A stretch of DNA of 57,060 nucleotides, filler included, from Dugesia japonica (taxonomy: Eukaryota), in the NCBI GenBank assembly GCA_001938525.1. It is 4 parts of 4 records of this genome, joined end to end, with 100 filler letters (N's around TTAATTAATTAA, not from the genome) between each part and the next. Parts side by side here need not be neighbours in the genome. Positions count along the whole stretch, not along the records: positions 1 to 17,657 come from MQRL01646279.1; 3 more parts are not named here. One strand, 5' to 3'. Shown here one piece after another: positions 1 to 57,060 of this stretch. The position numbers were made by a program, and so were the translations under genes. Under the pieces are notes generated by a model. That model did no database searches. It was not told the DNA's origin and saw only the letters and a list, made by a program, of their open reading frames with translations. How positions within the stretch are numbered: position 1 is the first letter of the stretch; each line of letters begins with the position of its first letter.

Positions 1-614
1 AATTGACATTTTAAACTGTAAATGAAAGCTTTAATCATTGCAATATTTGATGAGTCAGAAAATTTTGAATTGGCTGGTATATAGCTCGGACCTTTATTAA
101 GTAAATTTATTTGCTTGTCGCTGAATGCATGTTCAGTAAGATTTTTGAAAGGAAAATCAGTTGTATAAGAGTTTTGATTAAGATTTGTTTTGATTTTCTC
201 CTAATTTTTAGATTTTTCATTAAGTATAATACTTATTTTCTTTTGTTTATTGAGATAACTTATTACTTTATATTTGTCAAATGTTTCTTGATCTACTTTA
301 TTAAGAGGAAAATGTAGAGGTTTTTTTTTTAATACAATCTTGACTGTATACTATAGTAAATTTTTTATCTTTATTATTAACCAAAATATTTATTTCTTCC
401 GATTCCTCTTTAAAGCCTTCATATTCGATTTAAGCTCCACTATATATCGGAAAAGTGTAATAGCAAAGGTAAAATCTAACAATGCTACTTCTCACCTGTC
501 TTCAAAAAAAATCGAATTTAGAAGCTCAACAATGAATTTACTAGCATTATTATCCGGGTGAATAAGAGGGCAGCTATTACTAGGTAAAAGTATATAGAAA
601 TTATTCAATGTCAT
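1..614 (-). pseudogene. Polinton minor capsid (penton) protein, degraded
   Basis: ATG at 614: MTLNNFYILLPSNSCPLIHPDNNASKFIVELLNSIFFEDR*EVALLDFTF matches the FYxxLPSNS..PxN..S.F....WEVAL penton N-terminus; stops downstream. Confidence 0.75.
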
Positions 615-1620
615 TATTAACTAACTGTGATACTAATATCCAAGTAGGTTTTTGATATCCATACCATTTTACATAATATTGTTTATTCATTTTTGTTCCT
701 TTTGATTTTATTATTTTTTCGATTCTATGTATGGTAAGGGTGGAATGACTTGTACTTCTTGCTCATAAACTTTTTCTTGTATGATATTATTCTCATAATC
801 TTTAATTACATTAACTGGATTTTGTTTAGTATTGATTTTCATTATTTGAAACACTTCATCGCTCCAATTACTATCAAAGTCTTTAATGAATGGAGATGCG
901 CTTATTTTTTAGATTCTAACATGGTCACCGACTTTATAATTTGGTTTCTTATTTGCTTTACTTTGATTGCGCGATAACCATAATTTTAGTTCATTGTTTG
1001 AACTTACATCAACCGGTCNTGCTCCATTTAAACCTTTATGGCTTGAATGATTATAACTATGAATCAATTTTGACAACTCATTTATCCAGGTTTCATTGCC
1101 AGTATTCACAAAATATTTTTTCAAAGCATCTATTAGTGTGCGATTAAACCGCTCTACATGTGCCGCTTTATACTGAGAGAATACAGTATAATGGTTTATT
1201 TTTAGATGTGATAAAGGAGTTTTGATTTTAGAGTTGTGAAATTCCTTACCTAAATCAGTTTGTAAATTATCAGGATGTCCATCTTTGAACATTGATTTAA
1301 TTGCCAGTTCCATATCATTTGTGGATTTCGATTTGACTGGAATAGCTCTTGCAAATCGACTGAATACATCAATACATGTCNNNNNNNNNNNNNNNNNNNN
1401 NNNNNNNNNNNNNNNNNNNNNNNNNNNNNNNNNNNNNNNNNNNNNNNNNNNNNNNNNNNNNNNNNNNNNNNNNNNNNNNNNNNNNNNNNNNNNNNNNNNN
1501 NNNNNNNNNNNNNNNNNNNNNNNNNNNNNNNNNNNTTTTTTGTCTTTGTTTTTGTTTTCTGAGCTGCTTTCATCAATTTTTTTACGCCACGAAAACCTGC
1601 GTCATTTTTAAAGTATAATA
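601..1620 (-). pseudogene. Polinton retroviral-like integrase with C-terminal chromodomain
   Basis: TCIDVFSRFARAIPVK, LQTDLGKEF, KAAHVERFNRTL (DDE), KPNYKVGDHVRI, chromodomain RIEKIIKSKG..KQYYVKWYGYQKPTW; frameshifts and an N gap. Confidence 0.9.
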
Positions 1621-1625
1621 TTTAC

Positions 1626-2179
1626 TTAGTTTTTTTTATACACAGTAATACCTTCAGGATTGAAAATATCAGTTCTCCCCCTCAGTTCATCTGGAAATTG
1701 TTGCGTAAAGTCGAGAAAAATATCACCATGTAGATTTATTGTTGCATCTTGAAAGGATTCAATAAGAAATTGCTTATTATTAGGGNACGCCTGTCTTGCT
1801 AGAAAATCAACAACTGTTTGATCTCTTGGATTTTTAAATAGAACCAAGTTATGTACATTTAAATTACATGTCATGTGATTTCCTCCTTGATGGAATAAAT
1901 TTTGTGGTATGAATATCACAGTCAAATTACAATGTCTGGATATTTTTGTAAATAAATTAAAGTGTTTTTCTTTGTTTGCCTCCTGATACAGATTATCTAC
2001 TACAATAACATCGCCCGGCTTCAATCTCTTGCTCAAATTTTTATCCAATCCATTAATAATTTTCATTTTAATGTTAGAAAATTCTGATTGTGTTAACCCA
2101 TGCTATCTTCATATGCACCTCTGTGCCAATATATTTTGTTAAATTTTTATTTAAATAAATTTGATTTTAGTAACTTGCA
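1626..2179 (-). pseudogene. Polinton A32/FtsK-like packaging ATPase (Walker A in N gap)
   Basis: Walker B VIVVDNL, then FTKISRHCNLTVIFIPQNLF and LVLFKNPRDQ..LARQ, typical of Maverick ATPases. Confidence 0.9.
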
Positions 2180-2379
2180 NNNNNNNNNNNNNNNNNNNNN
2201 NNNNNNNNNNNNNNNNNNNNNNNNNNNNNNNNNNNNNNNNNNNNNNNNNNNNNNNNNNNNNNNNNNNNNNNNNNNNNNNNNNNNNNNNNNNNNNNNNNNN
2301 NNNNNNNNNNNNNNNNNNNNNNNNNNNNNNNNNNNNNNNNNNNNNTATATACACTCTTATATATTAATGATCATTAATA

Positions 2380-2815
2380 ATGTTGGTTAATATTAATTAC
2401 AAAGGTAAAGTATCGCAAGGTGTAACAAGCAAAATGAAGTTTTCTATCGGTAAACCTACTCAATTTGATGACGAAAGTGGGAAATATACGTTAATATTCT
2501 TTAAATCAGGAAATTATCGAATAATGGGATGTAAAAAACCGTTGGAAATGGAAAAATTATATTAAGGATATTCGTTTGCAATCATTAACAATTGTAATAA
2601 ATTTGGGAAAAGTTATTAATTTGCATAAATTAGCAAAAGTGACAAAATGTTGGTTTGAACCAGATTTGTTCCCTGCATTACGACTTACAATGTATGATCC
2701 TGTATGTGTTAACGTATTTTCATCAGAACAAATTGCAATACTCTGTATAAAGACACCACACTATTAAGGATATGTAGATAATATAATTTCTGATTTATAT
2801 AATTTAATTGTTTAA
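2380..2815 (+). pseudogene. TATA-binding-protein-like gene (one frameshift, one stop)
   Basis: Repeat 1 LVNINYKG...KYTLIFFKSGNYRIMGCK; repeat 2 LQSLTIVINLGKVINLHKLAK..CWFEPDLFPALRLTMYDPVCVNVFSSEQIAILCIK resembles TBP YEPELFPGLIYRM..PK.VLLIF.SGK.V.TGAK. Confidence 0.8.
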
Positions 2816-2973
2816 TTTTGCAACATGAATGCACAATAATGCAATATGAATGCAAGTATAACAAGGCATTTCCATGTTTGATAATGGCATGTTTTTCATT
2901 GGTCTATTTGTGTTAAACAGAAAATTGTAAATAACACATTACATTTGTCACCTTAATCAGTTGTTATTTAAAA

Positions 2974-3264
2974 ATGAATCCAATTCAAGTAGAACCCCTT
3001 AGAAAGATTTGCATCGAATCGGCGGAGTCAGATGGCCAGAAAGATCTGATTCATGAAAAGAGTAAAATTTTATTTTATTTTTATTCATAATTTTCATTTC
3101 TAGATATTATTGCACTGATTCTTTTTAGAAAGAAACTAGTTTTGGCAAAAGAAGAATTACAATTCGTGTTATCGAAATTCTACAAGGANATTTACCAACA
3201 CCTTGCTTGTGAGTGTTATAGGTGTAGGTATTCTCTCCTTGAGAAGATAATCCTCGATATGTAA
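2974..3264 (+). CDS. 82-aa two-exon hypothetical protein with BC-box-like and HxxCxCxxC motifs
   Basis: Exons 2974-3061 and 3104-3264 joined by a 42-nt GT-AG intron give an open frame; TCAGTT Inr-like site upstream, AATAAA just downstream. Confidence 0.5.
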
Positions 3265-3606
3265 ATTTTAATAAATTTTAGTGAGTAAAAATTGTTTTTT
3301 TTACTTACTTTGTTTATTATTATTATTTAATTAAGTTTTAATTGTAATAAAGGTTTTTTAATGAAAAATTTATTTGTTCAAAGTTTTATTTAATTTGGAA
3401 ATTATTATTTGAAAGTTACTTTTATTNTTTGTTATTTACTTAATTTTTGATTATTAATACTTGTTTTTATAAATAGTTAATAAATTATTATACTTATTTA
3501 ACAGAGTTTTTTTATTATTTATAAATAAGTTTCTATATGATTAATTTGTTTGCTAAATATTACTTTAAGAGTTAATAAAAGAGACAAATAAATAATAATA
3601 ACAAAT

Positions 3607-3946
3607 TTACAAAATGTCTCGAATTTTCCAAATTGGAGAGTTAACTTTTCTATTAATTAAGTTAAGATTCTTTCCATTTTTCTTGATTCCTTGTATTTCC
3701 ATCTGGATCATATATTGTTTAGATTTTTCGAATACATTCGATTTTGCATCATTATAATTGATGAAAACTGTATCCTTTATTGTAATTGTTGGTTCTATTC
3801 TTTTGAATAATAAATTCAAAGTATTCATGTCTTTCGAAACAATATCGGATATCACCAAACTATAGGTAGATGGTTGTATCTTCACAGGTTCCTAAATGAA
3901 AATATTAAATAATAAAATAAAATAAATACAATTACTTGAAACATAT
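3607..3946 (-). CDS. Spliced hypothetical Polinton-linked protein (family shared with 38802-39199); 5' part in gap
   Basis: Intron 3892-3935; last exon EPVKIQPSTYSLVISDI...MIQMEIQGIKK...SPIWKI is open to the stop. Confidence 0.5.
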
Positions 3947-6110
3947 NNNNNNNNNNNNNNNNNNNNNNNNNNNNNNNNNNNNNNNNNNNNNNNNNNNNNN
4001 NNNNNNNNNNNNNNNNNNNNNNNNNNNNNNNNNNNNNNNNNNNNNNNNNNNNNNNNNNNNNNNNNNNNNNNNNNNNNNNNNNNNNNNNNNNNNNNNNNNN
4101 NNNNNNNNNNNNNNNNNNNNNNNNNNNNNNNNNNNNNNNNNNNNNNNNNNNNNNNNNAAATTGTGTTACTTTGATTATTATCATGTTTTGATTGGTTTTT
4201 CTTTGTTTAAACAATATAAGTGCAATACAAAAAAAATTTGTAAAATAAAAAAAATTTTAAAAAAAAATTTAAAAAACAAAAATTTCAATTATGTTAATTT
4301 AAATCATTAAAGTTAATACTTGATGAAATAAATTAGGTTTTGTGGTGAAAGAATGTTAAAACTCAGATATTTTCGCTCAGATCCCTGTGCGCAGATGACA
4401 GNTTTCGACTCAAATTTGGTACTATTAAACAATGATTTACTACAACATGTGGAAAAAATTGCTTATTGTTGTTAAAATATCAACACTATAGTTGAAAATG
4501 TACATTGATGTATTGATATTGTTTGACAAAAATTTATTTAAAAAATTTGTCTTGTTTTTATTTGTTAATAATTAATAATATATGTTAAATAAAGACTAAG
4601 ATTCTAACATATAACAAGATTTGACCTTATTTTTGGATATTTTTTGACATAAAATAATGATACACACAGGCCCATAATAATAGATACAAAAAAGAGTATA
4701 GATAAGAAAGTAAAATGTGGGTACTAGCAAAGAAATGAAAGTTAAAATTATGATACATGCGTACATAAAATATAGATAACAAAGATAAGAGAATAGAAAA
4801 ATAGATAAGAAAGTTACAATTATGATACACACACAAATAGATAAGAATGGTAAATGTATGTAACATCAAAGAAATAAATTCCAATACACACTCAGATACT
4901 TCGTGTTCTTTTGTTATAGTTCTGTGCGTTTATCTCTTTATATTTTATTTATTTAATTAATTATGTTTTCTCCTTGAATATTAGTTCATTTTATTTTCTG
5001 TTCAATATTCATTTTTCATTAATTCTTTTCTTTTTTTGAGCAATATACTATTTTTATTACTTTTGCCTTGTATGTCCAATACTTTTAATATTAATTATTT
5101 CTTTTATTCATTTCGGGCAAATTTTTATTATTTGTTTCTCTTATTTTTCTGATTATACTTAGGAACTAAATTTCCTTGAATATTTGCTTCTTTATAATTC
5201 CTTTATTTATTAATTTATTCATCGTTTCTTTAAGTTTGTGGCTGTTTCAGCTCAACCGAATCAAATTAGAGATACTTTTTATTTTTCGACAAATCTATGT
5301 AAAATATTGAAAAAACCAAAAATGACGTCAGTGAAATTCTCAACAGATTGGTATCAAAGTTTTAGACATTTGAGCATGTGAATGATTTTGAAATTATTTT
5401 AAAATAATTAAATATTTAAACAAAATGGACTTTTCTACCGGATTTCCGTGAAAATTAATTAAAAATTATTAAATTTAGTAAATATCAAGAAAAATCATTA
5501 ACTACACTTTATTTAAACAAAAATTAAATTCACAGTGGATTACATAATAAATTGTGTTATTGTTTTTATCGCTCCTACCATAAAAAATTCCTGTATCCGT
5601 CGCTGCATGCGGGTCATATCAATCACAACATACGGGTCAAATCAATCTGAAATACATTTGGGTTATATCAATCATAACTCATATTTTGGTCATTTAAATT
5701 TTCCATATTTAATCTAACAATTGGGATTTTTCATTTTTTTATTTAAGTTGTAGATCTAGATATTAGTAAGTTCATTAGCAGCAAAATACTTTATGTTGAT
5801 GATATATGTAGATTAAAACATAAAACAACTCATGGTAAGTTAATGTATTTTAATTTATAAATTAAAATATGTATTGGAGAATTTGAAAACAATGGAATCA
5901 ATGTAGATATAAAAGAGATTGGGAATTCCAAGGAATTTCGAAAAAATGAAGAAATACAGAGTCCACGACAGATGTCAACTGATCAAGTTATTTGTTATAA
6001 CAGAAACATTATTAAAAGTTTACGTTTTGATATTTTTAAATAAACGATTTTGTTACTTGCGAACAAGCATTTCTACATCATCATATAGATCAAATTTTCA
6101 TCAATTAATA

Positions 6111-6297
6111 ATTGCCATAGTAATGAGACTTTTTTATAAAAATTGCAACAGTAATGAGAAAATTTATTATAAATTGCAACACTAATGATAATTTTTATTA
6201 AAAGTTGCAACACTAATGGGATTTTTTATTATAAATTTCAACACTAATGATACTTTTTATTAAAAATTACAACAGTAATGAGACCTTTTATTTAAAA
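6111..6297. repeat. 31-bp minisatellite, ~6 copies, runs into gap
   Basis: Unit ~ATTGCAACA(C/G)TAATGANANTTTTTATTAAAA. Confidence 0.85.
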
Positions 6298-6477
6298 TNN
6301 NNNNNNNNNNNNNNNNNNNNNNNNNNNNNNNNNNNNNNNNNNNNNNNNNNNNNNNNNNNNNNNNTAATTAAAATTTGATAACTAATATGCTTGTTTTATA
6401 GAAAATTACCTAGTTAAGGTTTTTTTTGAAAAAAGTTCAATGTTTTTATCATCTTGTAAAGAAAAGTTCTATGTTTA

Positions 6478-6755
6478 ATGGTTGCTATGTAACTATTCAA
6501 ATAATATACTCATAGATCTTTTAATACATGGTTACTATGTATAACACACTCATAATTTTTATAAAATATGGTTTTTACGTAAATAATACAAAGTAACTAT
6601 GCAAATAATATCCCCATAGGTCCTATAATACATGGTTACTATGTTTTAATACACTCATTATTCTTATAATAGTTAGTAAGTTAGTAAATAATACAAGGTA
6701 ACTATGTAATAAAACACTCATAATTCTTATAATGGATAGTTGCTATGTAAATAAT
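6478..6755. repeat. Compound degenerate tandem repeat (~20/40-bp subunits)
   Basis: Recurrent GGTTACTATGT...ACACTCATAATTCTTATAAT and GTAAATAATACAA. Confidence 0.7.
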
Positions 6756-7167
6756 AAAAATAAATGTAATTACTAGTCAAGTCAAATATGCTATCAGTCA
6801 GCACGAATTTGATGAAGATAAATATGATCACATGGAATTAGTTTTAACAAAAAACAACTCTATGACATCAAATGTAGCTAAAATATTAGTTAATGTAAAT
6901 TGGATAAAATGTATCAAGTCAGATGATTTCCAAGGAGAAAGTGATGACGTATCAAAACCAGACACAAAAATAGAAAACGTTTAATGCAATTAATTAATTT
7001 TAAATAACTTAATATCTAAAATCTATGAAAATTAAGAAAGTTAATGGAAATTCAACAAATCTTAATAAATTCAGTCTATATTTTAATCGTGGGTTCATAT
7101 ATTTTAATGAAATTACTTATAGACATAGTAATATTTTTAGTAAACCTATATGAATTTTATAAAATCT

Positions 7168-8366
7168 GGTTATCCAAATAAACATTTTGACTTAAAAAAC
7201 TACAAACTAATGTCTCAATTGATACGTAGGTAGTTATAATTTACACATGGCTGGCANCAATTTGTATATAGTTTACTATATTTTACACATAGGTGTTGAC
7301 AATTTGCTTATAGATGATAAAAATTTAATCATAGGTTATTGTAATTAGTACATAGGTGGTGATAACTTGCTAGTATGTGACTACAATTTATTCATGACTT
7401 AATAAAATTTGTATATAAATGATTAGTCTTGATGCATATTCAATTGATAAGTTAGTAAGAAGTCAAATAATTTACTTGAACAATTTGATTCTATCTGGTA
7501 CTATGTGTGATATTAATTGACTTTCCTATATTACACTGGGTTTACGGTAACACATGGGCTTTAATGAATTAATTGATTATATTGATTAACTTGAACAATT
7601 AAATTAAGATAAATGAAAGCATTGAATACAATATGTAAGTCAAATGCTAAAAAGGCATTGACTGTCTAGGTTTAATAGATGTATCAGATACATTAAATGT
7701 AGTAGGTTTATTGAATGTACTGGGTTAATTAACGTATCGGGTTTAATGATTTATATTGGTCTAGATATAAGATATACAAGTGTTATCAAATTTTCCTTTG
7801 TGATATTAAACAATTTTTAATAGACTTTACTTGTATATTCGAATAAAAATTTTTGAAAATTTGAAAAAGAATACATTTATTGCAAACAATGAATTTAAAC
7901 AAGACATATTTAAGATTCTAATACAGTTAATTACTAATTTTAATTAAAATTAATTTAAATCTACTAAATAAAACGTGTGCATATAAAATGATTACATATA
8001 TGTTTTCTAATTAATTTGATGCGATTAAACACACATAAAATGCATTAATATTAGTATAATAATCGTCAAACTTTACCCTTATTGAAATAAATCCAAAAAC
8101 AAGTACTTTATAAAAACACTTTTCTAGTAATATTAAATGATGGATGATTCCGAACAGTATTTATGTTAAAATTAGTTGGTCACGGTCAAAAATAATATCC
8201 AATCAGGTATACTTTTTGACAGGTTTTAATTATTGTATGTAATAATTTACTTTTAATGGATTTTTTTCACACCTCGCTAGTCTTTAGTTATCAAAGCTCT
8301 GAACTTTGTATCAATTGAGACATTAGTTTATAGTTTTTTAAGTCAACATGTTTATTTGGATAACCA
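7168..8366. mobile_element. ~1.2-kb non-autonomous element with 59-bp terminal inverted repeats
   Basis: 7168-7226 is the reverse complement of 8308-8366 with about 2 mismatches; no coding capacity; TSD unclear. Confidence 0.75.
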
Positions 8367-8707
8367 ATAAATAATTCTACCCAAACAGACCAACCCGAGG
8401 GTTTGCTAAAAAACAAAGAAAATTGACCCTTGTGAGTAAATAATCAACCAAGTTTACCCATAAAAAGTAAATTATTGACCTTAATTATTCAAATAATTCG
8501 GTAAGCTATTCAAAAATACGAGCAAGAGTTAAGTAATACATACACATGTGTTTCGCTGTATAAAACCCGATAATATGAAGAACAGTTACGCAATACACAC
8601 TAATGTGTGTCTTTTTTGCATTGGAGAAGTTATGTAATCATTTTTTACACACATTGGGTTTCTGAATGTTTGCCGTTCTGGACTGTCATTTCCGATCTAC
8701 TTTTTAC

Positions 8708-8755
<48 letters not shown>
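8708..8755. repeat. (ATT)n microsatellite
   Basis: Direct reading. Confidence 0.95.
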
Positions 8756-8756
<1 letters not shown>

Positions 8757-8887
8757 TATTTTTTTATTGAAAAATAAAACTAATACCAATAATACTATTA
8801 TTCATATATTATTATTATTATAATTATAATGACTTAATAAACTTAAATAAATAATATATTCATTATATAAACATAAATTACACATAA

Positions 8888-10003
8888 TTATTCATCAATA
8901 ATATTCACAGTATGTTTACGTGATCGTGGCACAATCATTGTGCTGTATGCATCAATAAATTGTCTTTCATCAGTACTTTGTGATTTCCAGCATTTTATCA
9001 GTTTGAGTAAAACTAATTTAGAATTTCGTCTAAATGTAACAGAGCTTAAGAAATATAAAATAAAATTTACACCATTATTGCATGAAGTTAACATTACAAA
9101 CATCGATCCTACACTGAATACAGATACTACAAAATTTTGATCTTTATTATTCTTCCACTCTAATTTTGCTTCTAAAATTGAAAAAACGCATAACGGCATA
9201 GATGTTGCAAGATGGAAAATTGTTACTGGAATTAATAATCGATTGGCAAGATTTGTTTTTTTATTTCCTTGTTTTTTTGAATGGCATGTTTCATCGGTGC
9301 ACTGAGACTTTATAATTGGACTTCCTTTAACTGATTGAGATGTGGAATTCATTTGACAAGCTTTCGTTCGATAAGCTTTAGCGTTTCTAATAACTTTCAG
9401 AATACCCAAATTAAATATGAGAAGTAAAACTGAGGGAACAATGCTATAAATAATGATATCCCAATAGAAAAATCTATGTCTAAAAGCAACATCAGAAGTA
9501 TCACAGAGACAATAATGAGTAGTTGACGGCATTATTTCTAAATGCCATATTAGAGCACTATTTTTAGCAATTAATCCCGAAAACATTAATATCCATACTG
9601 CAACCTTTCTGTAACCCCTCCAAAACAATTTAGATTTGTATGGTGAACAAGCAACAAGAAATCTTTCAAACGTCAACATACATAAAATCCAAGTAGCAAC
9701 ATCGCGAGATGAATAACTAATGAATGTATGAAACTTACACATGCTGTTATTTGTTGTTCGAATCTCAAATTTGAAAATGAATCTTATCCAATACCTTAAA
9801 GGATTGATCCATAACGCTAATGTATCAGCAATCGCAAGAGCTGTAAACACATTTCTCGATTTACCCATTGTTCGAGTGAATCGAATAACTAAAAATGCGA
9901 TGAAATTTCCAAATGTTCCGATTACAATTAGAAGTGAATAAAAACATATAGAAAAATAACGAACGAAATCATTTTTACTTGATACATACAATGAACAGTT
10001 CAT
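8888..10003 (-). CDS. Intronless rhodopsin-like (class A) peptide GPCR, FMRFamide/myosuppressin-receptor-like orphan type
   Basis: 371 aa, seven hydrophobic segments, TM1 GN, TM2 LAIAD, ECL1 Cys (MCK), TM3 LTFERF, TM5 IVP..LL, TM7 NFILY, helix 8 FRR. Confidence 0.93.
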   Translation of the reverse strand: MNCSLYVSSKNDFVRYFSICFYSLLIVIGTFGNFIAFLVIRFTRTMGKSRNVFTALAIADTLALWINPLRYWIRFIFKFEIRTTNNSMCKFHTFISYSSRDVATWILCMLTFERFLVACSPYKSKLFWRGYRKVAVWILMFSGLIAKNSALIWHLEIMPSTTHYCLCDTSDVAFRHRFFYWDIIIYSIVPSVLLLIFNLGILKVIRNAKAYRTKACQMNSTSQSVKGSPIIKSQCTDETCHSKKQGNKKTNLANRLLIPVTIFHLATSMPLCVFSILEAKLEWKNNKDQNFVVSVFSVGSMFVMLTSCNNGVNFILYFLSSVTFRRNSKLVLLKLIKCWKSQSTDERQFIDAYSTMIVPRSRKHTVNIIDE

Positions 10004-10211
10004 TTTTAATATGAAATTTTATGAATTTACTTTTCACTTCTAACTTGATTTTCAATAATGCAATCATCCAAGTAAATTATTGATATCCAATAACATTTGA
10101 AATATAATTTTGTAAATTTTCAACCAATCAAATCTATTTATTTTTATAAGCATTTTTTACTAATTATTCAACTAGAAAAAATGTAAATTATTTTTATTAT
10201 TATTATTATTA

Positions 10212-10466
10212 TTTTACAGTTGCAATTATTGCGAGAATAATTGTTGAACATAACCATTGATCGTTTATCAGAATTCATTTAAAATAAAAGCATCGATCAA
10301 AATTGTTTTTTTATTTGGTGTTTGATAGCAATTCAATATTTTGACTTAATCTTCTCAAGGAATTGACTTTTCTATTCCTGAAGAAGTTTAAGTCGAAATA
10401 TCGAATTGCTATCAAACACTAAATAAAAAAAACAATTTTGATCGAAGCTTTTATTTTAAATGAATT
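10212..10466. mobile_element. Palindromic Penelope-like pLTR element with two inverted hammerhead motifs (copy 1)
   Basis: ~90-bp arms 10272-10362 and 10374-10466 plus a ~55-bp tail; homologous to 42610-42845; flanked by (ATT)n. Confidence 0.75.
10374..10408 (+). ncRNA. Minimal type I hammerhead ribozyme motif (core intact, weak stem II)
   Basis: ATTC-CTGAAGA-A-GTT TAA GTC-GAAA-TA-TC-GAAT. Confidence 0.55.
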
Positions 10467-10503
10467 ATTATTATAGTTATAATTATTATTATTATTATTA
10501 TTA

Positions 10504-10550
<47 letters not shown>
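10466..10550. repeat. (ATT)n microsatellite running into gap
   Basis: Direct reading. Confidence 0.95.
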
Positions 10551-10949
10551 NNNNNNNNNNNNNNNNNNNNNNNNNNNNNNNNNNNNNNNNNNNNNNNNNN
10601 NNNNNNNNNNNNNNNNNNNNNNNNNNNNNNNNNNNNNNNNNNNNNNNNNNNNNNNNNNNNNNNNNNNNNNNNNNNNNNNNNNNNNNNNNNNNNNNNNNNN
10701 NNNNNNNNNNNNNNNNNNNNNNNNNNNNNNNNNNNNNNNNNNNNNNNNNNNNNNNNNNNNNNNNNNNNNNNNTTTCATAAGATAAATAATATTTAAATAC
10801 TAGAATTTCAATTTTAATATTCAGATAACTCAATTTCTATTGAAGGTTTTTAATTTAGAATTATTTCCTCATATCCCTCTTCTTTGGAAACTTCCTTAGT
10901 TTTTTCAAATTTCTTTCTAATCGGTGTTTATTTTCTCCTTTTACTACAT

Positions 10950-13130
10950 ACTACCTTTCATGCATTTTCTCAATTATTCGATAAGATCCTTCAAATGTGT
11001 CTTGATTTTTATTTCTTGTTTCTACGTTTATGAGTACAACATCGCCCAATTTTTTTCCGCATTGGCCCACATTTATCTGTTAATATCTCTTCAAATAAAT
11101 TGGTAGCTTATAAACTCTTTGTATTCTCTTTAGATGCTGTTCTCACTACTTTGGTCTTCTGACGAATTTTACAACTACGAACTATCTTCTGTATTTGTCT
11201 CCACAAATTCTTTGCAATATATTTGTTTCTCCTCCTGTATAACATAATAATTTGTATATTTCTTATATTGTTTCATGCCGTTTGTCATACGGAATTTTCA
11301 TTTTCTTGAGCTCTATGATCTATTCTAAGAGTAAATCTTCTACCGTACAAGTAATATTTGAAATGCATACAGAAATAATAAACAACCAATAACTCTTTTC
11401 GTGTAATGCAGTATCCATTTTCATTACTCTTCATTTAGTGTGATCCATAGGCAACAACTCTTTCTCTTCCTTCTTTATCTTTCTGTGACAATACTGTTGC
11501 AATTGTATCAAAACTGGTATCCGTATCAAATATAAATTCTTTATTTATGTCCGAAAAACACAATATTCGTGCAGTCATTATAGATCTTTTCAGATCCTCA
11601 AAAGTATCATTTATTTCATCTGTCCATTCTAATTTTTTTTGCTTGGTCCGCTACACAACTGCTCTAATATATTTGACTTTCTTGCGTAGTTTTCTATAAA
11701 CTACCTGCAATAATTACAAATTCCGAAGAAACGTCGTAACTTCTTCACACGGCTAGATTTGCCAAATGTTCTTATTGCTTATATTTTGGACGGATCAGTT
11801 CTAACACCATCCATGATAATTATTTGTCCAAGAAACTTGATTTTGCTTTGAAGAAACTGACAGTTTTCTGGATTAATTCTTAAACCAGCCCTTATTATTT
11901 CCATCAATATATTTTCAATAACTTCATAGTGTTTATCTTTATTGTTCGTTAATATCAAAATTTCATCAAGATAAACCATGGCTCCATTGATACCGCCAAC
12001 CACTTTAGTCTTCATCACCTGAAAGGTCCTTGGTGCTGCCGTGATGCCAAATAATATTCTATTAAAACAATATTGTCCGGGTTTTGTACAAACGCCGTTT
12101 TTTATTGAGATTTTTCTTCAGGTTCTACCTAATAGTACGCATTTTCTAAGTCTATTGAACGGAAATATTTTGCTGCATCTTACTTGTTCAGCCTTTCATC
12201 GACATAAGTATCGAAAAGGCTTGTCCTTTCGTTATTGTATTCAATTATCTGAAATCCAAACATATTCTTATGTCTTTCTTTTCCGTTTTCAAAACACAGA
12301 TCAGTGGGGTATTCCGTGGAGATTTTCATTTCCAGATAATATTTTACTCGAAAAAGTTTCGAATAGATTCTTCAATGTTAGATTTTTAGTTCATTGGTTG
12401 TCTATAAGGTTTTAGATTGATTGGTTCGCAACTTGTGGATATTTTGTGTCTTATCAGATATATGGGTCTTACATCCCGTTTATCTGCCATAAAAGCATCT
12501 TTTTTACTTTCAATTATTTTCATTAACCATTGATCATCTTTAATCTTCAAAATATTTAAAGCTCTTGTCAATCGCTCTCCATTTTTAATTTGTCTCACAA
12601 ATTTCGCTTCGATATTACAAAACCTTTTGCATAAGCTGATATCCAAAAGTTTTCTGCATATCTATTCCTCCTATCAGATCTGGTGTTACTCCTTCAGCAA
12701 CTAAGAAACTAATCTCTTTGTAAACTTTCACAATTATCACTCCAATTTTTACTTTTCCAACAATTTCAAGTGTACCATTATTTGCACAACGCAATCTTTC
12801 ATCACTCATTTCTAAATGCATCTCTGGTAATTTATTTAAACAACTCAAACTGATCACGTTAATTCGAGCTCCTGTATCTAATAGACATTCAACTATATTT
12901 CCTTGAATTAATACCGTAACACTTGATCTGCCTTGCAATTTATGGTACAAAATATTTGTTTTCTTTTCTGCTTCAACTGTTTCAACCCATTCTATGTTTC
13001 TATCATCCAAAAAATTTTCCCTCTTTAGGAACCTGTATACTTTTCTGTACCTTTTCCTATATCATCCCACTTTTCGACTCCTTAAGGATAATTATTAACT
13101 TCATTTAACAATGGATAGCTCCAACCAACT
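10950..13130 (-). pseudogene. Ty3/Gypsy pol (PR-RT-RNase H-partial IN), degraded
   Basis: CLLDTGARINVI (protease), EPINLKPYRQP, VYLDEILI (YLDD variant), FIFDTDTS..IATVLSQ, YCITRKELL, TLRIDH, integrase Zn region SCKIRQK..TDKCGP; PR-RT-RH-IN order. Confidence 0.92.
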
Positions 13131-13182
13131 CCTCTACTGGTGAAGCCCTACCTTTTGGGTACTAGCTTTTGGAATCACTTTC

Positions 13183-13800
13183 CTATACTTCNTCATATCC
13201 CTCGTTTATACTGACATCTTCATCTGCAATTGCATGTACTCGATTATATCGGTTTTTTGATCTTTCTGCAGTCATAAATGTCTCACTTGTTCTTTTCAGT
13301 TTTGAATTTATGTAGCACTCTTCTGCTCTATGTCTACTATTACCACATCGTTTACACCTCACTTCTTGACATAGCCTTTTAATATGATTAACCTTTCCAC
13401 AACCAAAACATTTTGTTGGTTTTTTGTTTGGAAAATCTCGACTTATATGTTCTGTTTTATAAAAAATCCAACACTCTACCACTTTTTGCGTTGGACAATT
13501 TGCTTTAGTATGATTGATCTTATGACATAACCAACATTCGATATTTTTTTCCTTTCTTTGCTCAGGATGTCTATTCTTTGTATGATTTACAGGTTTCTGA
13601 TAATTTCGATTTTTAACTCACGCGTAACTTCTATCTGCATCAACTCGATTTCTATTTTTCTCTACTCNATCTACTAACGTNATTGTTTCTTCAATTTCTT
13701 CTATATTCTCTCGTTTCCGCAAAGTCACATCTTCTTCAACATTTTGTTATCTGAACAATATACTAGCATCTTTGCTACGATTTTTTCCTTTGTAAAATCT
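13183..13800 (-). pseudogene. Ty3/Gypsy gag with four CCHC zinc knuckles
   Basis: CWLCHKINHTKANC, CWIFYKTEHISRDF (decayed), CFGCGKVNHIKRLC, CKRCGNSRHRAEEC. Confidence 0.85.
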
Positions 13801-14593
13801 TTATTAGGTTTTGTTTATCAAATCAAAATTAAAAATTACTTAATTTATTTAATTATCATTAATAATTCATTTGTTTCGATGTTAATCCTATCAATACCAA
13901 GCTATCAATAACAATCTAATTTTTTAAACTTTCACAGAATACCATTTTGTCGAAATGTATAATTTAAGTAAACTGACCTAATTTCTCACCATTTATAATC
14001 GAATTAAAGTTTATCTTAACAAATAACGTTTTGTCAATATGTTTCTGTTATTTATCATTATTTTCATATGCATAAATTTCTCTTTGCTTTCTTTGGATGG
14101 CCGTAAATTTTGAGTTATTTGAAGAACTCTTTTTCATAAATTTTCCCAAATATCTAAGTACTATAACCTAAAATATTATATTAAAGAATAAGGAATATGC
14201 ACTTTGATAATTTTATTATTTATTATTTAAATCTGATGTCTCTATATATGACTCCATATCTGCGTAAATAACACAGTAATTCCAATTTATGTTTACAAAT
14301 TTCTAAAATCCAAGTACGATTTCCTTTTTTAATTAACCATTAAGCCTAACAAATTTATTATTAAGTTCCGCTGTTTTATTTTTCCGATTACTATTTATTA
14401 TAATAATTTATTTATTTTTTAAGACAAAATTTTAATTTACTTTTATTGTCAATTGACGAACAAAACTAGGTTGATTAATATAAAAGTACTTTGTTCAAGA
14501 AATATTTAATATGTTATTATAAATAATTGGAAGTAGTCAATTGATAACAAATATTTTTTATCATTTATTTATCATTTTTATCTNNNNNNNNNN

Positions 14594-14700
14594 NGGGAGG
14601 GTCAGACCTTTGTTACGTCATATTTGAAGGGAGTCTGATGTTTTGTAACGAGAGTTATAACGGTTTGTAAAATTGCGTGACATAATTTATTGACAGCCAC
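14594..14700. repeat. End of a MITE-like DNA element
   Basis: GC-richer segment ending GCGTGACATAATTTATTGACAGCC, resembling common invertebrate GGCTGTCCATAAATTACGTCACGC-type TIRs. Confidence 0.4.
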
Positions 14701-17700
14701 AAACCTTTAAAAATCTCTCATTTTTTTGTAATATTATTATTAATCAATTTTTTTTTTAATAACATATAAAATTATTTTTCAGATCAATTTCCAGAATTTT
14801 TAATTCAATTATTTTTCAATTTCAATTTCTTTATTTTTCTCATTAATTTGTATTAATATTTGTCTTCATTTTCATAATCTTTATCGTTGAAAATAATATA
14901 TCTTTTCTAAACGGTTTTGAACTAATTATACAGATATTTCTTAAATGTTTCTATAAATAATCATTGTTAAGTAAATTGCAATTTCTAACAAATCCCTAGA
15001 GATAATTAATTTATAATTTGAGTATGTAAATATCAAAATAAAAAATATACATTCTCTGTTTTATGAGCTTATTAAATATTTCGACGAGTCTTGATCAGAA
15101 ATGATTGTCCAGTCATACAATTCTAATGGAAACTAAATTAAAATTAATTTCAATCAAATCAATTATTATTGGTTAAAAAATTACATTAGATTCATTGAAA
15201 ATATTTCCGATTAATTTGCATAATTATTTTATGACTTTATTGGATTTCAAAAAATTGTATTTGATAAATACAGATCTAAAGTTAACAAGTTAAAATAATT
15301 ATGACTTCATATCTTAACTATATTTCTTCATTAATGTTGTTTTTCAACCTAACTCTCGTTTGCTTCCAAATTGATAATTAATGTTATGGCAAAATTAGAT
15401 TCCTCTGAATTTATATATTAATTTTGATGTTTCTTTGATTTTGTATTTTTTACAATTCAAATTACGGAATTTTTTTATCTTTAACATTTCAATTTTTTTT
15501 AATCTTGATTCCTTTTTTAACATGTGAATGTGTTAATTCCTGAAGTAGTCATAATTATCTTTTAAAATTGAGTGAAAAATCGAAAGGAGCCTAAATTTCT
15601 TTGATAAAATTGTTGTGGGAAAAACTGGTTGTATTTTACTATAATAAATTTTACAGACAAACATTAGAAAAATATGTCTTCTAAACTTTAAAATTAAGAA
15701 TAATTTCAGAATTATTAATAACAGTTTTTGTTTCTGATATTTGAATAAATTTTTTTATTTGAAATTGGATAATAAATATAAACAAATAAAAATTTATTAT
15801 TTTAGAGTATTTCCGATAGGAAATATGTTCTAATGAAAGTAACATAACATTTCAATAAAATATAAATAATAATCTTTAAAAAAAATGTTTTTCTTCAGTC
15901 TATGTAAATATATTTCTATTTTTTGTTAAATTTTAAATTGGAATTGTTTAAATGTACTGANNNNNNNNNNNNNNNNNNNNNNNNNNNNNNNNNNNNNNNN
16001 NNNNNNNNNNNNNNNNNNNNNNNNNNNNNNNNNNNNNNNNNNNNNNNNNNNNNNNNNNNATTAATGAAAAACATATAAATTACAATTTTCTAACTAAATT
16101 TCTTTTTGACAAAAATAATTTTATTAATAATTATTAATTATTTTTTTATGATTGAATTATTGTTGAGAAACATTTCGTTGGTTATTCAATACTCAAAAAC
16201 AATAAACAAAATAAAGAATTAAATTTTGCTGACTATTTAAACAACATTTTGTATATTCGAAATTTATCTTAATGAACTTTTGTTAATAATTTTTATCTTA
16301 TCATATTTCACATTTCAATTATCAAAATAAATATTTTATTTTTTTTGAATTATTCAACTAAATATTTTATTATAATTTCTTGAAAGAATTTAATCTACTG
16401 AAATAGGCTTAATGATATGTTTATAAAAAATTCAATTTANNNNNNNNNNNNNNNNNNNNNNNNNNNNNNNNNNNNNNNNNNNNNNNNNNTGCAAAACAAG
16501 GAAATGAACCACTGAAATTAATAAAAATAAAATAATGCCATTTAATAAAATATTTTTTGACAATTAATTTCGATGAAATAGCTGTCATCATAAAACAATT
16601 AAAAATCATTAAAATACTCTATTTACAAAGTTTAAATGATCATGTAATTTCAAGTATGTTTTCTCAATAAACAATCAATAAAATAATTTTAAGAGAATCC
16701 ATCATTTTAACATTAATTTTAGGATTAAATGTCCTTATCAACAATGCTTTATACACTACTTTCTCCTAATTATTATTAAATTCATTTAAAAATATCTTAA
16801 AATCATAAAAATCCATTGAATTTAAAGATCTTCTTCGAAGAGAAGATAAACTGCTAAATCACTGTCGTGTCAGGAATAATGGATAACAATTATTCCATTT
16901 GAACGAGTAATTCCTAGTAAGTGCAAATCAGTAGCTTATGCTGATTACTTCCATACCCATTTTACACACCACCGTCACTACGACCGACTGAAGGGTTTGG
17001 TGACATCGCTGTATTCCGATTTAAGAAATGACAAGATTTATATAAATGGGAAAGGACAAACTTTGGCATTTAGAGAAAGTAAATGTCGTAAATTCACGTT
17101 CATAAAAAAAGATTTCAAAGAAATAAAAATGGCAATGGATTAAAACCATAAAATTATTTTGTTGTAAAGTTATTTGAATAAAAAAAATTCATGTTATTTA
17201 TGAAAACCATTTGATTCCAAAACGAATTTTAGAATAAAAACTAAATTCAAACCAAATAATAACAAAATAAATAATTATTGTTAATTGTTTATAAAAATAC
17301 AGTATTAGTTAATTTGATATTTCATTGACATCATAAACAAATAATTACATCATAATAAATTTTTTATAAATTTTATTACAAAACATTTTAAAATAAAAAT
17401 AATATAATACAATATAAATATTTACAAATATGATATTTAAATGAGAAAATCTTTGGCTTGAGTAAATAGATAGTAGTGGCAAGATAGATAGTAAAAATTC
17501 ATCCCAAACTGACCGATCCCGAGGAAATAATTGACCGAATCACCCAAAAATTACTTAAACTGACCTCACCGGTTCAAAAAATTAACCTTATTCAACCTCA
17601 CTGAGAAAAGTTCAGACCAAATTCATCAGAACCAATCAAAAATCAACCGCATTCGACNNNNNNNNNNNNNNNNNNNNNNNNNNNNNNNNNNNNNNNNNNN

Positions 17701-18212
17701 NTTAATTAATTAANNNNNNNNNNNNNNNNNNNNNNNNNNNNNNNNNNNNNNNNNNNNAAAAGAAAATTTTTTTTGTGGTTTGTTTACAAATTTTGTTTAC
17801 ATTTAAAAACCATTTGGATTGCAAAAAATTAAAAGATTTGTTATTTAAGAAAGCTTTTTGGTGTCTTTAAATTTGATATTATAATTGATTAAATTGGTAT
17901 GCATAATTAGTTACGTAACCAAAACTTTTAATATATAAGCATTTTATAATTAAAATTAAGGATTAAATCTGAAGATGACAGATATTCTATGCAGTACAAA
18001 ATGATATATTTAAATGGCGTTTCGATGTTTTTATAACAAATTGCCGTTTCCTTCGATTATTTAAATATTAAAAGTATTTCATTTTAATTAACTAATAAGA
18101 TTTTAATTTAAAATCAAAAGATTGATTGAACAATAAATACAATAGTTTAATTTTCAAATCGATGATTTAAAATTTTAAAATTGTAAACATTCAAAATTAA
18201 TTTCAAATTTAG

Positions 18213-21200
18213 GTTTTCAAGACTTTTTAAATCGAATAGTCATAATGTACTTGAGAAAAGTAAAACAGAAATAAAATCTAAATCTATTTTAAATGAGGGG
18301 TAAAATTTAAGTTTTATTTCATATAAAAATAATATTACTAGCAATCGCGATCTAACTAGTGAATGCTTTGCATTAAAAGATCCAAATAGGCAACAAATAA
18401 ATGGCTGGTCTTTACCTCGTTTGACACAAAATTTAACACCTGATCTTCCGATGCCGATTTATTGCAGACCATTATTAGAAAATCAATGTGGTTTAGAGGT
18501 AAATGTTTCATTGAATTTCATATGAATTTCTATTATTATTATTAAATTATTTTTATTATTACTTTGAAATTTTTTTAAATTTTAACGTAATCAGTACAGT
18601 TTCAATATTTGTATTTTATTAAATTATTTGTTTATGTATTTGCAAAATGTATTATTTTATCAGTCTGACTCTTTAATAATTTCAACTCTTGAATTTTCAA
18701 TGGTCATAGAAAATTAAAAGTACTTGTTTTCATTAAGAAAGTAAATCCCGGTATATTCGAAATTATATTATAATTTTATCATAAATTATCAATGATCTTC
18801 CTTGTGAATCATAGGTATTAAATAATTTCAAAAAAGTTCCTTTTTATCAACTTTAATGTTTTCATTTATTATTTTTTAATAAAGTTCATTTCAATGACTG
18901 AGGTGAGTATGCTTTTGCTTTTTGAATAAATAATGAATTTAATCTGCTTGATTTATTAAAAAAGTTAAATTCTATAAAAATAATATTTTCTAAAATTCTC
19001 TTACATAAAATTATTTAAAAACGAAAAATCTTGGCGGTTGAAGAAAAATATAAATTTTGCACTTTTAAAAAATAATTTTAATATAAAATAATAAATATAA
19101 TTTTCATGATAATATATAATAAATGTTAATATATAATAATAAAATAAAAAGTGAACAAAGAAAATATTTTCCAACACAATAAATAATTAGAAAGTTGTAA
19201 AGGTACTGAAATTTTTTTTGTTATAATATTTTTAAAAAAATATTTAAATAAAATTGTGAATTGCTAAAAATTCATGTAGAAAATTTTGAATATCGTTTTA
19301 GTGTATTTTTAACTTTTTTGAAGTGGTTGTATGCCATTTTTAGTCTTCTATAAAAGTGTGAATCTCATCGAGTTTCCCACACAAGCTATTCTTAGTATGA
19401 AATTCTTGGACCAGTATTTCCTACTAACCTTGATGTTAGTGATATGTTTTTCATGGTTCCGAAAGCTAATATTACGTGTTTGGTTTAATTAGTTTTGGTC
19501 TGTTAAATAACAAGACTGAAATAATCATCTATTAAACNNNNNNNNNNNNNNNNNNNNNNNNNNNNNNNNNNNNNNNNNNNNNNNNNNNNNNNNNNNNNNN
19601 NNNNNNNNNNNNNNNNNNNNNNNNNNNNNNNNNNNNNNNNNNNNNNNNNNNNNNNNNNNNNNNNNNNNNNNNNNNNNNNNNNNNNNNNNNNNNNNNNNNN
19701 NNNNNNNNNNNNNNNNNNNNNNNNNNNNNNNNNNNNNNNNNNNNNNNNNNNNNNNNNNNNNNNNNNNNNNNNNNNNNNNAAAATTCAGCTAGGAACATGA
19801 TAGTGTCAAAGATTATGAAGACTTCAGGAATCGAAGAAAAGATCAGTTAGATTGTTCGAAAAGATAGAAGACAAATTAAGATATCATTTGTTACGAAATC
19901 TGAATCTTTTCACATGATCATGAAATCAACAGACAATAAATGTATTGCTTAAAGTCACATTTAGTTTCGTTGAAGTTGTAAAGAAAAAAACTGTGTATTT
20001 TATATTGGAATTTTTATCTTATTTACTATTTAAGAAAAATATTTACGGAAATTCTAAATTCTTTAGTTATAAACATTAGTTATAAACAATATAGTTGTTT
20101 CATCTAATGACGTCTTACTTGAAAATACTTCATTGAGTAGCTTTTTAACTCTAATTTCAAAATTTCGATATTTTTCATTTGGTTTCTGCATTTTTTCTGA
20201 CTTTCGAAACTTTATCAACCAATGTTTTCTGAATAATGAATGATTCTTGAAACCAACGTTCACAAATTTCATTAGATAATTTCTCAACTTCTTTTGTTTT
20301 CCCAACAATAATTCCTTAGCATTAGCATATCAAATGCAAACGATAATTCCATCTGATTGTACGACGCAAATTCTTTTGTTGTTTAAAGACACTCTTTATC
20401 TGTATCTGACACTCTTTAAATCCATCAAAGAATCTCGGCTTTGAAATTAGTAACTCCAGAGTTGAAGACGGTAATTTCGACAAAAAGTTTTGTCTTTCAT
20501 CTTTTTCTTTGGTTGCCATCGTGTTCACTGTAACGTGGTCGCCAGTTAGAACACAAGATTCTTCCATAAATATTTATTTATTAAAATTCAAATAATAATT
20601 GCAAAACTGATAATACATGGGCTGTTTTTAAGTTCTGCATATGGCGGCATATAAGCTTCCGATAATAAAATTTTATATTGTAAAACAGACACCAATATTT
20701 AAGTAATTGATATTCAATGTTTTGTTTAAATTTATCAATTCATTTATTAGTAGTGATTATTTTAAAATCTCAATAAACAGAAAAAATGTATTTACGCAAA
20801 GAAAATATTTGGGCAATAATTTTCTATAATTATCGAAGAGGATTTTCTCAAGAACAATGCCGATCCGAGATGATGTATGTTTTGGGGGATAAAGTACCAC
20901 ATCAGTCGACAATTTCACGCTGGTACGGCAACTTAAAACGTGGACGCTCTAATCTCACATATGACCGAAGAAATGGTGCACCAAGAACAGTAGTCATCCA
21001 AGAAAATATTGATCCTCTGCGTCAGCTAATCAAGGAAGATCGACATGCGACATATAGTAAGATGGAGTCTTACTTGGGAATTTCAAAGACCTCATTGCGA
21101 AAAATCCTGCATGAAAAATTGGGTGTAAGAAAATTAGTTTCCCGTTGGATCCCACATCTGCTACCTAATGAACAGAAAATGGCTCGTGTCAATTGGTGCC

Positions 21201-24200
21201 AAAAAACTTTGACCAGTTTTAACAACAAGCTTAAAAAATATCTGCAGCATTATGTATGGTTACGAATCTTGGATTTACTCATACAAGCCTCAGAATAAAC
21301 GTCAATCTTTTGTTTGGGTAATCCAACAAAAGTTATTCGTACCCGTAGTGTGTCAAAGAAGATGGTGGCAACCTTTGTCGCAAAAGCAGATCATGTCGCT
21401 ACAATCGCTCTGCACAATCAGAATACGGTGACTGCGCATTGTTATACAACAGTTTGTTTGCCAAAATTATTTTCAGTACTCCGAAAAACAAACAGAAGAC
21501 GAAAAAATATCCTTCACCATGATAATGCCANATCACATACCGCTCAAATGACAACTGAATTTCTAGCTTCTCAAAACATCGAACTATTGGATCATTCTCC
21601 GTACAGACCTGCTCTGAGCCCCAACTATTTCTTTTCGTTCCATAAGATTTAGAATAAACTTCGTGGTCAACGGTTTCAGTCACCAGAAGAGGCAGTAGAT
21701 GCTTTCAAGATAGAAATTTCGGCCGTCACAGCTGATGAGTGGAATAACTGTTTTAACAGTTGGTTTGAACGCATGCAAAACTGTATTAATCTTGATGGAG
21801 AATATTTTGATAAACAATAAAACATTTTGAGTCTTTTTAGTCTTATTTTTATGGCTGTATGCAGAACTTAAAAGACAACNTACATATTTAAACAAAGTTT
21901 ATATATCAGTTTATAACTGTCAAAGATATAACTGTCTCTATAAATGAATAGCAAGTTCCCAGAGATAAATAAAGCATCTATATTATTTCGCGACACCAAC
22001 ATAATTTCCACAGGCTGAGCACCACTGTTGCAATTGATTATTATATTTTTAAGCTAAAAGTTATAAATTTTTTAAGATTTTTCTAATTTTCAATAAAGTT
22101 TTTATTTGTTTCAATTTTCTTTTGATGTTAAAACTGTAAATACCCGTGAGTTATTTTCATTGAATTTAAATGACAGCTGTTAATCTGTAATAGATTCTTA
22201 ATTTTAAAATTTAGGCCTAAAAACTCGATAAAACGGCTTATCTTTTAAAAATGAAATTTAATAAATTTTCGGTAATATTTGAAATTTTGTGTCGCTAAAA
22301 TAAACTTTTAAAAATTTAATTTTTAATTTTGTAAATAAATTTCAACATTTTATCATATTANNNNNNNNNNNNNNNNNNNNNNNNNNNNNNNNNNNNNNNN
22401 NNNNNNNNNNNNNNNNNNNNNNNNNNNNNNNNNNNNNNNATTGATGATAAATTTCAATCTTAAATTTGATCTTTTTGAATGAAATGTTTTTGAAGGAACT
22501 GATATCATAGGTAATTCTCTTTATAAAAATAAATTTTCTATCTGGTGAGAATTGTAACACTTTAAATAGCGAAAGAAATTTCTAAAATTATTTTTTGATT
22601 TACACTCTTCATTTTTGTAAAAGTATAAGTTAAAACCAATTTTTTTTAATTCTTCATCAAATGATATATTTATGTAATTGGTTGTTACTTTGTTGATTGT
22701 GATAACAACCGACACAAACGGTTTAAAAATAGTTTTCCAGTAATTAGCAAAGCGCTTTTAATATTCATTATTTTGCATTATATATTATTTTAATACATAA
22801 ATATTGACAATATTGGTGNNNNNNNNNNNNNNNNNNNNNNNNNNNNNNNNNNNNNNNNNNNNNNNNNNNNNNNNNNNNNNNNNNGCTAATATAGATATAT
22901 AATTTAGATTACTTGTGCTGTTTCAGTAAATTTTTCGAGAGGATTAAATTTGAAAAATAATACTTATGTCGGCTCTAGCATATTTTATGGTAAAAATATT
23001 TTATATCCAGACTTTTCGAAAACTGAAGGAAACATGAAAGTTATACTTTATACATTATTTATATTTATTGATGTTTAGCAAGAAAATATAAATAAAACTG
23101 AAACGTTATTCAATACGAATTTCGATAATAATGGAAGTCATGTGTGGATATGTACATCATCTGATAATCAAAGTCAAATTATAATTGTTGATGCCAATAA
23201 GCCTGCTGATTATTTAGATGCATTTATTATTCAAAACTCACCAGTTCAATGTATGGGTAGTGTGCCAGGTATATATTTTAAAGTAAAATATTTAAAATAA
23301 AATATTGAAAATTATAAAAATATTGTTGAATAATTTTGATAAGAGAATACTGTTAATGTAAGTGATAAGAGAAAATTATCAACATCAAGACTATATGTAT
23401 ATGTTGTGATTTAATAAAAGGATAATATCAATGGTTAAACAAATGTACTATACTTTTATCCAGTAAACAGTATATCTTTTGGGTTAAATTGTCTAAATCA
23501 ATTATTGCACAATGTAATAAAGTGCTTTTTCACAATTATCAATCAATACAGTTCACACATCACATCGAAACTTGCACCTAAAATGTACACCCCCTAGCGT
23601 GCATACACACCCTTTTTGATCTGATCGCCAAAAAATTTTAATTAAAATAAAATTATACAGATATAAAAAAAGAATAAATGAAAACAAAAAAATGGATCAT
23701 ATCAAAGAAATTGAATAAAAAATGTATAATCCACTAGATCAGAAATCTATAATTGATCAGCGGTGGGTGTTGTGGCTACATGCGCCACTATCTCCTTATT
23801 GATATCAAAATCCATCTAAAACAACTTGTCGACAATATTGTTTATTGGAGTTGAAATATCAACATTATATCTGTTGGGTTTTTAGGATTTTGATGATTAA
23901 TTTTTTTAAAATTCTCTGATCTCGCTTTCATTTAAATATTTTCTTCGTCATGTCTAGGGACATAACTAAAAACCACAAGCATTTGTGTCGCCTCTGTGAC
24001 ATGCTCCTCTTTTCCACGGGTTCAGCGCGACTATGTGGTATCGCGTCTTGCTAAATTTATGAACCCTGACAGCAATAACTCCCATGCTCAGTAAACAAAA
24101 ATAAATCTCAAATCGAAAACAGAATTCCGTCAAACTCTACATTTATTTATTATTTTCCGCGAGCGATTACACCTTCACGATGATGGGCATTGGCTGCACT

Positions 24201-26181
24201 TTACACTCCGCCGCATCCCCGGATGTCATTGTTAACAACTGGTCCTCGAGCTGACCCAGCAGAACTCCCTGTTGAATTAATGCATCTACAGTTCCTTTGA
24301 TTATTTTGAGTCCTTGTCGGAGCTGTGAGTTGTAGTGAGGCCTGAGTAGCGGTCAGCTGCTTCTTGGTACTCCGGAACTTCTCCACCAATCGCCAACCTT
24401 TAAAAAGCATCTCCGTTTTCACTTTCTCGTAAACCGCTTTCTGATCATTTAGCAGCTCGACGTCATTTCTCCAGGGAATTCAGAATGTGCCGGAATCACC
24501 GTCGTTGGTAAGGACCAGCGGAATATGAGGCTTGTAGTATTCAGTCATATTTCTGTTAAATAAAAATTATNGATTTTCTAATACCAATGTTAAATGCAAT
24601 TCAAAACAATAAAAAAATTAATTAATTAACGTTTCTTCGGCCTGCGGCCTATCAATTCTGATTCCTCGCTTTCTGTAGTATGAACCAGAGAAGATGTCCA
24701 CCAAAGCGGCCATCTCTAGTTCTCACTAGTGCGAAGCTCTAACAAGAACGTCCCCATTACTGTTTGAAAAAATAAGAATTTAGTATTCATTGCTTAATCA
24801 TAGTTAAATAGATTATTATGTTCCTAAATATTAAGTATTTTATTGATAAAAAACACAGCTTTAGAATTATAAAACTATATTATTTCATAACTCATTGAAG
24901 AAATCATTTACATAAAATAAAAAAATTAATTAAACCAAAACAAAATTCACTACAGAAATTCAATATGCAATTTTTATTCCTCAATCGAGCTCTCAGAAAT
25001 GATTCCTTAAAAAATCAATGACTTTTGGATATCGTTTTCTCATAAAATTCGACTCTCATTCTTCACTCATGTCTCTGTAATAATTTACTGATTTTTTGAA
25101 TATCATTTTCTCAAAAGTTTGGCCTTCATTTTCCACGCATATCGCTGTAATAATTTACTGATTTTTTGGGAGCTCGATCACCGTACGGCATAGAGGGTAC
25201 TCAGATGAGTATTCCGAGAATTTCTTAATTGAATCTACTATTATGACTAATATCTTTGAATAATTCATTCAATAATCCAATTAATTTACTCAATCGAATA
25301 AATTCGGTTAAAATAAAATTACAAGACTAAATGTTATTTATAACACAAATAATTCAATTCGGTCACCAAAAATACAATTGATGTAAACAAATATATAATT
25401 TCATTAATGAAAACAAAAATAATTTTATCCTTTCAAAGAAATAAATATTTTTATCCATTTAAAAAACATAATAAATTAATAAAATAAAAGGTACAAAAAA
25501 ATCGATAAATTATTAAATAAATCAGTTTAATCAATTAGAATAGTTATACTACTTACAATTTGTAATTTGTAAGTATCTAAATAAAAAGCCAAGTGACACT
25601 TTTAACGAGAGGCACTAAATGAATCATCTCTCGAAAAAAATTTCAGCGCACATACACGTATTACCATGCACGTAGTGAGAGGTGTATATTTTCCTGCATT
25701 CTAATTTGTCGATACTAGAACCTTTGTCTGAATAATTTTCTTACCAGGAGAGTATATTCCAGTGCGCTACTATCTACTTGCTCAAAGTTAATGCTTTTCA
25801 TTTCAATTGTTCAATATGAAATACGATTTGGGCTGAAATATCAAAAATATTTTGATTTTTAATGTTATTTTGTAGAATGTCATCTATTGTTCTCATATCC
25901 GTAGTTTTTGTGATCGATATTTAACTTTTAAAAATAATTTTAAACTATTTTTTTAGGAGCTAATCAAAACGATTATATTCAAAAATGTGCTGAGAATTCC
26001 TTGGAATTTCAATTATTAGAGTTTGGTGATATAAATTTGGAACAGTCGAATGGCACTTTTCTTAAATACAAAATGTCATTAATTGATTGCTTACCATTTA
26101 ATGTGCAAGCCTCTGATAACATTGATGAATTAACAGATTTAACTATTACTACAAAATTTCTTCATTATTCTAATAGTCAGG
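18213..26181 (+). CDS. MAPK8IP3: JNK-interacting protein 3/4 homolog (sunday driver/UNC-16), internal exons only
   Basis: Exons 18213-18299 (FSRLF), 18342-18498 (GWSLP...PMPIYCRPLLE), 22908-23039 (ITCAVSVNFSRG..VGSSIFY), 23079-23268 (VWICTS...IIVDANKP.DYLDAF...VQCMGSVPG), 25957-26181 (GANQNDY); all GT-AG and phase-compatible. Confidence 0.88.
20063..20567 (-). pseudogene. Possible LTR-retrotransposon gag remnant in JIP3 intron
   Basis: KPRFFDG...EFASYNQ pattern resembling the N-terminus of retrotransposon capsids; frameshifted. Confidence 0.3.
20614..21886 (+). mobile_element. Full-length inactive mariner (mellifera-like), ~1.27 kb
   Basis: Imperfect ~27-bp TIRs sharing TTTTAAGTTCTGCATA, TA at both ends; transposase 20786-21820 with RWIPHLL, (G)YESWIY, HHDNA, HSPYRPALSP, GEYFDKQ*; frameshifts. 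Confidence 0.93.
23573..25698. mobile_element. Putative ~2.1-kb insertion with imperfect ~30-bp TIRs and GC-richer coding-like cargo
   Basis: TGCACCTAAAATGTACACCCCCTAGCGTGCAT versus reverse complement TGCAGGAAAATATACACCTCTCACTACGTGCAT. Confidence 0.45.
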
Positions 26182-26899
26182 GTAGTATTTTATATATTTT
26201 CATAACTAAATTTTAAATATATTAAGTTTAATCCGTTAAAAGGAAAAATATTGACTAAACAAGTTTTCTATTATTGATTTTTAAAATAAATTTTGATGTT
26301 AGTTTCTAAATCACTAATTATTTGAATTGTGTTTCTATTAGTATTTTGTGACTAGAATGAATTGAATAAAACTATGTCGAAATATTGAACAATTTATGAA
26401 AATAGAAAAACATCAATTTTGATCTTTATATTTTGAAGTTTCTTTTGACAAATACAGATCAATGATTAACAAGTGAAATCATTTATGTTAGTTTTAGTTT
26501 AAAGCAGTTGGTCTTAATCTTTTTTAAGGTCACATGACACTTGATAATAAATAAATGTACTTATTTTTAATATATGGTAAGTAACATTAATGTCTAATAG
26601 AACATCAATTAATTAGTAAAAATAATATTTAAATGATTTAAAAATTTTCTATGAACTTGGAGTTATTTGAACGTGCTTAATTTTAAAAACTTCATTCATA
26701 TCATATCTTATTGGTTTTATAGTTCAAATTAACCCACAATAAAATACAGTTAATTTTATTGATTATTTTATTAATTTATAATGAAATCAATATAAATAGG
26801 AAATAAAAATTTAAACAAAATCGTCATGAATAACAAAGTAAATATTTTACATATATTATTATATTTAAACTTTATTAATCAAAATAAAAACCAACAGCT

Positions 26900-27180
26900 T
26901 CAATTAATTTCTTTCAACGTAAAACAAGTTTAATTCCGGTCAGAGTTTCTGGTGACAAGGAAATCGTCGAAAGTCATTTCATTATCAGTTCTGTTTTTAG
27001 AGCATTTTCTGCAAGAGATTGTACATAATCTGTTGGTGAGAGGTCTGATGAGAATGGGAGATGAGGCCTAATTTTGTAGCTCAACTCATTTAATTTGTGC
27101 AGCGTTCTTTGTGCAATGTATGGATGCGAATTGTCGTTCATATCATTACATCACCACGGTCCAATCATTGTGCCGAACAT
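26900..27180 (-). pseudogene. Second mariner transposase fragment (different subfamily)
   Basis: NDNSHPYIAQRTLHKLNELSYKIRPHLPFSSDLSPTDY corresponds to HDNARPH..TL.KL.ELG.E.LPHPPYSPDLSPTDY. Confidence 0.8.
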
Positions 27181-29220
27181 CATTTAAACAATCAAGAAAA
27201 GGGATCATCAATAATTATTATAAATTACGAAATAGATAAAAGATTGAACTTTCAAATGATATGAAATATTGTGAATATTTAAACAAATTGTGCAAACAAA
27301 ATAAAATAATTAAATGAAACTATTAAAAAACGACATTATTTTCGCCCCAACCTAGTACATAATTTTTATTGTCAAAACGATTAATAATTTCGGTTTCATT
27401 AATTGAAATATTGTTGAGAAAATTTTCCATTAAAATTTATTAAATATAGGTTTGTTTCCTAAAATAATATGGAATATTTAAACAAATTTGCTTATAATAT
27501 TTTAATAAGACTTCTTTTTTTCAGCCTTAGTAGATATGAAAATGTTATATAGAAGCATTTGACACTTTCAAATAATGAGTTTTAGTAATGTGGTTAAAGA
27601 TTGGATCACTCGAGGTATAATTTGCGAACGATACAGATATATTTCCTACAATGTTGAATCTATAAATAATACTACCGTATTATAAAAAATATAAAGGGAG
27701 TAAATATACACGTACACACCAGAACAGTTGAGAAGGATTTGGGTCTATTATGTTCGAATTTGGTCAATTTTGGTAATAAATGTCATCTAGTTGGTTGAAA
27801 TTGGCTTGGGGTGGTCAAAACGTTTCTCATTCAGGTTGATTTTGGTTAATTATATCCTCGCAATGGTCGAATTCGGTTGACTTTGATAAAAAATTTGCTC
27901 GGAATTGTCGATTTTGATAAGAATATTCCTCGGAGTGGTCGAATTTGCTCAAATTCGAGGAAAAAGCTAATTTTGTTTAAATATTTTAATTTTTTAAAAG
28001 TAATGAAAATTTTTATGAAAATCCGTGTAAACGAACCAAATTTTACAAATGTTTTGAAAATTTTTATATTGAGATTTTTAGACCAATCGACTCAGGGTGA
28101 CTTAGGATTCATTTCTATCAAGAAAAATCTTTGCGGAAAATAAAAAGTATCTCAAATTTGATCATTAACCTGTCTATTCGATAGAGAATTTTACACTGAT
28201 CATAACTGGCCTAGTTAAAAATAGCCAAATTTTATTGGGGGCTTAGGAAAATTTGATAAACCCGANNNNNNNNNNNNNNNNNNNNNNNNNNNNNNNNNNN
28301 NNNNNNNNNNNNNNNNNNTAGAATTTTTCGCTTATCAAGAAAATATCACATACAATTACTTAATTTTGAACGAGAAAAATCGAAAATCATGGTCAAAAAT
28401 CCCGAGGATGCTTAACAGACAAATAAAAAATTATTTTTAATTTTCATCCAAATTTAATGATTTATATACCATTCGATGCAGAATTTTTCAATGATCATGA
28501 AAATAGGNNNNNNNNNNNNNNNNNNNNNNNNNNNNNNNNNNNNNNNNNNNNTTAATTAATTAANNNNNNNNNNNNNNNNNNNNNNNNNNNNNNNNNNNNN
28601 NNNNNNNGTTCTCCAAGACCTATGACTCCTCCGATGAGTCAAGGTCTTTGTTCAAATCGGCGATGACTCATCATTATGACTAATTTCTTTGTTACAAAAA
28701 ATATGAGTCATACAAATTTTTCATAATCATTATTTAATTTAGCTAATTACTATTTGCAAGAAGTTTATAAGCGACTAATATTTCTTAGTGATCTAGTGCG
28801 CTACTATCTACNNNNNNNNNNNNNNNNNNNNNNNNNNNNNNNNNNNNGAGTGTTCTAACACTCTCAGAGCTATATCATGACAAAACAAGCAGCTTACGTG
28901 TCTTACAACGTGGTATTTTCCATAATTTACGAGGATGTAATAATAATCACGTGTTGCAACGTTCCATAACTGAAACACGTAATTGTTGGCGATGTTGTGT
29001 ACGAGAATGTCGTAATGATATAGATGTGATAAGGGTTTATGGAAAAAGAAAAACAAATTGGAAACTAGTTAATTAATTAAAACATTTGAAAACGTTCAAA
29101 TATTTTTCAATTATTTTTCATAAATATAATTAAATTGGTAATCAAAAAGTCTAAATATTTATTAAAAACTACACAAAATTATCAATTATCAACTATAATC
29201 TATCATCTTGAATATTCGAT

Positions 29221-29901
29221 TTAGGAGACAAAACTAAGATAGGGTTTTTTGAAAAAACATTTCCCAACAGCTATCACACCTACAGCACCTACTAATGGCA
29301 TTAATCCACCAAATAGACTAATTCTAAATCCTAAATGTCTTCTTTCCACATCTACAAAACAAATTTAACAAATTCTATATTTTACCAATAATATTCTCAC
29401 CATCAGCTGTATAATAATGAGCATACAAATATCGGCCAATCAAATACAAGTTACCGGCAATTATCGTGAATTTCTTAATTAAAATCAATCATTTCATAAC
29501 ATCATCAGAGTAATCAATAAAATTATACTGGAAATTCNNNNNNNNNNNNNNNNNNNNNNNNNNNNNNNNNNNNNNNNNNNNNNNNNNNNNNNNNNNNNNN
29601 NNNNNNNNNNNNNNNNGCTATAATATGTTACTAATTTTGATGCGAACGTTGAATACAATTAAATTCATCGCTGGTGCTTGAATACATAGCAGGGCACTAG
29701 TAAATATTTGAAACTATCTAAGCATCACAATTACAAATTAACCTTCACATTATATTTTATACGAGCTTTTGCTACTCTATACATCAAATAGAAGTTCAAC
29801 AAGTATGTTTCAGCAAGTATCATTAATACACCGCCATATCCCATAATGGCAACTTCATTATGAACAATTGAATGAAAATCTTTAGAAATAAAACTTCCCA
29901 T
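29221..29901 (-). CDS. MGST3: Microsomal glutathione S-transferase 3-like (MAPEG), paralog 1; exon 3 partly in gap
   Basis: VAKARIKYNVK|CPAMYS..FNCIQRSHQN...YLIGRYLYA; same exon structure as paralog 2. Confidence 0.88.
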
Positions 29902-32008
29902 CTAAAAATATTTAATTCTATACTTGTGACCAATTCATTTAAAAAGTATTAATTTCTAATTTATACTTTTTAAATAAATCTAATTAAATAGAATTTACTA
30001 AAGATATCTTATTAAATATTTTTTATTGGTTAAATAACATTTAATTAACCTATTATTTATTAATCAATAAATTATTAATTAATTCTATTTACTAAAAGCA
30101 ATATGCGTGACCTCGAAATTTTATTATTGATTATCTTAAACAAACTGTAGGCGCGTGAAACGTATTATACTATTAAATAGATTGAGATCACGTTTTATAA
30201 AAATAAATAACTTATTTTTTAAATGCAAATACATTACAAAACATTATTTTACCTTGAAAAAATACTAAAGTTTTGGAAGTCTTGCATTTATTGGTTATTT
30301 ACTTATTTAATGACTGAATTGTAATATAAATCTTAAAATATTTTTTTAAAAAATGATTTATGTATTTAATAAGAACATTTAAATTAAATCGAATTGTTTT
30401 AATTTCGTTACAANGAAAACTGTTGTTAGAGGGACATTATTGAATAAAAATAGTTTCAAGTTAAACAATAATTGAATATAATTTACTTTAACCCGTAACG
30501 TAAGGTTTTGCAAATCCTTACGAAGTTACTACTGAATTATTTAATTTTCGTCTAAAAGAACATGAATTATTTATCGATTAATTAATATTTCCATAATCTC
30601 TATTTAGTAAATGTCTCGACAGGTATATTAAATTTGATTTGTGTTGANNNNNNNNNCTAATGAAAAGCAATAGTAATATTTATGTGATGTCTAATTATTG
30701 ATTGTAAAGAAATATTACACTTGGATTTGTGTGTATATTTAAGACTGAATTGAATCTAACTTTTCATTTAATGTTTCCATTGTATAAGTTCGTATAATAA
30801 GTCTGATAAATAATTTATGTTAAAATTAATTGAGGTTTATACAAGGAAAATAAATATGGAATTTCAATTTTTCCTATTACAATTATAATTAAATAAAAAT
30901 TCAATTTTCCAAAAAATTTAGGTATTTAGACCCAAATATTGTCATAATAGAGAATGCAAATTTTTTCAACTCGTATGAGTTTGGGAGGATATTCCAAGTG
31001 TTAAAAATCATAATATCTGCTTTCTGTACTTCGTGTTCATACAGTGGTATGTTTCATCACTGTCTATGTTATTGTATTTTAGTAGCTGTGTATGGTGCTC
31101 ACCCATTTACACGATAGTTTATATTATGCTCATGACATTCGATGATGGCTTACCGCATGGTTAGATAATTTTCTAGATTTTATTCTTGCACTGCTTTTAA
31201 ATCTGGTCCTCACTCAACCAGAACGAACTGAAAATAAATTGATAATATTTGCAGCGGAAAATAATAATTTTCTGAAAATTTGCAAGTACTTATAAATAGG
31301 AAATACTGCAAAATTACTTATACATAATTCAATATAATTGCTAAATTTTAACATATAATTCTTATCTTTAACTGCATCTAATTTTATTTTCATAAATCTT
31401 ATTTTCTCTTTAAATAATATGTATTGAATAATAATAAAAATAATAATATCGTAAATAATAATTTTACATTTTAATACTTTTTATAAAAATTATAATAATA
31501 TAATTTTTCTACTTAAATCTGGCGGATAATATAATACTTTATTGTTTATAATAGTGATGATGATTTATTTCGCTCTTCTTTTCTTATTCTTTCTCTTTAT
31601 TCTATTAAAATGTTTCAACTTAATTATTTTTTTAATCCTTTTTTTCATTAATATAATTTTATTTTAATATATGAATACTTTTAATACATTTATATAAACT
31701 ATGAATAAAAATATATAATACTTATTTCGCTTATATTCTACTTTTCGATCTCTTTAATTTATTTAGAAAAATATTAAACAGTTTGTAGTATTGGCTGTAG
31801 ATCTGAAATATAAGGAAATTAATGTATACATACAATCATTAACTTTTCCAGTTTTTAACATACATCAGATTGAAGAATTATTAATTAAAGAAGATACAGA
31901 AGATCAATATAATTTATAATAATAAAATAAATTAACCAAGTAGAATTCAGTAAAATTAATTCAAAAAATATTTCTACTTTAACAAAAAAAAATTGAATAA
32001 ATCAAAAA

Positions 32009-32150
32009 GTCTATTCCTGACGAAGACAAAGTCAAAAATTTGAAATATTATCAAGAAATAAAAAAAGAAAGACAATATTTTTATGGAAGCTTTTAATTTA
32101 ATGAAATCTCAAATGGTTAAATCCTACAATTATTCTCGAAATAATTGTAA
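32009..32150 (+). mobile_element. Decayed single-arm copy of the hammerhead element
   Basis: CTATTC-CTGACGA-A-GAC AAA GTC-AAAA followed by the family tail AATGGTTA...CAATTATTCTCGAAATAATTG. Confidence 0.6.
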
Positions 32151-33129
32151 ATATAAAATATCAGATTCTGTCTATTATAGTTACAATATCCTTGTCCTCT
32201 ATCATATTTCAATAACAACTAAGTAATCAGAATATTTATTAAATAAAATTATAACGTTAATTCGTATTATTTAAACAACGTTATTTGGAATTTCCATAAC
32301 TATTATAAAAGGTCAAACAGGAACCCAAACACAGATGGTGCACTGAAATATTTTAGACAATGATTCAAAAGTCTCCGGGCTGTATCTAGTTCTCGTTATT
32401 GAGTTATATTAGAGCCAAAACACTATGACTCAAACAATTTAATAGAGTTTTTTTCCATGTTTTTTATATTGTTTTATTTATGTAATCGATTATAAATTTA
32501 TTAATATTCTTTCATTTGTTGATATTATTAATAAATTTTGAATAACAGTTGAGTAGAAATTTGTTCATTAAAAGTATATAATGTCTATGATTTCAATATT
32601 TTAGGGACGAGAAAAGACAAAAATTATACACAAGGGTCCTAAGTGTGTCCCAGACCGTCTTTCATTGTCTATTATTCCCATAATTCTAGGAAAAAATTGG
32701 ATGACACATAAATCTTATAAAGAATACTTTTTTATTTTAAAAAGAGTAATGCGATGAGAATTAACTGTAAAATATGAACCTACACAAAATCTGGGTATCT
32801 CGACTGTTGAACTAAAAATAAATCAAAATACTAATTTGATTTTTAATATTAAGCAAAATATTCAGAATAAATTAGAAATAACAATTAATCAATGAATGTT
32901 AAAAGAAAATAATTCTTAATAGTATATNNNNNNNNNNNNNACAAACAAGATAGAACCTGCATGATATAACAATAACATTAGAATAATAATAAAACCAATT
33001 CCAAATTCATCATCATTTTAACTATTTACTGTTTCATTATTAATTTATGGTTTAGAAACGATTTTCATTTTTCATTTTCCATCGAATTCAATTATTAAAA
33101 TAGTCTAAATTAATGATTAAAATAATTAT

Positions 33130-33330
33130 TTCAGGGGGAGGATGGGTCTATCATGCCACGGGTGCCTCTCACAGAGGACCGCCAAATGATACCCAAGACA
33201 AACAGATTTTCTGCGTCCAAAAAAAGATTTTTTAACTTAATTAATTAATTACTGCTTAATGTTTTTTGGGAGGTGGAGGTTCCAAAAGGGTATTGCGCCC
33301 AGAGCGTCATTTATGTTCACTACGCCACTG
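33130..33330. repeat. hAT-type terminal fragment
   Basis: GC-rich stretch ending CTACGCCACTG (CAGTGGCGTAG-type TIR). Confidence 0.5.
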
Positions 33331-34309
33331 GCAATGACAACATCAAAATCCTAATTCAACGATATCATTCCTTTTTTCCTTAATTTGAAATTGTTTTCCA
33401 ATTATTCTTTAAATCGCTATTTAAATAAAATGACAAATTTTTATTTCATTTTAGAAGTCATTCAATTAGCTATTTTATTATTTGATCAAATCAGCGTTTC
33501 ATTAAAAAGTACATAATTGGTTATTTGTGATGGTTACTGCATTTACCGACGTATCAAAACCACATTATTGACAATTGATATTTTAATATTTATCAACGAG
33601 AAATATCATAATATTCAACAATCAATAAATTCAATTAAATAGTAAATCGTTTTATAGCAAATTATTTTCGATTTGAAGCACAATTATTATTTATTATTGA
33701 TAATTATTTTCCATTTAGTTAAAAGGAATTGTTATTCATTTAAAATATTTTGGCAGCTATTATGATAATTTAATTATTCANTAGCATAAGATAACGATAC
33801 CAACGACTTCAAACTGGGATTGAATAAAATTGAAAAAATGAATATATTTTAAAATTTTTTATTAAGAATTAATTTTTTGAAAAATTTTAAATTATTTTAA
33901 TTTCAAAATAAATTAAAAATATTTGTTAATATTTTGTAAAATAAAAATGTATATTAAAATAACTGTAATCATAATAATAATAAATAATAATAATAAAAGA
34001 TAAGACTTCGAATATGGTTACAAACTATAACACTTATTAATAGTATTTTAAACAAAAATAATATTGTTTCTTGGGAGCTACTCTAAAAAAGGTAAAAATA
34101 AGACCTTAATTAAAATTAAATTTTAAAAAATAAAATTAAGATGAATTTAAATAAAATTAATTAATTAAAATATTTCAAAACGTTCAAATATCTTTCAATT
34201 ATTTTTCATAAATTTACTTTATATTGATAATCAATAAATCGAAATATTTATTAAAAACTACACAAAATTATCAATTATCAACTAAAATCTATCATCTTTA
34301 TTATTCGAT

Positions 34310-34988
34310 TTAGGAGACAAAACTAAGATAGGGTTTTTTGAAAAAACATTTCCCAACAGCCATCACACCTACAGCACCTACTAATGGCATTAATCCTCCA
34401 AACAGACTAATTTTGAATCCCAGACCTCTTTTCTTTACATCTACAAAGTAAATTTAACAAATTCTATATTCTACAAAAAATATTCTCACCATCAGCGGTA
34501 TAACCACGAGCATACAAATATCGGCCAATCAAGTACAATTTACCGGATATTATTGCGACTTTCTTAATAAAAATCAATCGTTTAATAACATCTCACAGTA
34601 ATCAATATAATTATACTGGAAATTCCAGACCACAAACTAACAGAAAAGGAATAAAAAATGAAGTATTTTCAAGACTAGAATTAATTTTATACATTACAAA
34701 ATTAACTGTAACTTGTTACTAATTTTGATGAGAACGTTGAATACAATTAAATTCATCACTAGCTTCTGAATACATAGCAGGACACTAGAAATTTATTTGA
34801 ATATTTAACCAACACAATAACGAGTTAACCTTCACATCATATTGTTTACGAGCCTTTGCTACTCTATACATCAAATAAAAATTGAGCAAGTATGTTTCAG
34901 TAAGTATCATCAATACACCGCCATATCCCATAATCGCAACTTCACTATGAATAATTTTATGCAAATCTTTAGAAAAAAAATTTCCCAT
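34310..34988 (-). CDS. MGST3: Microsomal glutathione S-transferase 3-like (MAPEG), paralog 2
   Basis: Exons 34830-34988, 34720-34784, 34617-34674, 34490-34562, 34310-34440; introns 45, 45, 54, 49 nt; FNCIQRSHQNYLE and GRYLYARGY motifs. Confidence 0.92.
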
Positions 34989-36189
34989 CTACAAAGTTTA
35001 CCGTTATACTATTAATTTCATTATTCATATATAAAATATTAGTTTCAGATTTTATTTCACTTTCTTAATAGATATATTTAAATTCCTCTTACTAAATAAA
35101 TTTTTTTAAATCGATTAAATAAAAAATATTTAATTAAATTGATCTAATTAGTTAAATAATATTTAACGTAAGCNCGCAAATGAAATCGAATTACGTGACC
35201 TCGAAGTTTAATTACAAAATGAATTGATTATTAAAAACAAATCGTAAATTGGGTGAATTATGTAATTTAATTATAAATAATATTTAATATTTCTGACTGT
35301 GTGTGATTTAAAAATTTAAAAAATAAACCTTTTTAAAATAAAAAATTTTAAAATTGTCATATTGGATAAGCAAATCAATTTTTTAAAAGAAAACAATTAA
35401 TAAGACTAATTGTTTCATCGAAACCATAAGTACTTTCAAAACATACAATAACTAGTCAGAATCCTAATTAAAAACTACTAGAGTTAATTAATTTAAAAAT
35501 TATAGTTTTTCAAAAATTATCAAAGAATATTTAAAGATATGAAATTAACAATATGAAAATAATAATAATTAATAAAGGGCTATTCAATTTTTTAAAGCAA
35601 CTAGAAAGTAACCGCTTATAAATTCCAAAAAATTAAAGTTCTTAATAAATAACTTTGTTTNNNNNNNNNNNNNNNNNNNNNNNNNNNNNNNNNNNNNNAA
35701 ACATTATCTTGTTAAGGGATAATAGAAAGGTACCAGATTTTGGATAAAACACGTCACACACAAGATAGCCCCGTTTGGACCACGTACTTTTGAAAGCGCA
35801 ACATACAAATCCCTATCTTTTTCAAGTTCTTTGAAATTAATTGGAGAATTATTATTAATAATATACATACAAAGTATTTTTGTCCTTAAGGGATTTATTG
35901 TCGTCTTTTAATTTTGAAAATTTTAATTTTTTGACAATGCTGTGCTTTCAAAAGTAGACCGTCAAGCCGAGGGCCAAATTGTTTGAAGATTTTTCGTAAC
36001 GCATATACAATACATTTATATACAAAATTAATATTTTATAAATAATTTTGTAAATAAAAATATGTAACATTTGTTTTTAAAATTTTCACTGAATGTAATT
36101 TATGCAATTTTACTTTTTAAATAATTTAGCCAAATTTTCCGATTTACATATTTGAATAATCGCGTAAATTTTATTTCGATTTTTAAAAA

Positions 36190-38306
36190 ATGTCGAATCT
36201 AAATACTCATTCAGAAGAATGGATGGTCATTGATAACATTTTACCTTTCGAGGAACATCAATTTCAAGTCACTCACTTAGGATCCCATTATTATAGGCAA
36301 TATAGAGCTTTTGTTCACACATATACAATTTCTCCTGAATTAAATATTAAAACTTGTTTAGAATTTATTTTAGATGACATTACAAATAACAACCCATATT
36401 ACACCATAAAAATAACTGCTTATCACACTTTGATTAGATTAAATTCTAATAATTATTTCCATACAGGACGAAGAAAAATATAGTAAATAAATTCTTTGCT
36501 AAATTAGATCATGTTTTACAATCAGCTGATGACATAGATATTGATACAATAAAATTTGAATTTCTACTTATATCCATGCCAAGCGGAACATGACAAAACA
36601 ATCGCATTTATGGAGCATCTAAAATCAACTAATCAAATATTTCAAACCTTTGCTGCAAAATCTGTTTATACAATTCAAAATATGGATAAAATATGTTTAG
36701 CTAGAGCAACAGTAGTAGCTTTAACATATGACAACTTCGCTAGTAAAAATTATTTTGAATTTGACTCAAAAGATAATAGAAGAAAATATATTCACAGAGG
36801 AAATGCTTTTCAAACTGAATATGTTAATAGTTTGCAAATAAATCCTATAAATTCCTATAAATCATAATGGTAGCAATTAATGATTAAAAACAATTTGAAT
36901 TATTTTTAAATATAAGAATAATAGTTTATAATATTAACGATTTAATCGTATACAGAGGAATTGATTTTTTCAAAAAACAAACATTTATATATTTAGAGAA
37001 TAACCACTTTAATGCTATTTCTAAAATAGCTGCATTCTTAAAATCGAATAAATATTACCATAATTATTTAATAGGCTTTCAAAATGAGCATACATGCCCA
37101 ACGGGATTATTGTTGTCAAGAAAGAAAATTGTAAAATAAAATAACTGCGGCAAAGAATATTCAAAAAAATATAAACACAGTTGTAGCTACAAAAATTGCC
37201 CTGTGTGTCATGAATTTTATACGTCACCATTTAATAACCACAAGTGTTATATTAAAATTAATGGAGGAAAATTTAAAATTAGTAGCTCTTATATATTTTA
37301 TGACTTTGAAGCAACGAAAGAAACAAGAATTTGTCATTAAATGAACTATACTATTGCATATGATTCATTAAGGAAATTATTTTATAAATTTCAATTAAAA
37401 TATGTTACTTTATTTAAAATAAATTCAGACGTAACTAATGATGGAACTGGAGAACAAATAAAGTGAAAATCTGACGAATTAAATGATAATAATATATTTT
37501 CTAAATGTACTTTAATAAAACAAATAGTTATAAATGATTCAATATCTTTAATAGATACTTTCTGTAAATTTTTTATAAGCACGGATTTTAAAGATTATAC
37601 GTTTATAACTCATTACTCAAAAGGATAATATAATCAACCAATATTAGGTTGGTTAATTAAAAATAAATTACCTCTAGATGAAATAAGTAGAGGCAATAAA
37701 ATTATACACATACATGTTAAGTATTTTAATATTAGATTGATTGATTCATTAAATTTTACATTATGTGCGGTAAAAGCATTTCCAGAAACATTCGGCTTTA
37801 AAGGTAATAAAGGCAAATTTCCTCATTTAGCTAATACTCCAAATAATAAAAATTATGTAGGAAACTATCCTCCTTTATATTATTAAGGATATGATACAAT
37901 GAGCAATACTTTAAAGTAGAAATAATCTGACCAATTAACTATGAAACAAGAATTAAAAGCTTGGCACGATCAAAGAATATGTAAAAATGAAATATTTAAT
38001 TTTCAAAACGAACTATTTTATTATTGTTTAACTGATGTAATGATATTAACAAAAGGATGTTTAATATATAAAGATGTATATAAAAATATAAAGATGCATT
38101 ATGGTAATTTATTAAATTTAGATCCATTTCAATATATAACTATTGCACAAGTATGCACTAAAACTTTTATGTCTATAATAAATAATAATGTAACAGGGAT
38201 ACCAAGATTATCTGACTTTGAAGATGTTTATTCAACTAAATCTTTGAATTGGTTAGAATATTTAAATTACATAAATAAAGTAAATATTCAACTCATATTC
38301 TCATAA
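36190..38306 (+). pseudogene. Polinton protein-primed DNA polymerase B, N-terminal half (vOTU-like region, exonuclease), degraded
   Basis: KICLARA..VAL and LENNHFNAI; ExoI FYDFEA; ExoII ITHYSKG; RLIDSLNF, FPETFGL, KGKFPH; ExoIII YCLTDV; DPFQYITIA; YSTKSLNWLEY. Confidence 0.92.
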
Positions 38307-38760
38307 TATTCTCATTAATTAAGTAAAAATAAAACGTATCTCAAATTTGATAATTAAACTATCTATTCGATAGAGAATTTTACGGTAATTNACAATATCA
38401 TCATCTAAAATCGTCAAACATTATACATAAAAAGTTATATTGAAAAATAAGTACATACGTTTTGAGTCTCACAGAGGAAATAATAAATTTTCAAAGATTA
38501 ATTCGAATTTAAACATTAAATAATCTATTCGATAGAGGATTTTACGGTGAGTAAGAATAAATAAACTTAAAATCATCAAACGCTACCCTTAATAAAATAA
38601 TTTGATAAAACAAGGACTTATTGCTGGTTGCTCTCAATATAACAGTAATGTTGATTTTATTTTAAATAAATTAATTTTAAATAATTTTAATTTAAATATT
38701 TTAGAATCGATTGTTTTACTGTATCAACAACATTTAATTATACACACATGTTTTAAAGCC

Positions 38761-38768
38761 TATATAAA
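38761..38768 (+). promoter_or_regulatory. Candidate TATA box
   Basis: TATATAAA ~40 nt upstream of ATG 38802; weak evidence in AT-rich DNA. Confidence 0.3.
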
Positions 38769-38801
38769 CCAAAACTTTAATTTAGTATTCATTATTTCAA
38801 A

Positions 38802-39199
38802 ATGACATCCATGACATTGACTAAAGACAATGCGTCTACATTCGTTTTCAAATGTGGAAAGACAACCAATTACTACAAATATGAATTGGTTAACTTTAGG
38901 AATCCAGTCATGTACACATTTCTAGTACTTTTATTAATTATTATTTACTTTACTAAAACTTTTATTTAGGATCCGGTAAAACTAAAACAGTACTTGTATG
39001 ATCTATTGATTTCAAACATAAGTGCTAATAATCTTAAAAATTAAATGAATCAATAGCAATATACGAATCAGCATACATAAAATCAAAGGGTAAGGTTCAA
39101 AATGAAAAATGAATGATTAATGTTGAAATATTTGGTTATAAAAGTCTTGAAGATATAGTCAAACCTTTTGGAAAATTAAATCCATTCAAGTTTATTTAA
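38802..39199 (+). pseudogene. Spliced hypothetical protein homologous to 3607-3946
   Basis: 35-codon exon 1, intron 38907-38969, exon 2 DPVKLKQYLYDLLISNI...IAIYESAYI...MINVEIFGYK...KPFGKL; frameshift and stop. Confidence 0.5.
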
Positions 39200-39969
39200 T
39201 CCAATCACATATTATTCTATGTTCCAGTGATTGTTCTGTATGACATTTGGCAACAGAAATTGTAATATTAAAATAAATTATTTAAGTAACAAAGATTACT
39301 TAAAGTATTTGGATCTCTTTTCAATTTGCATTATTTGATTAATTTGTGTCATTATTCATCATACTATCATCTTTCAAAAAATCAGGAGAATAATTCATGT
39401 TATTTAATGGTTCAATTGAATGGTTGGTGAAAATTTAAGGAAAACCAAGGAAATTTATGGAACTTAGTGTATATTTATTGAAGTTCTTTATAGATATATT
39501 AAAACATTTTAAGTGACTTGAAGAAAACTTAGACATTTTAAAACTTAGTCTATATTTTGTATGTTTTAATTAAAGTTAATTAAAAATTTATTGAGAAAAT
39601 CTATGGAAATTTAAGAAAATTATTTCATGTTTATTACAATGAATGATCAAATGTATTCAGCTAATAGACTATTTAGAATGAATAGTCAAATGGTTGGATT
39701 AATTACTTGTTTTAAAATTAGAAGGCTTATTTTTCAAATAACTTAATAGGTGAATGAAATAATTTGAGTATTTAACATAATAAATAACTATGTAAATTGA
39801 TTGTATTGGATTAAATTAATTAACTGTATCATTAGGTGTAAGACGAAATGGATTATAAATATAAAATCATGTTAACCCTGTGTAAACATAAGAATCATCT
39901 TAGTGTTTATTTTAATGAAAATGTTGATTATTGCTTATAAATTTATATATAATGGAACAAATTAAGCAC

Positions 39970-40800
39970 ATTTAATGTATTAAGTGACTGTATTGATTAG
40001 CTTGAACGATTAGATTAAGATAAATGGAAGAATTGAATACAATGTATAAGTCAAGTACGTAAATGAATTGAGTGTATAGGTTTAATAAATGTATCGGATG
40101 CATTGAATGTAGTAGGTTTATTGACTGTATTGGGTTAATGAATGTATTGGGTTTAATGATTCGTATTGCTCTAGATATAAGGTATACAAGTGTTGTCAAA
40201 TTTTGCTTTGTAATATTGAACAATTTCTAAAAGATTTTACTTGTATAAACGAATAACAAATTTTGGAAATTTGAAAAGATTACATTTATTGGAAATAATG
40301 AATTTAATTACTAATGAAGTTAATTAAAATCTATTGTAGGTCCATTTAAAAAATTATGACGAAATAAAACGTGTTTATATAAAATGATTACACACATGTT
40401 TTATAATTAATTTGATGTGATTAAACATACATAAAATTCGTTAACATTAGTATATTAATCAACAAATGTTATCCTTAATGAAATAAATCAAAAAGCAAGT
40501 ACTTCACATAAGTTGTTTTCTAGTAATATTAAATAATGGATGATTCCAAACAGTATTAATGTTCAAATTAGATTCTCTCAGTCAAAGTTAATATCTAATC
40601 AGGTCTATTTTTTTATTGGTTTTGACTCCTTTGGGCGATAATTTACTCTTCATTGGTCTTTTCTCTCACTTTTTAGTTTTCTTACTGTTTACTATTCCTC
40701 AGTGATCAATGTTGTGTATACCGTTTTTGTGCACTTGTGTTGAGTTATCAATACTGTGCTCACTGTACACTGAACACTAGCCCTCAGTTATCAAAGCTTT
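39970..40800 (+). repeat. Diverged direct copy of the interior (~7560-8300) of the TIR element
   Basis: Collinear shared blocks such as AATGTAGTAGGTTTATTGA, CTAGATATAAG.TATACAAGTGTT and GGATGATTCC.AACAGTATT. Confidence 0.85.
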
Positions 40801-41093
40801 GATCATTGTGCACTGGATTTCATTCATCAATACTCAATGGTTTTAATCCACGTTTTGCTGATCTTCCCTCTTCATTTATGGTAAATGTACTGTTTGAATT
40901 ATTTTAAAACTTCATAAATTTTGCATTAATTATTTTACTTTGATTGAATAAAATTTCTATTTCAGGATTTAATTAATTAATTTGAAAGGTTAATAATGCT
41001 TTTATGAATAATTGGTTAGAATTCTAATGATTAAATAAATTTATATGTTACAAATTGATAATCAATGGGTAAATTAATTGATAAGAGTGTCTA

Positions 41094-41520
41094 TTTTCAA
41101 AGGCTTTTCCTATATTAATGGAAATATGTGTATAATTAACCGGTTATTTGGGTTTATTGGTTGTAAAGTATAGATTAAGGGTTAAGTTTAGACCTGACTA
41201 TATGGAATAATTAATGAAAAGATTAAACCATTAACTGTGTGATCAATATGTAAATGATGATAACGAGTATTGTGTATGTTAAAATTTGATGATAGCTATA
41301 GTTGTGTACTATGACTTAAATTTTATGATAGCGAATATTATTCTATATATGATTAATAGGTGAATAATGCATATAAGTTGGAATGAACTTAAATTTTCAA
41401 AGGATTTTATTATGTTAAGGTTAAAAATATGTGAATAAGTAACCGCTTATTTAGTTTATTGGTTATAAAAGATAGGTTAAGTTTAGTTTAAAACTGACTG
41501 TATGGAATAATTGATTAAAT
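41094..41520. repeat. Diverged ~125-bp direct repeat at 300-bp spacing
   Basis: TTTTCAAAGG...GTTTATTGGTT...CTGACT.TATGGAATAATT at 41094-41220 and 41394-41520. Confidence 0.7.
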
Positions 41521-42727
41521 CCAGCGACGTGCTAAGTGTGGTTGCAAGGGGTGCACAGGATGGCAGGCTAAAAAAGTTTGTTGAAGAAATACTAGTTGTC
41601 CAATCTTTATTATGTTCAGGTTGTTTTCAACCTACTGCTTATTATTTAAATAGGTAAAATTTGTAAGTATATTATATACTTATGTATGTAAATAAATACT
41701 ACAAAAAAGACGCCATTCGTAACATTGTTAAAATATAAAATATTAAACCTATTAAAACGATGGTTAATATTATTATACGTATTTATAGCATAATATTTAA
41801 TTTTATGGTCACACATATTTATAAAATATTAAACTTTATGCGTGGTAAGTTTCATTGAAATTTTTGAGTTAAAAAGCTTTTAAGTAACGTTTGTTAGATG
41901 TCAGAGAAAAGAAGAAAGCTATCCAATGCAACATATAGAAAACGAAAACTTAAAAAAGAAGAAAAATCAAGAAAGGAATCACTTCAATTGCGAAATTTTT
42001 TCAATCAGTTCATTCCTCAAGCAATGCAACGCTTTTTAAAACTGATGACAAGTTGCCACATTTTCCATGTAAATAATATGAAGATGCAATCAATGCGAAT
42101 GAAAGAGAACAAAGCAGTTTATCTTCTGCACCAGAGAAAATATCGTTACAATTGGAGTTTGAGGTATCAACACAAATACATACAACGGAAGATGCGGAAC
42201 CAGATTCTACCTCTATTAGAAATGAAAGTAAAGATTTATCAAATATTACTGAATTAGATTTAAATGATCCAAGTCTATGGCCAAAAATAATTGAAAATAG
42301 AATGTCAATAATAGAAATAGAACCAAAACAAGTGAAAAATTTTAACTTTCCGGTAAATAATAAAAGATTTTTGGGGTGACTTATTACATAAAAAATTAAG
42401 TAACGGAGAAAAAATAAATAGAGATTGACTAGTTTTTTTTACATCCAAAAATTCAGTATATTGTTTTATTGTAAAATATTTGCAAACATTGATAACGCCT
42501 TGAAAATGGGTATTGTGATTGTAAACACTTATCACGAACTAAATGAAGACATGAAAAAACTAAAGCTCATATAAACAATTTTAAATTTGTTATTGATTTA
42601 AATCAAATATTTTACAATTGCAATTATTGCAAGAATAATTGTTGGACATAACCATTGATCGTTTTACAGAATTCATTTAAAATAAAAGCTTCGATCAAAA
42701 TTTTTGATTTTTTTATTGAAACTTGAT

Positions 42728-42768
42728 ATCAATTCGATATTTCAACCTTGTCTTCGTCAGAAATTGAC
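42728..42768 (-). ncRNA. Minimal type I hammerhead ribozyme (best-preserved copy)
   Basis: GTCAATTT-CTGACGA-A-GAC AAG GTT-GAAA-TA-TC-GAATTGAT: 8-bp stem I with wobbles, 3-bp stem II, palindromic ATAT stem III. Confidence 0.7.
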
Positions 42769-42770
42769 TT

Positions 42771-42804
42771 TTTCCTGACGAAGACAAGGTCGAAATATCA
42801 AATT
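42771..42804 (+). ncRNA. Minimal hammerhead motif (perfect core and stem II, damaged stem I)
   Basis: TTTC-CTGACGA-A-GAC AAG GTC-GAAA-TA-TC-AAATT. Confidence 0.6.
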
Positions 42805-44551
42805 TCAAAAAAAATTTTGTTCGAATCTTTTATTTTAAATGAATTAAATAAATAAAAATAAAACTGTTGATGCGTTGAATGAAAAATTAATTACATTAGA
42901 AAAAAAGAGATTGCGATTAGATATAGAACGAATTATTCACGGTGTTCAATATTTAGCAGTACAAAATTACAGCATTTTGAGGAACAAATAACAAATTGTT
43001 TGACGCACATTACGGAAATTTTTTAAAATTAATAGAAACGTTTGCTAAACTTGATGGTGTCATGGTTGAACAGTTAAACCGTGTTCAAAGTAATGAGAAT
43101 AAAATGCCACATTATTTAGGTGAAAAAATTCAAAATGAGTTAATATTTTCAATAGGAGGAAAAATTCAAACAGAAATAATTTCTTTACTTCAATTAGTAG
43201 TGCAAATATTATGCAATAATATTAGACTGTACTTCCAATATTAGCCACCAGGAACAAATAACTATTATTGTGCAATTTGTATATTTAAATAATACTAATA
43301 ACAAAATTGAAATTAGAGAACATTTTTTAGGCCTTTGTCCTATATTAGATTCTACTGGAGAGGGATTAACCAAATTTATAATAGACTTTTTAAATCAAGA
43401 AAATATTAGCATGTACGATATGCGGGAACAAGGCTATGATAATGGTGCTAATATGAAAGTAAAACATAATCGTCTCTAAAAAGAAATTTTAGATGTAAAT
43501 CCTAGAGCTTTTTATTTGCCATGTGCTTCACATAGTTTAAATTTATTTATTAATGATGCCGCAAAGGCGTCTCTTGAAATTACTACCTTTTTACTTTGAT
43601 TCAAGAAATTTATGTTTTCTTTTCATCTTCAACTCGTCGTTGGCAAGTTTTAATGAAAGAGTATTCTTCATTGACTGTTAAACCAGTGTCTGAAACAAGA
43701 TGAGAAAATAGAATCAACGCTGTAAAAGTTTTAAGGTATAATTTGGAATCAATTTATGATGCATTATACGTTTTATTTAATGATTTATCTTGAGATGTTA
43801 ATACAAGAAATATGGCCAAATCTTTAATAAAAATAATCAAATCATACAAACTTATATGTTCCATAGTTATTTGATCTAACATATTATTCAAGGTAAATAT
43901 TGTAAGTAAATGTTTGCAAAAATGTGATTTAGTTATACCAACTGCCTTCGAAATGCTGAAAAACCTCAAAGATTCCTTACTAAAATATAGATCGGATGAT
44001 AATTTTAAAAATATGATGAATGAAGCAAAAAAGATTGCACAGGAGATCAATTTTGAAACTGAGTTCCCAGTGGTTGATATAATAAGACCTCGTAAAAAAT
44101 AGAAAATATTTATGTATGAAAATATGGATGAAAGTTCTCAATTGCCATTAGAAAATTATAAAGTTAATTTTCTTTCACTATTTTAGATACAGCAATAACA
44201 AAAATAGAGGAAAGATGTGAGCAAATAACAGTCCATAACGAAACTTTTCATTTTTTTAAATGACATTTAAACGTTGCTAGAATTGAATAGAGGTACTAAA
44301 TTTAAATATTGTATGAATTTGCAACTTAAATTGTTCGATAATGAGCGAAATAAATCTGATATAAATGCATTAGATTTATGTGATGAAATTGAAATACTTT
44401 TAACNNNNNNNNNNNNNNNNNNNNNNNNNNNNNNNNNNNNNNNNNNNNTTAATTAATTAANNNNNNNNNNNNNNNNNNNNNNNNNNNNNNNNNNNNNNNN
44501 NNNNAAAAGAAATTAATGTCTTATTCTTTAAATACCTTTGAGCATATATAT

Positions 44552-44905
44552 AGAGATTACCCATACCATGCATAAATACATAGACTGTCCATAACATGCA
44601 TAAATTTCTTGTAATATTAGATAAAAAAATATCAACACTGCCCATATCTTGTAATAATATTAAGACTGCCCATACCTTGTAATAATATCTTAAAAAATAT
44701 CAAGACTGCCCATATCTTGTAATAATATCTTAAAAAATATCAAGACTGTCCCATTTCATGCATAAATAAATTAATTTAATCAATTTAATTTTATTAAATT
44801 TAATTTAATTTAATTATATTAAAAAGATTTCTCTACTATTCTATGCAAAATATAAATACTTCGAATCCAAAATATCAAGACTGCCCCATCTCATACATAA
44901 ACATA
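44552..44905. repeat. Degenerate ~28-40-bp tandem repeat
   Basis: AAGACTGCCCATATCTTGTAATAATATCTTAAAAAATATC units. Confidence 0.8.
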
Positions 44906-45214
44906 AACTCTTCTCACAAAAAAAAATAAAATTTCAATTACCAACAAAATTCTAGTATTAATTAAAGAAAACATTTTCATTAATTAAAACAAAAAAAAGT
45001 TCATAAATTAAAACAAACCATTTTCAATTATTAAAACAAAAAAGTCCATTAATTAAAACAAAAAACAAATAAAAAAAATTCCCTCTTCAAAAAAGGTAAA
45101 AAGAAAGATAAAAAAATAATGAAAAAAGAGGTAAAAATAAAGATTAAAAAATTGATCCGATCAAAAAATTCTGTTCAAAAAAGAAAATTGATTCGAACAA
45201 AAAAAATATTTAGT

Positions 45215-46437
45215 GCGTGGCCAGCAATAGCTTGTGTCAAGTTTACTTGCAGCAGGGCTTGTTCACGTTTGATGTAGTCGAGGAAACTCCAAATATTAGG
45301 ATAATTACAACCAACATTTGACTGGAAACGTCTGTGCTATCCTTCAACAGAGTTGTTTGTTCTCAGAAGTTCATCTTGTGATCGTTGGTACATGTTGCAA
45401 AGATCACTTTGAAAGATAGGCGGACGAAATCCTCGTCTCTGTGGTCTGCCAATGTAGGTGTCTTCAAAATAATCGACGACAGGTTGTGCTTTAGCCGGAA
45501 GTTCATTAGACAACTCTTCAAATACAGCCGCCACATCTGGGGGATGAACGAACGCTAGGGCTGCAATCATCTTCATTTTCAGTGAAAAGTCGCCATCTTC
45601 TTGATATCGTTGTTGTAGGCCGTGCTAATGGATCTTTCTATAGACATTTTGGCCGAAATGGAAGAAGCATCCCTTGACTACAGAAAATTGAAGGTCCTGT
45701 TTTCAACGAAACCGTCAAGGAACCAGTGTGGAGAACGTTGTNNNNNNNNNNNNNNNNNNNNNNNNNNNNNNNNNNNNNNNNNNNNNNNNNNAATTTCAGA
45801 TAATCGCACTAATTACATCACTAATCGGCGGGGGGGGGTTCACTGAATATGTGCTGGCTATTACTCCCACTATCCATCTACTGTCGCACTTTCTTCTTGA
45901 TATCGTTGTTGTAGGCCGTGCTAATGGATCTTTCTATAGACATTTTGGCTGAAATGGAAGAAGCATCCCTTGACTACAGAAAATTGAAGATCCTGTTTTC
46001 AACGAAACCGTCAAGGAACCAGTGTGGAGAACGTTGTTAAAGATCCAAATTGTTTTGTGTTCCAAAAATTAACATTCCGGTTGCTGTTGGACCGGAATCA
46101 AACAAAAGAAAATTCTGACCGTCGCTTGTTATCTTGTATTCATCTAATAAGACAAAGTCTTCAGCAGATAATGGAACTGGAATTGGATTAATTGTTCGTT
46201 GCCGGAAGCGTCGTAGATCACGTCGTACATGGTGAAGAGTTGATAACTTTGATGCAGCATTGAAAAGAAAAAAATATTTCATTTTCCTCAAAATTTTAAT
46301 TATTTCGTCCGGGGGAAATTGTCCAAGACTCATTTAGCTTATTAAAATTTNNNTAAAAAATTTTTTTGCGGTTTTAATCTCTTAAAATATTATTTTTTTC
46401 CGGGGGAAATTGTCCGGGGGAATATTGTCCTGATACC
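45215..46437 (-). mobile_element. Mutator-like (MULE) transposon remnant with one terminal repeat
   Basis: FLLFDSG...IFGT, GCFFHFGQ, IAALAFV, DYFEDTYIG, RTNNSVEG*H; end GGTATCAGGACAATATTCCCCCGGACAATTTCCCCCGG with iterated GGACAATTTCCCCCGG. Confidence 0.9.
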
Positions 46438-46439
46438 CT

Positions 46440-46630
46440 TGAGAGGCACGATACATTTCAATATTAAATTCGTCTGACGAAATTGCATTAAAAAATCTTA
46501 CTCTGCTTTTCTCTATTTTTCCTTCTACGTTTTCACTTTGATATTGAGAGCAATAGCTCAATAATATTCTAGATAATCCGTCTGCATTGTTATGATTTTC
46601 AGACTTCATGAAAAGCAGCCTTGTCTGTCT
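46440..46630 (-). pseudogene. Gypsy RNase H-integrase linker fragment
   Basis: ENHNNADGLSR..CSQ. Confidence 0.6.
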
Positions 46631-47559
46631 CAATGTTGAGACAACTTTGATGTATGCTATTTTATTTTAAAATATTTTATTTATACTACATGAATTTGTA
46701 ACAAATAAATATAAATTAACAATTTTATTAATCAGCAAACTATATAAAAATTCCGTGTTTATTAGGCAAGTGAATCATTATCAACTTGCAATTGCTAGTT
46801 CATACATTGTCGTGGAAGTTCCTAATTTCTCTACCAAGTTTTCTAATAATCTGAGGATTTCTTTCATGGTAGTTTTTGCTCGTCAGTTGCCAAGTTGTAA
46901 AATTTATTCTATTGATTTAAATTTCTTTTATCTTTTTTAAAATTTTCCTGACAGTTCTTATGTTATTTTCTTTTTTTTGAAGATTTGCTAATCTTATTAA
47001 TAAAAAAAGTTATGGAAATAGAAACACGAAAATAATACTAAAACAGATTAGATTTTATCCTTTTAAGTTGGATATGTTTAACAATCGCTGAAATATTAAG
47101 ACTGTCGTCTCTATTTTGCTTTCTAATTTCTTGCAATATTTGTCTATGAGGTCTGTACATTTCTAAAAAATTTAAAATTATAAAACATAAAAAGTTCAAA
47201 AATTTAGTATTAAATAATTATTTATATATATTTATATATATATTTAAATAGATTATTTAAACAAACAAATGTTTTGAGAAAATGACGTTTTATTAAATTA
47301 TTTTTATTAATTTTTAAGATTAATCGAAAAACATCATTTGACTGTATGCTACGATTCGTGAAATAACTGTCAATATGACTGTTCTCTATATTTTGCTTTC
47401 TAATTGCAATTATTCTAATATTCGTCTATTATGTATTTACATTTTTAAAAAATTTAAAATTATAAAAAAATTAAAAATTCAAAAATTTATTAGTATATTA
47501 ATATATTTGCTTTATTATTTTGATGATCAGCCAACAATGAATATTCAACGCTTACACGC

Positions 47560-48098
47560 TTAGCCATTACTTTTCCATCTAGTATTACATAATTATGTTC
47601 ATTCATTTCGGTTTCGGATATTTCGGTTGATCCATAAAATTAAGTTTTAATGAATCACATAGAAAGAATGGTAAAGATCCTTTAATAGACGTTTTTCTAT
47701 TGTCTTCTGATCTATATCCCATTGCCGCCATCACCATTACAGTTTATTTTAGTTTCAATCATTACTTTTTTCAATTTTGAAATTGTTAAATGAAAGGATT
47801 ACATCTTTAAAAAGAGTATGAAATATAAAGTTAATAGGAATAGCTTCATGAGTTTCAGCCACTGATTTACCGTGCTTATTAATTATCTTCCCTTGAAAAA
47901 ACATGGAAGTATTATTCAAATCTAAATACTCTCTTTGTTGTTCCATTTATAAAAAACTATATAATTTCGTGATACTGAAATTAAAATCATTGGAAATACA
48001 TCTTCAAACGAATAAAATTCAACAACTACTTTTGTAGATGGCCGAGTAAAAATATATAATTCAGTTTTATCGCAAATAATTTTTTAATATTGTTCCAT
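47560..48098 (-). pseudogene. Polinton major capsid protein, N-terminal fragment
   Basis: ICDKTELYIFTRPSTK..., EYLDLNNTSMFFQGKII...PINFIFHTLFKDV.LSFN. Confidence 0.85.
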
Positions 48099-48129
48099 GT
48101 CCTCTAATTTGTTTGTTTATAAGTGACTC

Positions 48130-48800
48130 GGTTTTTTAGGTTTTTCATATCCATCAAACTTTACATAGTATTATTTATTCTTACCGCTTTCTTTTGATAG
48201 GATGATTTTTTAATTCTAAATATCTCTGGTAGTGGAATGACTTGTAATTCTTCTTCATAGAATTTTCCTTCCACGATATCATCTTCATAATCTTTAATGA
48301 CATAGATGATTGGATTTTGTTTCGTGTTGATTTTTGTTATATGAAATATTTCAACAATCCAATTACTATTGAAATTCTTGATAAATGGTGAGGATGATAT
48401 TTTCGATATTCTCACATGGTCACCCACTTTATATTTTGGTTTTTATTTACATTGCAAATTAGCTGAATACATCAATACGTGTCAAAATATGCTTGTCACA
48501 TTTATTAAGTTTTGAATATGAAATAATTTCCATCAAACACATTTGCCATAATTCGTTAATACCATATGTTCCATATGTTCTCTTGTTGGAAATGTTATCA
48601 ACATCAGCTTGTTTGGACTGTATTCAAGCTTTCGTGATAATCATTTTTCGTCTTTCTATTCAATTTTTAAATTTCTTTCATTTACCCCCTCATTTGTTTA
48701 CCACCTAAGGACCTGCGTGGATCTTCAGTTTCCCCATTACAACGATTCGATGAAATTTCGAGTAAAAATTAAGCAAAGATTGTAATCTACAATTAGTTTA
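48130..48800 (-). pseudogene. Polinton integrase with catalytic core deleted
   Basis: GINELWQM.LME..YSKLN...ILTRIDVFS joined directly to KPKYKVGDHVRISK...GKFYEEELQ and YYVKFDGYEKP. Confidence 0.88.
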
Positions 48801-48809
48801 TTTGAAATG

Positions 48810-49105
48810 AGTTCATCCTAGTGCTTCTAACGTAATTTTTAGTTATGCAGTTATAAAACCCCACCTGTTTATTCATAACGCGCCTCATCAATTTTCTGAT
48901 TTTTGTGTTTACATGAGTTAATAATGTTTTTTTCATGTTTTTTCAATACTTCCTTTCTCTCTTTACTCAATACTACATTGCCACGGACAATATTTATGAT
49001 AATCTCAAGAAAAACATGTATAACATATGGTGGAAATGATTGCAGAAGTTTCTTTTTCAAAGATTTTGACTATTTAATTAATGCTGTAAAAACGGAATAC
49101 TTCAT
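48810..49105 (-). pseudogene. Conserved small Polinton virion/core protein
   Basis: LEIIINIVRGNVVLSKERKEVLKKHEK followed, after a frameshift, by TGGFITA.L (GGF putative protease site plus hydrophobic tail). Confidence 0.7.
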
Positions 49106-49139
49106 TGAAATTTTACTTTTATCAACAACTATTTGATCT

Positions 49140-49631
49140 ATAATATGTTTAAATAGAACCAAGTATTGCACGTTCTATGAAAACCACGTTGATAAAATAG
49201 ATTTTGAGTAATAAATATCAGTCACATTACAATGTTTTGATAATAATGTTTAATTGATTACAATATTAATAATAATAATAATAATAATAATTGATTACAA
49301 TAATAATAATAATAATAATGATTGATTACAATGTTTTGTGAATAAATTATTGAAATCCTTCTCTTTATTTGCCTCTTGATACAAATTGTCAATAACAATA
49401 AAATCACCTGGTTTCAATCTCTTGCTCCAATTTTTTTCAAATACGTTTAAATTCTTTATTTTAATATTATGAAGTTCTTATTGACTCAGCGCATTCTCTT
49501 TATCTGCACTATTATACAAGTATATCTTGTTATATTTAGACTTGAATAAATTTGTTTCATACAAACAAAGTTTCTCAATTCCCACTAGGTCCAACAATTT
49601 GGTAAACTGAATCATTTCTTAATTTATCCAT
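49140..49631 (-). pseudogene. Polinton packaging ATPase, copy B
   Basis: YQIVGPSG (Walker A); SKRLKPGDFIVIDNLYQEANKEK, nearly identical to copy A; interrupted by an (AAT)n expansion at ~49245-49330. Confidence 0.88.
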
Positions 49632-49745
49632 CTTGACTTTAAATTTATAGATATTGTAGTACATTGTTTATATTTGTTTTATCGAATCAATTAAATTAAT
49701 TCTAAAAAATCCCTAATGGACCTCCTAAAATTCATTTCATTAATT

Positions 49746-49966
49746 ATGATAACCGATATTAGTTACAGAGGTCGAAAGAAGTAACAAATACAATGAGTTT
49801 TCCTATTCGCAAGCCATGCCAATTCAAAGTCAACAGCAACAAGTATACAATTATATTTTTCAGGACGGGGAAGTTTATTTTCATGGGGTTTAAGAGACCT
49901 TTAGAACCACAAGATTTGATCCCCTATCATATTAAAAATAAATGATTACAATAGCTAACAATTGTC
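49746..49966 (+). pseudogene. TBP-like gene, copy B (3' truncated)
   Basis: MITDISYRG..MSFPIRKPCQF..NKYTIIFFRTGKFIFMGFKRPLE...LQ*LTIV is collinear with copy A. Confidence 0.75.
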
Positions 49967-49969
49967 GTT

Positions 49970-51340
49970 TATATGGGAGTTGCAAGATATTTGTATAAAT
50001 TAGCAATATAATCAACTGTTGGTTAAAACCAGAGTACCACCCAAATAGAATACAAAAGAATATATTGCCAAACCATTGCATTCCTCCTAAACATTTATCT
50101 ACAAAATTACCCATTGACCTTTTAAAATGATCTACGTGTAATAGTGATTCAAAATTCACATCGTCTCCAGTACTCCCTTTTACTACTTTGACAACCATTA
50201 TTGATATTATTTTTTCTCTTAGTATTGGAAAAAGCATTTGTTTTCTCACTTTTTAAAAATATCATTGATCGTTTAAATACCATGATTTTCCATGTTATCA
50301 ATCCTCTCTATTTCGGTTGTTCTACTAAGTTCTATCATTTTCATCATAAGTGGAGTTGGTGCTGTCTTTCTATCTGATACCGTTATCCGTGCTTCCTCAG
50401 TTATTTTATACATAGGGTCAAGAATGTTGCTGTATTTTTCAATTACCTTTAGTTGATAGTGCTTATCGGCTAATATTCTTGTTATAGGAAGCAAGAATAC
50501 TTTTTCTCCTTTATAAATTACTGGTAATTCATTAGTACCCTGTTCATGATTTGTGAGAGTAACTGTTACAGGTTTTCATTTCAAACTTACTAAGGTTTTT
50601 TCCATTATTCTTCCAAATGTTCCTCTTTCCTCAAGCAAGAGTGGTGCAATCAAATCAAGATTTGTGATTACTATTGCCATTTTTGTTCTCAACAATTTTC
50701 GGTTCATTTTACAGTCCCTTATGACGGTTTTCTGATATATTCTGTCTACCTGTCTTAATATTTCATGATATAGGTAATCAATCTTATTCTTTTTCTACTT
50801 ATTAATTTTTCAATTAGTCTGGCATCTTTAATTTATGTTGTTGATAAATATAGATCATTGTAGTTAGTTACCTTTACTGCCATACGCCATTTGCCTGTTC
50901 ANNNNNNNNNNNNNNNNNNNNNNNNNNNNNNNNNNNNNNNNNNNNNNNNNNNNNNNNNNNNNNNNNNNNNNNNNCACCGTTCTTAATCTTGTGAGTGTAC
51001 ATTCAAATGGGTTTATTTTGTATGGGATCATGGATTCTTCAGTATCGCAACTTGTATCTTTTAAGTTACAAAATGCATGTGTCATCATTTTTCCTGTGGC
51101 TGCAGCAAAGGTTGCTTTTATCTTTTTTAATTACACATGGTACTGTCTTCTTACTAAAATATTAGTTCTCATTACTCCCAATACTTTATAACTNNNNNNN
51201 NNNNAATATCCACCTGATGTGGACCATCCTCTTAACATCCACTTTCTGTTTCACTCTTGCTCCAATCTGTGCTTTTAACTCATATCCATGTACCTTTAAA
51301 ATTTTTGTTTAGAATGCATTTTCACAATCATTTGCATCGA
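49970..51340 (-). pseudogene. Class III (chuvirus/herpes gB-like) envelope glycoprotein of an LTR element
   Basis: CNLKDTSC..., DYLYHEI..QV..IY...RDC..R.LL.T.MAI, TFGRI, KPVTV.L..TNELPVIYKGEKVFLLPITRIL, HGI.., RKQMLFP..RE, then membrane-proximal/TM WFGNIFFCILFGWY. Confidence 0.75.
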
Positions 51341-52299
51341 TTATGTGATTCGATTATGTGATTTGATTCAACATTATTCTATTTGTTACATTATGATTCG
51401 ATTATGTAATTTGAATTTTATATATATAATGTGATTTGATGGTAATTGACTTTTATGTATAACAATTTATGAATATTGTATTTTTAGTTTTTATTGGAAC
51501 AAGAATATTTACAAATCAATTTTACCTTATGAATTTTATCAAATTTTTCAAATAATTTCTTAAATAAAATCAATAAGAATTTCTCAAACAAAACCAATTT
51601 TAAGTAAACAGGAAATTCTTAAATTTGCTTTATGTTAATTTTAGAATTAATTTTCTAAATGAAAATAAGTGGAAATTAATTTTTTTGTAAATTAATCAAT
51701 TATATGAATTTTTTCTAAATGAATTTATTTTATAAGTGGAATTTTATTTATTTTGTAAATTTTTATTTATTTTATTTCGAAAAATTTATTTATTTTGTGA
51801 ATTTTTATTTATTTTATTTGGAAAAATATTGTGTGTAAATATTGTGTGAAAGTAGCTGGTAATAATTCAGTATAAATAGAGAGCTAAAACTCATTATTTT
51901 AACGCTTTTATTAAAAGCAAAAAAAGTTTAAACCTTCTGAGGTTTACAACTAAAGCTTAAAATAATAACTAGAAATTTCTCTTTTTAAAAAAGTACTTGT
52001 AAAAGCATAACAAAAGACACTTGTAAAGATATTGTTATCTAATTATAATTTTAAAAATTAATTTCTTTAGTTTCATTAAATAAGGAATACTATATAGTTT
52101 ATTTATATTATATCGATTTATTTATAATAAACATTAAGTCTTATAAGGAAATTTTTATAACAGTAATATATTGGGATTAATACAGTCTAAAATCAATTAA
52201 TTAAAACTCACGCATTATTGATTTATTTTGGCAATTAATACCCAAAGTATCTCAACAATGAGTTTCATATCTTCGAATATCATTATAGCTCTATTTTGA

Positions 52300-54500
52300 G
52301 TTATTATACAGTCAAATAAGTCAGCATGTACCAACTTGATTAGACTTCTTATAATCCTGCTGATACCTGTTTGTCGTAGCTTTGTGAAATATTATTTAAA
52401 TGTTCAGCTTGAACCTATCCTGGTATTACACCATNTGATTTTGATCTGCCTCTTGATCTTTAGTAATCTGATTCTTTGTCTTTAAATATTTTTTTTCTTT
52501 TCTTAATTTATCTTTTCGATTTTCGTTTGCTGTATTTGACTTCTCTCGTATTTTGTTATCTTGTTCATTTGCTCTGTCTTCTTTAGCTATAACTGCTAGT
52601 GCTATTAGGTTTAGAATTTCTTCCATTGATTGTTGTTAACCATTAGTTATTGTTTATGGTACATGTTTCATTATTGTTGCACTTATGATATTAGTATTAC
52701 CTAGAATATTTCCATATTCCATTAGAGCTTTATTTTTATTAAGTTCTGTATTGTAAAATGACAATTGTATCATATCTTCTGCTTGTAGCAATATTGGCCA
52801 ATCTCTTTTCACTGTTTTCAATAATTTATTTGTTTTTGCACATGCCTACATTGTTAGTGCTAATGCTGTCAAACAACAGTCATCTTGTCTCACTGTAACT
52901 TTGACATTTAGAGGCTCTTGTCAGTTGTCATTTTTCTTCACATAATTACTATACTTTTGAAATATTTCATATATTGCATCAAGATTCTCTCATATTTCTA
53001 TCTTACTTCAATTCTTTGCTAGAATGATTATTATTGGTTTGATTTTTTGAAAGTTGATAGGGTATTCATTGATATATTTCAAGTATTGCAACAATCTAAG
53101 TTCGTTGGTGCTTTCCTTTTTTAGTTCTTATCTGACATTTTCTATCAATATTTCTTGTTTTCTTTCGTCCATCGCATATAAATCCACTTCTACTGGTTCA
53201 TACACATTTATCTCATATTCATTTCTTTCTTGCTGTCTTTCCATTATTTGCTGGTAATGTATTTTTATATCTTCTAACTCAATTCTCATATTTTCATTAG
53301 CTTCATTGCTTACTAATTCAATAGCATTTTTTGTTTCTGGGCGGAATGATACATCTTTTTTCAGAATACTTCTAGAGTCGTTTGGTTTGTTTCTGCTTAC
53401 TCTTGCTTTATGTCCGCATTTATTACAATTATTAATACAATATTTTATTTGCTCTTTGTTGTTTAATTTATCTCTTCCTTCATTTAAGAAATAAAGGCTT
53501 AGACTCCTTCTATTGTCATATCTTTTTGGACTGAATCCTCTACTATTTTGATTATATACTCTTGCTAAGCTTGCATTTCTGTCTTAATTTCTAGCTGGGC
53601 TAAGCTTCCTGTTGTAGTTATTATAATTTCTTCCAGGACTTGAATTTTGGTTGTTATTGTTATAGCTCCTTTCAGGGCTTGAATTTATATTATAATCGTT
53701 GTAATTTCTTCCGGGACTTGAATTTCTATCATTTTTTAGATAATAATCTGATTTAAATTTTAAATCTTGGTTTTTCTATTATCGTGAGGGTTTTGATATG
53801 CGTTCCTCATTTTGCTCCATGATAATTCCTCTTTGCTTGATTCTATTGCATATTTTTGCAATTAGAGCTTTTCAAATGTATGTATGTGTACCATTCAGAA
53901 ATTGAAATTCTATGATATGACCAATATTACCTCTTTTTCCAAAAACTTATTCTGCTAATCTTTCTAGCTTACTTGTGACTATTATTTTTTTCTTCAAAGT
54001 TTCTTTTAATTCCTTACACTTATCTGGTTTGATACTTATATAATATAAGTATTTTTTAACATTTTAATGCATATTCTTTTAAGTAGAGTGGCAATCGCTT
54101 AATCAGTTCTGCTTCTATCCATCCGCAAGATGTGGCACAAATGTGGATATGTTCAAAATATGCGTCAATTTCCTCAGGTTTCCCTGCATAAAATTTTATG
54201 GGCAATGCATTCAATGTAGCGCGTTATACGAATCAACCGTCTATTTGATCATTAATTGGTAGATTTCTAAATGGTATATTATTTTNATTATTTTCTGTCA
54301 TTTTTTGAATATCACCTTTTTGCAATTTGTATACTACTTCTTCTTCAATGATAACTTCTTCTTTTTCTTTCAACCTGAAAACTAGTCAAACAATTTCTTT
54401 GGTTTCGTTTCAACCGGTAAACTCTGAATCACTTTTCAAACTCTATTATTTAAAGGAAACTGATTTTATATTATCAGAACTTAGGTAAGAGTTTGCGACA
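52300..54500 (-). pseudogene. gag (capsid region, SP-R repeats, decayed CCHC) with long in-frame unknown extension
   Basis: KFYAGKPEEIDAYFEHIHICATSCGW; NSSPGRNYN repeats; CINNCNKCGHKAR; ~300 further codons in frame with scattered stops. Confidence 0.65.
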
Positions 54501-54668
54501 GGAATTCAATCCAAATATAATACAAAACTTAAGATAATCAAATTAATAAACTTTGATAAAATACCGTAGGAAGATTTCTCCAATATTTGATATCAAATTG
54601 ACTAATACACGGTAGATTTTAATAAAAGTCTGAAAACCTGCTTGATTTTAATATTTTTTACTATTTTG

Positions 54669-54688
54669 ATTCTCGGTTCGCGGCACCA
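54669..54688 (-). promoter_or_regulatory. tRNA primer-binding site (Phe- or His-like)
   Basis: TGGTGCCGCGAACCGAGAAT, 4 nt after the LTR end ...CTCAACA. Confidence 0.8.
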
Positions 54689-54692
54689 AATT

Positions 54693-55470
54693 TGTTGAGT
54701 ATTTTAATGTATGTTGATACAATATTATATAAATATAATATCTTAAGCAAAGTATAAATAAGGGGATATATAGTGCCCTTATATAAACAAACTAAAACAC
54801 ACTTTTATAAAAGATAATATTTTTTATGTATAACAAATATTTCTGCACTTAGAATCTTATTAGCAATATGTCATATTTAACAGAAAATGCCGCTCTGAGA
54901 GATTGGATTTTCTAGTATATTTACAAGTCTAAATAAAACTAAAAAATAATCAGTATTTATACTGATTTCATTCATACTTCCCAACACCAAGTCAACCAGT
55001 AAAATAACACAAAATAAAATTTTATTGACTTTTACTTATAGTCATTTATTTTTTTNAATGAAATTTTTCATGTTTGTTAAGTTTTTGAAAACTTTCGATC
55101 AATTTATTAAATATTTACACAATAACTAAATTATTTCAAAACTAATTTCAAAATAAAATAGAATCAATTCAAAAATGTGCAATTAAACTAAATTATTTCA
55201 AACCAATTTCAAAATGTAAAAATAAAAATAAATATACAAATTTATGAAATATTTCAATCAATGATAAATATACGCCATTTATGAAATGTTTTAATCAATT
55301 GTTTATTAATTTTCCACTATTTTCTAATCAATGTTTTGATTTTTCTGTTGTATATTGATGCTGATTGACTATTAGATTGGAATGATTATTGATTATGTAT
55401 ATATGTATGTGCTATTGTTTATGTGTGCTTGTTATGTATCTTAGTAGTGTTCGGTTTCCAGATCCCAACA
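54693..55470 (-). mobile_element. 5' LTR (TGTTG...CAACA); alternative 5' boundary at 54986
   Basis: TGTTGGGA at 55470 exactly where pPolB homology stops, and again at 54986; TATATAA and ATTAAA on the minus strand before the PBS. Confidence 0.65.
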
Positions 55471-56577
55471 CACGGAACCTGTTGAAAGAAATCCGCCAAT
55501 AGATATACATCCAGCTGCAGATACATCATCATATAGTCTAAAAGATTCTTACAGCCGGTTATTGTCCTCATATCTAATTCTTTTTGGTAATCTTGCTCAT
55601 TAACTTCTTCCAATTTTAATGGCACTGACGTTGTTTCAACCAGAACTTGCAAACTGATTGCATAGTTATGAAGAAATATTCCCTTTGACATCTTTATTCT
55701 GCTATCTTTAAATTCATTTGTTGTCAAAGGTATCTCTTTTAAGGATTTGACTGCTGCGTCTATTGATAAATTAATAAATTGGTATGAGTAATGAATTTGC
55801 TTTCTTATTTTCTTCAAATGAGCTATCAAACATAGGAATTTTTCGGATGTTGTTTGTATGCAAGATATGCTCCAATTTTGACNTTTATTCAATCCATACT
55901 TCAAAATATGATGTAAGTCATATTCTCTGAGATTATGGAATACTACCGGCAACTTTTTATATATTCTTCTAATCAAGCTGCCTTTATTTCAAGCTGGACC
56001 AATATATTTCCCTGTTAAATGGTAATGGTCACGAGCTGGTTTTATTAATGATTTTTAACACAAAATAAAATTGGTAGAGGTAATGATATGTCTTTTTGTT
56101 GCGAACTGAACTACAATAAGCTTCTTTTTTAGTTGATTGAGAATACGGGTACACTATATTAATAGCGATTTCTTCCATTGTCTTTAAAAAATCAAATATA
56201 CATTCATTCCCAATGAACTTACTATATTTGGTCTCGTTAGTATGGTTGTTTACTAACAACANTCCAGCTGAAAAAGGTTAATGTTTCTTGAAATGCTTTT
56301 CATCTGGTGACTAAAAATCAGCGTATATTACGAAAAGACGTGTCATTGTTTTAGAGTAATCAGTAAACTCTAAATTCTTATCAGATGGCATATTGTACAT
56401 TGTCATTTCAGTTTGAATTCTTTTGCAAATTGGTAGAAGTTTTTCAAAAGCAGATTTATTTCTGAAATTATGTAGACAATTTTTGCCACAAATAATTCGG
56501 ATTCGAACATCATGATTGTTAAGCAAATCTTCAATCAGTAATTCATTTTGCAAATCATGATTTATATTTTTAGACAT
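55471..56577 (-). pseudogene. Polinton pPolB of the endonuclease-VII-insert type, fragment
   Basis: Zn finger CGKNCLHNF; ExoI FVIYADF*S; RDHYHLTGKYIGPA (EndoVII-like); ExoII PVVFHNLREYD; KGIF; ExoIII YLQLDVYLLADFF. Confidence 0.9.
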
Positions 56578-56589
56578 AATTTATTTTAC

Positions 56590-57060
56590 TACTACAACAC
56601 ATGCTTCATTGGCCCACATATATCTGTGAATATCACTTCAAAAAAATTGATAGCTTCTAAAATCTTTGTCTTCTCTTTAATTGCTGTTGTCACTATTTTG
56701 GTCTTCTGACCAATTTCACAACCACAAACTATCTTCTGTATTTGGCTTTACAAATTCTTTGCAATATATTTGTTTCTCATNNNNNNNNNNNNNNNNNNNN
56801 NNNNNNNNNNNNNNNNNNNNNNNNNNNNNNNNNNNNNNNNNNNNNNNNNNNNNNNNNNNNNNNNNNNNNNNNNNNNNNNNNNNNNNNNCTTTCTCAGATA
56901 TGTTTAAATGATCTTCTTTTTCCTTTTCAATTATATTGATTATTCTCGTTTTAATCTTCCCTTTCTTAGCTTCTTCATGTGAAATATGACATTTGACATT
57001 GTACACATACCTCAAATCTTGGTCTAGATAACATATCTGCATTAGCATGTTGAATTCCTT
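56590..57060 (-). pseudogene. Gypsy pol fragment, same family as 10950-13130
   Basis: QHANADMLSR..CVQCQ; nucleotide block 56610-56780 closely matches 11060-11230. Confidence 0.85.

Follow-up and report, generated by a model that had tools for sequence, protein, structure and literature searches.

Of the described systems closest to the gene reported here, the TATA-binding proteins of beta- and gammaherpesviruses (vTBPs: KSHV ORF24, EBV BcRF1 and HCMV UL87) are alike in that they serve a virus without its own RNA polymerase, have the TBP fold and a polar DNA face, and go with a variant TATA word before late genes. The accessible text of PMC12529657 gives this word as TATTWAA and marks KSHV ORF24 by its polar DNA face. 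However, ORF24, a protein of 752 aa, has four Phe but not the acidic residues for TFIIB, contacts Pol II directly and depends on five partners, whereas the compact TBP of Polintons has about 145 aa, three Phe, a kept acidic loop and the word YATAAACR, and is without the N-terminal Pol II-binding domain and the C-terminal DNA-binding extension of the ORF24 type. BcRF1- and UL87-type proteins were weak fold matches to it (E 0.006–0.014). By analogy, the compact TBP would work like ORF24 while standing outside that family, and the enrichment of YATAAAC described below fits the variant-word feature.

TBP-like factors of Nucleocytoviricota and mirusviruses are also alike in having a viral TBP fold (25 BFVD matches at E ≤ 0.001), at only 9–20% identity. 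In the accessible parts of PMC7221094, giant-virus TBPs are reported to lose the N-lobe regulatory surface, as in the compact TBP, and the available portion of PMC10132985 lists TBP as a mirusvirus core gene. These viruses differ in their large genomes, in mostly having their own RNA polymerase and in nearly all carrying a viral TFIIB with a diverged loop (PMC7221094, accessible parts); in compact-TBP loci, which are partial, none of large genome, RNA polymerase or viral TFIIB was found.

Polintons or Mavericks (adintoviruses) provide the genomic setting, and TBP-bearing loci share with them pPolB, integrase, A32 ATPase, C5 protease, double jelly-roll (DJR) capsid and a PLA2-like gene. The first-pass annotation of this DNA had placed TBP outside the standard Polinton set. 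We found no text on such a gene or family; the one Polinton-related mention that turned up is a 'TBP' gene label, which Starrett et al. 2021 (PMC8502044; preprint 10.1101/697771) give in a legend, that of Fig. 5, on MELD viruses with adintovirus-like PolB. The available portion of PMC8502044 holds no text on a TBP gene, family or promoter word, and TBP is not among the labels extracted from the animal adintovirus maps of its Fig. S2. A term search for TBP or TATA-binding gave no mention in 10.1101/2023.10.06.561300, 10.64898/2026.06.19.733378, PMC12220804, PMC11161782 and PMC11296320, and the accessible part of 10.1101/2022.05.25.493380 mentions TFIIB for giant viruses only. Within the open full texts searched, no paper on the compact TBP family or its motif was found. 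The TBP gene in this Polinton family is real, and it is a family trait.

The window, that is, the whole stretch of Dugesia japonica DNA that was analysed (57,060 nucleotides, filler included), carries two copies of this gene. In copy 1, the shortened repeat 1 lies at 2380–2565 on the plus strand (Pfam TBP E 0.017; 65–75% identity over 60 aa to intact relatives) and runs into a frameshift near 2560 at its end. Repeat 2, which reads from FEPDLFP to CVNVF, follows at 2561–2815 on the same strand (Pfam TBP E 8.2e-6, and tblastn), with an in-frame stop at 2765 and homology on to about 2809. The Pfam match spans of the two halves, 2380–2562 and 2525–2764, are in two frames, and repeat 2 scores 26 bits against the PF00352 profile, where the cut-off is 22.9 and intact relatives reach 57–65. 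Thus, of the two-repeat ORF of about 145 aa that had been annotated, both repeats were recovered as Pfam TBP, but the open frame is absent. Both halves match the uninterrupted proteins of four intact natural relatives (P0151, P0176, P0145 and P0163; 149–153 aa) at 65–75% identity, and hence the pieces derive from one gene of about 150 aa. The region 700–3000 matches 10,439 and 13,690 records in two contig sets, mostly 90–95% alike, which indicates that this host carries the family in many copies. At both break sites the window is unlike most of those copies, and the breaks are therefore specific to the window copy. Copy 1 keeps the residues of the compact family, with Asp in place of the second acidic Glu.

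Upstream of copy 1, a 166-N assembly gap (2180–2345) conceals the start of the neighbouring ATPase together with the intergenic promoters. This decayed gene, on the minus strand at 1626–2173 with its 5′ end inside the gap, was recognized as the Polinton A32-like packaging ATPase, as first annotated; although Pox_A32 matches only at E 0.04, its identity to 13 intact loci is 60–72%. Further along the same strand lie a broken retroviral-like integrase (619–1379; rve E 3.7e-6; 54% to the L049 integrase) and the start of the gene that comes after it, penton-like by position (465–602; tblastn E 2e-11 to L021). On the other side, a member of the small cluster c4, which adjoins TBP in 20 loci, occupies 3610–3891 on the minus strand. 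Mapping of relatives therefore gives for copy 1 the order c4, TBP, ATPase, integrase, penton-like start.

For copy 2 the genes mapped in the same way run capsid, integrase, c3, ATPase, TBP, and a PolB remnant lies beyond them. This second, diverged TBP gene had been annotated at 49631/49746 and is indeed present (49746–50035, plus strand; Pfam TBP E 0.022; over 109 nt its DNA is about 70% identical to that of copy 1), in a state with several frameshifts and stops, and it is cut within repeat 2 at about 50035, where a fusion-glycoprotein remnant starts. The decayed packaging ATPase of copy 2 (49121–49631) is on the minus strand, as are all the following features: the c3 gene, which comes after the ATPase in intact loci (48854–49153), and the integrase remnant (48138–48581), both recognized by similarity to the loci of relatives; a remnant of the DJR major capsid protein (47609–48074; 45–50% to the L005 capsid protein, whose family folds as a DJR capsid with Foldseek E 1e-14); and a remnant of a PolB of the kind that TBP-bearing elements carry (55422–57060; 35–42% to the L021 PolB over 55479–56535, E 2.5e-62), which we infer from its position only to be part of copy 2. 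A YATAAAC word at 49666–49672, again on the minus strand and a likely late promoter, stands 41 nt upstream of the ATPase ATG (49631), and the motif scan placed another (48115–48121, minus) directly upstream of the capsid-gene remnant.

The head-to-head placement of TBP and ATPase stressed in the first-pass annotation is gap-free in copy 2, with 114 bp between the genes, whereas the junction in copy 1 spans the 166-N gap. As an arrangement of the family it did not survive: the ATPase is co-oriented with TBP in 27 of 31 loci, and in the other four the genes are divergent with an ORF between them, so head-to-head is a local arrangement. The contrast drawn between an intronless TBP and multi-exon host genes also proved weak, since the host GPCR at 8888–10003 is likewise one exon. 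In the window as a whole, remnants of all Polinton hallmark genes tested were found (integrase, A32 ATPase, pPolB and DJR capsid) except the C5 protease, and of 53 inverted repeats the 25 longest included no pair that bounds either copy as terminal inverted repeats. Both TBP copies in the window are non-functional fossils, and the function of the protein has accordingly to be deduced from relatives. RNA reads lean to the same strand throughout, being sense over TBP and antisense over ATPase and integrase, and only 1 of 942 (run X22) matched at 99% identity, the rest coming from diverged copies; hence these reads carry no information on direction and do not show TBP mRNA. No transcription start sites were seen in the RNA evidence on the window.

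The surrounding DNA holds other elements and genes. The remnant that cuts off TBP copy 2 is a broken fusion glycoprotein of Monjiviricetes type (49935–50794, minus strand), either a Polinton gene or part of an inserted env-bearing retroelement. A Gag-like remnant with a Cys/His knuckle-like stretch was seen by eye at 53131–54223 (minus), with no informative Pfam match, and a second, different protein-primed PolB remnant at 36187–38303 (plus; DNA_pol_B_2 E 2e-5) matches none of the 80 TBP loci described below. We also observed an LTR retrotransposon remnant with zinc knuckle, protease, RT and RNase H (11438–13617, minus), a Mariner-type transposase remnant (HTH_48; 20777–21817, plus) and a DUF4371 (hAT-like) remnant (42981–44099, plus). 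The host DNA is AT-rich and animal-like; the GPCR mentioned above is an intact rhodopsin-family gene of 371 aa on the minus strand, and scattered host-gene exons at 16880–26213 (plus), with only a weak beta-propeller match, look JIP3/SPAG9-like.

A HMMER search with repeat 2 recovered 116 clusters at 50% identity (E ≤ 0.001), while a word-index search with repeat 2 alone gave no matches. Four of the 116 fall outside the family, namely a TBP of archaeal type, a TBP-like protein without a clear place and a pair of long repetitive proteins. A profile search gave 163 proteins at E ≤ 1e-5, and family members are mostly 140–175 aa long, with the TBP fold from end to end. In the metagenome, the loci analysed were the best 80 of 186 stretches matched by the profile; among them, hallmark genes were ATPase in 31, integrase in 17, penton-like in 13, capsid in 10, PolB in 8 and protease in 6. 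These are partial elements, many of them from a few samples, and the labels 'penton-like', c3 and c18 are putative ones, given in part by position. Pfam confirmed rve, Pox_A32, Peptidase_C5, DNA_pol_B_2 and the PLA2-like domain, and the capsid protein has a double jelly-roll fold. Since a hallmark gene is present in 13 of 15 loci of at least 5 kb, the linkage of TBP homologs to Polinton genes is borne out. The proposed comparison of dN/dS across copies, made on 23 disjoint pairs of relatives, some near saturation, gave a median of 0.21 and a maximum of 0.46, that is, purifying selection on TBP; the median for the ATPase was 0.08 (6 pairs). Repeat 2 of the window falls with the compact family on a 100/99 branch in a tree whose outgroups are one archaeal and one unplaced TBP, with eukaryotic TBP and TBPL1 absent. 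The non-host origin of the gene was upheld. In IMG/VR, one poor match to the compact TBP was found (L001, left out) and none to the capsid or ATPase of its element or to an archaeal TBP query; a phage collection gave no match. Taxa assigned in the Atlas are based on 1–47 records.

Small genes recur beside TBP, namely c4 in 20 loci, c15 in 8 and a C2H2 zinc-finger gene in 11, and no neighbour is common to all TBP subgroups among the 80 loci. Searches returned no informative match for the function of c4, and the idea, taken from sequence by eye, that c4, c13, c14 and c16 are single-strand DNA-binding proteins received no support from searches. Clusters c10 and c4 beside TBP (L005:1502-2135 and similar loci) resemble two exons of one spliced gene with GT...AG flanks. 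Upstream of 3542 in L057, a tRNA-like sequence was noticed by eye between TBP and ATPase. Accessory genes in TBP loci include a ubiquitin-conjugating enzyme (L021:225-719), a RING finger protein (L055:13315-13893) and a leucine-rich repeat protein (L038:1918-3327).

The predicted model of the intact relative P0004 (pLDDT 95) is a complete saddle in which repeat 1 has just one helix, of five residues, and helix H2 is missing. Foldseek gave 44 matches at E ≤ 0.001, and all those listed are TBP; against TBP the model has Z 13.6 and an rmsd of 2.7 over 145 residues at 19–26% identity, and the next unrelated fold has Z 7.0. Together with the Pfam matches, this model confirms the fold that had been proposed. 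Atlas scores were 0.94 for a TBPL1 cluster and 0.95 for archaeal clusters. Residues were counted in 131 non-redundant relatives (243 near-full-length proteins of 310, reduced at 70% identity), and yeast positions were inferred by way of an archaeal TBP alignment with numbers from the accessible parts of PMC12529657 (Table 1) and PMC1636458.

As in cellular TBP and TBPL1 (PF00352), the two-repeat saddle retains three of the four kinking Phe (F116 equivalent in 130/131, F190 and F207 in 131/131 each), N69, P191 and both acidic residues of the TFIIB loop (Glu in 125/131 and 130/131), a loop whose role in the C-lobe is TFIIB contact according to the available portion of PMC7221094. The same source portion gives the N-lobe Phe as Trp in TBPL1, whereas it is Phe in the compact TBP. 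The compact protein differs from cellular TBP in being about 30 aa shorter and in having lost F99 (Phe in 1 of 131). Its repeat linker is at most 24 aa in 114 of the 131, compared with 33 in archaeal TBP, and helix H2 is absent in these 114; the 17 long-type members keep a longer linker. The first-pass reading that repeat 2 keeps FEPDLFP and VFSS is accurate for the window, and its reading of repeat 1 as shortened and apparently short of helices and one Phe holds, as to helix H2 and the F99 equivalent, for most of the family. Seven DNA-face positions are nearly fixed as residues other than those of cellular TBP: V71 to N (124 of 131), V122 to R (129), T124 to M (130) and N159 to S (120), and I194 to R (121), V203 to C (125) and L205 to N (130). 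These last three are the positions altered in the altered-specificity yeast TBPm3 (PMC1636458, accessible part). Both the model and the residue counts indicate a rebuilt convex face in repeat 1. On its residues, the compact TBP belongs to Pfam TBP but departs from two canonical features, the four Phe and the N-lobe helix H2, which is the surface for TFIIA, TAF1, Mot1 and Brf1. The loss of one of four kinking Phe suggests that DNA binding could be weak.

A concrete candidate target for such a factor is the word YATAAAC. We counted it within 100 nt upstream of the first ATG, with sequences de-duplicated by shared 12-mers, on the sense strand, on the antisense strand and after shuffling. It precedes 26 of 27 ATPase genes (shuffle mean 1.1), 9 of 10 capsid genes (0.4), 13 of 16 integrases (0.5), 10 of 13 penton-like genes (0.5) and 18 of 20 c3 genes (0.6), as well as c18 (5/6), protease (3/5), c2 (16/21) and PLA2-like genes (10/12), in every case with 0 antisense; shuffle means across all genes of this class were 0.2–1.1. 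The word is weaker or absent upstream of zinc-finger (3/11), c4 (2/16), c10 (0/5), c13 (1/8), c16 (1/7), c17 (0/4) and PolB (1/3) genes. Upstream of the TBP gene itself, YATAAAC occurs in 1 of 41 sense (4 antisense, shuffle mean 1.6), and 19 of 41 have a canonical TATAWAWR (mean after shuffling 5.2, maximum 10), with an Inr-like TCA 24–36 nt after this TATA in 14 of the 19, counted without a shuffle control. Of 134 ATAAAC sites, 65 begin 30–49 nt upstream of the ATG, and among late-window sites 87 of 95 have C at position 7, compared with 7 of 27 in TBP and other windows, counts that are not de-duplicated. The word is identical in the short-type and long-type subgroups, whose ATPases are only 34–39% identical. 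Over the whole window it is not enriched (38 compared with 39 expected), because most of the window is host DNA.

Polinton loci without the compact TBP served as controls. An ATPase-anchored scan blind to TBP yielded six Polinton fragments, and one further locus came from another search. One of these seven (L082), found by its ATPase alone, has a compact TBP and an ATAAAC core 37 nt upstream of the ATPase, and near two other genes it has the exact word. Among the other six (L083–L088), none has YATAAAC within 150 nt of the ATPase; no TBP lies within the fragments L083, L084, L085 and L087, and L086 and L088 carry a different TBP plus a TFIIB-like gene. The Fisher p of 6e-6 for the association of TBP and word is overstated, since there are only 6 control loci, kinship is ignored and four of the six are fragments of 1.5–7.9 kb whose TBP could lie outside. 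Moreover, the co-occurrence may reflect shared ancestry.

The TBP of L086 and L088 represents a second lineage (102 clusters at 90% identity), like the compact TBP a Polinton-encoded TBP without RNA polymerase. In contrast to the compact TBP, it forms a separate 100/99 branch, has about 170 aa, keeps the four Phe positions and has the first acidic loop residue replaced; it overlaps a TFIIB-like gene (L086:4714-5828 and L088:9876-11071; Zn ribbon E 2.9e-6, TFIIB repeat E 6.8e-7), and no YATAAAC stands upstream of any listed gene. L088 is about 20.6 kb long with terminal inverted repeats.

We consider it likely that the compact Polinton TBP is an early viral TBP of altered specificity that switches on late genes through YATAAAC(A/G) with host TFIIB and Pol II. 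In this model, host TFIID would transcribe the TBP gene early from its TATA and Inr-like promoter, and the compact TBP would then bind YATAAACR. According to the accessible text of PMC3142196, repeat 1 of TBP kinks DNA at base pairs 7–8 and repeat 2 at 1–2; the rebuilt repeat 1 may recognise position 7 as C, and recognition of the relaxed first base would fall to repeat 2. Because no TFIIB gene was found in the partial compact-TBP loci, the kept acidic loop would call host TFIIB, and then Pol II, to the packaging, capsid and integrase genes. Having lost helix H2 and the repeat-1 loop, the protein could escape control by TFIIA, TAF1 and Mot1. Since capsid and packaging genes stand behind a common non-standard TATA word, the compact TBP likely redirects host Pol II there, and the suggestion in the first-pass annotation of a promoter-recognition factor for the virion-gene block now has a concrete target. 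With slightly less assurance, and by analogy, we regard the whole as probably a two-step programme of virus type in a widespread Polinton lineage, in which a mini-TBP of 145 residues would act like a phage late sigma factor, and the second lineage would split the job into a TBP–TFIIB pair. Against a late switch, the integrase is not an obvious late gene and carries YATAAAC.

Among other explanations, the one that survives best, though we think it unlikely, is that the compact TBP is a decoy soaking up host TFIIB or other TBP partners or occupying host TATA boxes, and that YATAAAC is read by host TBP, as a weak variant of TATA, or by a Forkhead protein. A decoy would suit the loss of one kinking Phe and helix H2 alongside a nearly invariant acidic TFIIB loop; however, a pure decoy leaves the nearly invariant new polar residues of the DNA face unexplained, and this reading, also raised in the first-pass annotation, is less favoured than that of a promoter factor. 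A host reader is conceivable, as ATAAACA fits a Forkhead consensus and cellular TBP was crystallised on a C(-25) TATA variant (1qn3), a complex showing that it can bind TATAAAC. However, the core preferred by Forkhead proteins, GTAAAC, is not enriched (3/27 upstream of ATPase, 0–2 elsewhere), YATAAAC is strand-specific at a TATA-like distance, and the word is missing within 150 nt of the ATPase in all six Polinton loci without compact TBP. Literature on TATAAAC with Hoogsteen pairing was not found in open full texts.

Somewhat less probable again is that the compact TBP binds the word only together with zinc-finger, c4 or c15 neighbours in a bigger complex encoded by the element, in the way that herpesvirus ORF24 acts with five partners. 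The rebuilt convex face of repeat 1 and the recurrence of these small neighbours speak for such a complex, but TBP and the word are common to all subgroups whereas none of the neighbours is, and no TFIIB-like gene was found in the 80 partial loci. It is very improbable that YATAAAC is a poly(A) or termination signal of the preceding gene, or a by-product of conserved codons, unrelated to TBP. TATAAA and CATAAA are poly(A) signal variants, the word often stands at the end of the preceding gene, and 45 of 124 upstream sites lie within coding regions; yet the word also precedes ATPase genes with no co-oriented gene directly upstream (window 49666–49672; L077), most sites (79/124) are non-coding, the coding ones fall in two frames, and where [YH]K[QHR] is encoded near a start, 19 of 23 cases are written with the word, compared with 27 of 54 elsewhere (p 0.01). 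Lastly, the idea that one element recently took up a retrocopy of host TBP or TRF2, which an intronless gene and a eukaryote-like EPELFP loop might suggest, is largely refuted, as archaeal TBP (80 bits) scores at least as high as human TBP (58–66 bits) against the family profile and 116 clusters share the derived features.

The value of an early compact TBP acting through YATAAAC rests with the family, the window copies being fossils. If the model is true, this is a very small natural TBP with changed specificity, which would give insight into TATA recognition and could provide an orthogonal promoter-factor pair. A promoter factor with a named word makes it directly testable how animal Polintons activate their virion genes, and whether they do so with or without a helper virus. 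A dedicated promoter factor of this kind would argue for an autonomous early/late programme in Polintons.

Follow-up and report, generated by a model that had tools for sequence, protein, structure and literature searches.

A family of short repeats in Dugesia japonica was found to have as its mobile unit a piece of about 165 nt, made up of a fixed 5′ end, a minimal hammerhead motif, an A-rich linker and a 60-nt hairpin tail. Three copies lie in the window, by which we mean the whole stretch of DNA that was analyzed (57,060 nt, assembly GCA_001938525.1), and thousands of pieces of the family were found in public contigs. The fixed ends, the variable joints between arms and the greater likeness of the two arms within a copy argue that the unit is this hammerhead-plus-tail piece and that the palindromes in which it occurs are likely products of insertion. 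We consider it probable that the unit is the pLTR and tail of a Penelope-like element (PLE), and that the palindrome is made at insertion, with the mirror arm formed anew each time.

Copies in the window and their surroundings

Two palindromes, at 10212–10466 (copy 1) and 42610–42845 (copy 2), align end to end at 77% and have both ends in common. Each of them is an inverted repeat with arms of about 75–100 nt, to which a 60-nt tail is added on one side only. The tail contains the hairpin CAATTATT-N5-AATAATTG, and all eight stem pairs are intact in each of the three tails of the window. The original prediction, which had described two palindromes with common ends, a long inverted repeat and a one-sided hairpin tail, is confirmed in these features. 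It did not include copy 3, at 32005–32158 (+ strand), which consists of a single arm and the tail without a mirror arm, shows about 72% identity to copies 1 and 2, and has a hammerhead core broken at G12 and its tail hairpin at 32127–32147.

Copy 1 lies within an (ATT)n microsatellite and is composed, head-to-head, of an inverted arm, a full arm and the tail, the tail-bearing arm having its sense on the minus strand. Its tail occupies 10212–10271 (−), with the hairpin (stem of 8 bp, loop of 5 nt) at 10223–10243, and the tail-bearing arm covers 10272–10370 (−), bounded by the fixed 5′ end (AAAAG) and by GAATT, with a left hammerhead motif of broken core at 10329–10365 (−). The inverted arm, which has no tail, is found at 10371–10466 (+), and its right motif at 10372–10408 (+) has an intact core and mismatches in stems I and II. 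Copy 2 is a head-to-head insertion, also in minus sense, within the remnant of a hAT transposase. The tail (42610–42669, −) has its hairpin at 42621–42641, and the family's fixed 3′ end lies at 42608–42610; the corresponding fixed 5′ end is at 42773, at the limit of the tail-bearing arm (42670–42773, −). The left motif, at 42730–42766 (−), keeps the core and both stems, with a predicted cut between 42736 and 42735. The inverted arm without tail (42772–42845, +) shows an internal deletion of about 18–21 nt, and the right motif (42769–42805, +) has lost stem I, with the core and stem II intact.

Read with the tail last, the unit runs through AAAAG, stem I, CUGANGA, an extra A, a stem II of 3 bp, GAAA-UA-UC and stem I′, followed by an A/T-rich linker of about 55 nt that ends in GAATT, and then by the tail with its 8-bp hairpin; GAATT as a fixed second end is based on the two palindromes of the window only. 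The centres of copies 1 and 2 are unlike, as the inverted arm begins 4 nt further 5′ in copy 1. The predicted fold of copy 1 is one long hairpin (−111.4 kcal/mol, z −17.9) and none of 200 shuffles folded as well, so that read-through RNA would form a duplex, as had been expected.

The window is AT-rich (20–33% GC per 2 kb) and contains many N gaps. It also contains three identical spacers of 44 N, 12 nt and 44 N (17658–17757, 28508–28607 and 44405–44504), which are assembly linkers without biological meaning. A frame of 376 aa for a GPCR of the rhodopsin family (PF00001) was found at 8888–10018 (−). Copy 1 lies about 200 nt upstream of it, with the tail-bearing arm and the GPCR frame on the same strand, and may be in the promoter or the 5′ region of this gene. 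The hAT transposase remnant (DUF4371; 41898–44200, +), which is split by copy 2, is decayed by stops and frameshifts and shows 50–76% identity to intact homologues. Other remains of mobile elements include an element at 7167–8366, whose terminal inverted repeats are 59 bp long and 97% complementary and whose interior is found again at about 39971–40658, a broken mariner transposase (HTH_48; 20777–21652, +), and a broken Gypsy-type element (10850–13620, −) with pieces of a zinc-knuckle-like gag, protease, RT, RNase H and integrase. Three broken frames of a viral fusion glycoprotein family (PF24664; 49935–50794, −), with a gag-like frame nearby at 53128–53583, probably belong to the env-like gene of a retroelement that has decayed. 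Polinton-like remnants occur at 604–2102, 37629–38306 and 55419–55988, with parts again near 48300–49500; they include an integrase with chromodomain and pieces of a protein-primed DNA polymerase B, and one frame without a Pfam match resembles a packaging ATPase. An 80-aa frame at 2525–2764 (+), adjoining one of these remnants, matches TBP (PF00352) above the cut-off. In addition, there are short tandem arrays at 6104–6298, 6489–6753 and 44542–44754 (periods of 31, 104 and 28/40, respectively), and a pair of repeats at 29130–29908 and 34219–34995 (85–90% identity, 5.09 kb apart) that are possibly long terminal repeats.

The hammerhead motif

The original prediction had proposed a hammerhead search as a check. 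With a minimal-hammerhead descriptor, this search returned three loci in the window, all of which belong to the family; 200 shuffles, made block by block with approximate preservation of dinucleotides, gave a mean of 0.055. When a stem I of at least 2 bp was required, one locus was obtained against none in the 200 shuffles; the match at 32017 had relied on a spurious downstream GAAA and has no stem I. The hammerhead-like motif is more frequent than chance. Core and both stems are kept in one of the five arms, the left arm of copy 2, with G-U wobbles, and the core of the left motif of copy 1 reads CUUGAGA, with AAAA in place of GAAA. Most arms in the window have a broken core or stem, and the hammerhead consensus is a reconstruction. 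The earlier statement that each arm carries it was not confirmed: among the four palindrome arms it holds for the left one of copy 2, and the majority letters of public contigs restore the motif stems at three positions, 42744, 42761 and 42800 (among 40 of 67 variant positions listed).

The assignment of the motif to the minimal type I hammerheads of PLEs was supported. The available part of the comparison by Cervera and De la Peña (2014, PMC4209133) gives, as the consensus in metazoan PLEs, an extra base after A9, a G10.1-C11.1 pair and a palindromic 15.2-16.2 pair, all of which are found here; the family shares with these hammerheads CUGANGA with one extra base and the G-C at the base of stem II, and its GAAA-UA-UC is as in the minimal hammerheads of Nematostella and Latimeria. 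It differs in its stem II of 3 bp with a 3-nt loop, which does not appear among the examples in that part of the paper, and the Schmidtea example given there belongs to another family. As with the metazoan motifs described there, most copies are solo and dispersed, and some form opposite-strand pairs; in Schistosoma, dual minimal hammerheads were reported 100–700 bp apart on opposite strands (PMC4209133).

A working ribozyme finds less support than the motif. According to the same source, PLE minimal hammerheads do not cleave as monomers and are cleaved weakly as dimers (PMC4209133). The monomer folds of the five arms do not have the hammerhead shape as their minimum, as expected for this class. 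For the best arm, the double-hammerhead form has an energy of +4.4 kcal/mol in the nearest-neighbour model, compared with −9.5 kcal/mol for the best cofold, so a working dimer is not predicted. No stem pair had changed on both sides, among only five arms. Furthermore, a palindrome has its two motifs on opposite strands, and they cannot form a dimer within one RNA. A pile-up of read ends, as a sign of cleavage, was not listed in the RNA runs X21 and X22, libraries that are poorly suited to this purpose. The proposal that divergent transcripts pair through AUAU and cleave is not borne out by this dimer energy, by the lack of covarying pairs or by the read ends, the last being a weak test. The Anolis Poseidon PAc element likewise lacks RNA-seq read ends at the hammerhead cut site, does not need hammerhead cleavage for insertion, and has been reported to receive protein help, according to the portions available of Frangieh et al. 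(2024, PMC11167929).

Rfam gave no match in the window at E ≤ 1, and its 21 sub-threshold matches to copy 2 included none from hammerhead families; minimal hammerheads are apparently not modelled there, so this null is not counter-evidence. A pattern scan of viral and prokaryotic genome collections yielded no match. Two pattern matches in metagenome contigs were attributed to chance, as they have GC-richer, coding-like and unrelated flanks and lack stem I and tail. A bacterial promoter scan returned 7 sites against 5.7 expected, with a model that is not applicable to animal DNA.

Fixed ends, variable joints and the mirror arm

A search of public runs listed 24, none of them with half of the query words. 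Four were aligned to copy 2 and its flanks at 80% likeness: X1, whose kind is not on record, X2, which is probably DNA, and X21 and X22, which are RNA reads (6 and 25% of the run covered, respectively). The family-wide numbers below rest on this one alignment of four runs. The aligned contigs numbered 26,650 in X1 and 21,479 in X2, and the summed depth, which is not a copy number, was about 3 million on the tail against 60–400 on the flanks. The three copies in the 54,935 called bases of the window amount to about 55 per Mb, which leads by rough inference to a family size in the order of 10^4 copies. The unit was covered by reads in both orientations, as expected of copies embedded in host transcripts.

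Among the loose ends listed (24 of 701), 688 X1 contigs, 616 X2 contigs and 580 X22 reads stop at 42608–42610, and 80 X1 contigs stop at 42773. The flanks beyond these points are unrelated, with an agreement of 0.46–0.49 at the former and 0.45 at the latter. Therefore, both ends of the single arm-plus-tail unit are fixed. The ~250-bp palindrome was not upheld as the discrete mobile unit, given the existence of single-arm copies (copy 3 in the window and the 80 X1 contigs) and of joints with variable breakpoints. Eleven of the 15 joints listed, out of 66, link a point of the tail-bearing arm within 42643–42717 to a start of the inverted arm within 42770–42785, with a short side of only 21–27 letters at 80% likeness, and nine of these 11 are present in both X1 and X2. 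In three of the 11, the tail arm stops at 42673–42676.

At the joints with a truncated arm, the inverted arm has sequence that is missing from the cut tail arm and so is not a fold-back copy of it. This bears on another route by which a PLE could give rise to the mirror arm, in which the terminal T run of the cDNA would pair on a nearby AA and the cDNA would then be copied as far as GAATT, where either the endonuclease or the tail hairpin would halt synthesis. Self-priming of this kind, on an antisense template, is proposed for the head-to-head palindromes of rotifer Penelope in the part available of Arkhipova et al. (2013, PMC3846280), and both centres in the window fit one or two T:A pairs with a loop of 4–8 nt. 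However, equal microhomology is expected from the joining of two cDNAs, and fold-back cannot yield the 11 joints whose inverted arm contains the hammerhead while the tail arm ends before reaching it. We therefore regard an origin by fold-back as unlikely.

The arms are more alike within a copy (91.6% identity in copy 1 and 87.0% in copy 2) than are the same-side arms between copies (81.0 and 84.4%), and the informative columns favor the within-copy over the same-side grouping by 5 to 1 with four arms and by 14 to 3 with three arms. This greater likeness could also come from gene conversion or from two subfamilies; gene conversion could mimic it, but not the variable joints. A discrete palindromic, retrozyme-like element of 250 bp, replicating as such and with ribozymes that cleave as an intermolecular dimer of divergent transcripts, would account for the ends and the approximate centre common to two of the three window copies, for those public contigs that run through the centre of the palindrome (records 8, 15 and 16), and for the restoration of the stems by the family majority letters. 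It is hard to reconcile with single-arm copies, variable joints and the unlike centres of copies 1 and 2, as well as with the unfavorable dimer energy of +4.4 kcal/mol and with unit ends that do not match the cleavage site. If palindromes were the rule, a twofold depth would be expected on the arms; the raw RNA depth of X22 was instead about 980–1,170 on the part common to both arms and 1,230–1,500 on the tail, a rough comparison in which repeats near 42828–42864 were skipped. We consider such an element quite improbable. The label retrozyme-like finds no support either. The non-LTR retrozymes are head-to-tail tandems with same-sense ribozymes, in the part available of their description (bioRxiv 10.64898/2026.07.22.740005), whereas the motifs here are on opposite strands, and no head-to-tail tandem with at least two same-sense hammerheads was found among the three window loci. 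The family does resemble these retrozymes in being composed of short non-coding repeats with type I hammerheads, related to PLE pLTRs and with many dispersed monomers.

With regard to variation among public contigs, the 40 variant positions listed of 67 include two in the loop of the tail hairpin, none among the 16 positions of its stem, and a single one in the catalytic core. The latter changes G5 to A (window 42758) and was found at 9% of depth in X1 and 30% in X2 (30–34 contigs), and in 2 of 174 X22 reads; it possibly marks an amplified and little-transcribed subfamily.

Insertion, relation to known elements and meaning

The target of copy 2 was reconstructed by aligning hAT protein homologues across the site, in a remnant that is frameshifted elsewhere. 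By all four homologues examined, the insert measures 238 bases, which is two more than the 236-nt element. Since only 2 nt lie beyond the element, there is no long target duplication. A transposase-type duplication of 8–10 bp is unlikely, as read from this alignment, and a 5-bp duplication of AAATA was considered but set aside on account of the 2-nt excess. A 2-bp TA duplication may be present, and copies 1 and 2 can each be read with TA at either end. Insertion into AT-rich or microsatellite targets with a variable or absent duplication, as in PLEs, was observed, a feature made weak by the AT-rich window.

Another candidate is a non-autonomous DNA element, either Helentron/HINE-like or MITE-like with a TA target, in which the hammerhead would be captured or incidental. 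MITEs have terminal inverted repeats at both ends and a transposase-type target duplication, and every copy of a Helentron or HINE has short subterminal inverted repeats that are fixed. The hairpin near one end, the little or absent target duplication, the TA at both ends and the very high copy number agree with an element of this kind. The termini are not mutual inverted repeats, however: the 60-nt tail shifts the inverted repeat away from one end, copy 3 lacks it altogether, and the inverted arm, of about 100 nt, is optional and variable. Having a fixed 3′ end and a ragged 5′ side, the insertions show the polarity of reverse transcription, and the motif agrees with the minimal hammerheads of PLEs in every feature listed in the available part of PMC4209133. 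We hold a DNA element to be very improbable.

The PLE reading is favored by the layout, which is the inverted partial pLTR with tail anticipated by the original prediction and described in the portions available of Craig et al. (2021, PMC8557442) and of PMC3846280. In the former, the standard PLE structure includes an inverted, 5′-truncated copy and a one-sided tail of 30–40 bp. In two of the three window copies, the 5′ side carries a partial copy in inverted, head-to-head orientation; we also observed a fixed 3′ end (42608–42610) with variable 5′ truncation (42643–42717), and a one-sided tail of 60 nt in both palindromes. Every structural feature of PLE insertions that we tested was found, and formal membership depends on the partner ORF. 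No Penelope partner with RT and GIY-YIG domains and the same pLTR, for which the original prediction had proposed a search, was found among the 252 window frames compared with Pfam (a subset of the 278 frames of at least 45 aa). In copies 1 and 2, an open frame of 22 codons starts from an ATG lying 4 nt within the end of the arm and passes through the tail; copy 3 has this frame open as well. A frame of this length arises by chance with 14% for a given frame, and in some frame in 39–42% of shuffles. The pLTR and tail of the rotifer element Pen2a encode the first 22 codons of its ORF, in the available part of PMC3846280. The 22-codon peptide gave five candidates in a protein search, none at E ≤ 10, and no usable match in the Atlas.

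For the PLE reading, we propose the following steps. The RNA would begin at the AAAAG end, where transcription likely starts within the pLTR, either of an autonomous element or of the short copies; in Penelope of D. virilis, transcription starts inside the pLTR according to the available text of PMC8557442. A Penelope RT/GIY-YIG protein would bind this RNA, and AT-rich DNA would be nicked on both strands. Priming from one nick would take place at the end of the tail, and from the other at GAATT, 60 nt upstream. Both cDNAs would run towards the 5′ end of the RNA and be joined head-to-head by a T/A microhomology of 1–2 nt, and a single priming event would give single-arm copies such as copy 3. 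The hammerhead would be a passenger in the window copies, being mostly decayed; as the palindrome motifs are on opposite strands, one transcript has one sense motif, locked in duplex. Taken further, we tentatively propose, as a possibility rather than as the expected outcome, that the family is a 165-nt SINE-like unit driven by Penelope, with its own start site and in the order of 10^4 copies, whose insertions record twin priming from two nicks and two fixed RT start sites. If this is true, the joints at 42673–42676 would be cases in which the first polymerase ran into the second primer, with both of them on one RNA.

Several points of the proposed insertion steps have counterparts in the Anolis Poseidon PAc element, for which the part available of PMC11167929 reports that both target strands are cut and extended, that ATT is preferred, and that two internal RT start sites delimit the tail. 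Here as well, a stem-loop tail is found between two fixed ends and the targets are ATT-rich; the start sites of PAc were shown in vitro with protein, whereas in D. japonica they are deduced from insertion ends. Judged by the available parts of PMC3846280 and PMC8557442, the family is like EN+ PLE insertions in having a partial repeat inverted head-to-head, a tail on one side, solo pieces and AT-rich or microsatellite targets, and its unit size is near that of the 181–218 bp pLTRs of rotifer Pen2. Unlike EN+ PLE insertions, it has no ORF between or beside the repeats, its tail is of 60 nt instead of 30–40 nt, its common 5′ end is sharp in unrelated flanks, and copy 2 lacks a duplication of 8–10 bp.

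In our literature searches, with subscription papers and Repbase outside their scope, no description of this family was found, and neither was a link between Penelope inverted repeats and twin priming among the two papers listed. The repeat and the motif are real and their architecture is already known in other animals; as neither the parts nor the layout are new, this is in itself an ordinary finding. What makes it useful is that the family is short and very abundant and has two sharp ends, so single, head-to-head and truncated insertions can be counted, and such counts can decide between the joining of two cDNAs and fold-back as the origin of the inverted pLTR. It also advises caution, as hammerheads paired on opposite strands are by-products of insertion and not a double-ribozyme device. 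If the unit is indeed SINE-like and inserted by twin priming, D. japonica would offer a genome-scale natural test of how the inverted pLTR is formed, a question left open by the PLE papers in the parts available, and the family would supply its host with long hairpin RNA in large amounts.

What the first reader, a model, noticed from the sequence alone, without database searches (positions are those of the whole stretch)
49970..55470. LTR element with a chuvirus/gB-like envelope and no recognisable pol
Seen: LTR, PBS, gag, a ~1-kb AT-rich spacer, then a glycoprotein with ELPVxY...FLxPxTRIL and a C-terminal TM region, all on one strand; I see no PR/RT/IN motif in between. Known: class III fusogens related to chuvirus G and herpes gB have been captured by LTR retrotransposons in insects and nematodes. 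Inference: an enveloped invertebrate retroelement in this host, either pol-deleted or a non-autonomous gag-env helper.
Basis: partly seen in the sequence, partly recalled or inferred. Interest (0 to 1): 0.7.

Follow-up and report, generated by a model that had tools for sequence, protein, structure and literature searches.

The report
Truncated enveloped gypsy element, env-before-pol
This is a broken, cut-short copy of an abundant retrovirus-like jumping gene, likely of a planarian flatworm, whose envelope gene sits before rather than after the replication enzymes, so the enzymes are simply lost from this copy and the design is already published.

Summary
The LTR (55470-54693, minus strand), primer-binding motif, gag and chuvirus/gB-type glycoprotein remnant (Pfam PF24664, E 6e-17) are real. 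The pol-less reading is wrong for the family. In 18 of 20 sister env copies with enough flank, pol domains follow env, and a two-LTR sister of 13,498 bp runs gag, ubiquitin-like, Bcl-2-like, env, PR, RT, RNase H, IN, then accessory ORFs. The window copy is decayed. It breaks off inside the env transmembrane codons at 50035, where it joins a Polinton-like TBP gene. The layout is published: GAG-ENV-POL gB-type errantiviruses of flatworms (PMC13524379) and the planarian Burro polyprotein with SUMO-like, BCL2-like and env domains before protease (PMC6431247). This family is a compact, non-giant relative. The Bcl-2 call stays weak (below Pfam cut-off, fold unresolved). The scan found the same kind before in other genomes (e1-8146890, e1-8072000). 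New member of a known kind; low interest.

The parts
54693..55470 (-). 5' LTR, 778 bp, TG...CA ends; diverged, and about 90 bp shorter near its 3' end than several sisters
   Evidence: 63-86% matches to sister LTR regions; same terminal motifs
54671..54688 (-). Primer-binding-site motif, TGG-led, 4 nt after the LTR; cognate tRNA not found
   Evidence: tRNA searches 45/52, 46, 68, 69 negative
53395..54382 (-). gag remnant (capsid-like region, N/R-rich repeats, degenerate CCHC knuckle at about 53439-53395); stops, frameshifts and deletions
   Evidence: 53-73% aa identity to sister ORFs; sisters hit PF03732 and PF00098 above cut-off
52657..53139 (-). Helical domain followed by a ubiquitin/SUMO-like domain (about 52930-52680); 5 stops
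   Evidence: 70% identity to sister L081; Atlas first hit ubiquitin family, 0.92; weak PDB UBL hit, E 0.76
52258..52355 (-). First ~32 codons of the Bcl-2-like domain; the rest is missing in this copy
   Evidence: 73% identity; family-level Bcl-2 evidence
51345..52257 (-). Secondary insertion of another repeat family with an LTR-like TGTTG start; replaces about 0.65 kb (Bcl-2-like C-half, env signal peptide, env N-terminus).
50035..51344 (-). env remnant, chuvirus/gB-type fusion glycoprotein; internal deletion, stops, frameshifts, two N runs; ends inside the transmembrane codons
   Evidence: (PF24664 E 6.4e-17 and 1.1e-4)
49335..50034 (+). Flank, not part of the element: Polinton-like repeat with a TBP-like gene cut at the junction
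   Evidence: sister ORF PF00352 E 6.6e-11; neighbours Pox_A32 ATPase
55471..55988 (-). Flank, not part of the element: decayed protein-primed polB-like frame into which the LTR is inserted
   Evidence: PF03175 E 9e-4, below cut-off

Best explanation
This stretch is a decayed, 3'-truncated copy of a multi-copy, roughly 13.5-kb Ty3/gypsy LTR retrotransposon whose chuvirus/gB-type envelope gene lies between gag and pol, likely inside one long polyprotein of the planarian Burro design. Shown: in sister copies the order is LTR, PBS, gag (CCHC), helical domain, ubiquitin-like domain, Bcl-2-like segment, hydrophobic signal, env, TM, PR, RT, RNase H, IN, a second signal with a weak FN3-like hit, accessory ORFs, LTR. 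Inferred: one ribosome pass would make the whole chain. The internal signal would send env into the ER lumen, the TM would return PR-RT-IN to the cytosol, and signal peptidase plus the element's protease would cut the chain. The cut signal would leave Gag-UBL-Bcl-2 anchored on the membrane, where particles could bud with env and spread between cells. Also inferred: this copy inserted into a Polinton-like element, decayed, took a second insertion, and lost pol and its 3' LTR by a deletion. It cannot encode a working product.
For: Pol domains downstream of env in 18 of 20 sister env loci with at least 400 bp of 3' flank (24 fetched, 4 too short; two of the 18 are one duplicated place, so 17 of 19 distinct). 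Pfam above cut-off in natural sister ORFs for Retrotrans_gag, zf-CCHC, PF24664, aspartyl protease, RVT_1, RT_RNaseH, Integrase_H2C2 and rve. One ORF holds env, TM and PR together (L088). A two-LTR copy of 13,498 bp with a 4-bp target duplication and LTRs identical at 779 of 791 compared columns. 18 of 19 adjacent domain pairs share one stop-free frame in at least one copy; the remaining pair, RNase H to IN, does so in L097. The same order (gag, SUMO-like, BCL2, env, PR, dUTPase-like, RT) in one ORF is described for Burro (PMC6431247 section 7), and GAG-ENV-POL with gB-type env for Platyhelminthes (PMC13524379).
Against: No single copy read here is open from end to end, so the single polyprotein is pieced together from many copies; a programmed frameshift or readthrough somewhere is not excluded. 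Some junctions rest on one locus only (gag CA to CCHC; IN core to IN C-terminus). The Bcl-2 call is below Pfam's cut-off (19.2 against 31.4 bits), PDB sequence hits have E of 0.05 or more, and both fold models were low-confidence with no significant structural match. No RT tree was built. Only 40 of 1604 env candidates were scored, the best matches first. The two junctions in the window copy were not checked against reads, so a mis-assembly is possible.
Confidence: 0.88

Rival explanations
1. The window copy belongs to a propagated non-autonomous gag-env helper subfamily that borrows pol in trans.
For: No pol in the window copy. Internally deleted sisters exist, and 2 of 20 testable env loci show no pol domain downstream.
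Against: The window copy has no 3' LTR and ends mid-codon-run in an unrelated gene. Deletions differ from copy to copy; the only shared one is a duplicated contig pair at about 100% identity. Both pol-less exceptions continue past the window's breakpoint. Gag and env here are full of stops.
Confidence: 0.03
2. The family reading holds, but the window's truncation and 'spacer' are assembly mis-joins in a repeat-rich, fragmented draft rather than real rearrangements.
For: The assembly has 648,594 contigs; all three joined pieces are high-copy repeats; DNA runs hold only 36-60% of the sampled words (7 runs).
Against: Both junctions lie inside one contig with no N gap at them. The insertion starts exactly at its family's own 5' terminus. 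Polinton-like DNA lies on both sides of the element, as a nested insertion followed by deletion would leave.
Confidence: 0.07
3. It is a BEL/Pao element with a captured chuvirus glycoprotein (mosquito type), or a chuvirus endogenous fragment lying next to an unrelated gag.
For: The env family PF24664 is shared with chuvirus-type glycoproteins; BEL/Pao carriers are reported (PMC13524379 passages citing Dezordi 2020).
Against: Gag, RT-RNase H and IN hit gypsy-type Pfam families (PF03732, PF17917, PF17919, PF17921), and no BEL-type family appeared among the ORFs scanned. Env is collinear and in frame with its neighbours in many copies.
Confidence: 0.02

Closest known systems
GAG-ENV-POL HSV/gB-type errantiviruses of Platyhelminthes, e.g. 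Smed_errantivirus_1-6 (Chary and Hayashi, PMC13524379; outline, section 5 part 1 of 2, passages and supplement rows seen)
   Same: Ty3/gypsy element, gB/chuvirus-type env, env before pol, multi-copy; the listed intervals for Smed_errantivirus_1-4 are about 14.5-15 kb. The one env row seen resembles this env by eye.
   Different: No sequence comparison or tree was run, so orthology is untested. The main text has no 'polyprotein', 'Bcl' or 'Burro'. Its Smed rows list no tRNA type; here a PBS motif and two LTRs were located. Copies read here are all decayed.
Burro / GYPSM1 giant gypsy elements of planarians (Arkhipova and Yushenova, PMC6431247, section 7 read in full; Grohme 2018 and Jurka 2007 known only through it)
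   Same: Gag with CCHC, then SUMO-like (PF11976), BCL2-like, env with mononegavirus-type glycoprotein hits, then PR-RT-RH-IN, in frame. Decaying Burro fragments in a further dugesiid genome are already mentioned there.
   Different: 13.5 kb against more than 30 kb; roughly 2,800-3,000 codons from gag to the post-IN domain against 4,873-5,140 aa; one CCHC found against two or three; no MATH, BIR or ankyrin hit between gag and env in the ORFs scanned; a second signal-led FN3-like domain and variable 3' ORFs, some with a RING finger.
Mosquito BEL/Pao elements with Chuviridae-like glycoprotein (Dezordi 2020, seen only as cited in PMC13524379)
   Same: Same glycoprotein family.
   Different: Different retrotransposon superfamily and domain set; here gypsy-type gag and pol.

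Membership tests
Ty3/gypsy LTR retrotransposons | Paired TG...CA LTRs with a short target-site duplication | tested here: met
   Sister on G000:C611380: two LTRs, 98.5% identical over 791 columns, 4-bp duplication. The window copy keeps the 5' LTR only.
Ty3/gypsy LTR retrotransposons | PBS complementary to a host tRNA 3' end | tested here: inconclusive
   Conserved TGG-led motif 4 nt after the LTR; no matching tRNA gene found.
Ty3/gypsy LTR retrotransposons | Retrotrans_gag with CCHC knuckle; pol order PR-RT-RH-IN | tested here: met
   Pfam hits above cut-off in sister ORFs, in that order.
Ty3/gypsy LTR retrotransposons | RT groups with Ty3/gypsy in a tree | not tested
GAG-ENV-POL gB-type errantivirus | gB/chuvirus-type env by sequence family | tested here: met
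   PF24664: window E 6.4e-17; sisters 1.4e-54, 1.1e-34, 1.5e-24.
GAG-ENV-POL gB-type errantivirus | env located between gag and pol | tested here: met
   18 of 20 testable env loci have pol downstream; none has RT, RH or IN upstream of the env C-terminus within the fetched flank; the whole order is seen in L081/L091.
GAG-ENV-POL gB-type errantivirus | Class III fusogen fold and cysteine-bridge type | not tested
Burro | gag, env and pol in one reading frame | tested here: inconclusive
   Every adjacent junction is open in at least one natural copy, but no copy is open throughout.
Burro | SUMO/ubiquitin-like domain after gag | tested here: met
   Atlas first hit ubiquitin family (PF00240 82%, PF11976 32% of members), score 0.92, 158 shared features, recognition 2774; PDB UBL hit E 0.76; no Pfam hit.
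Burro | BCL2-like domain before env | tested here: inconclusive
   PF00452 E 0.0018 and 0.0026, below cut-off; 60 of 60 shown and 54 of 54 PDB sequence hits are Bcl-2 family, all weak; folds unresolved; Atlas blank.
Burro | Giant size (more than 25-30 kb) with MATH, BIR and ankyrin cargo | tested here: not met
   One complete copy is 13,498 bp; no such Pfam hits in the gag-to-env ORFs scanned.
Non-autonomous gag-env helper | Independent two-LTR copies sharing one pol deletion | tested here: not met
   None among the 24 env loci and 15 copies mapped; breakpoints differ.
BEL/Pao with chuvirus glycoprotein | BEL-type gag, protease and integrase families | tested here: not met
   Only gypsy-type families were hit.

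The most novel reading that the evidence does not exclude
The family is the minimal form of the Burro design: an infectious, cell-to-cell retroelement whose single chain threads the membrane several times like a flavivirus polyprotein. Env's signal peptide doubles as the tail anchor of a virus-encoded Bcl-2 with a rewritten BH1 groove (INKNK in place of the NWGR motif), which keeps the producing stem cell alive, and a second FN3-like surface protein after integrase serves for attachment.
Probability: 0.25. Interest if true: 0.6.

Novelty: new member of a known kind. Interest (0 to 1): 0.25.

Why it matters
As filed, the finding would have been a pol-less enveloped element, and that is not the case. 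What remains is one more, very abundant family of flatworm-type gag-env-pol elements. Its use is comparative: a 13.5-kb member that keeps only the ubiquitin-like and Bcl-2-like cargo shows which parts of the giant Burro polyprotein are likely the core. A different anti-apoptotic cargo (RING-BIR) of Burro1 is reported to protect stem cells (seen second-hand in PMC13465017), so the Bcl-2-like domain is the part worth testing. It is also a warning for scans: in these hosts 'no pol between gag and env' is the expected layout.

Tried and rejected
Primer tRNA: the RF00005 search returned 13 matches, 12 loci were scanned and gave Gly, Gln, Ile, Ser and Ala or nothing; three exact patterns found nothing. 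Protein databases: UBL+Bcl-2 region, no hit among longer proteins; env C-terminus+PR, none; env ectodomain, one unnamed hit P0006, 48-50% identical to the window env in two blocks; the HMMER search of 1.84 billion representatives gave one repetitive, evidently spurious hit. Bcl-2 fold: two AlphaFold models (mean pLDDT 48.5 and 56.4, pTM 0.34); Foldseek ranked Bcl-2-family chains first but at E 0.12 and 0.44 with TM about 0.25; VIA-align gave only long-helix matches (best Z 5.9). None of this supports or excludes the fold. The UBL+helical profile found no UBL in the PDB. The dUTPase-like segment after PR is a by-eye resemblance; Pfam did not hit dUTPase. Expression: no RNA holder listed for the window stretch. 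RNA reads laid on a sister's coding region were few: 174, 8 and 3 reads in three runs, 133 of the 174 under 90% alike; this shows at most low transcription from various copies. The window junctions remain unchecked against reads. The 3' half of the element was sought elsewhere in the window and not found. Grohme 2018 is not held; it and its supplement may already list this family type. Four literature searches showed no description of this particular 13.5-kb family.
Full report
Observation. The element lies on the minus strand. The LTR runs 55470-54693 with TG...CA ends. A TGG-led PBS motif follows 4 nt later and is conserved in the 12 distinct contexts printed; its tRNA was not found. The env remnant, read with X at stops, hits Pfam PF24664 (Monjiviricetes fusion glycoprotein) at E 6.4e-17, 61 bits against a cut-off of 27. 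No PR, RT or IN lies between gag and env, and there is no second LTR in the window.

The family. DNA searches of the own genome gave 1070, 1604 and 1739 first-look candidates for the leader, env and middle region; 40 were scored each time, mostly 73-89% identical. Several contigs carry all three parts in line. In them env does not end the element. Natural ORFs continue from the env transmembrane segment into an aspartyl protease (L088: PF24664 E 1.4e-54 and PF13975 E 2.6e-10 in one frame), then RT, RNase H and integrase, all above Pfam cut-off. Of 24 sister env loci fetched, 4 had under 400 bp of 3' flank and were dropped; 18 of the other 20 have a pol domain downstream. Two of the 18 are one duplicated place, giving 17 of 19. 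The two exceptions still run on into the env-PR linker. These are the best-scoring copies, not a random sample.

A complete copy. G000:C611380 holds both LTRs: 13,498 bp, a 4-bp target duplication, and LTRs identical at 779 of 791 compared columns. That insertion is much younger than the window copy, which is about 67-84% identical to it. It also has stops and frameshifts. Its order is LTR, PBS, gag, helical domain, ubiquitin-like domain, Bcl-2-like segment, hydrophobic signal, env, TM, PR, RT, RNase H, IN, a second hydrophobic signal with a weak FN3-like hit (E 0.054), further ORFs, LTR. With probes cut from single copies, 18 of 19 adjacent domain pairs share one stop-free frame in at least one locus, and the missing pair does so in L097. 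One polyprotein is therefore inferred, not seen whole.

What happened to the window copy. The 'spacer' 52257-51345 is a different repeat (1299 candidates) that starts at its own family terminus. Sisters have about 0.53-0.68 kb of coding DNA there: most of the Bcl-2-like segment, the signal and the env N-terminus. Homology ends at 50035, inside the TM codons. Beyond lies a high-copy Polinton-like repeat (3620 candidates) cut within a TBP-like gene, whose sisters also carry an A32-type ATPase and an integrase-like ORF. The 5' flank is a polB-like remnant (weak). The simplest history, inferred: insertion into a Polinton-like element, decay, a second insertion with deletion, and a deletion that removed pol, the accessory ORFs and the 3' LTR. 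The junctions were not checked against reads.

The cargo. The ubiquitin-like call rests on an Atlas first hit to a ubiquitin cluster (0.92; PF00240 in 82% and PF11976 in 32% of members) and a weak PDB hit; Pfam and a profile search missed it. The Bcl-2 call is weaker. PF00452 scores E 0.0018 and 0.0026, below cut-off. All 60 shown and all 54 PDB sequence hits are Bcl-2 family, at E 0.05 or worse, aligning the BH1 and BH2 positions; these chains are largely redundant. The copy L081 reads INKNK where BFL-1 reads INWGR, and WITQEGGW at BH2. Two fold models were low-confidence and gave no significant structural match. The position of the segment, between a SUMO-like domain and env, is where Burro has its BCL2-like motif, which raises the odds.

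Mechanism. Shown: domain order, gypsy-type enzymes, paired LTRs, high copy number. From established knowledge of retroelements and membrane polyproteins (recalled, not tested): tRNA-primed reverse transcription, integration, and an internal signal plus stop-transfer segment that would put env in the ER lumen and leave Gag and Pol in the cytosol. Inferred: the cut signal anchors Gag-UBL-Bcl-2 on the membrane; particles bud with env; the Bcl-2-like domain may delay death of the producing cell. RNA reads on a sister's coding region were sparse (174, 8 and 3 in three runs), so activity is not shown.

Comparison with what is known. PMC13524379 (outline, section 5 part 1 of 2, passages, supplement rows) reports that flatworm, nematode and bryozoan errantiviruses carry only gB-type env, arranged GAG-ENV-POL, and lists nine flatworm elements. 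PMC6431247 (section 7 in full) describes Burro as gag, SUMO-like, BCL2-like, env and PR-dUTPase-RT-RH-IN in one ORF, and calls it the first in-frame env between gag and pol. PMC13465017 (passages) reports second-hand that Burro1's RING-BIR cargo protects stem cells. The family here works like Burro but fails its giant-size and cargo test, so I file it as a compact flatworm-type GAG-ENV-POL errantivirus, not as Burro. The host is likely a planarian, inferred from this architecture. No RT tree was built. Grohme 2018 could not be read and may already list such elements. Earlier notes of this scan reached the same reading in other genomes (e1-8146890, e1-8072000) and noted the post-integrase surface protein in this one (e1-9041064); I had reached my reading before opening them, and they are not independent evidence.

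Verdict. Observation partly confirmed; interpretation partly supported; new member of a known kind; interest 0.25. The boldest reading still open, a minimal infectious element with its own membrane-anchored Bcl-2 and a second surface protein, has probability about 0.25 and would deserve 0.6.

Noticed in passing
window 49335-50034; L133:1085-1579, L135:818-1351: A high-copy Polinton-like repeat (3620 first-look candidates) carries a TATA-binding-protein-like gene (PF00352, E 6.6e-11) next to an A32-type ATPase and an integrase-like ORF.
   Followed up: partly
L091:4130-4732; L104:4664-5188: Integrase runs in frame into a second hydrophobic signal and a weak FN3/Ig-like domain; in L092 and L105 a Thr-rich stretch follows. 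Possibly an attachment protein.
   Followed up: partly
L095:1785-2843; L105:2991-3392; L091:5233-7471: The 3' accessory region differs between copies: some carry a C3HC4 RING finger (E 1e-7 to 3e-7), others ORFs with no Pfam hit; 66-80% identity between types.
   Followed up: partly
window 51345-52257; L061, L110-L118: The inserted repeat has a fixed LTR-like TGTTG start much like this family's own LTR start, but no PBS was seen beside the copies fetched; its type is undetermined.
   Followed up: partly
window 11300-12300: A second, divergent RT/RNase H remnant (32-45% aa identity to this family) on the minus strand.
   Followed up: no
window 7560-10316 and 39971-42714; 29130-29908 and 34219-34995: Two pairs of long diverged direct repeats (81-90% identity), the second pair 5.09 kb apart and possibly the LTRs of another element.
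   Followed up: no
L027 and L028 (G000:C466121, C400007); L112 and L113: Contig pairs that are nearly or fully identical over their overlap, so copy counts in this assembly are somewhat inflated.
   Followed up: partly
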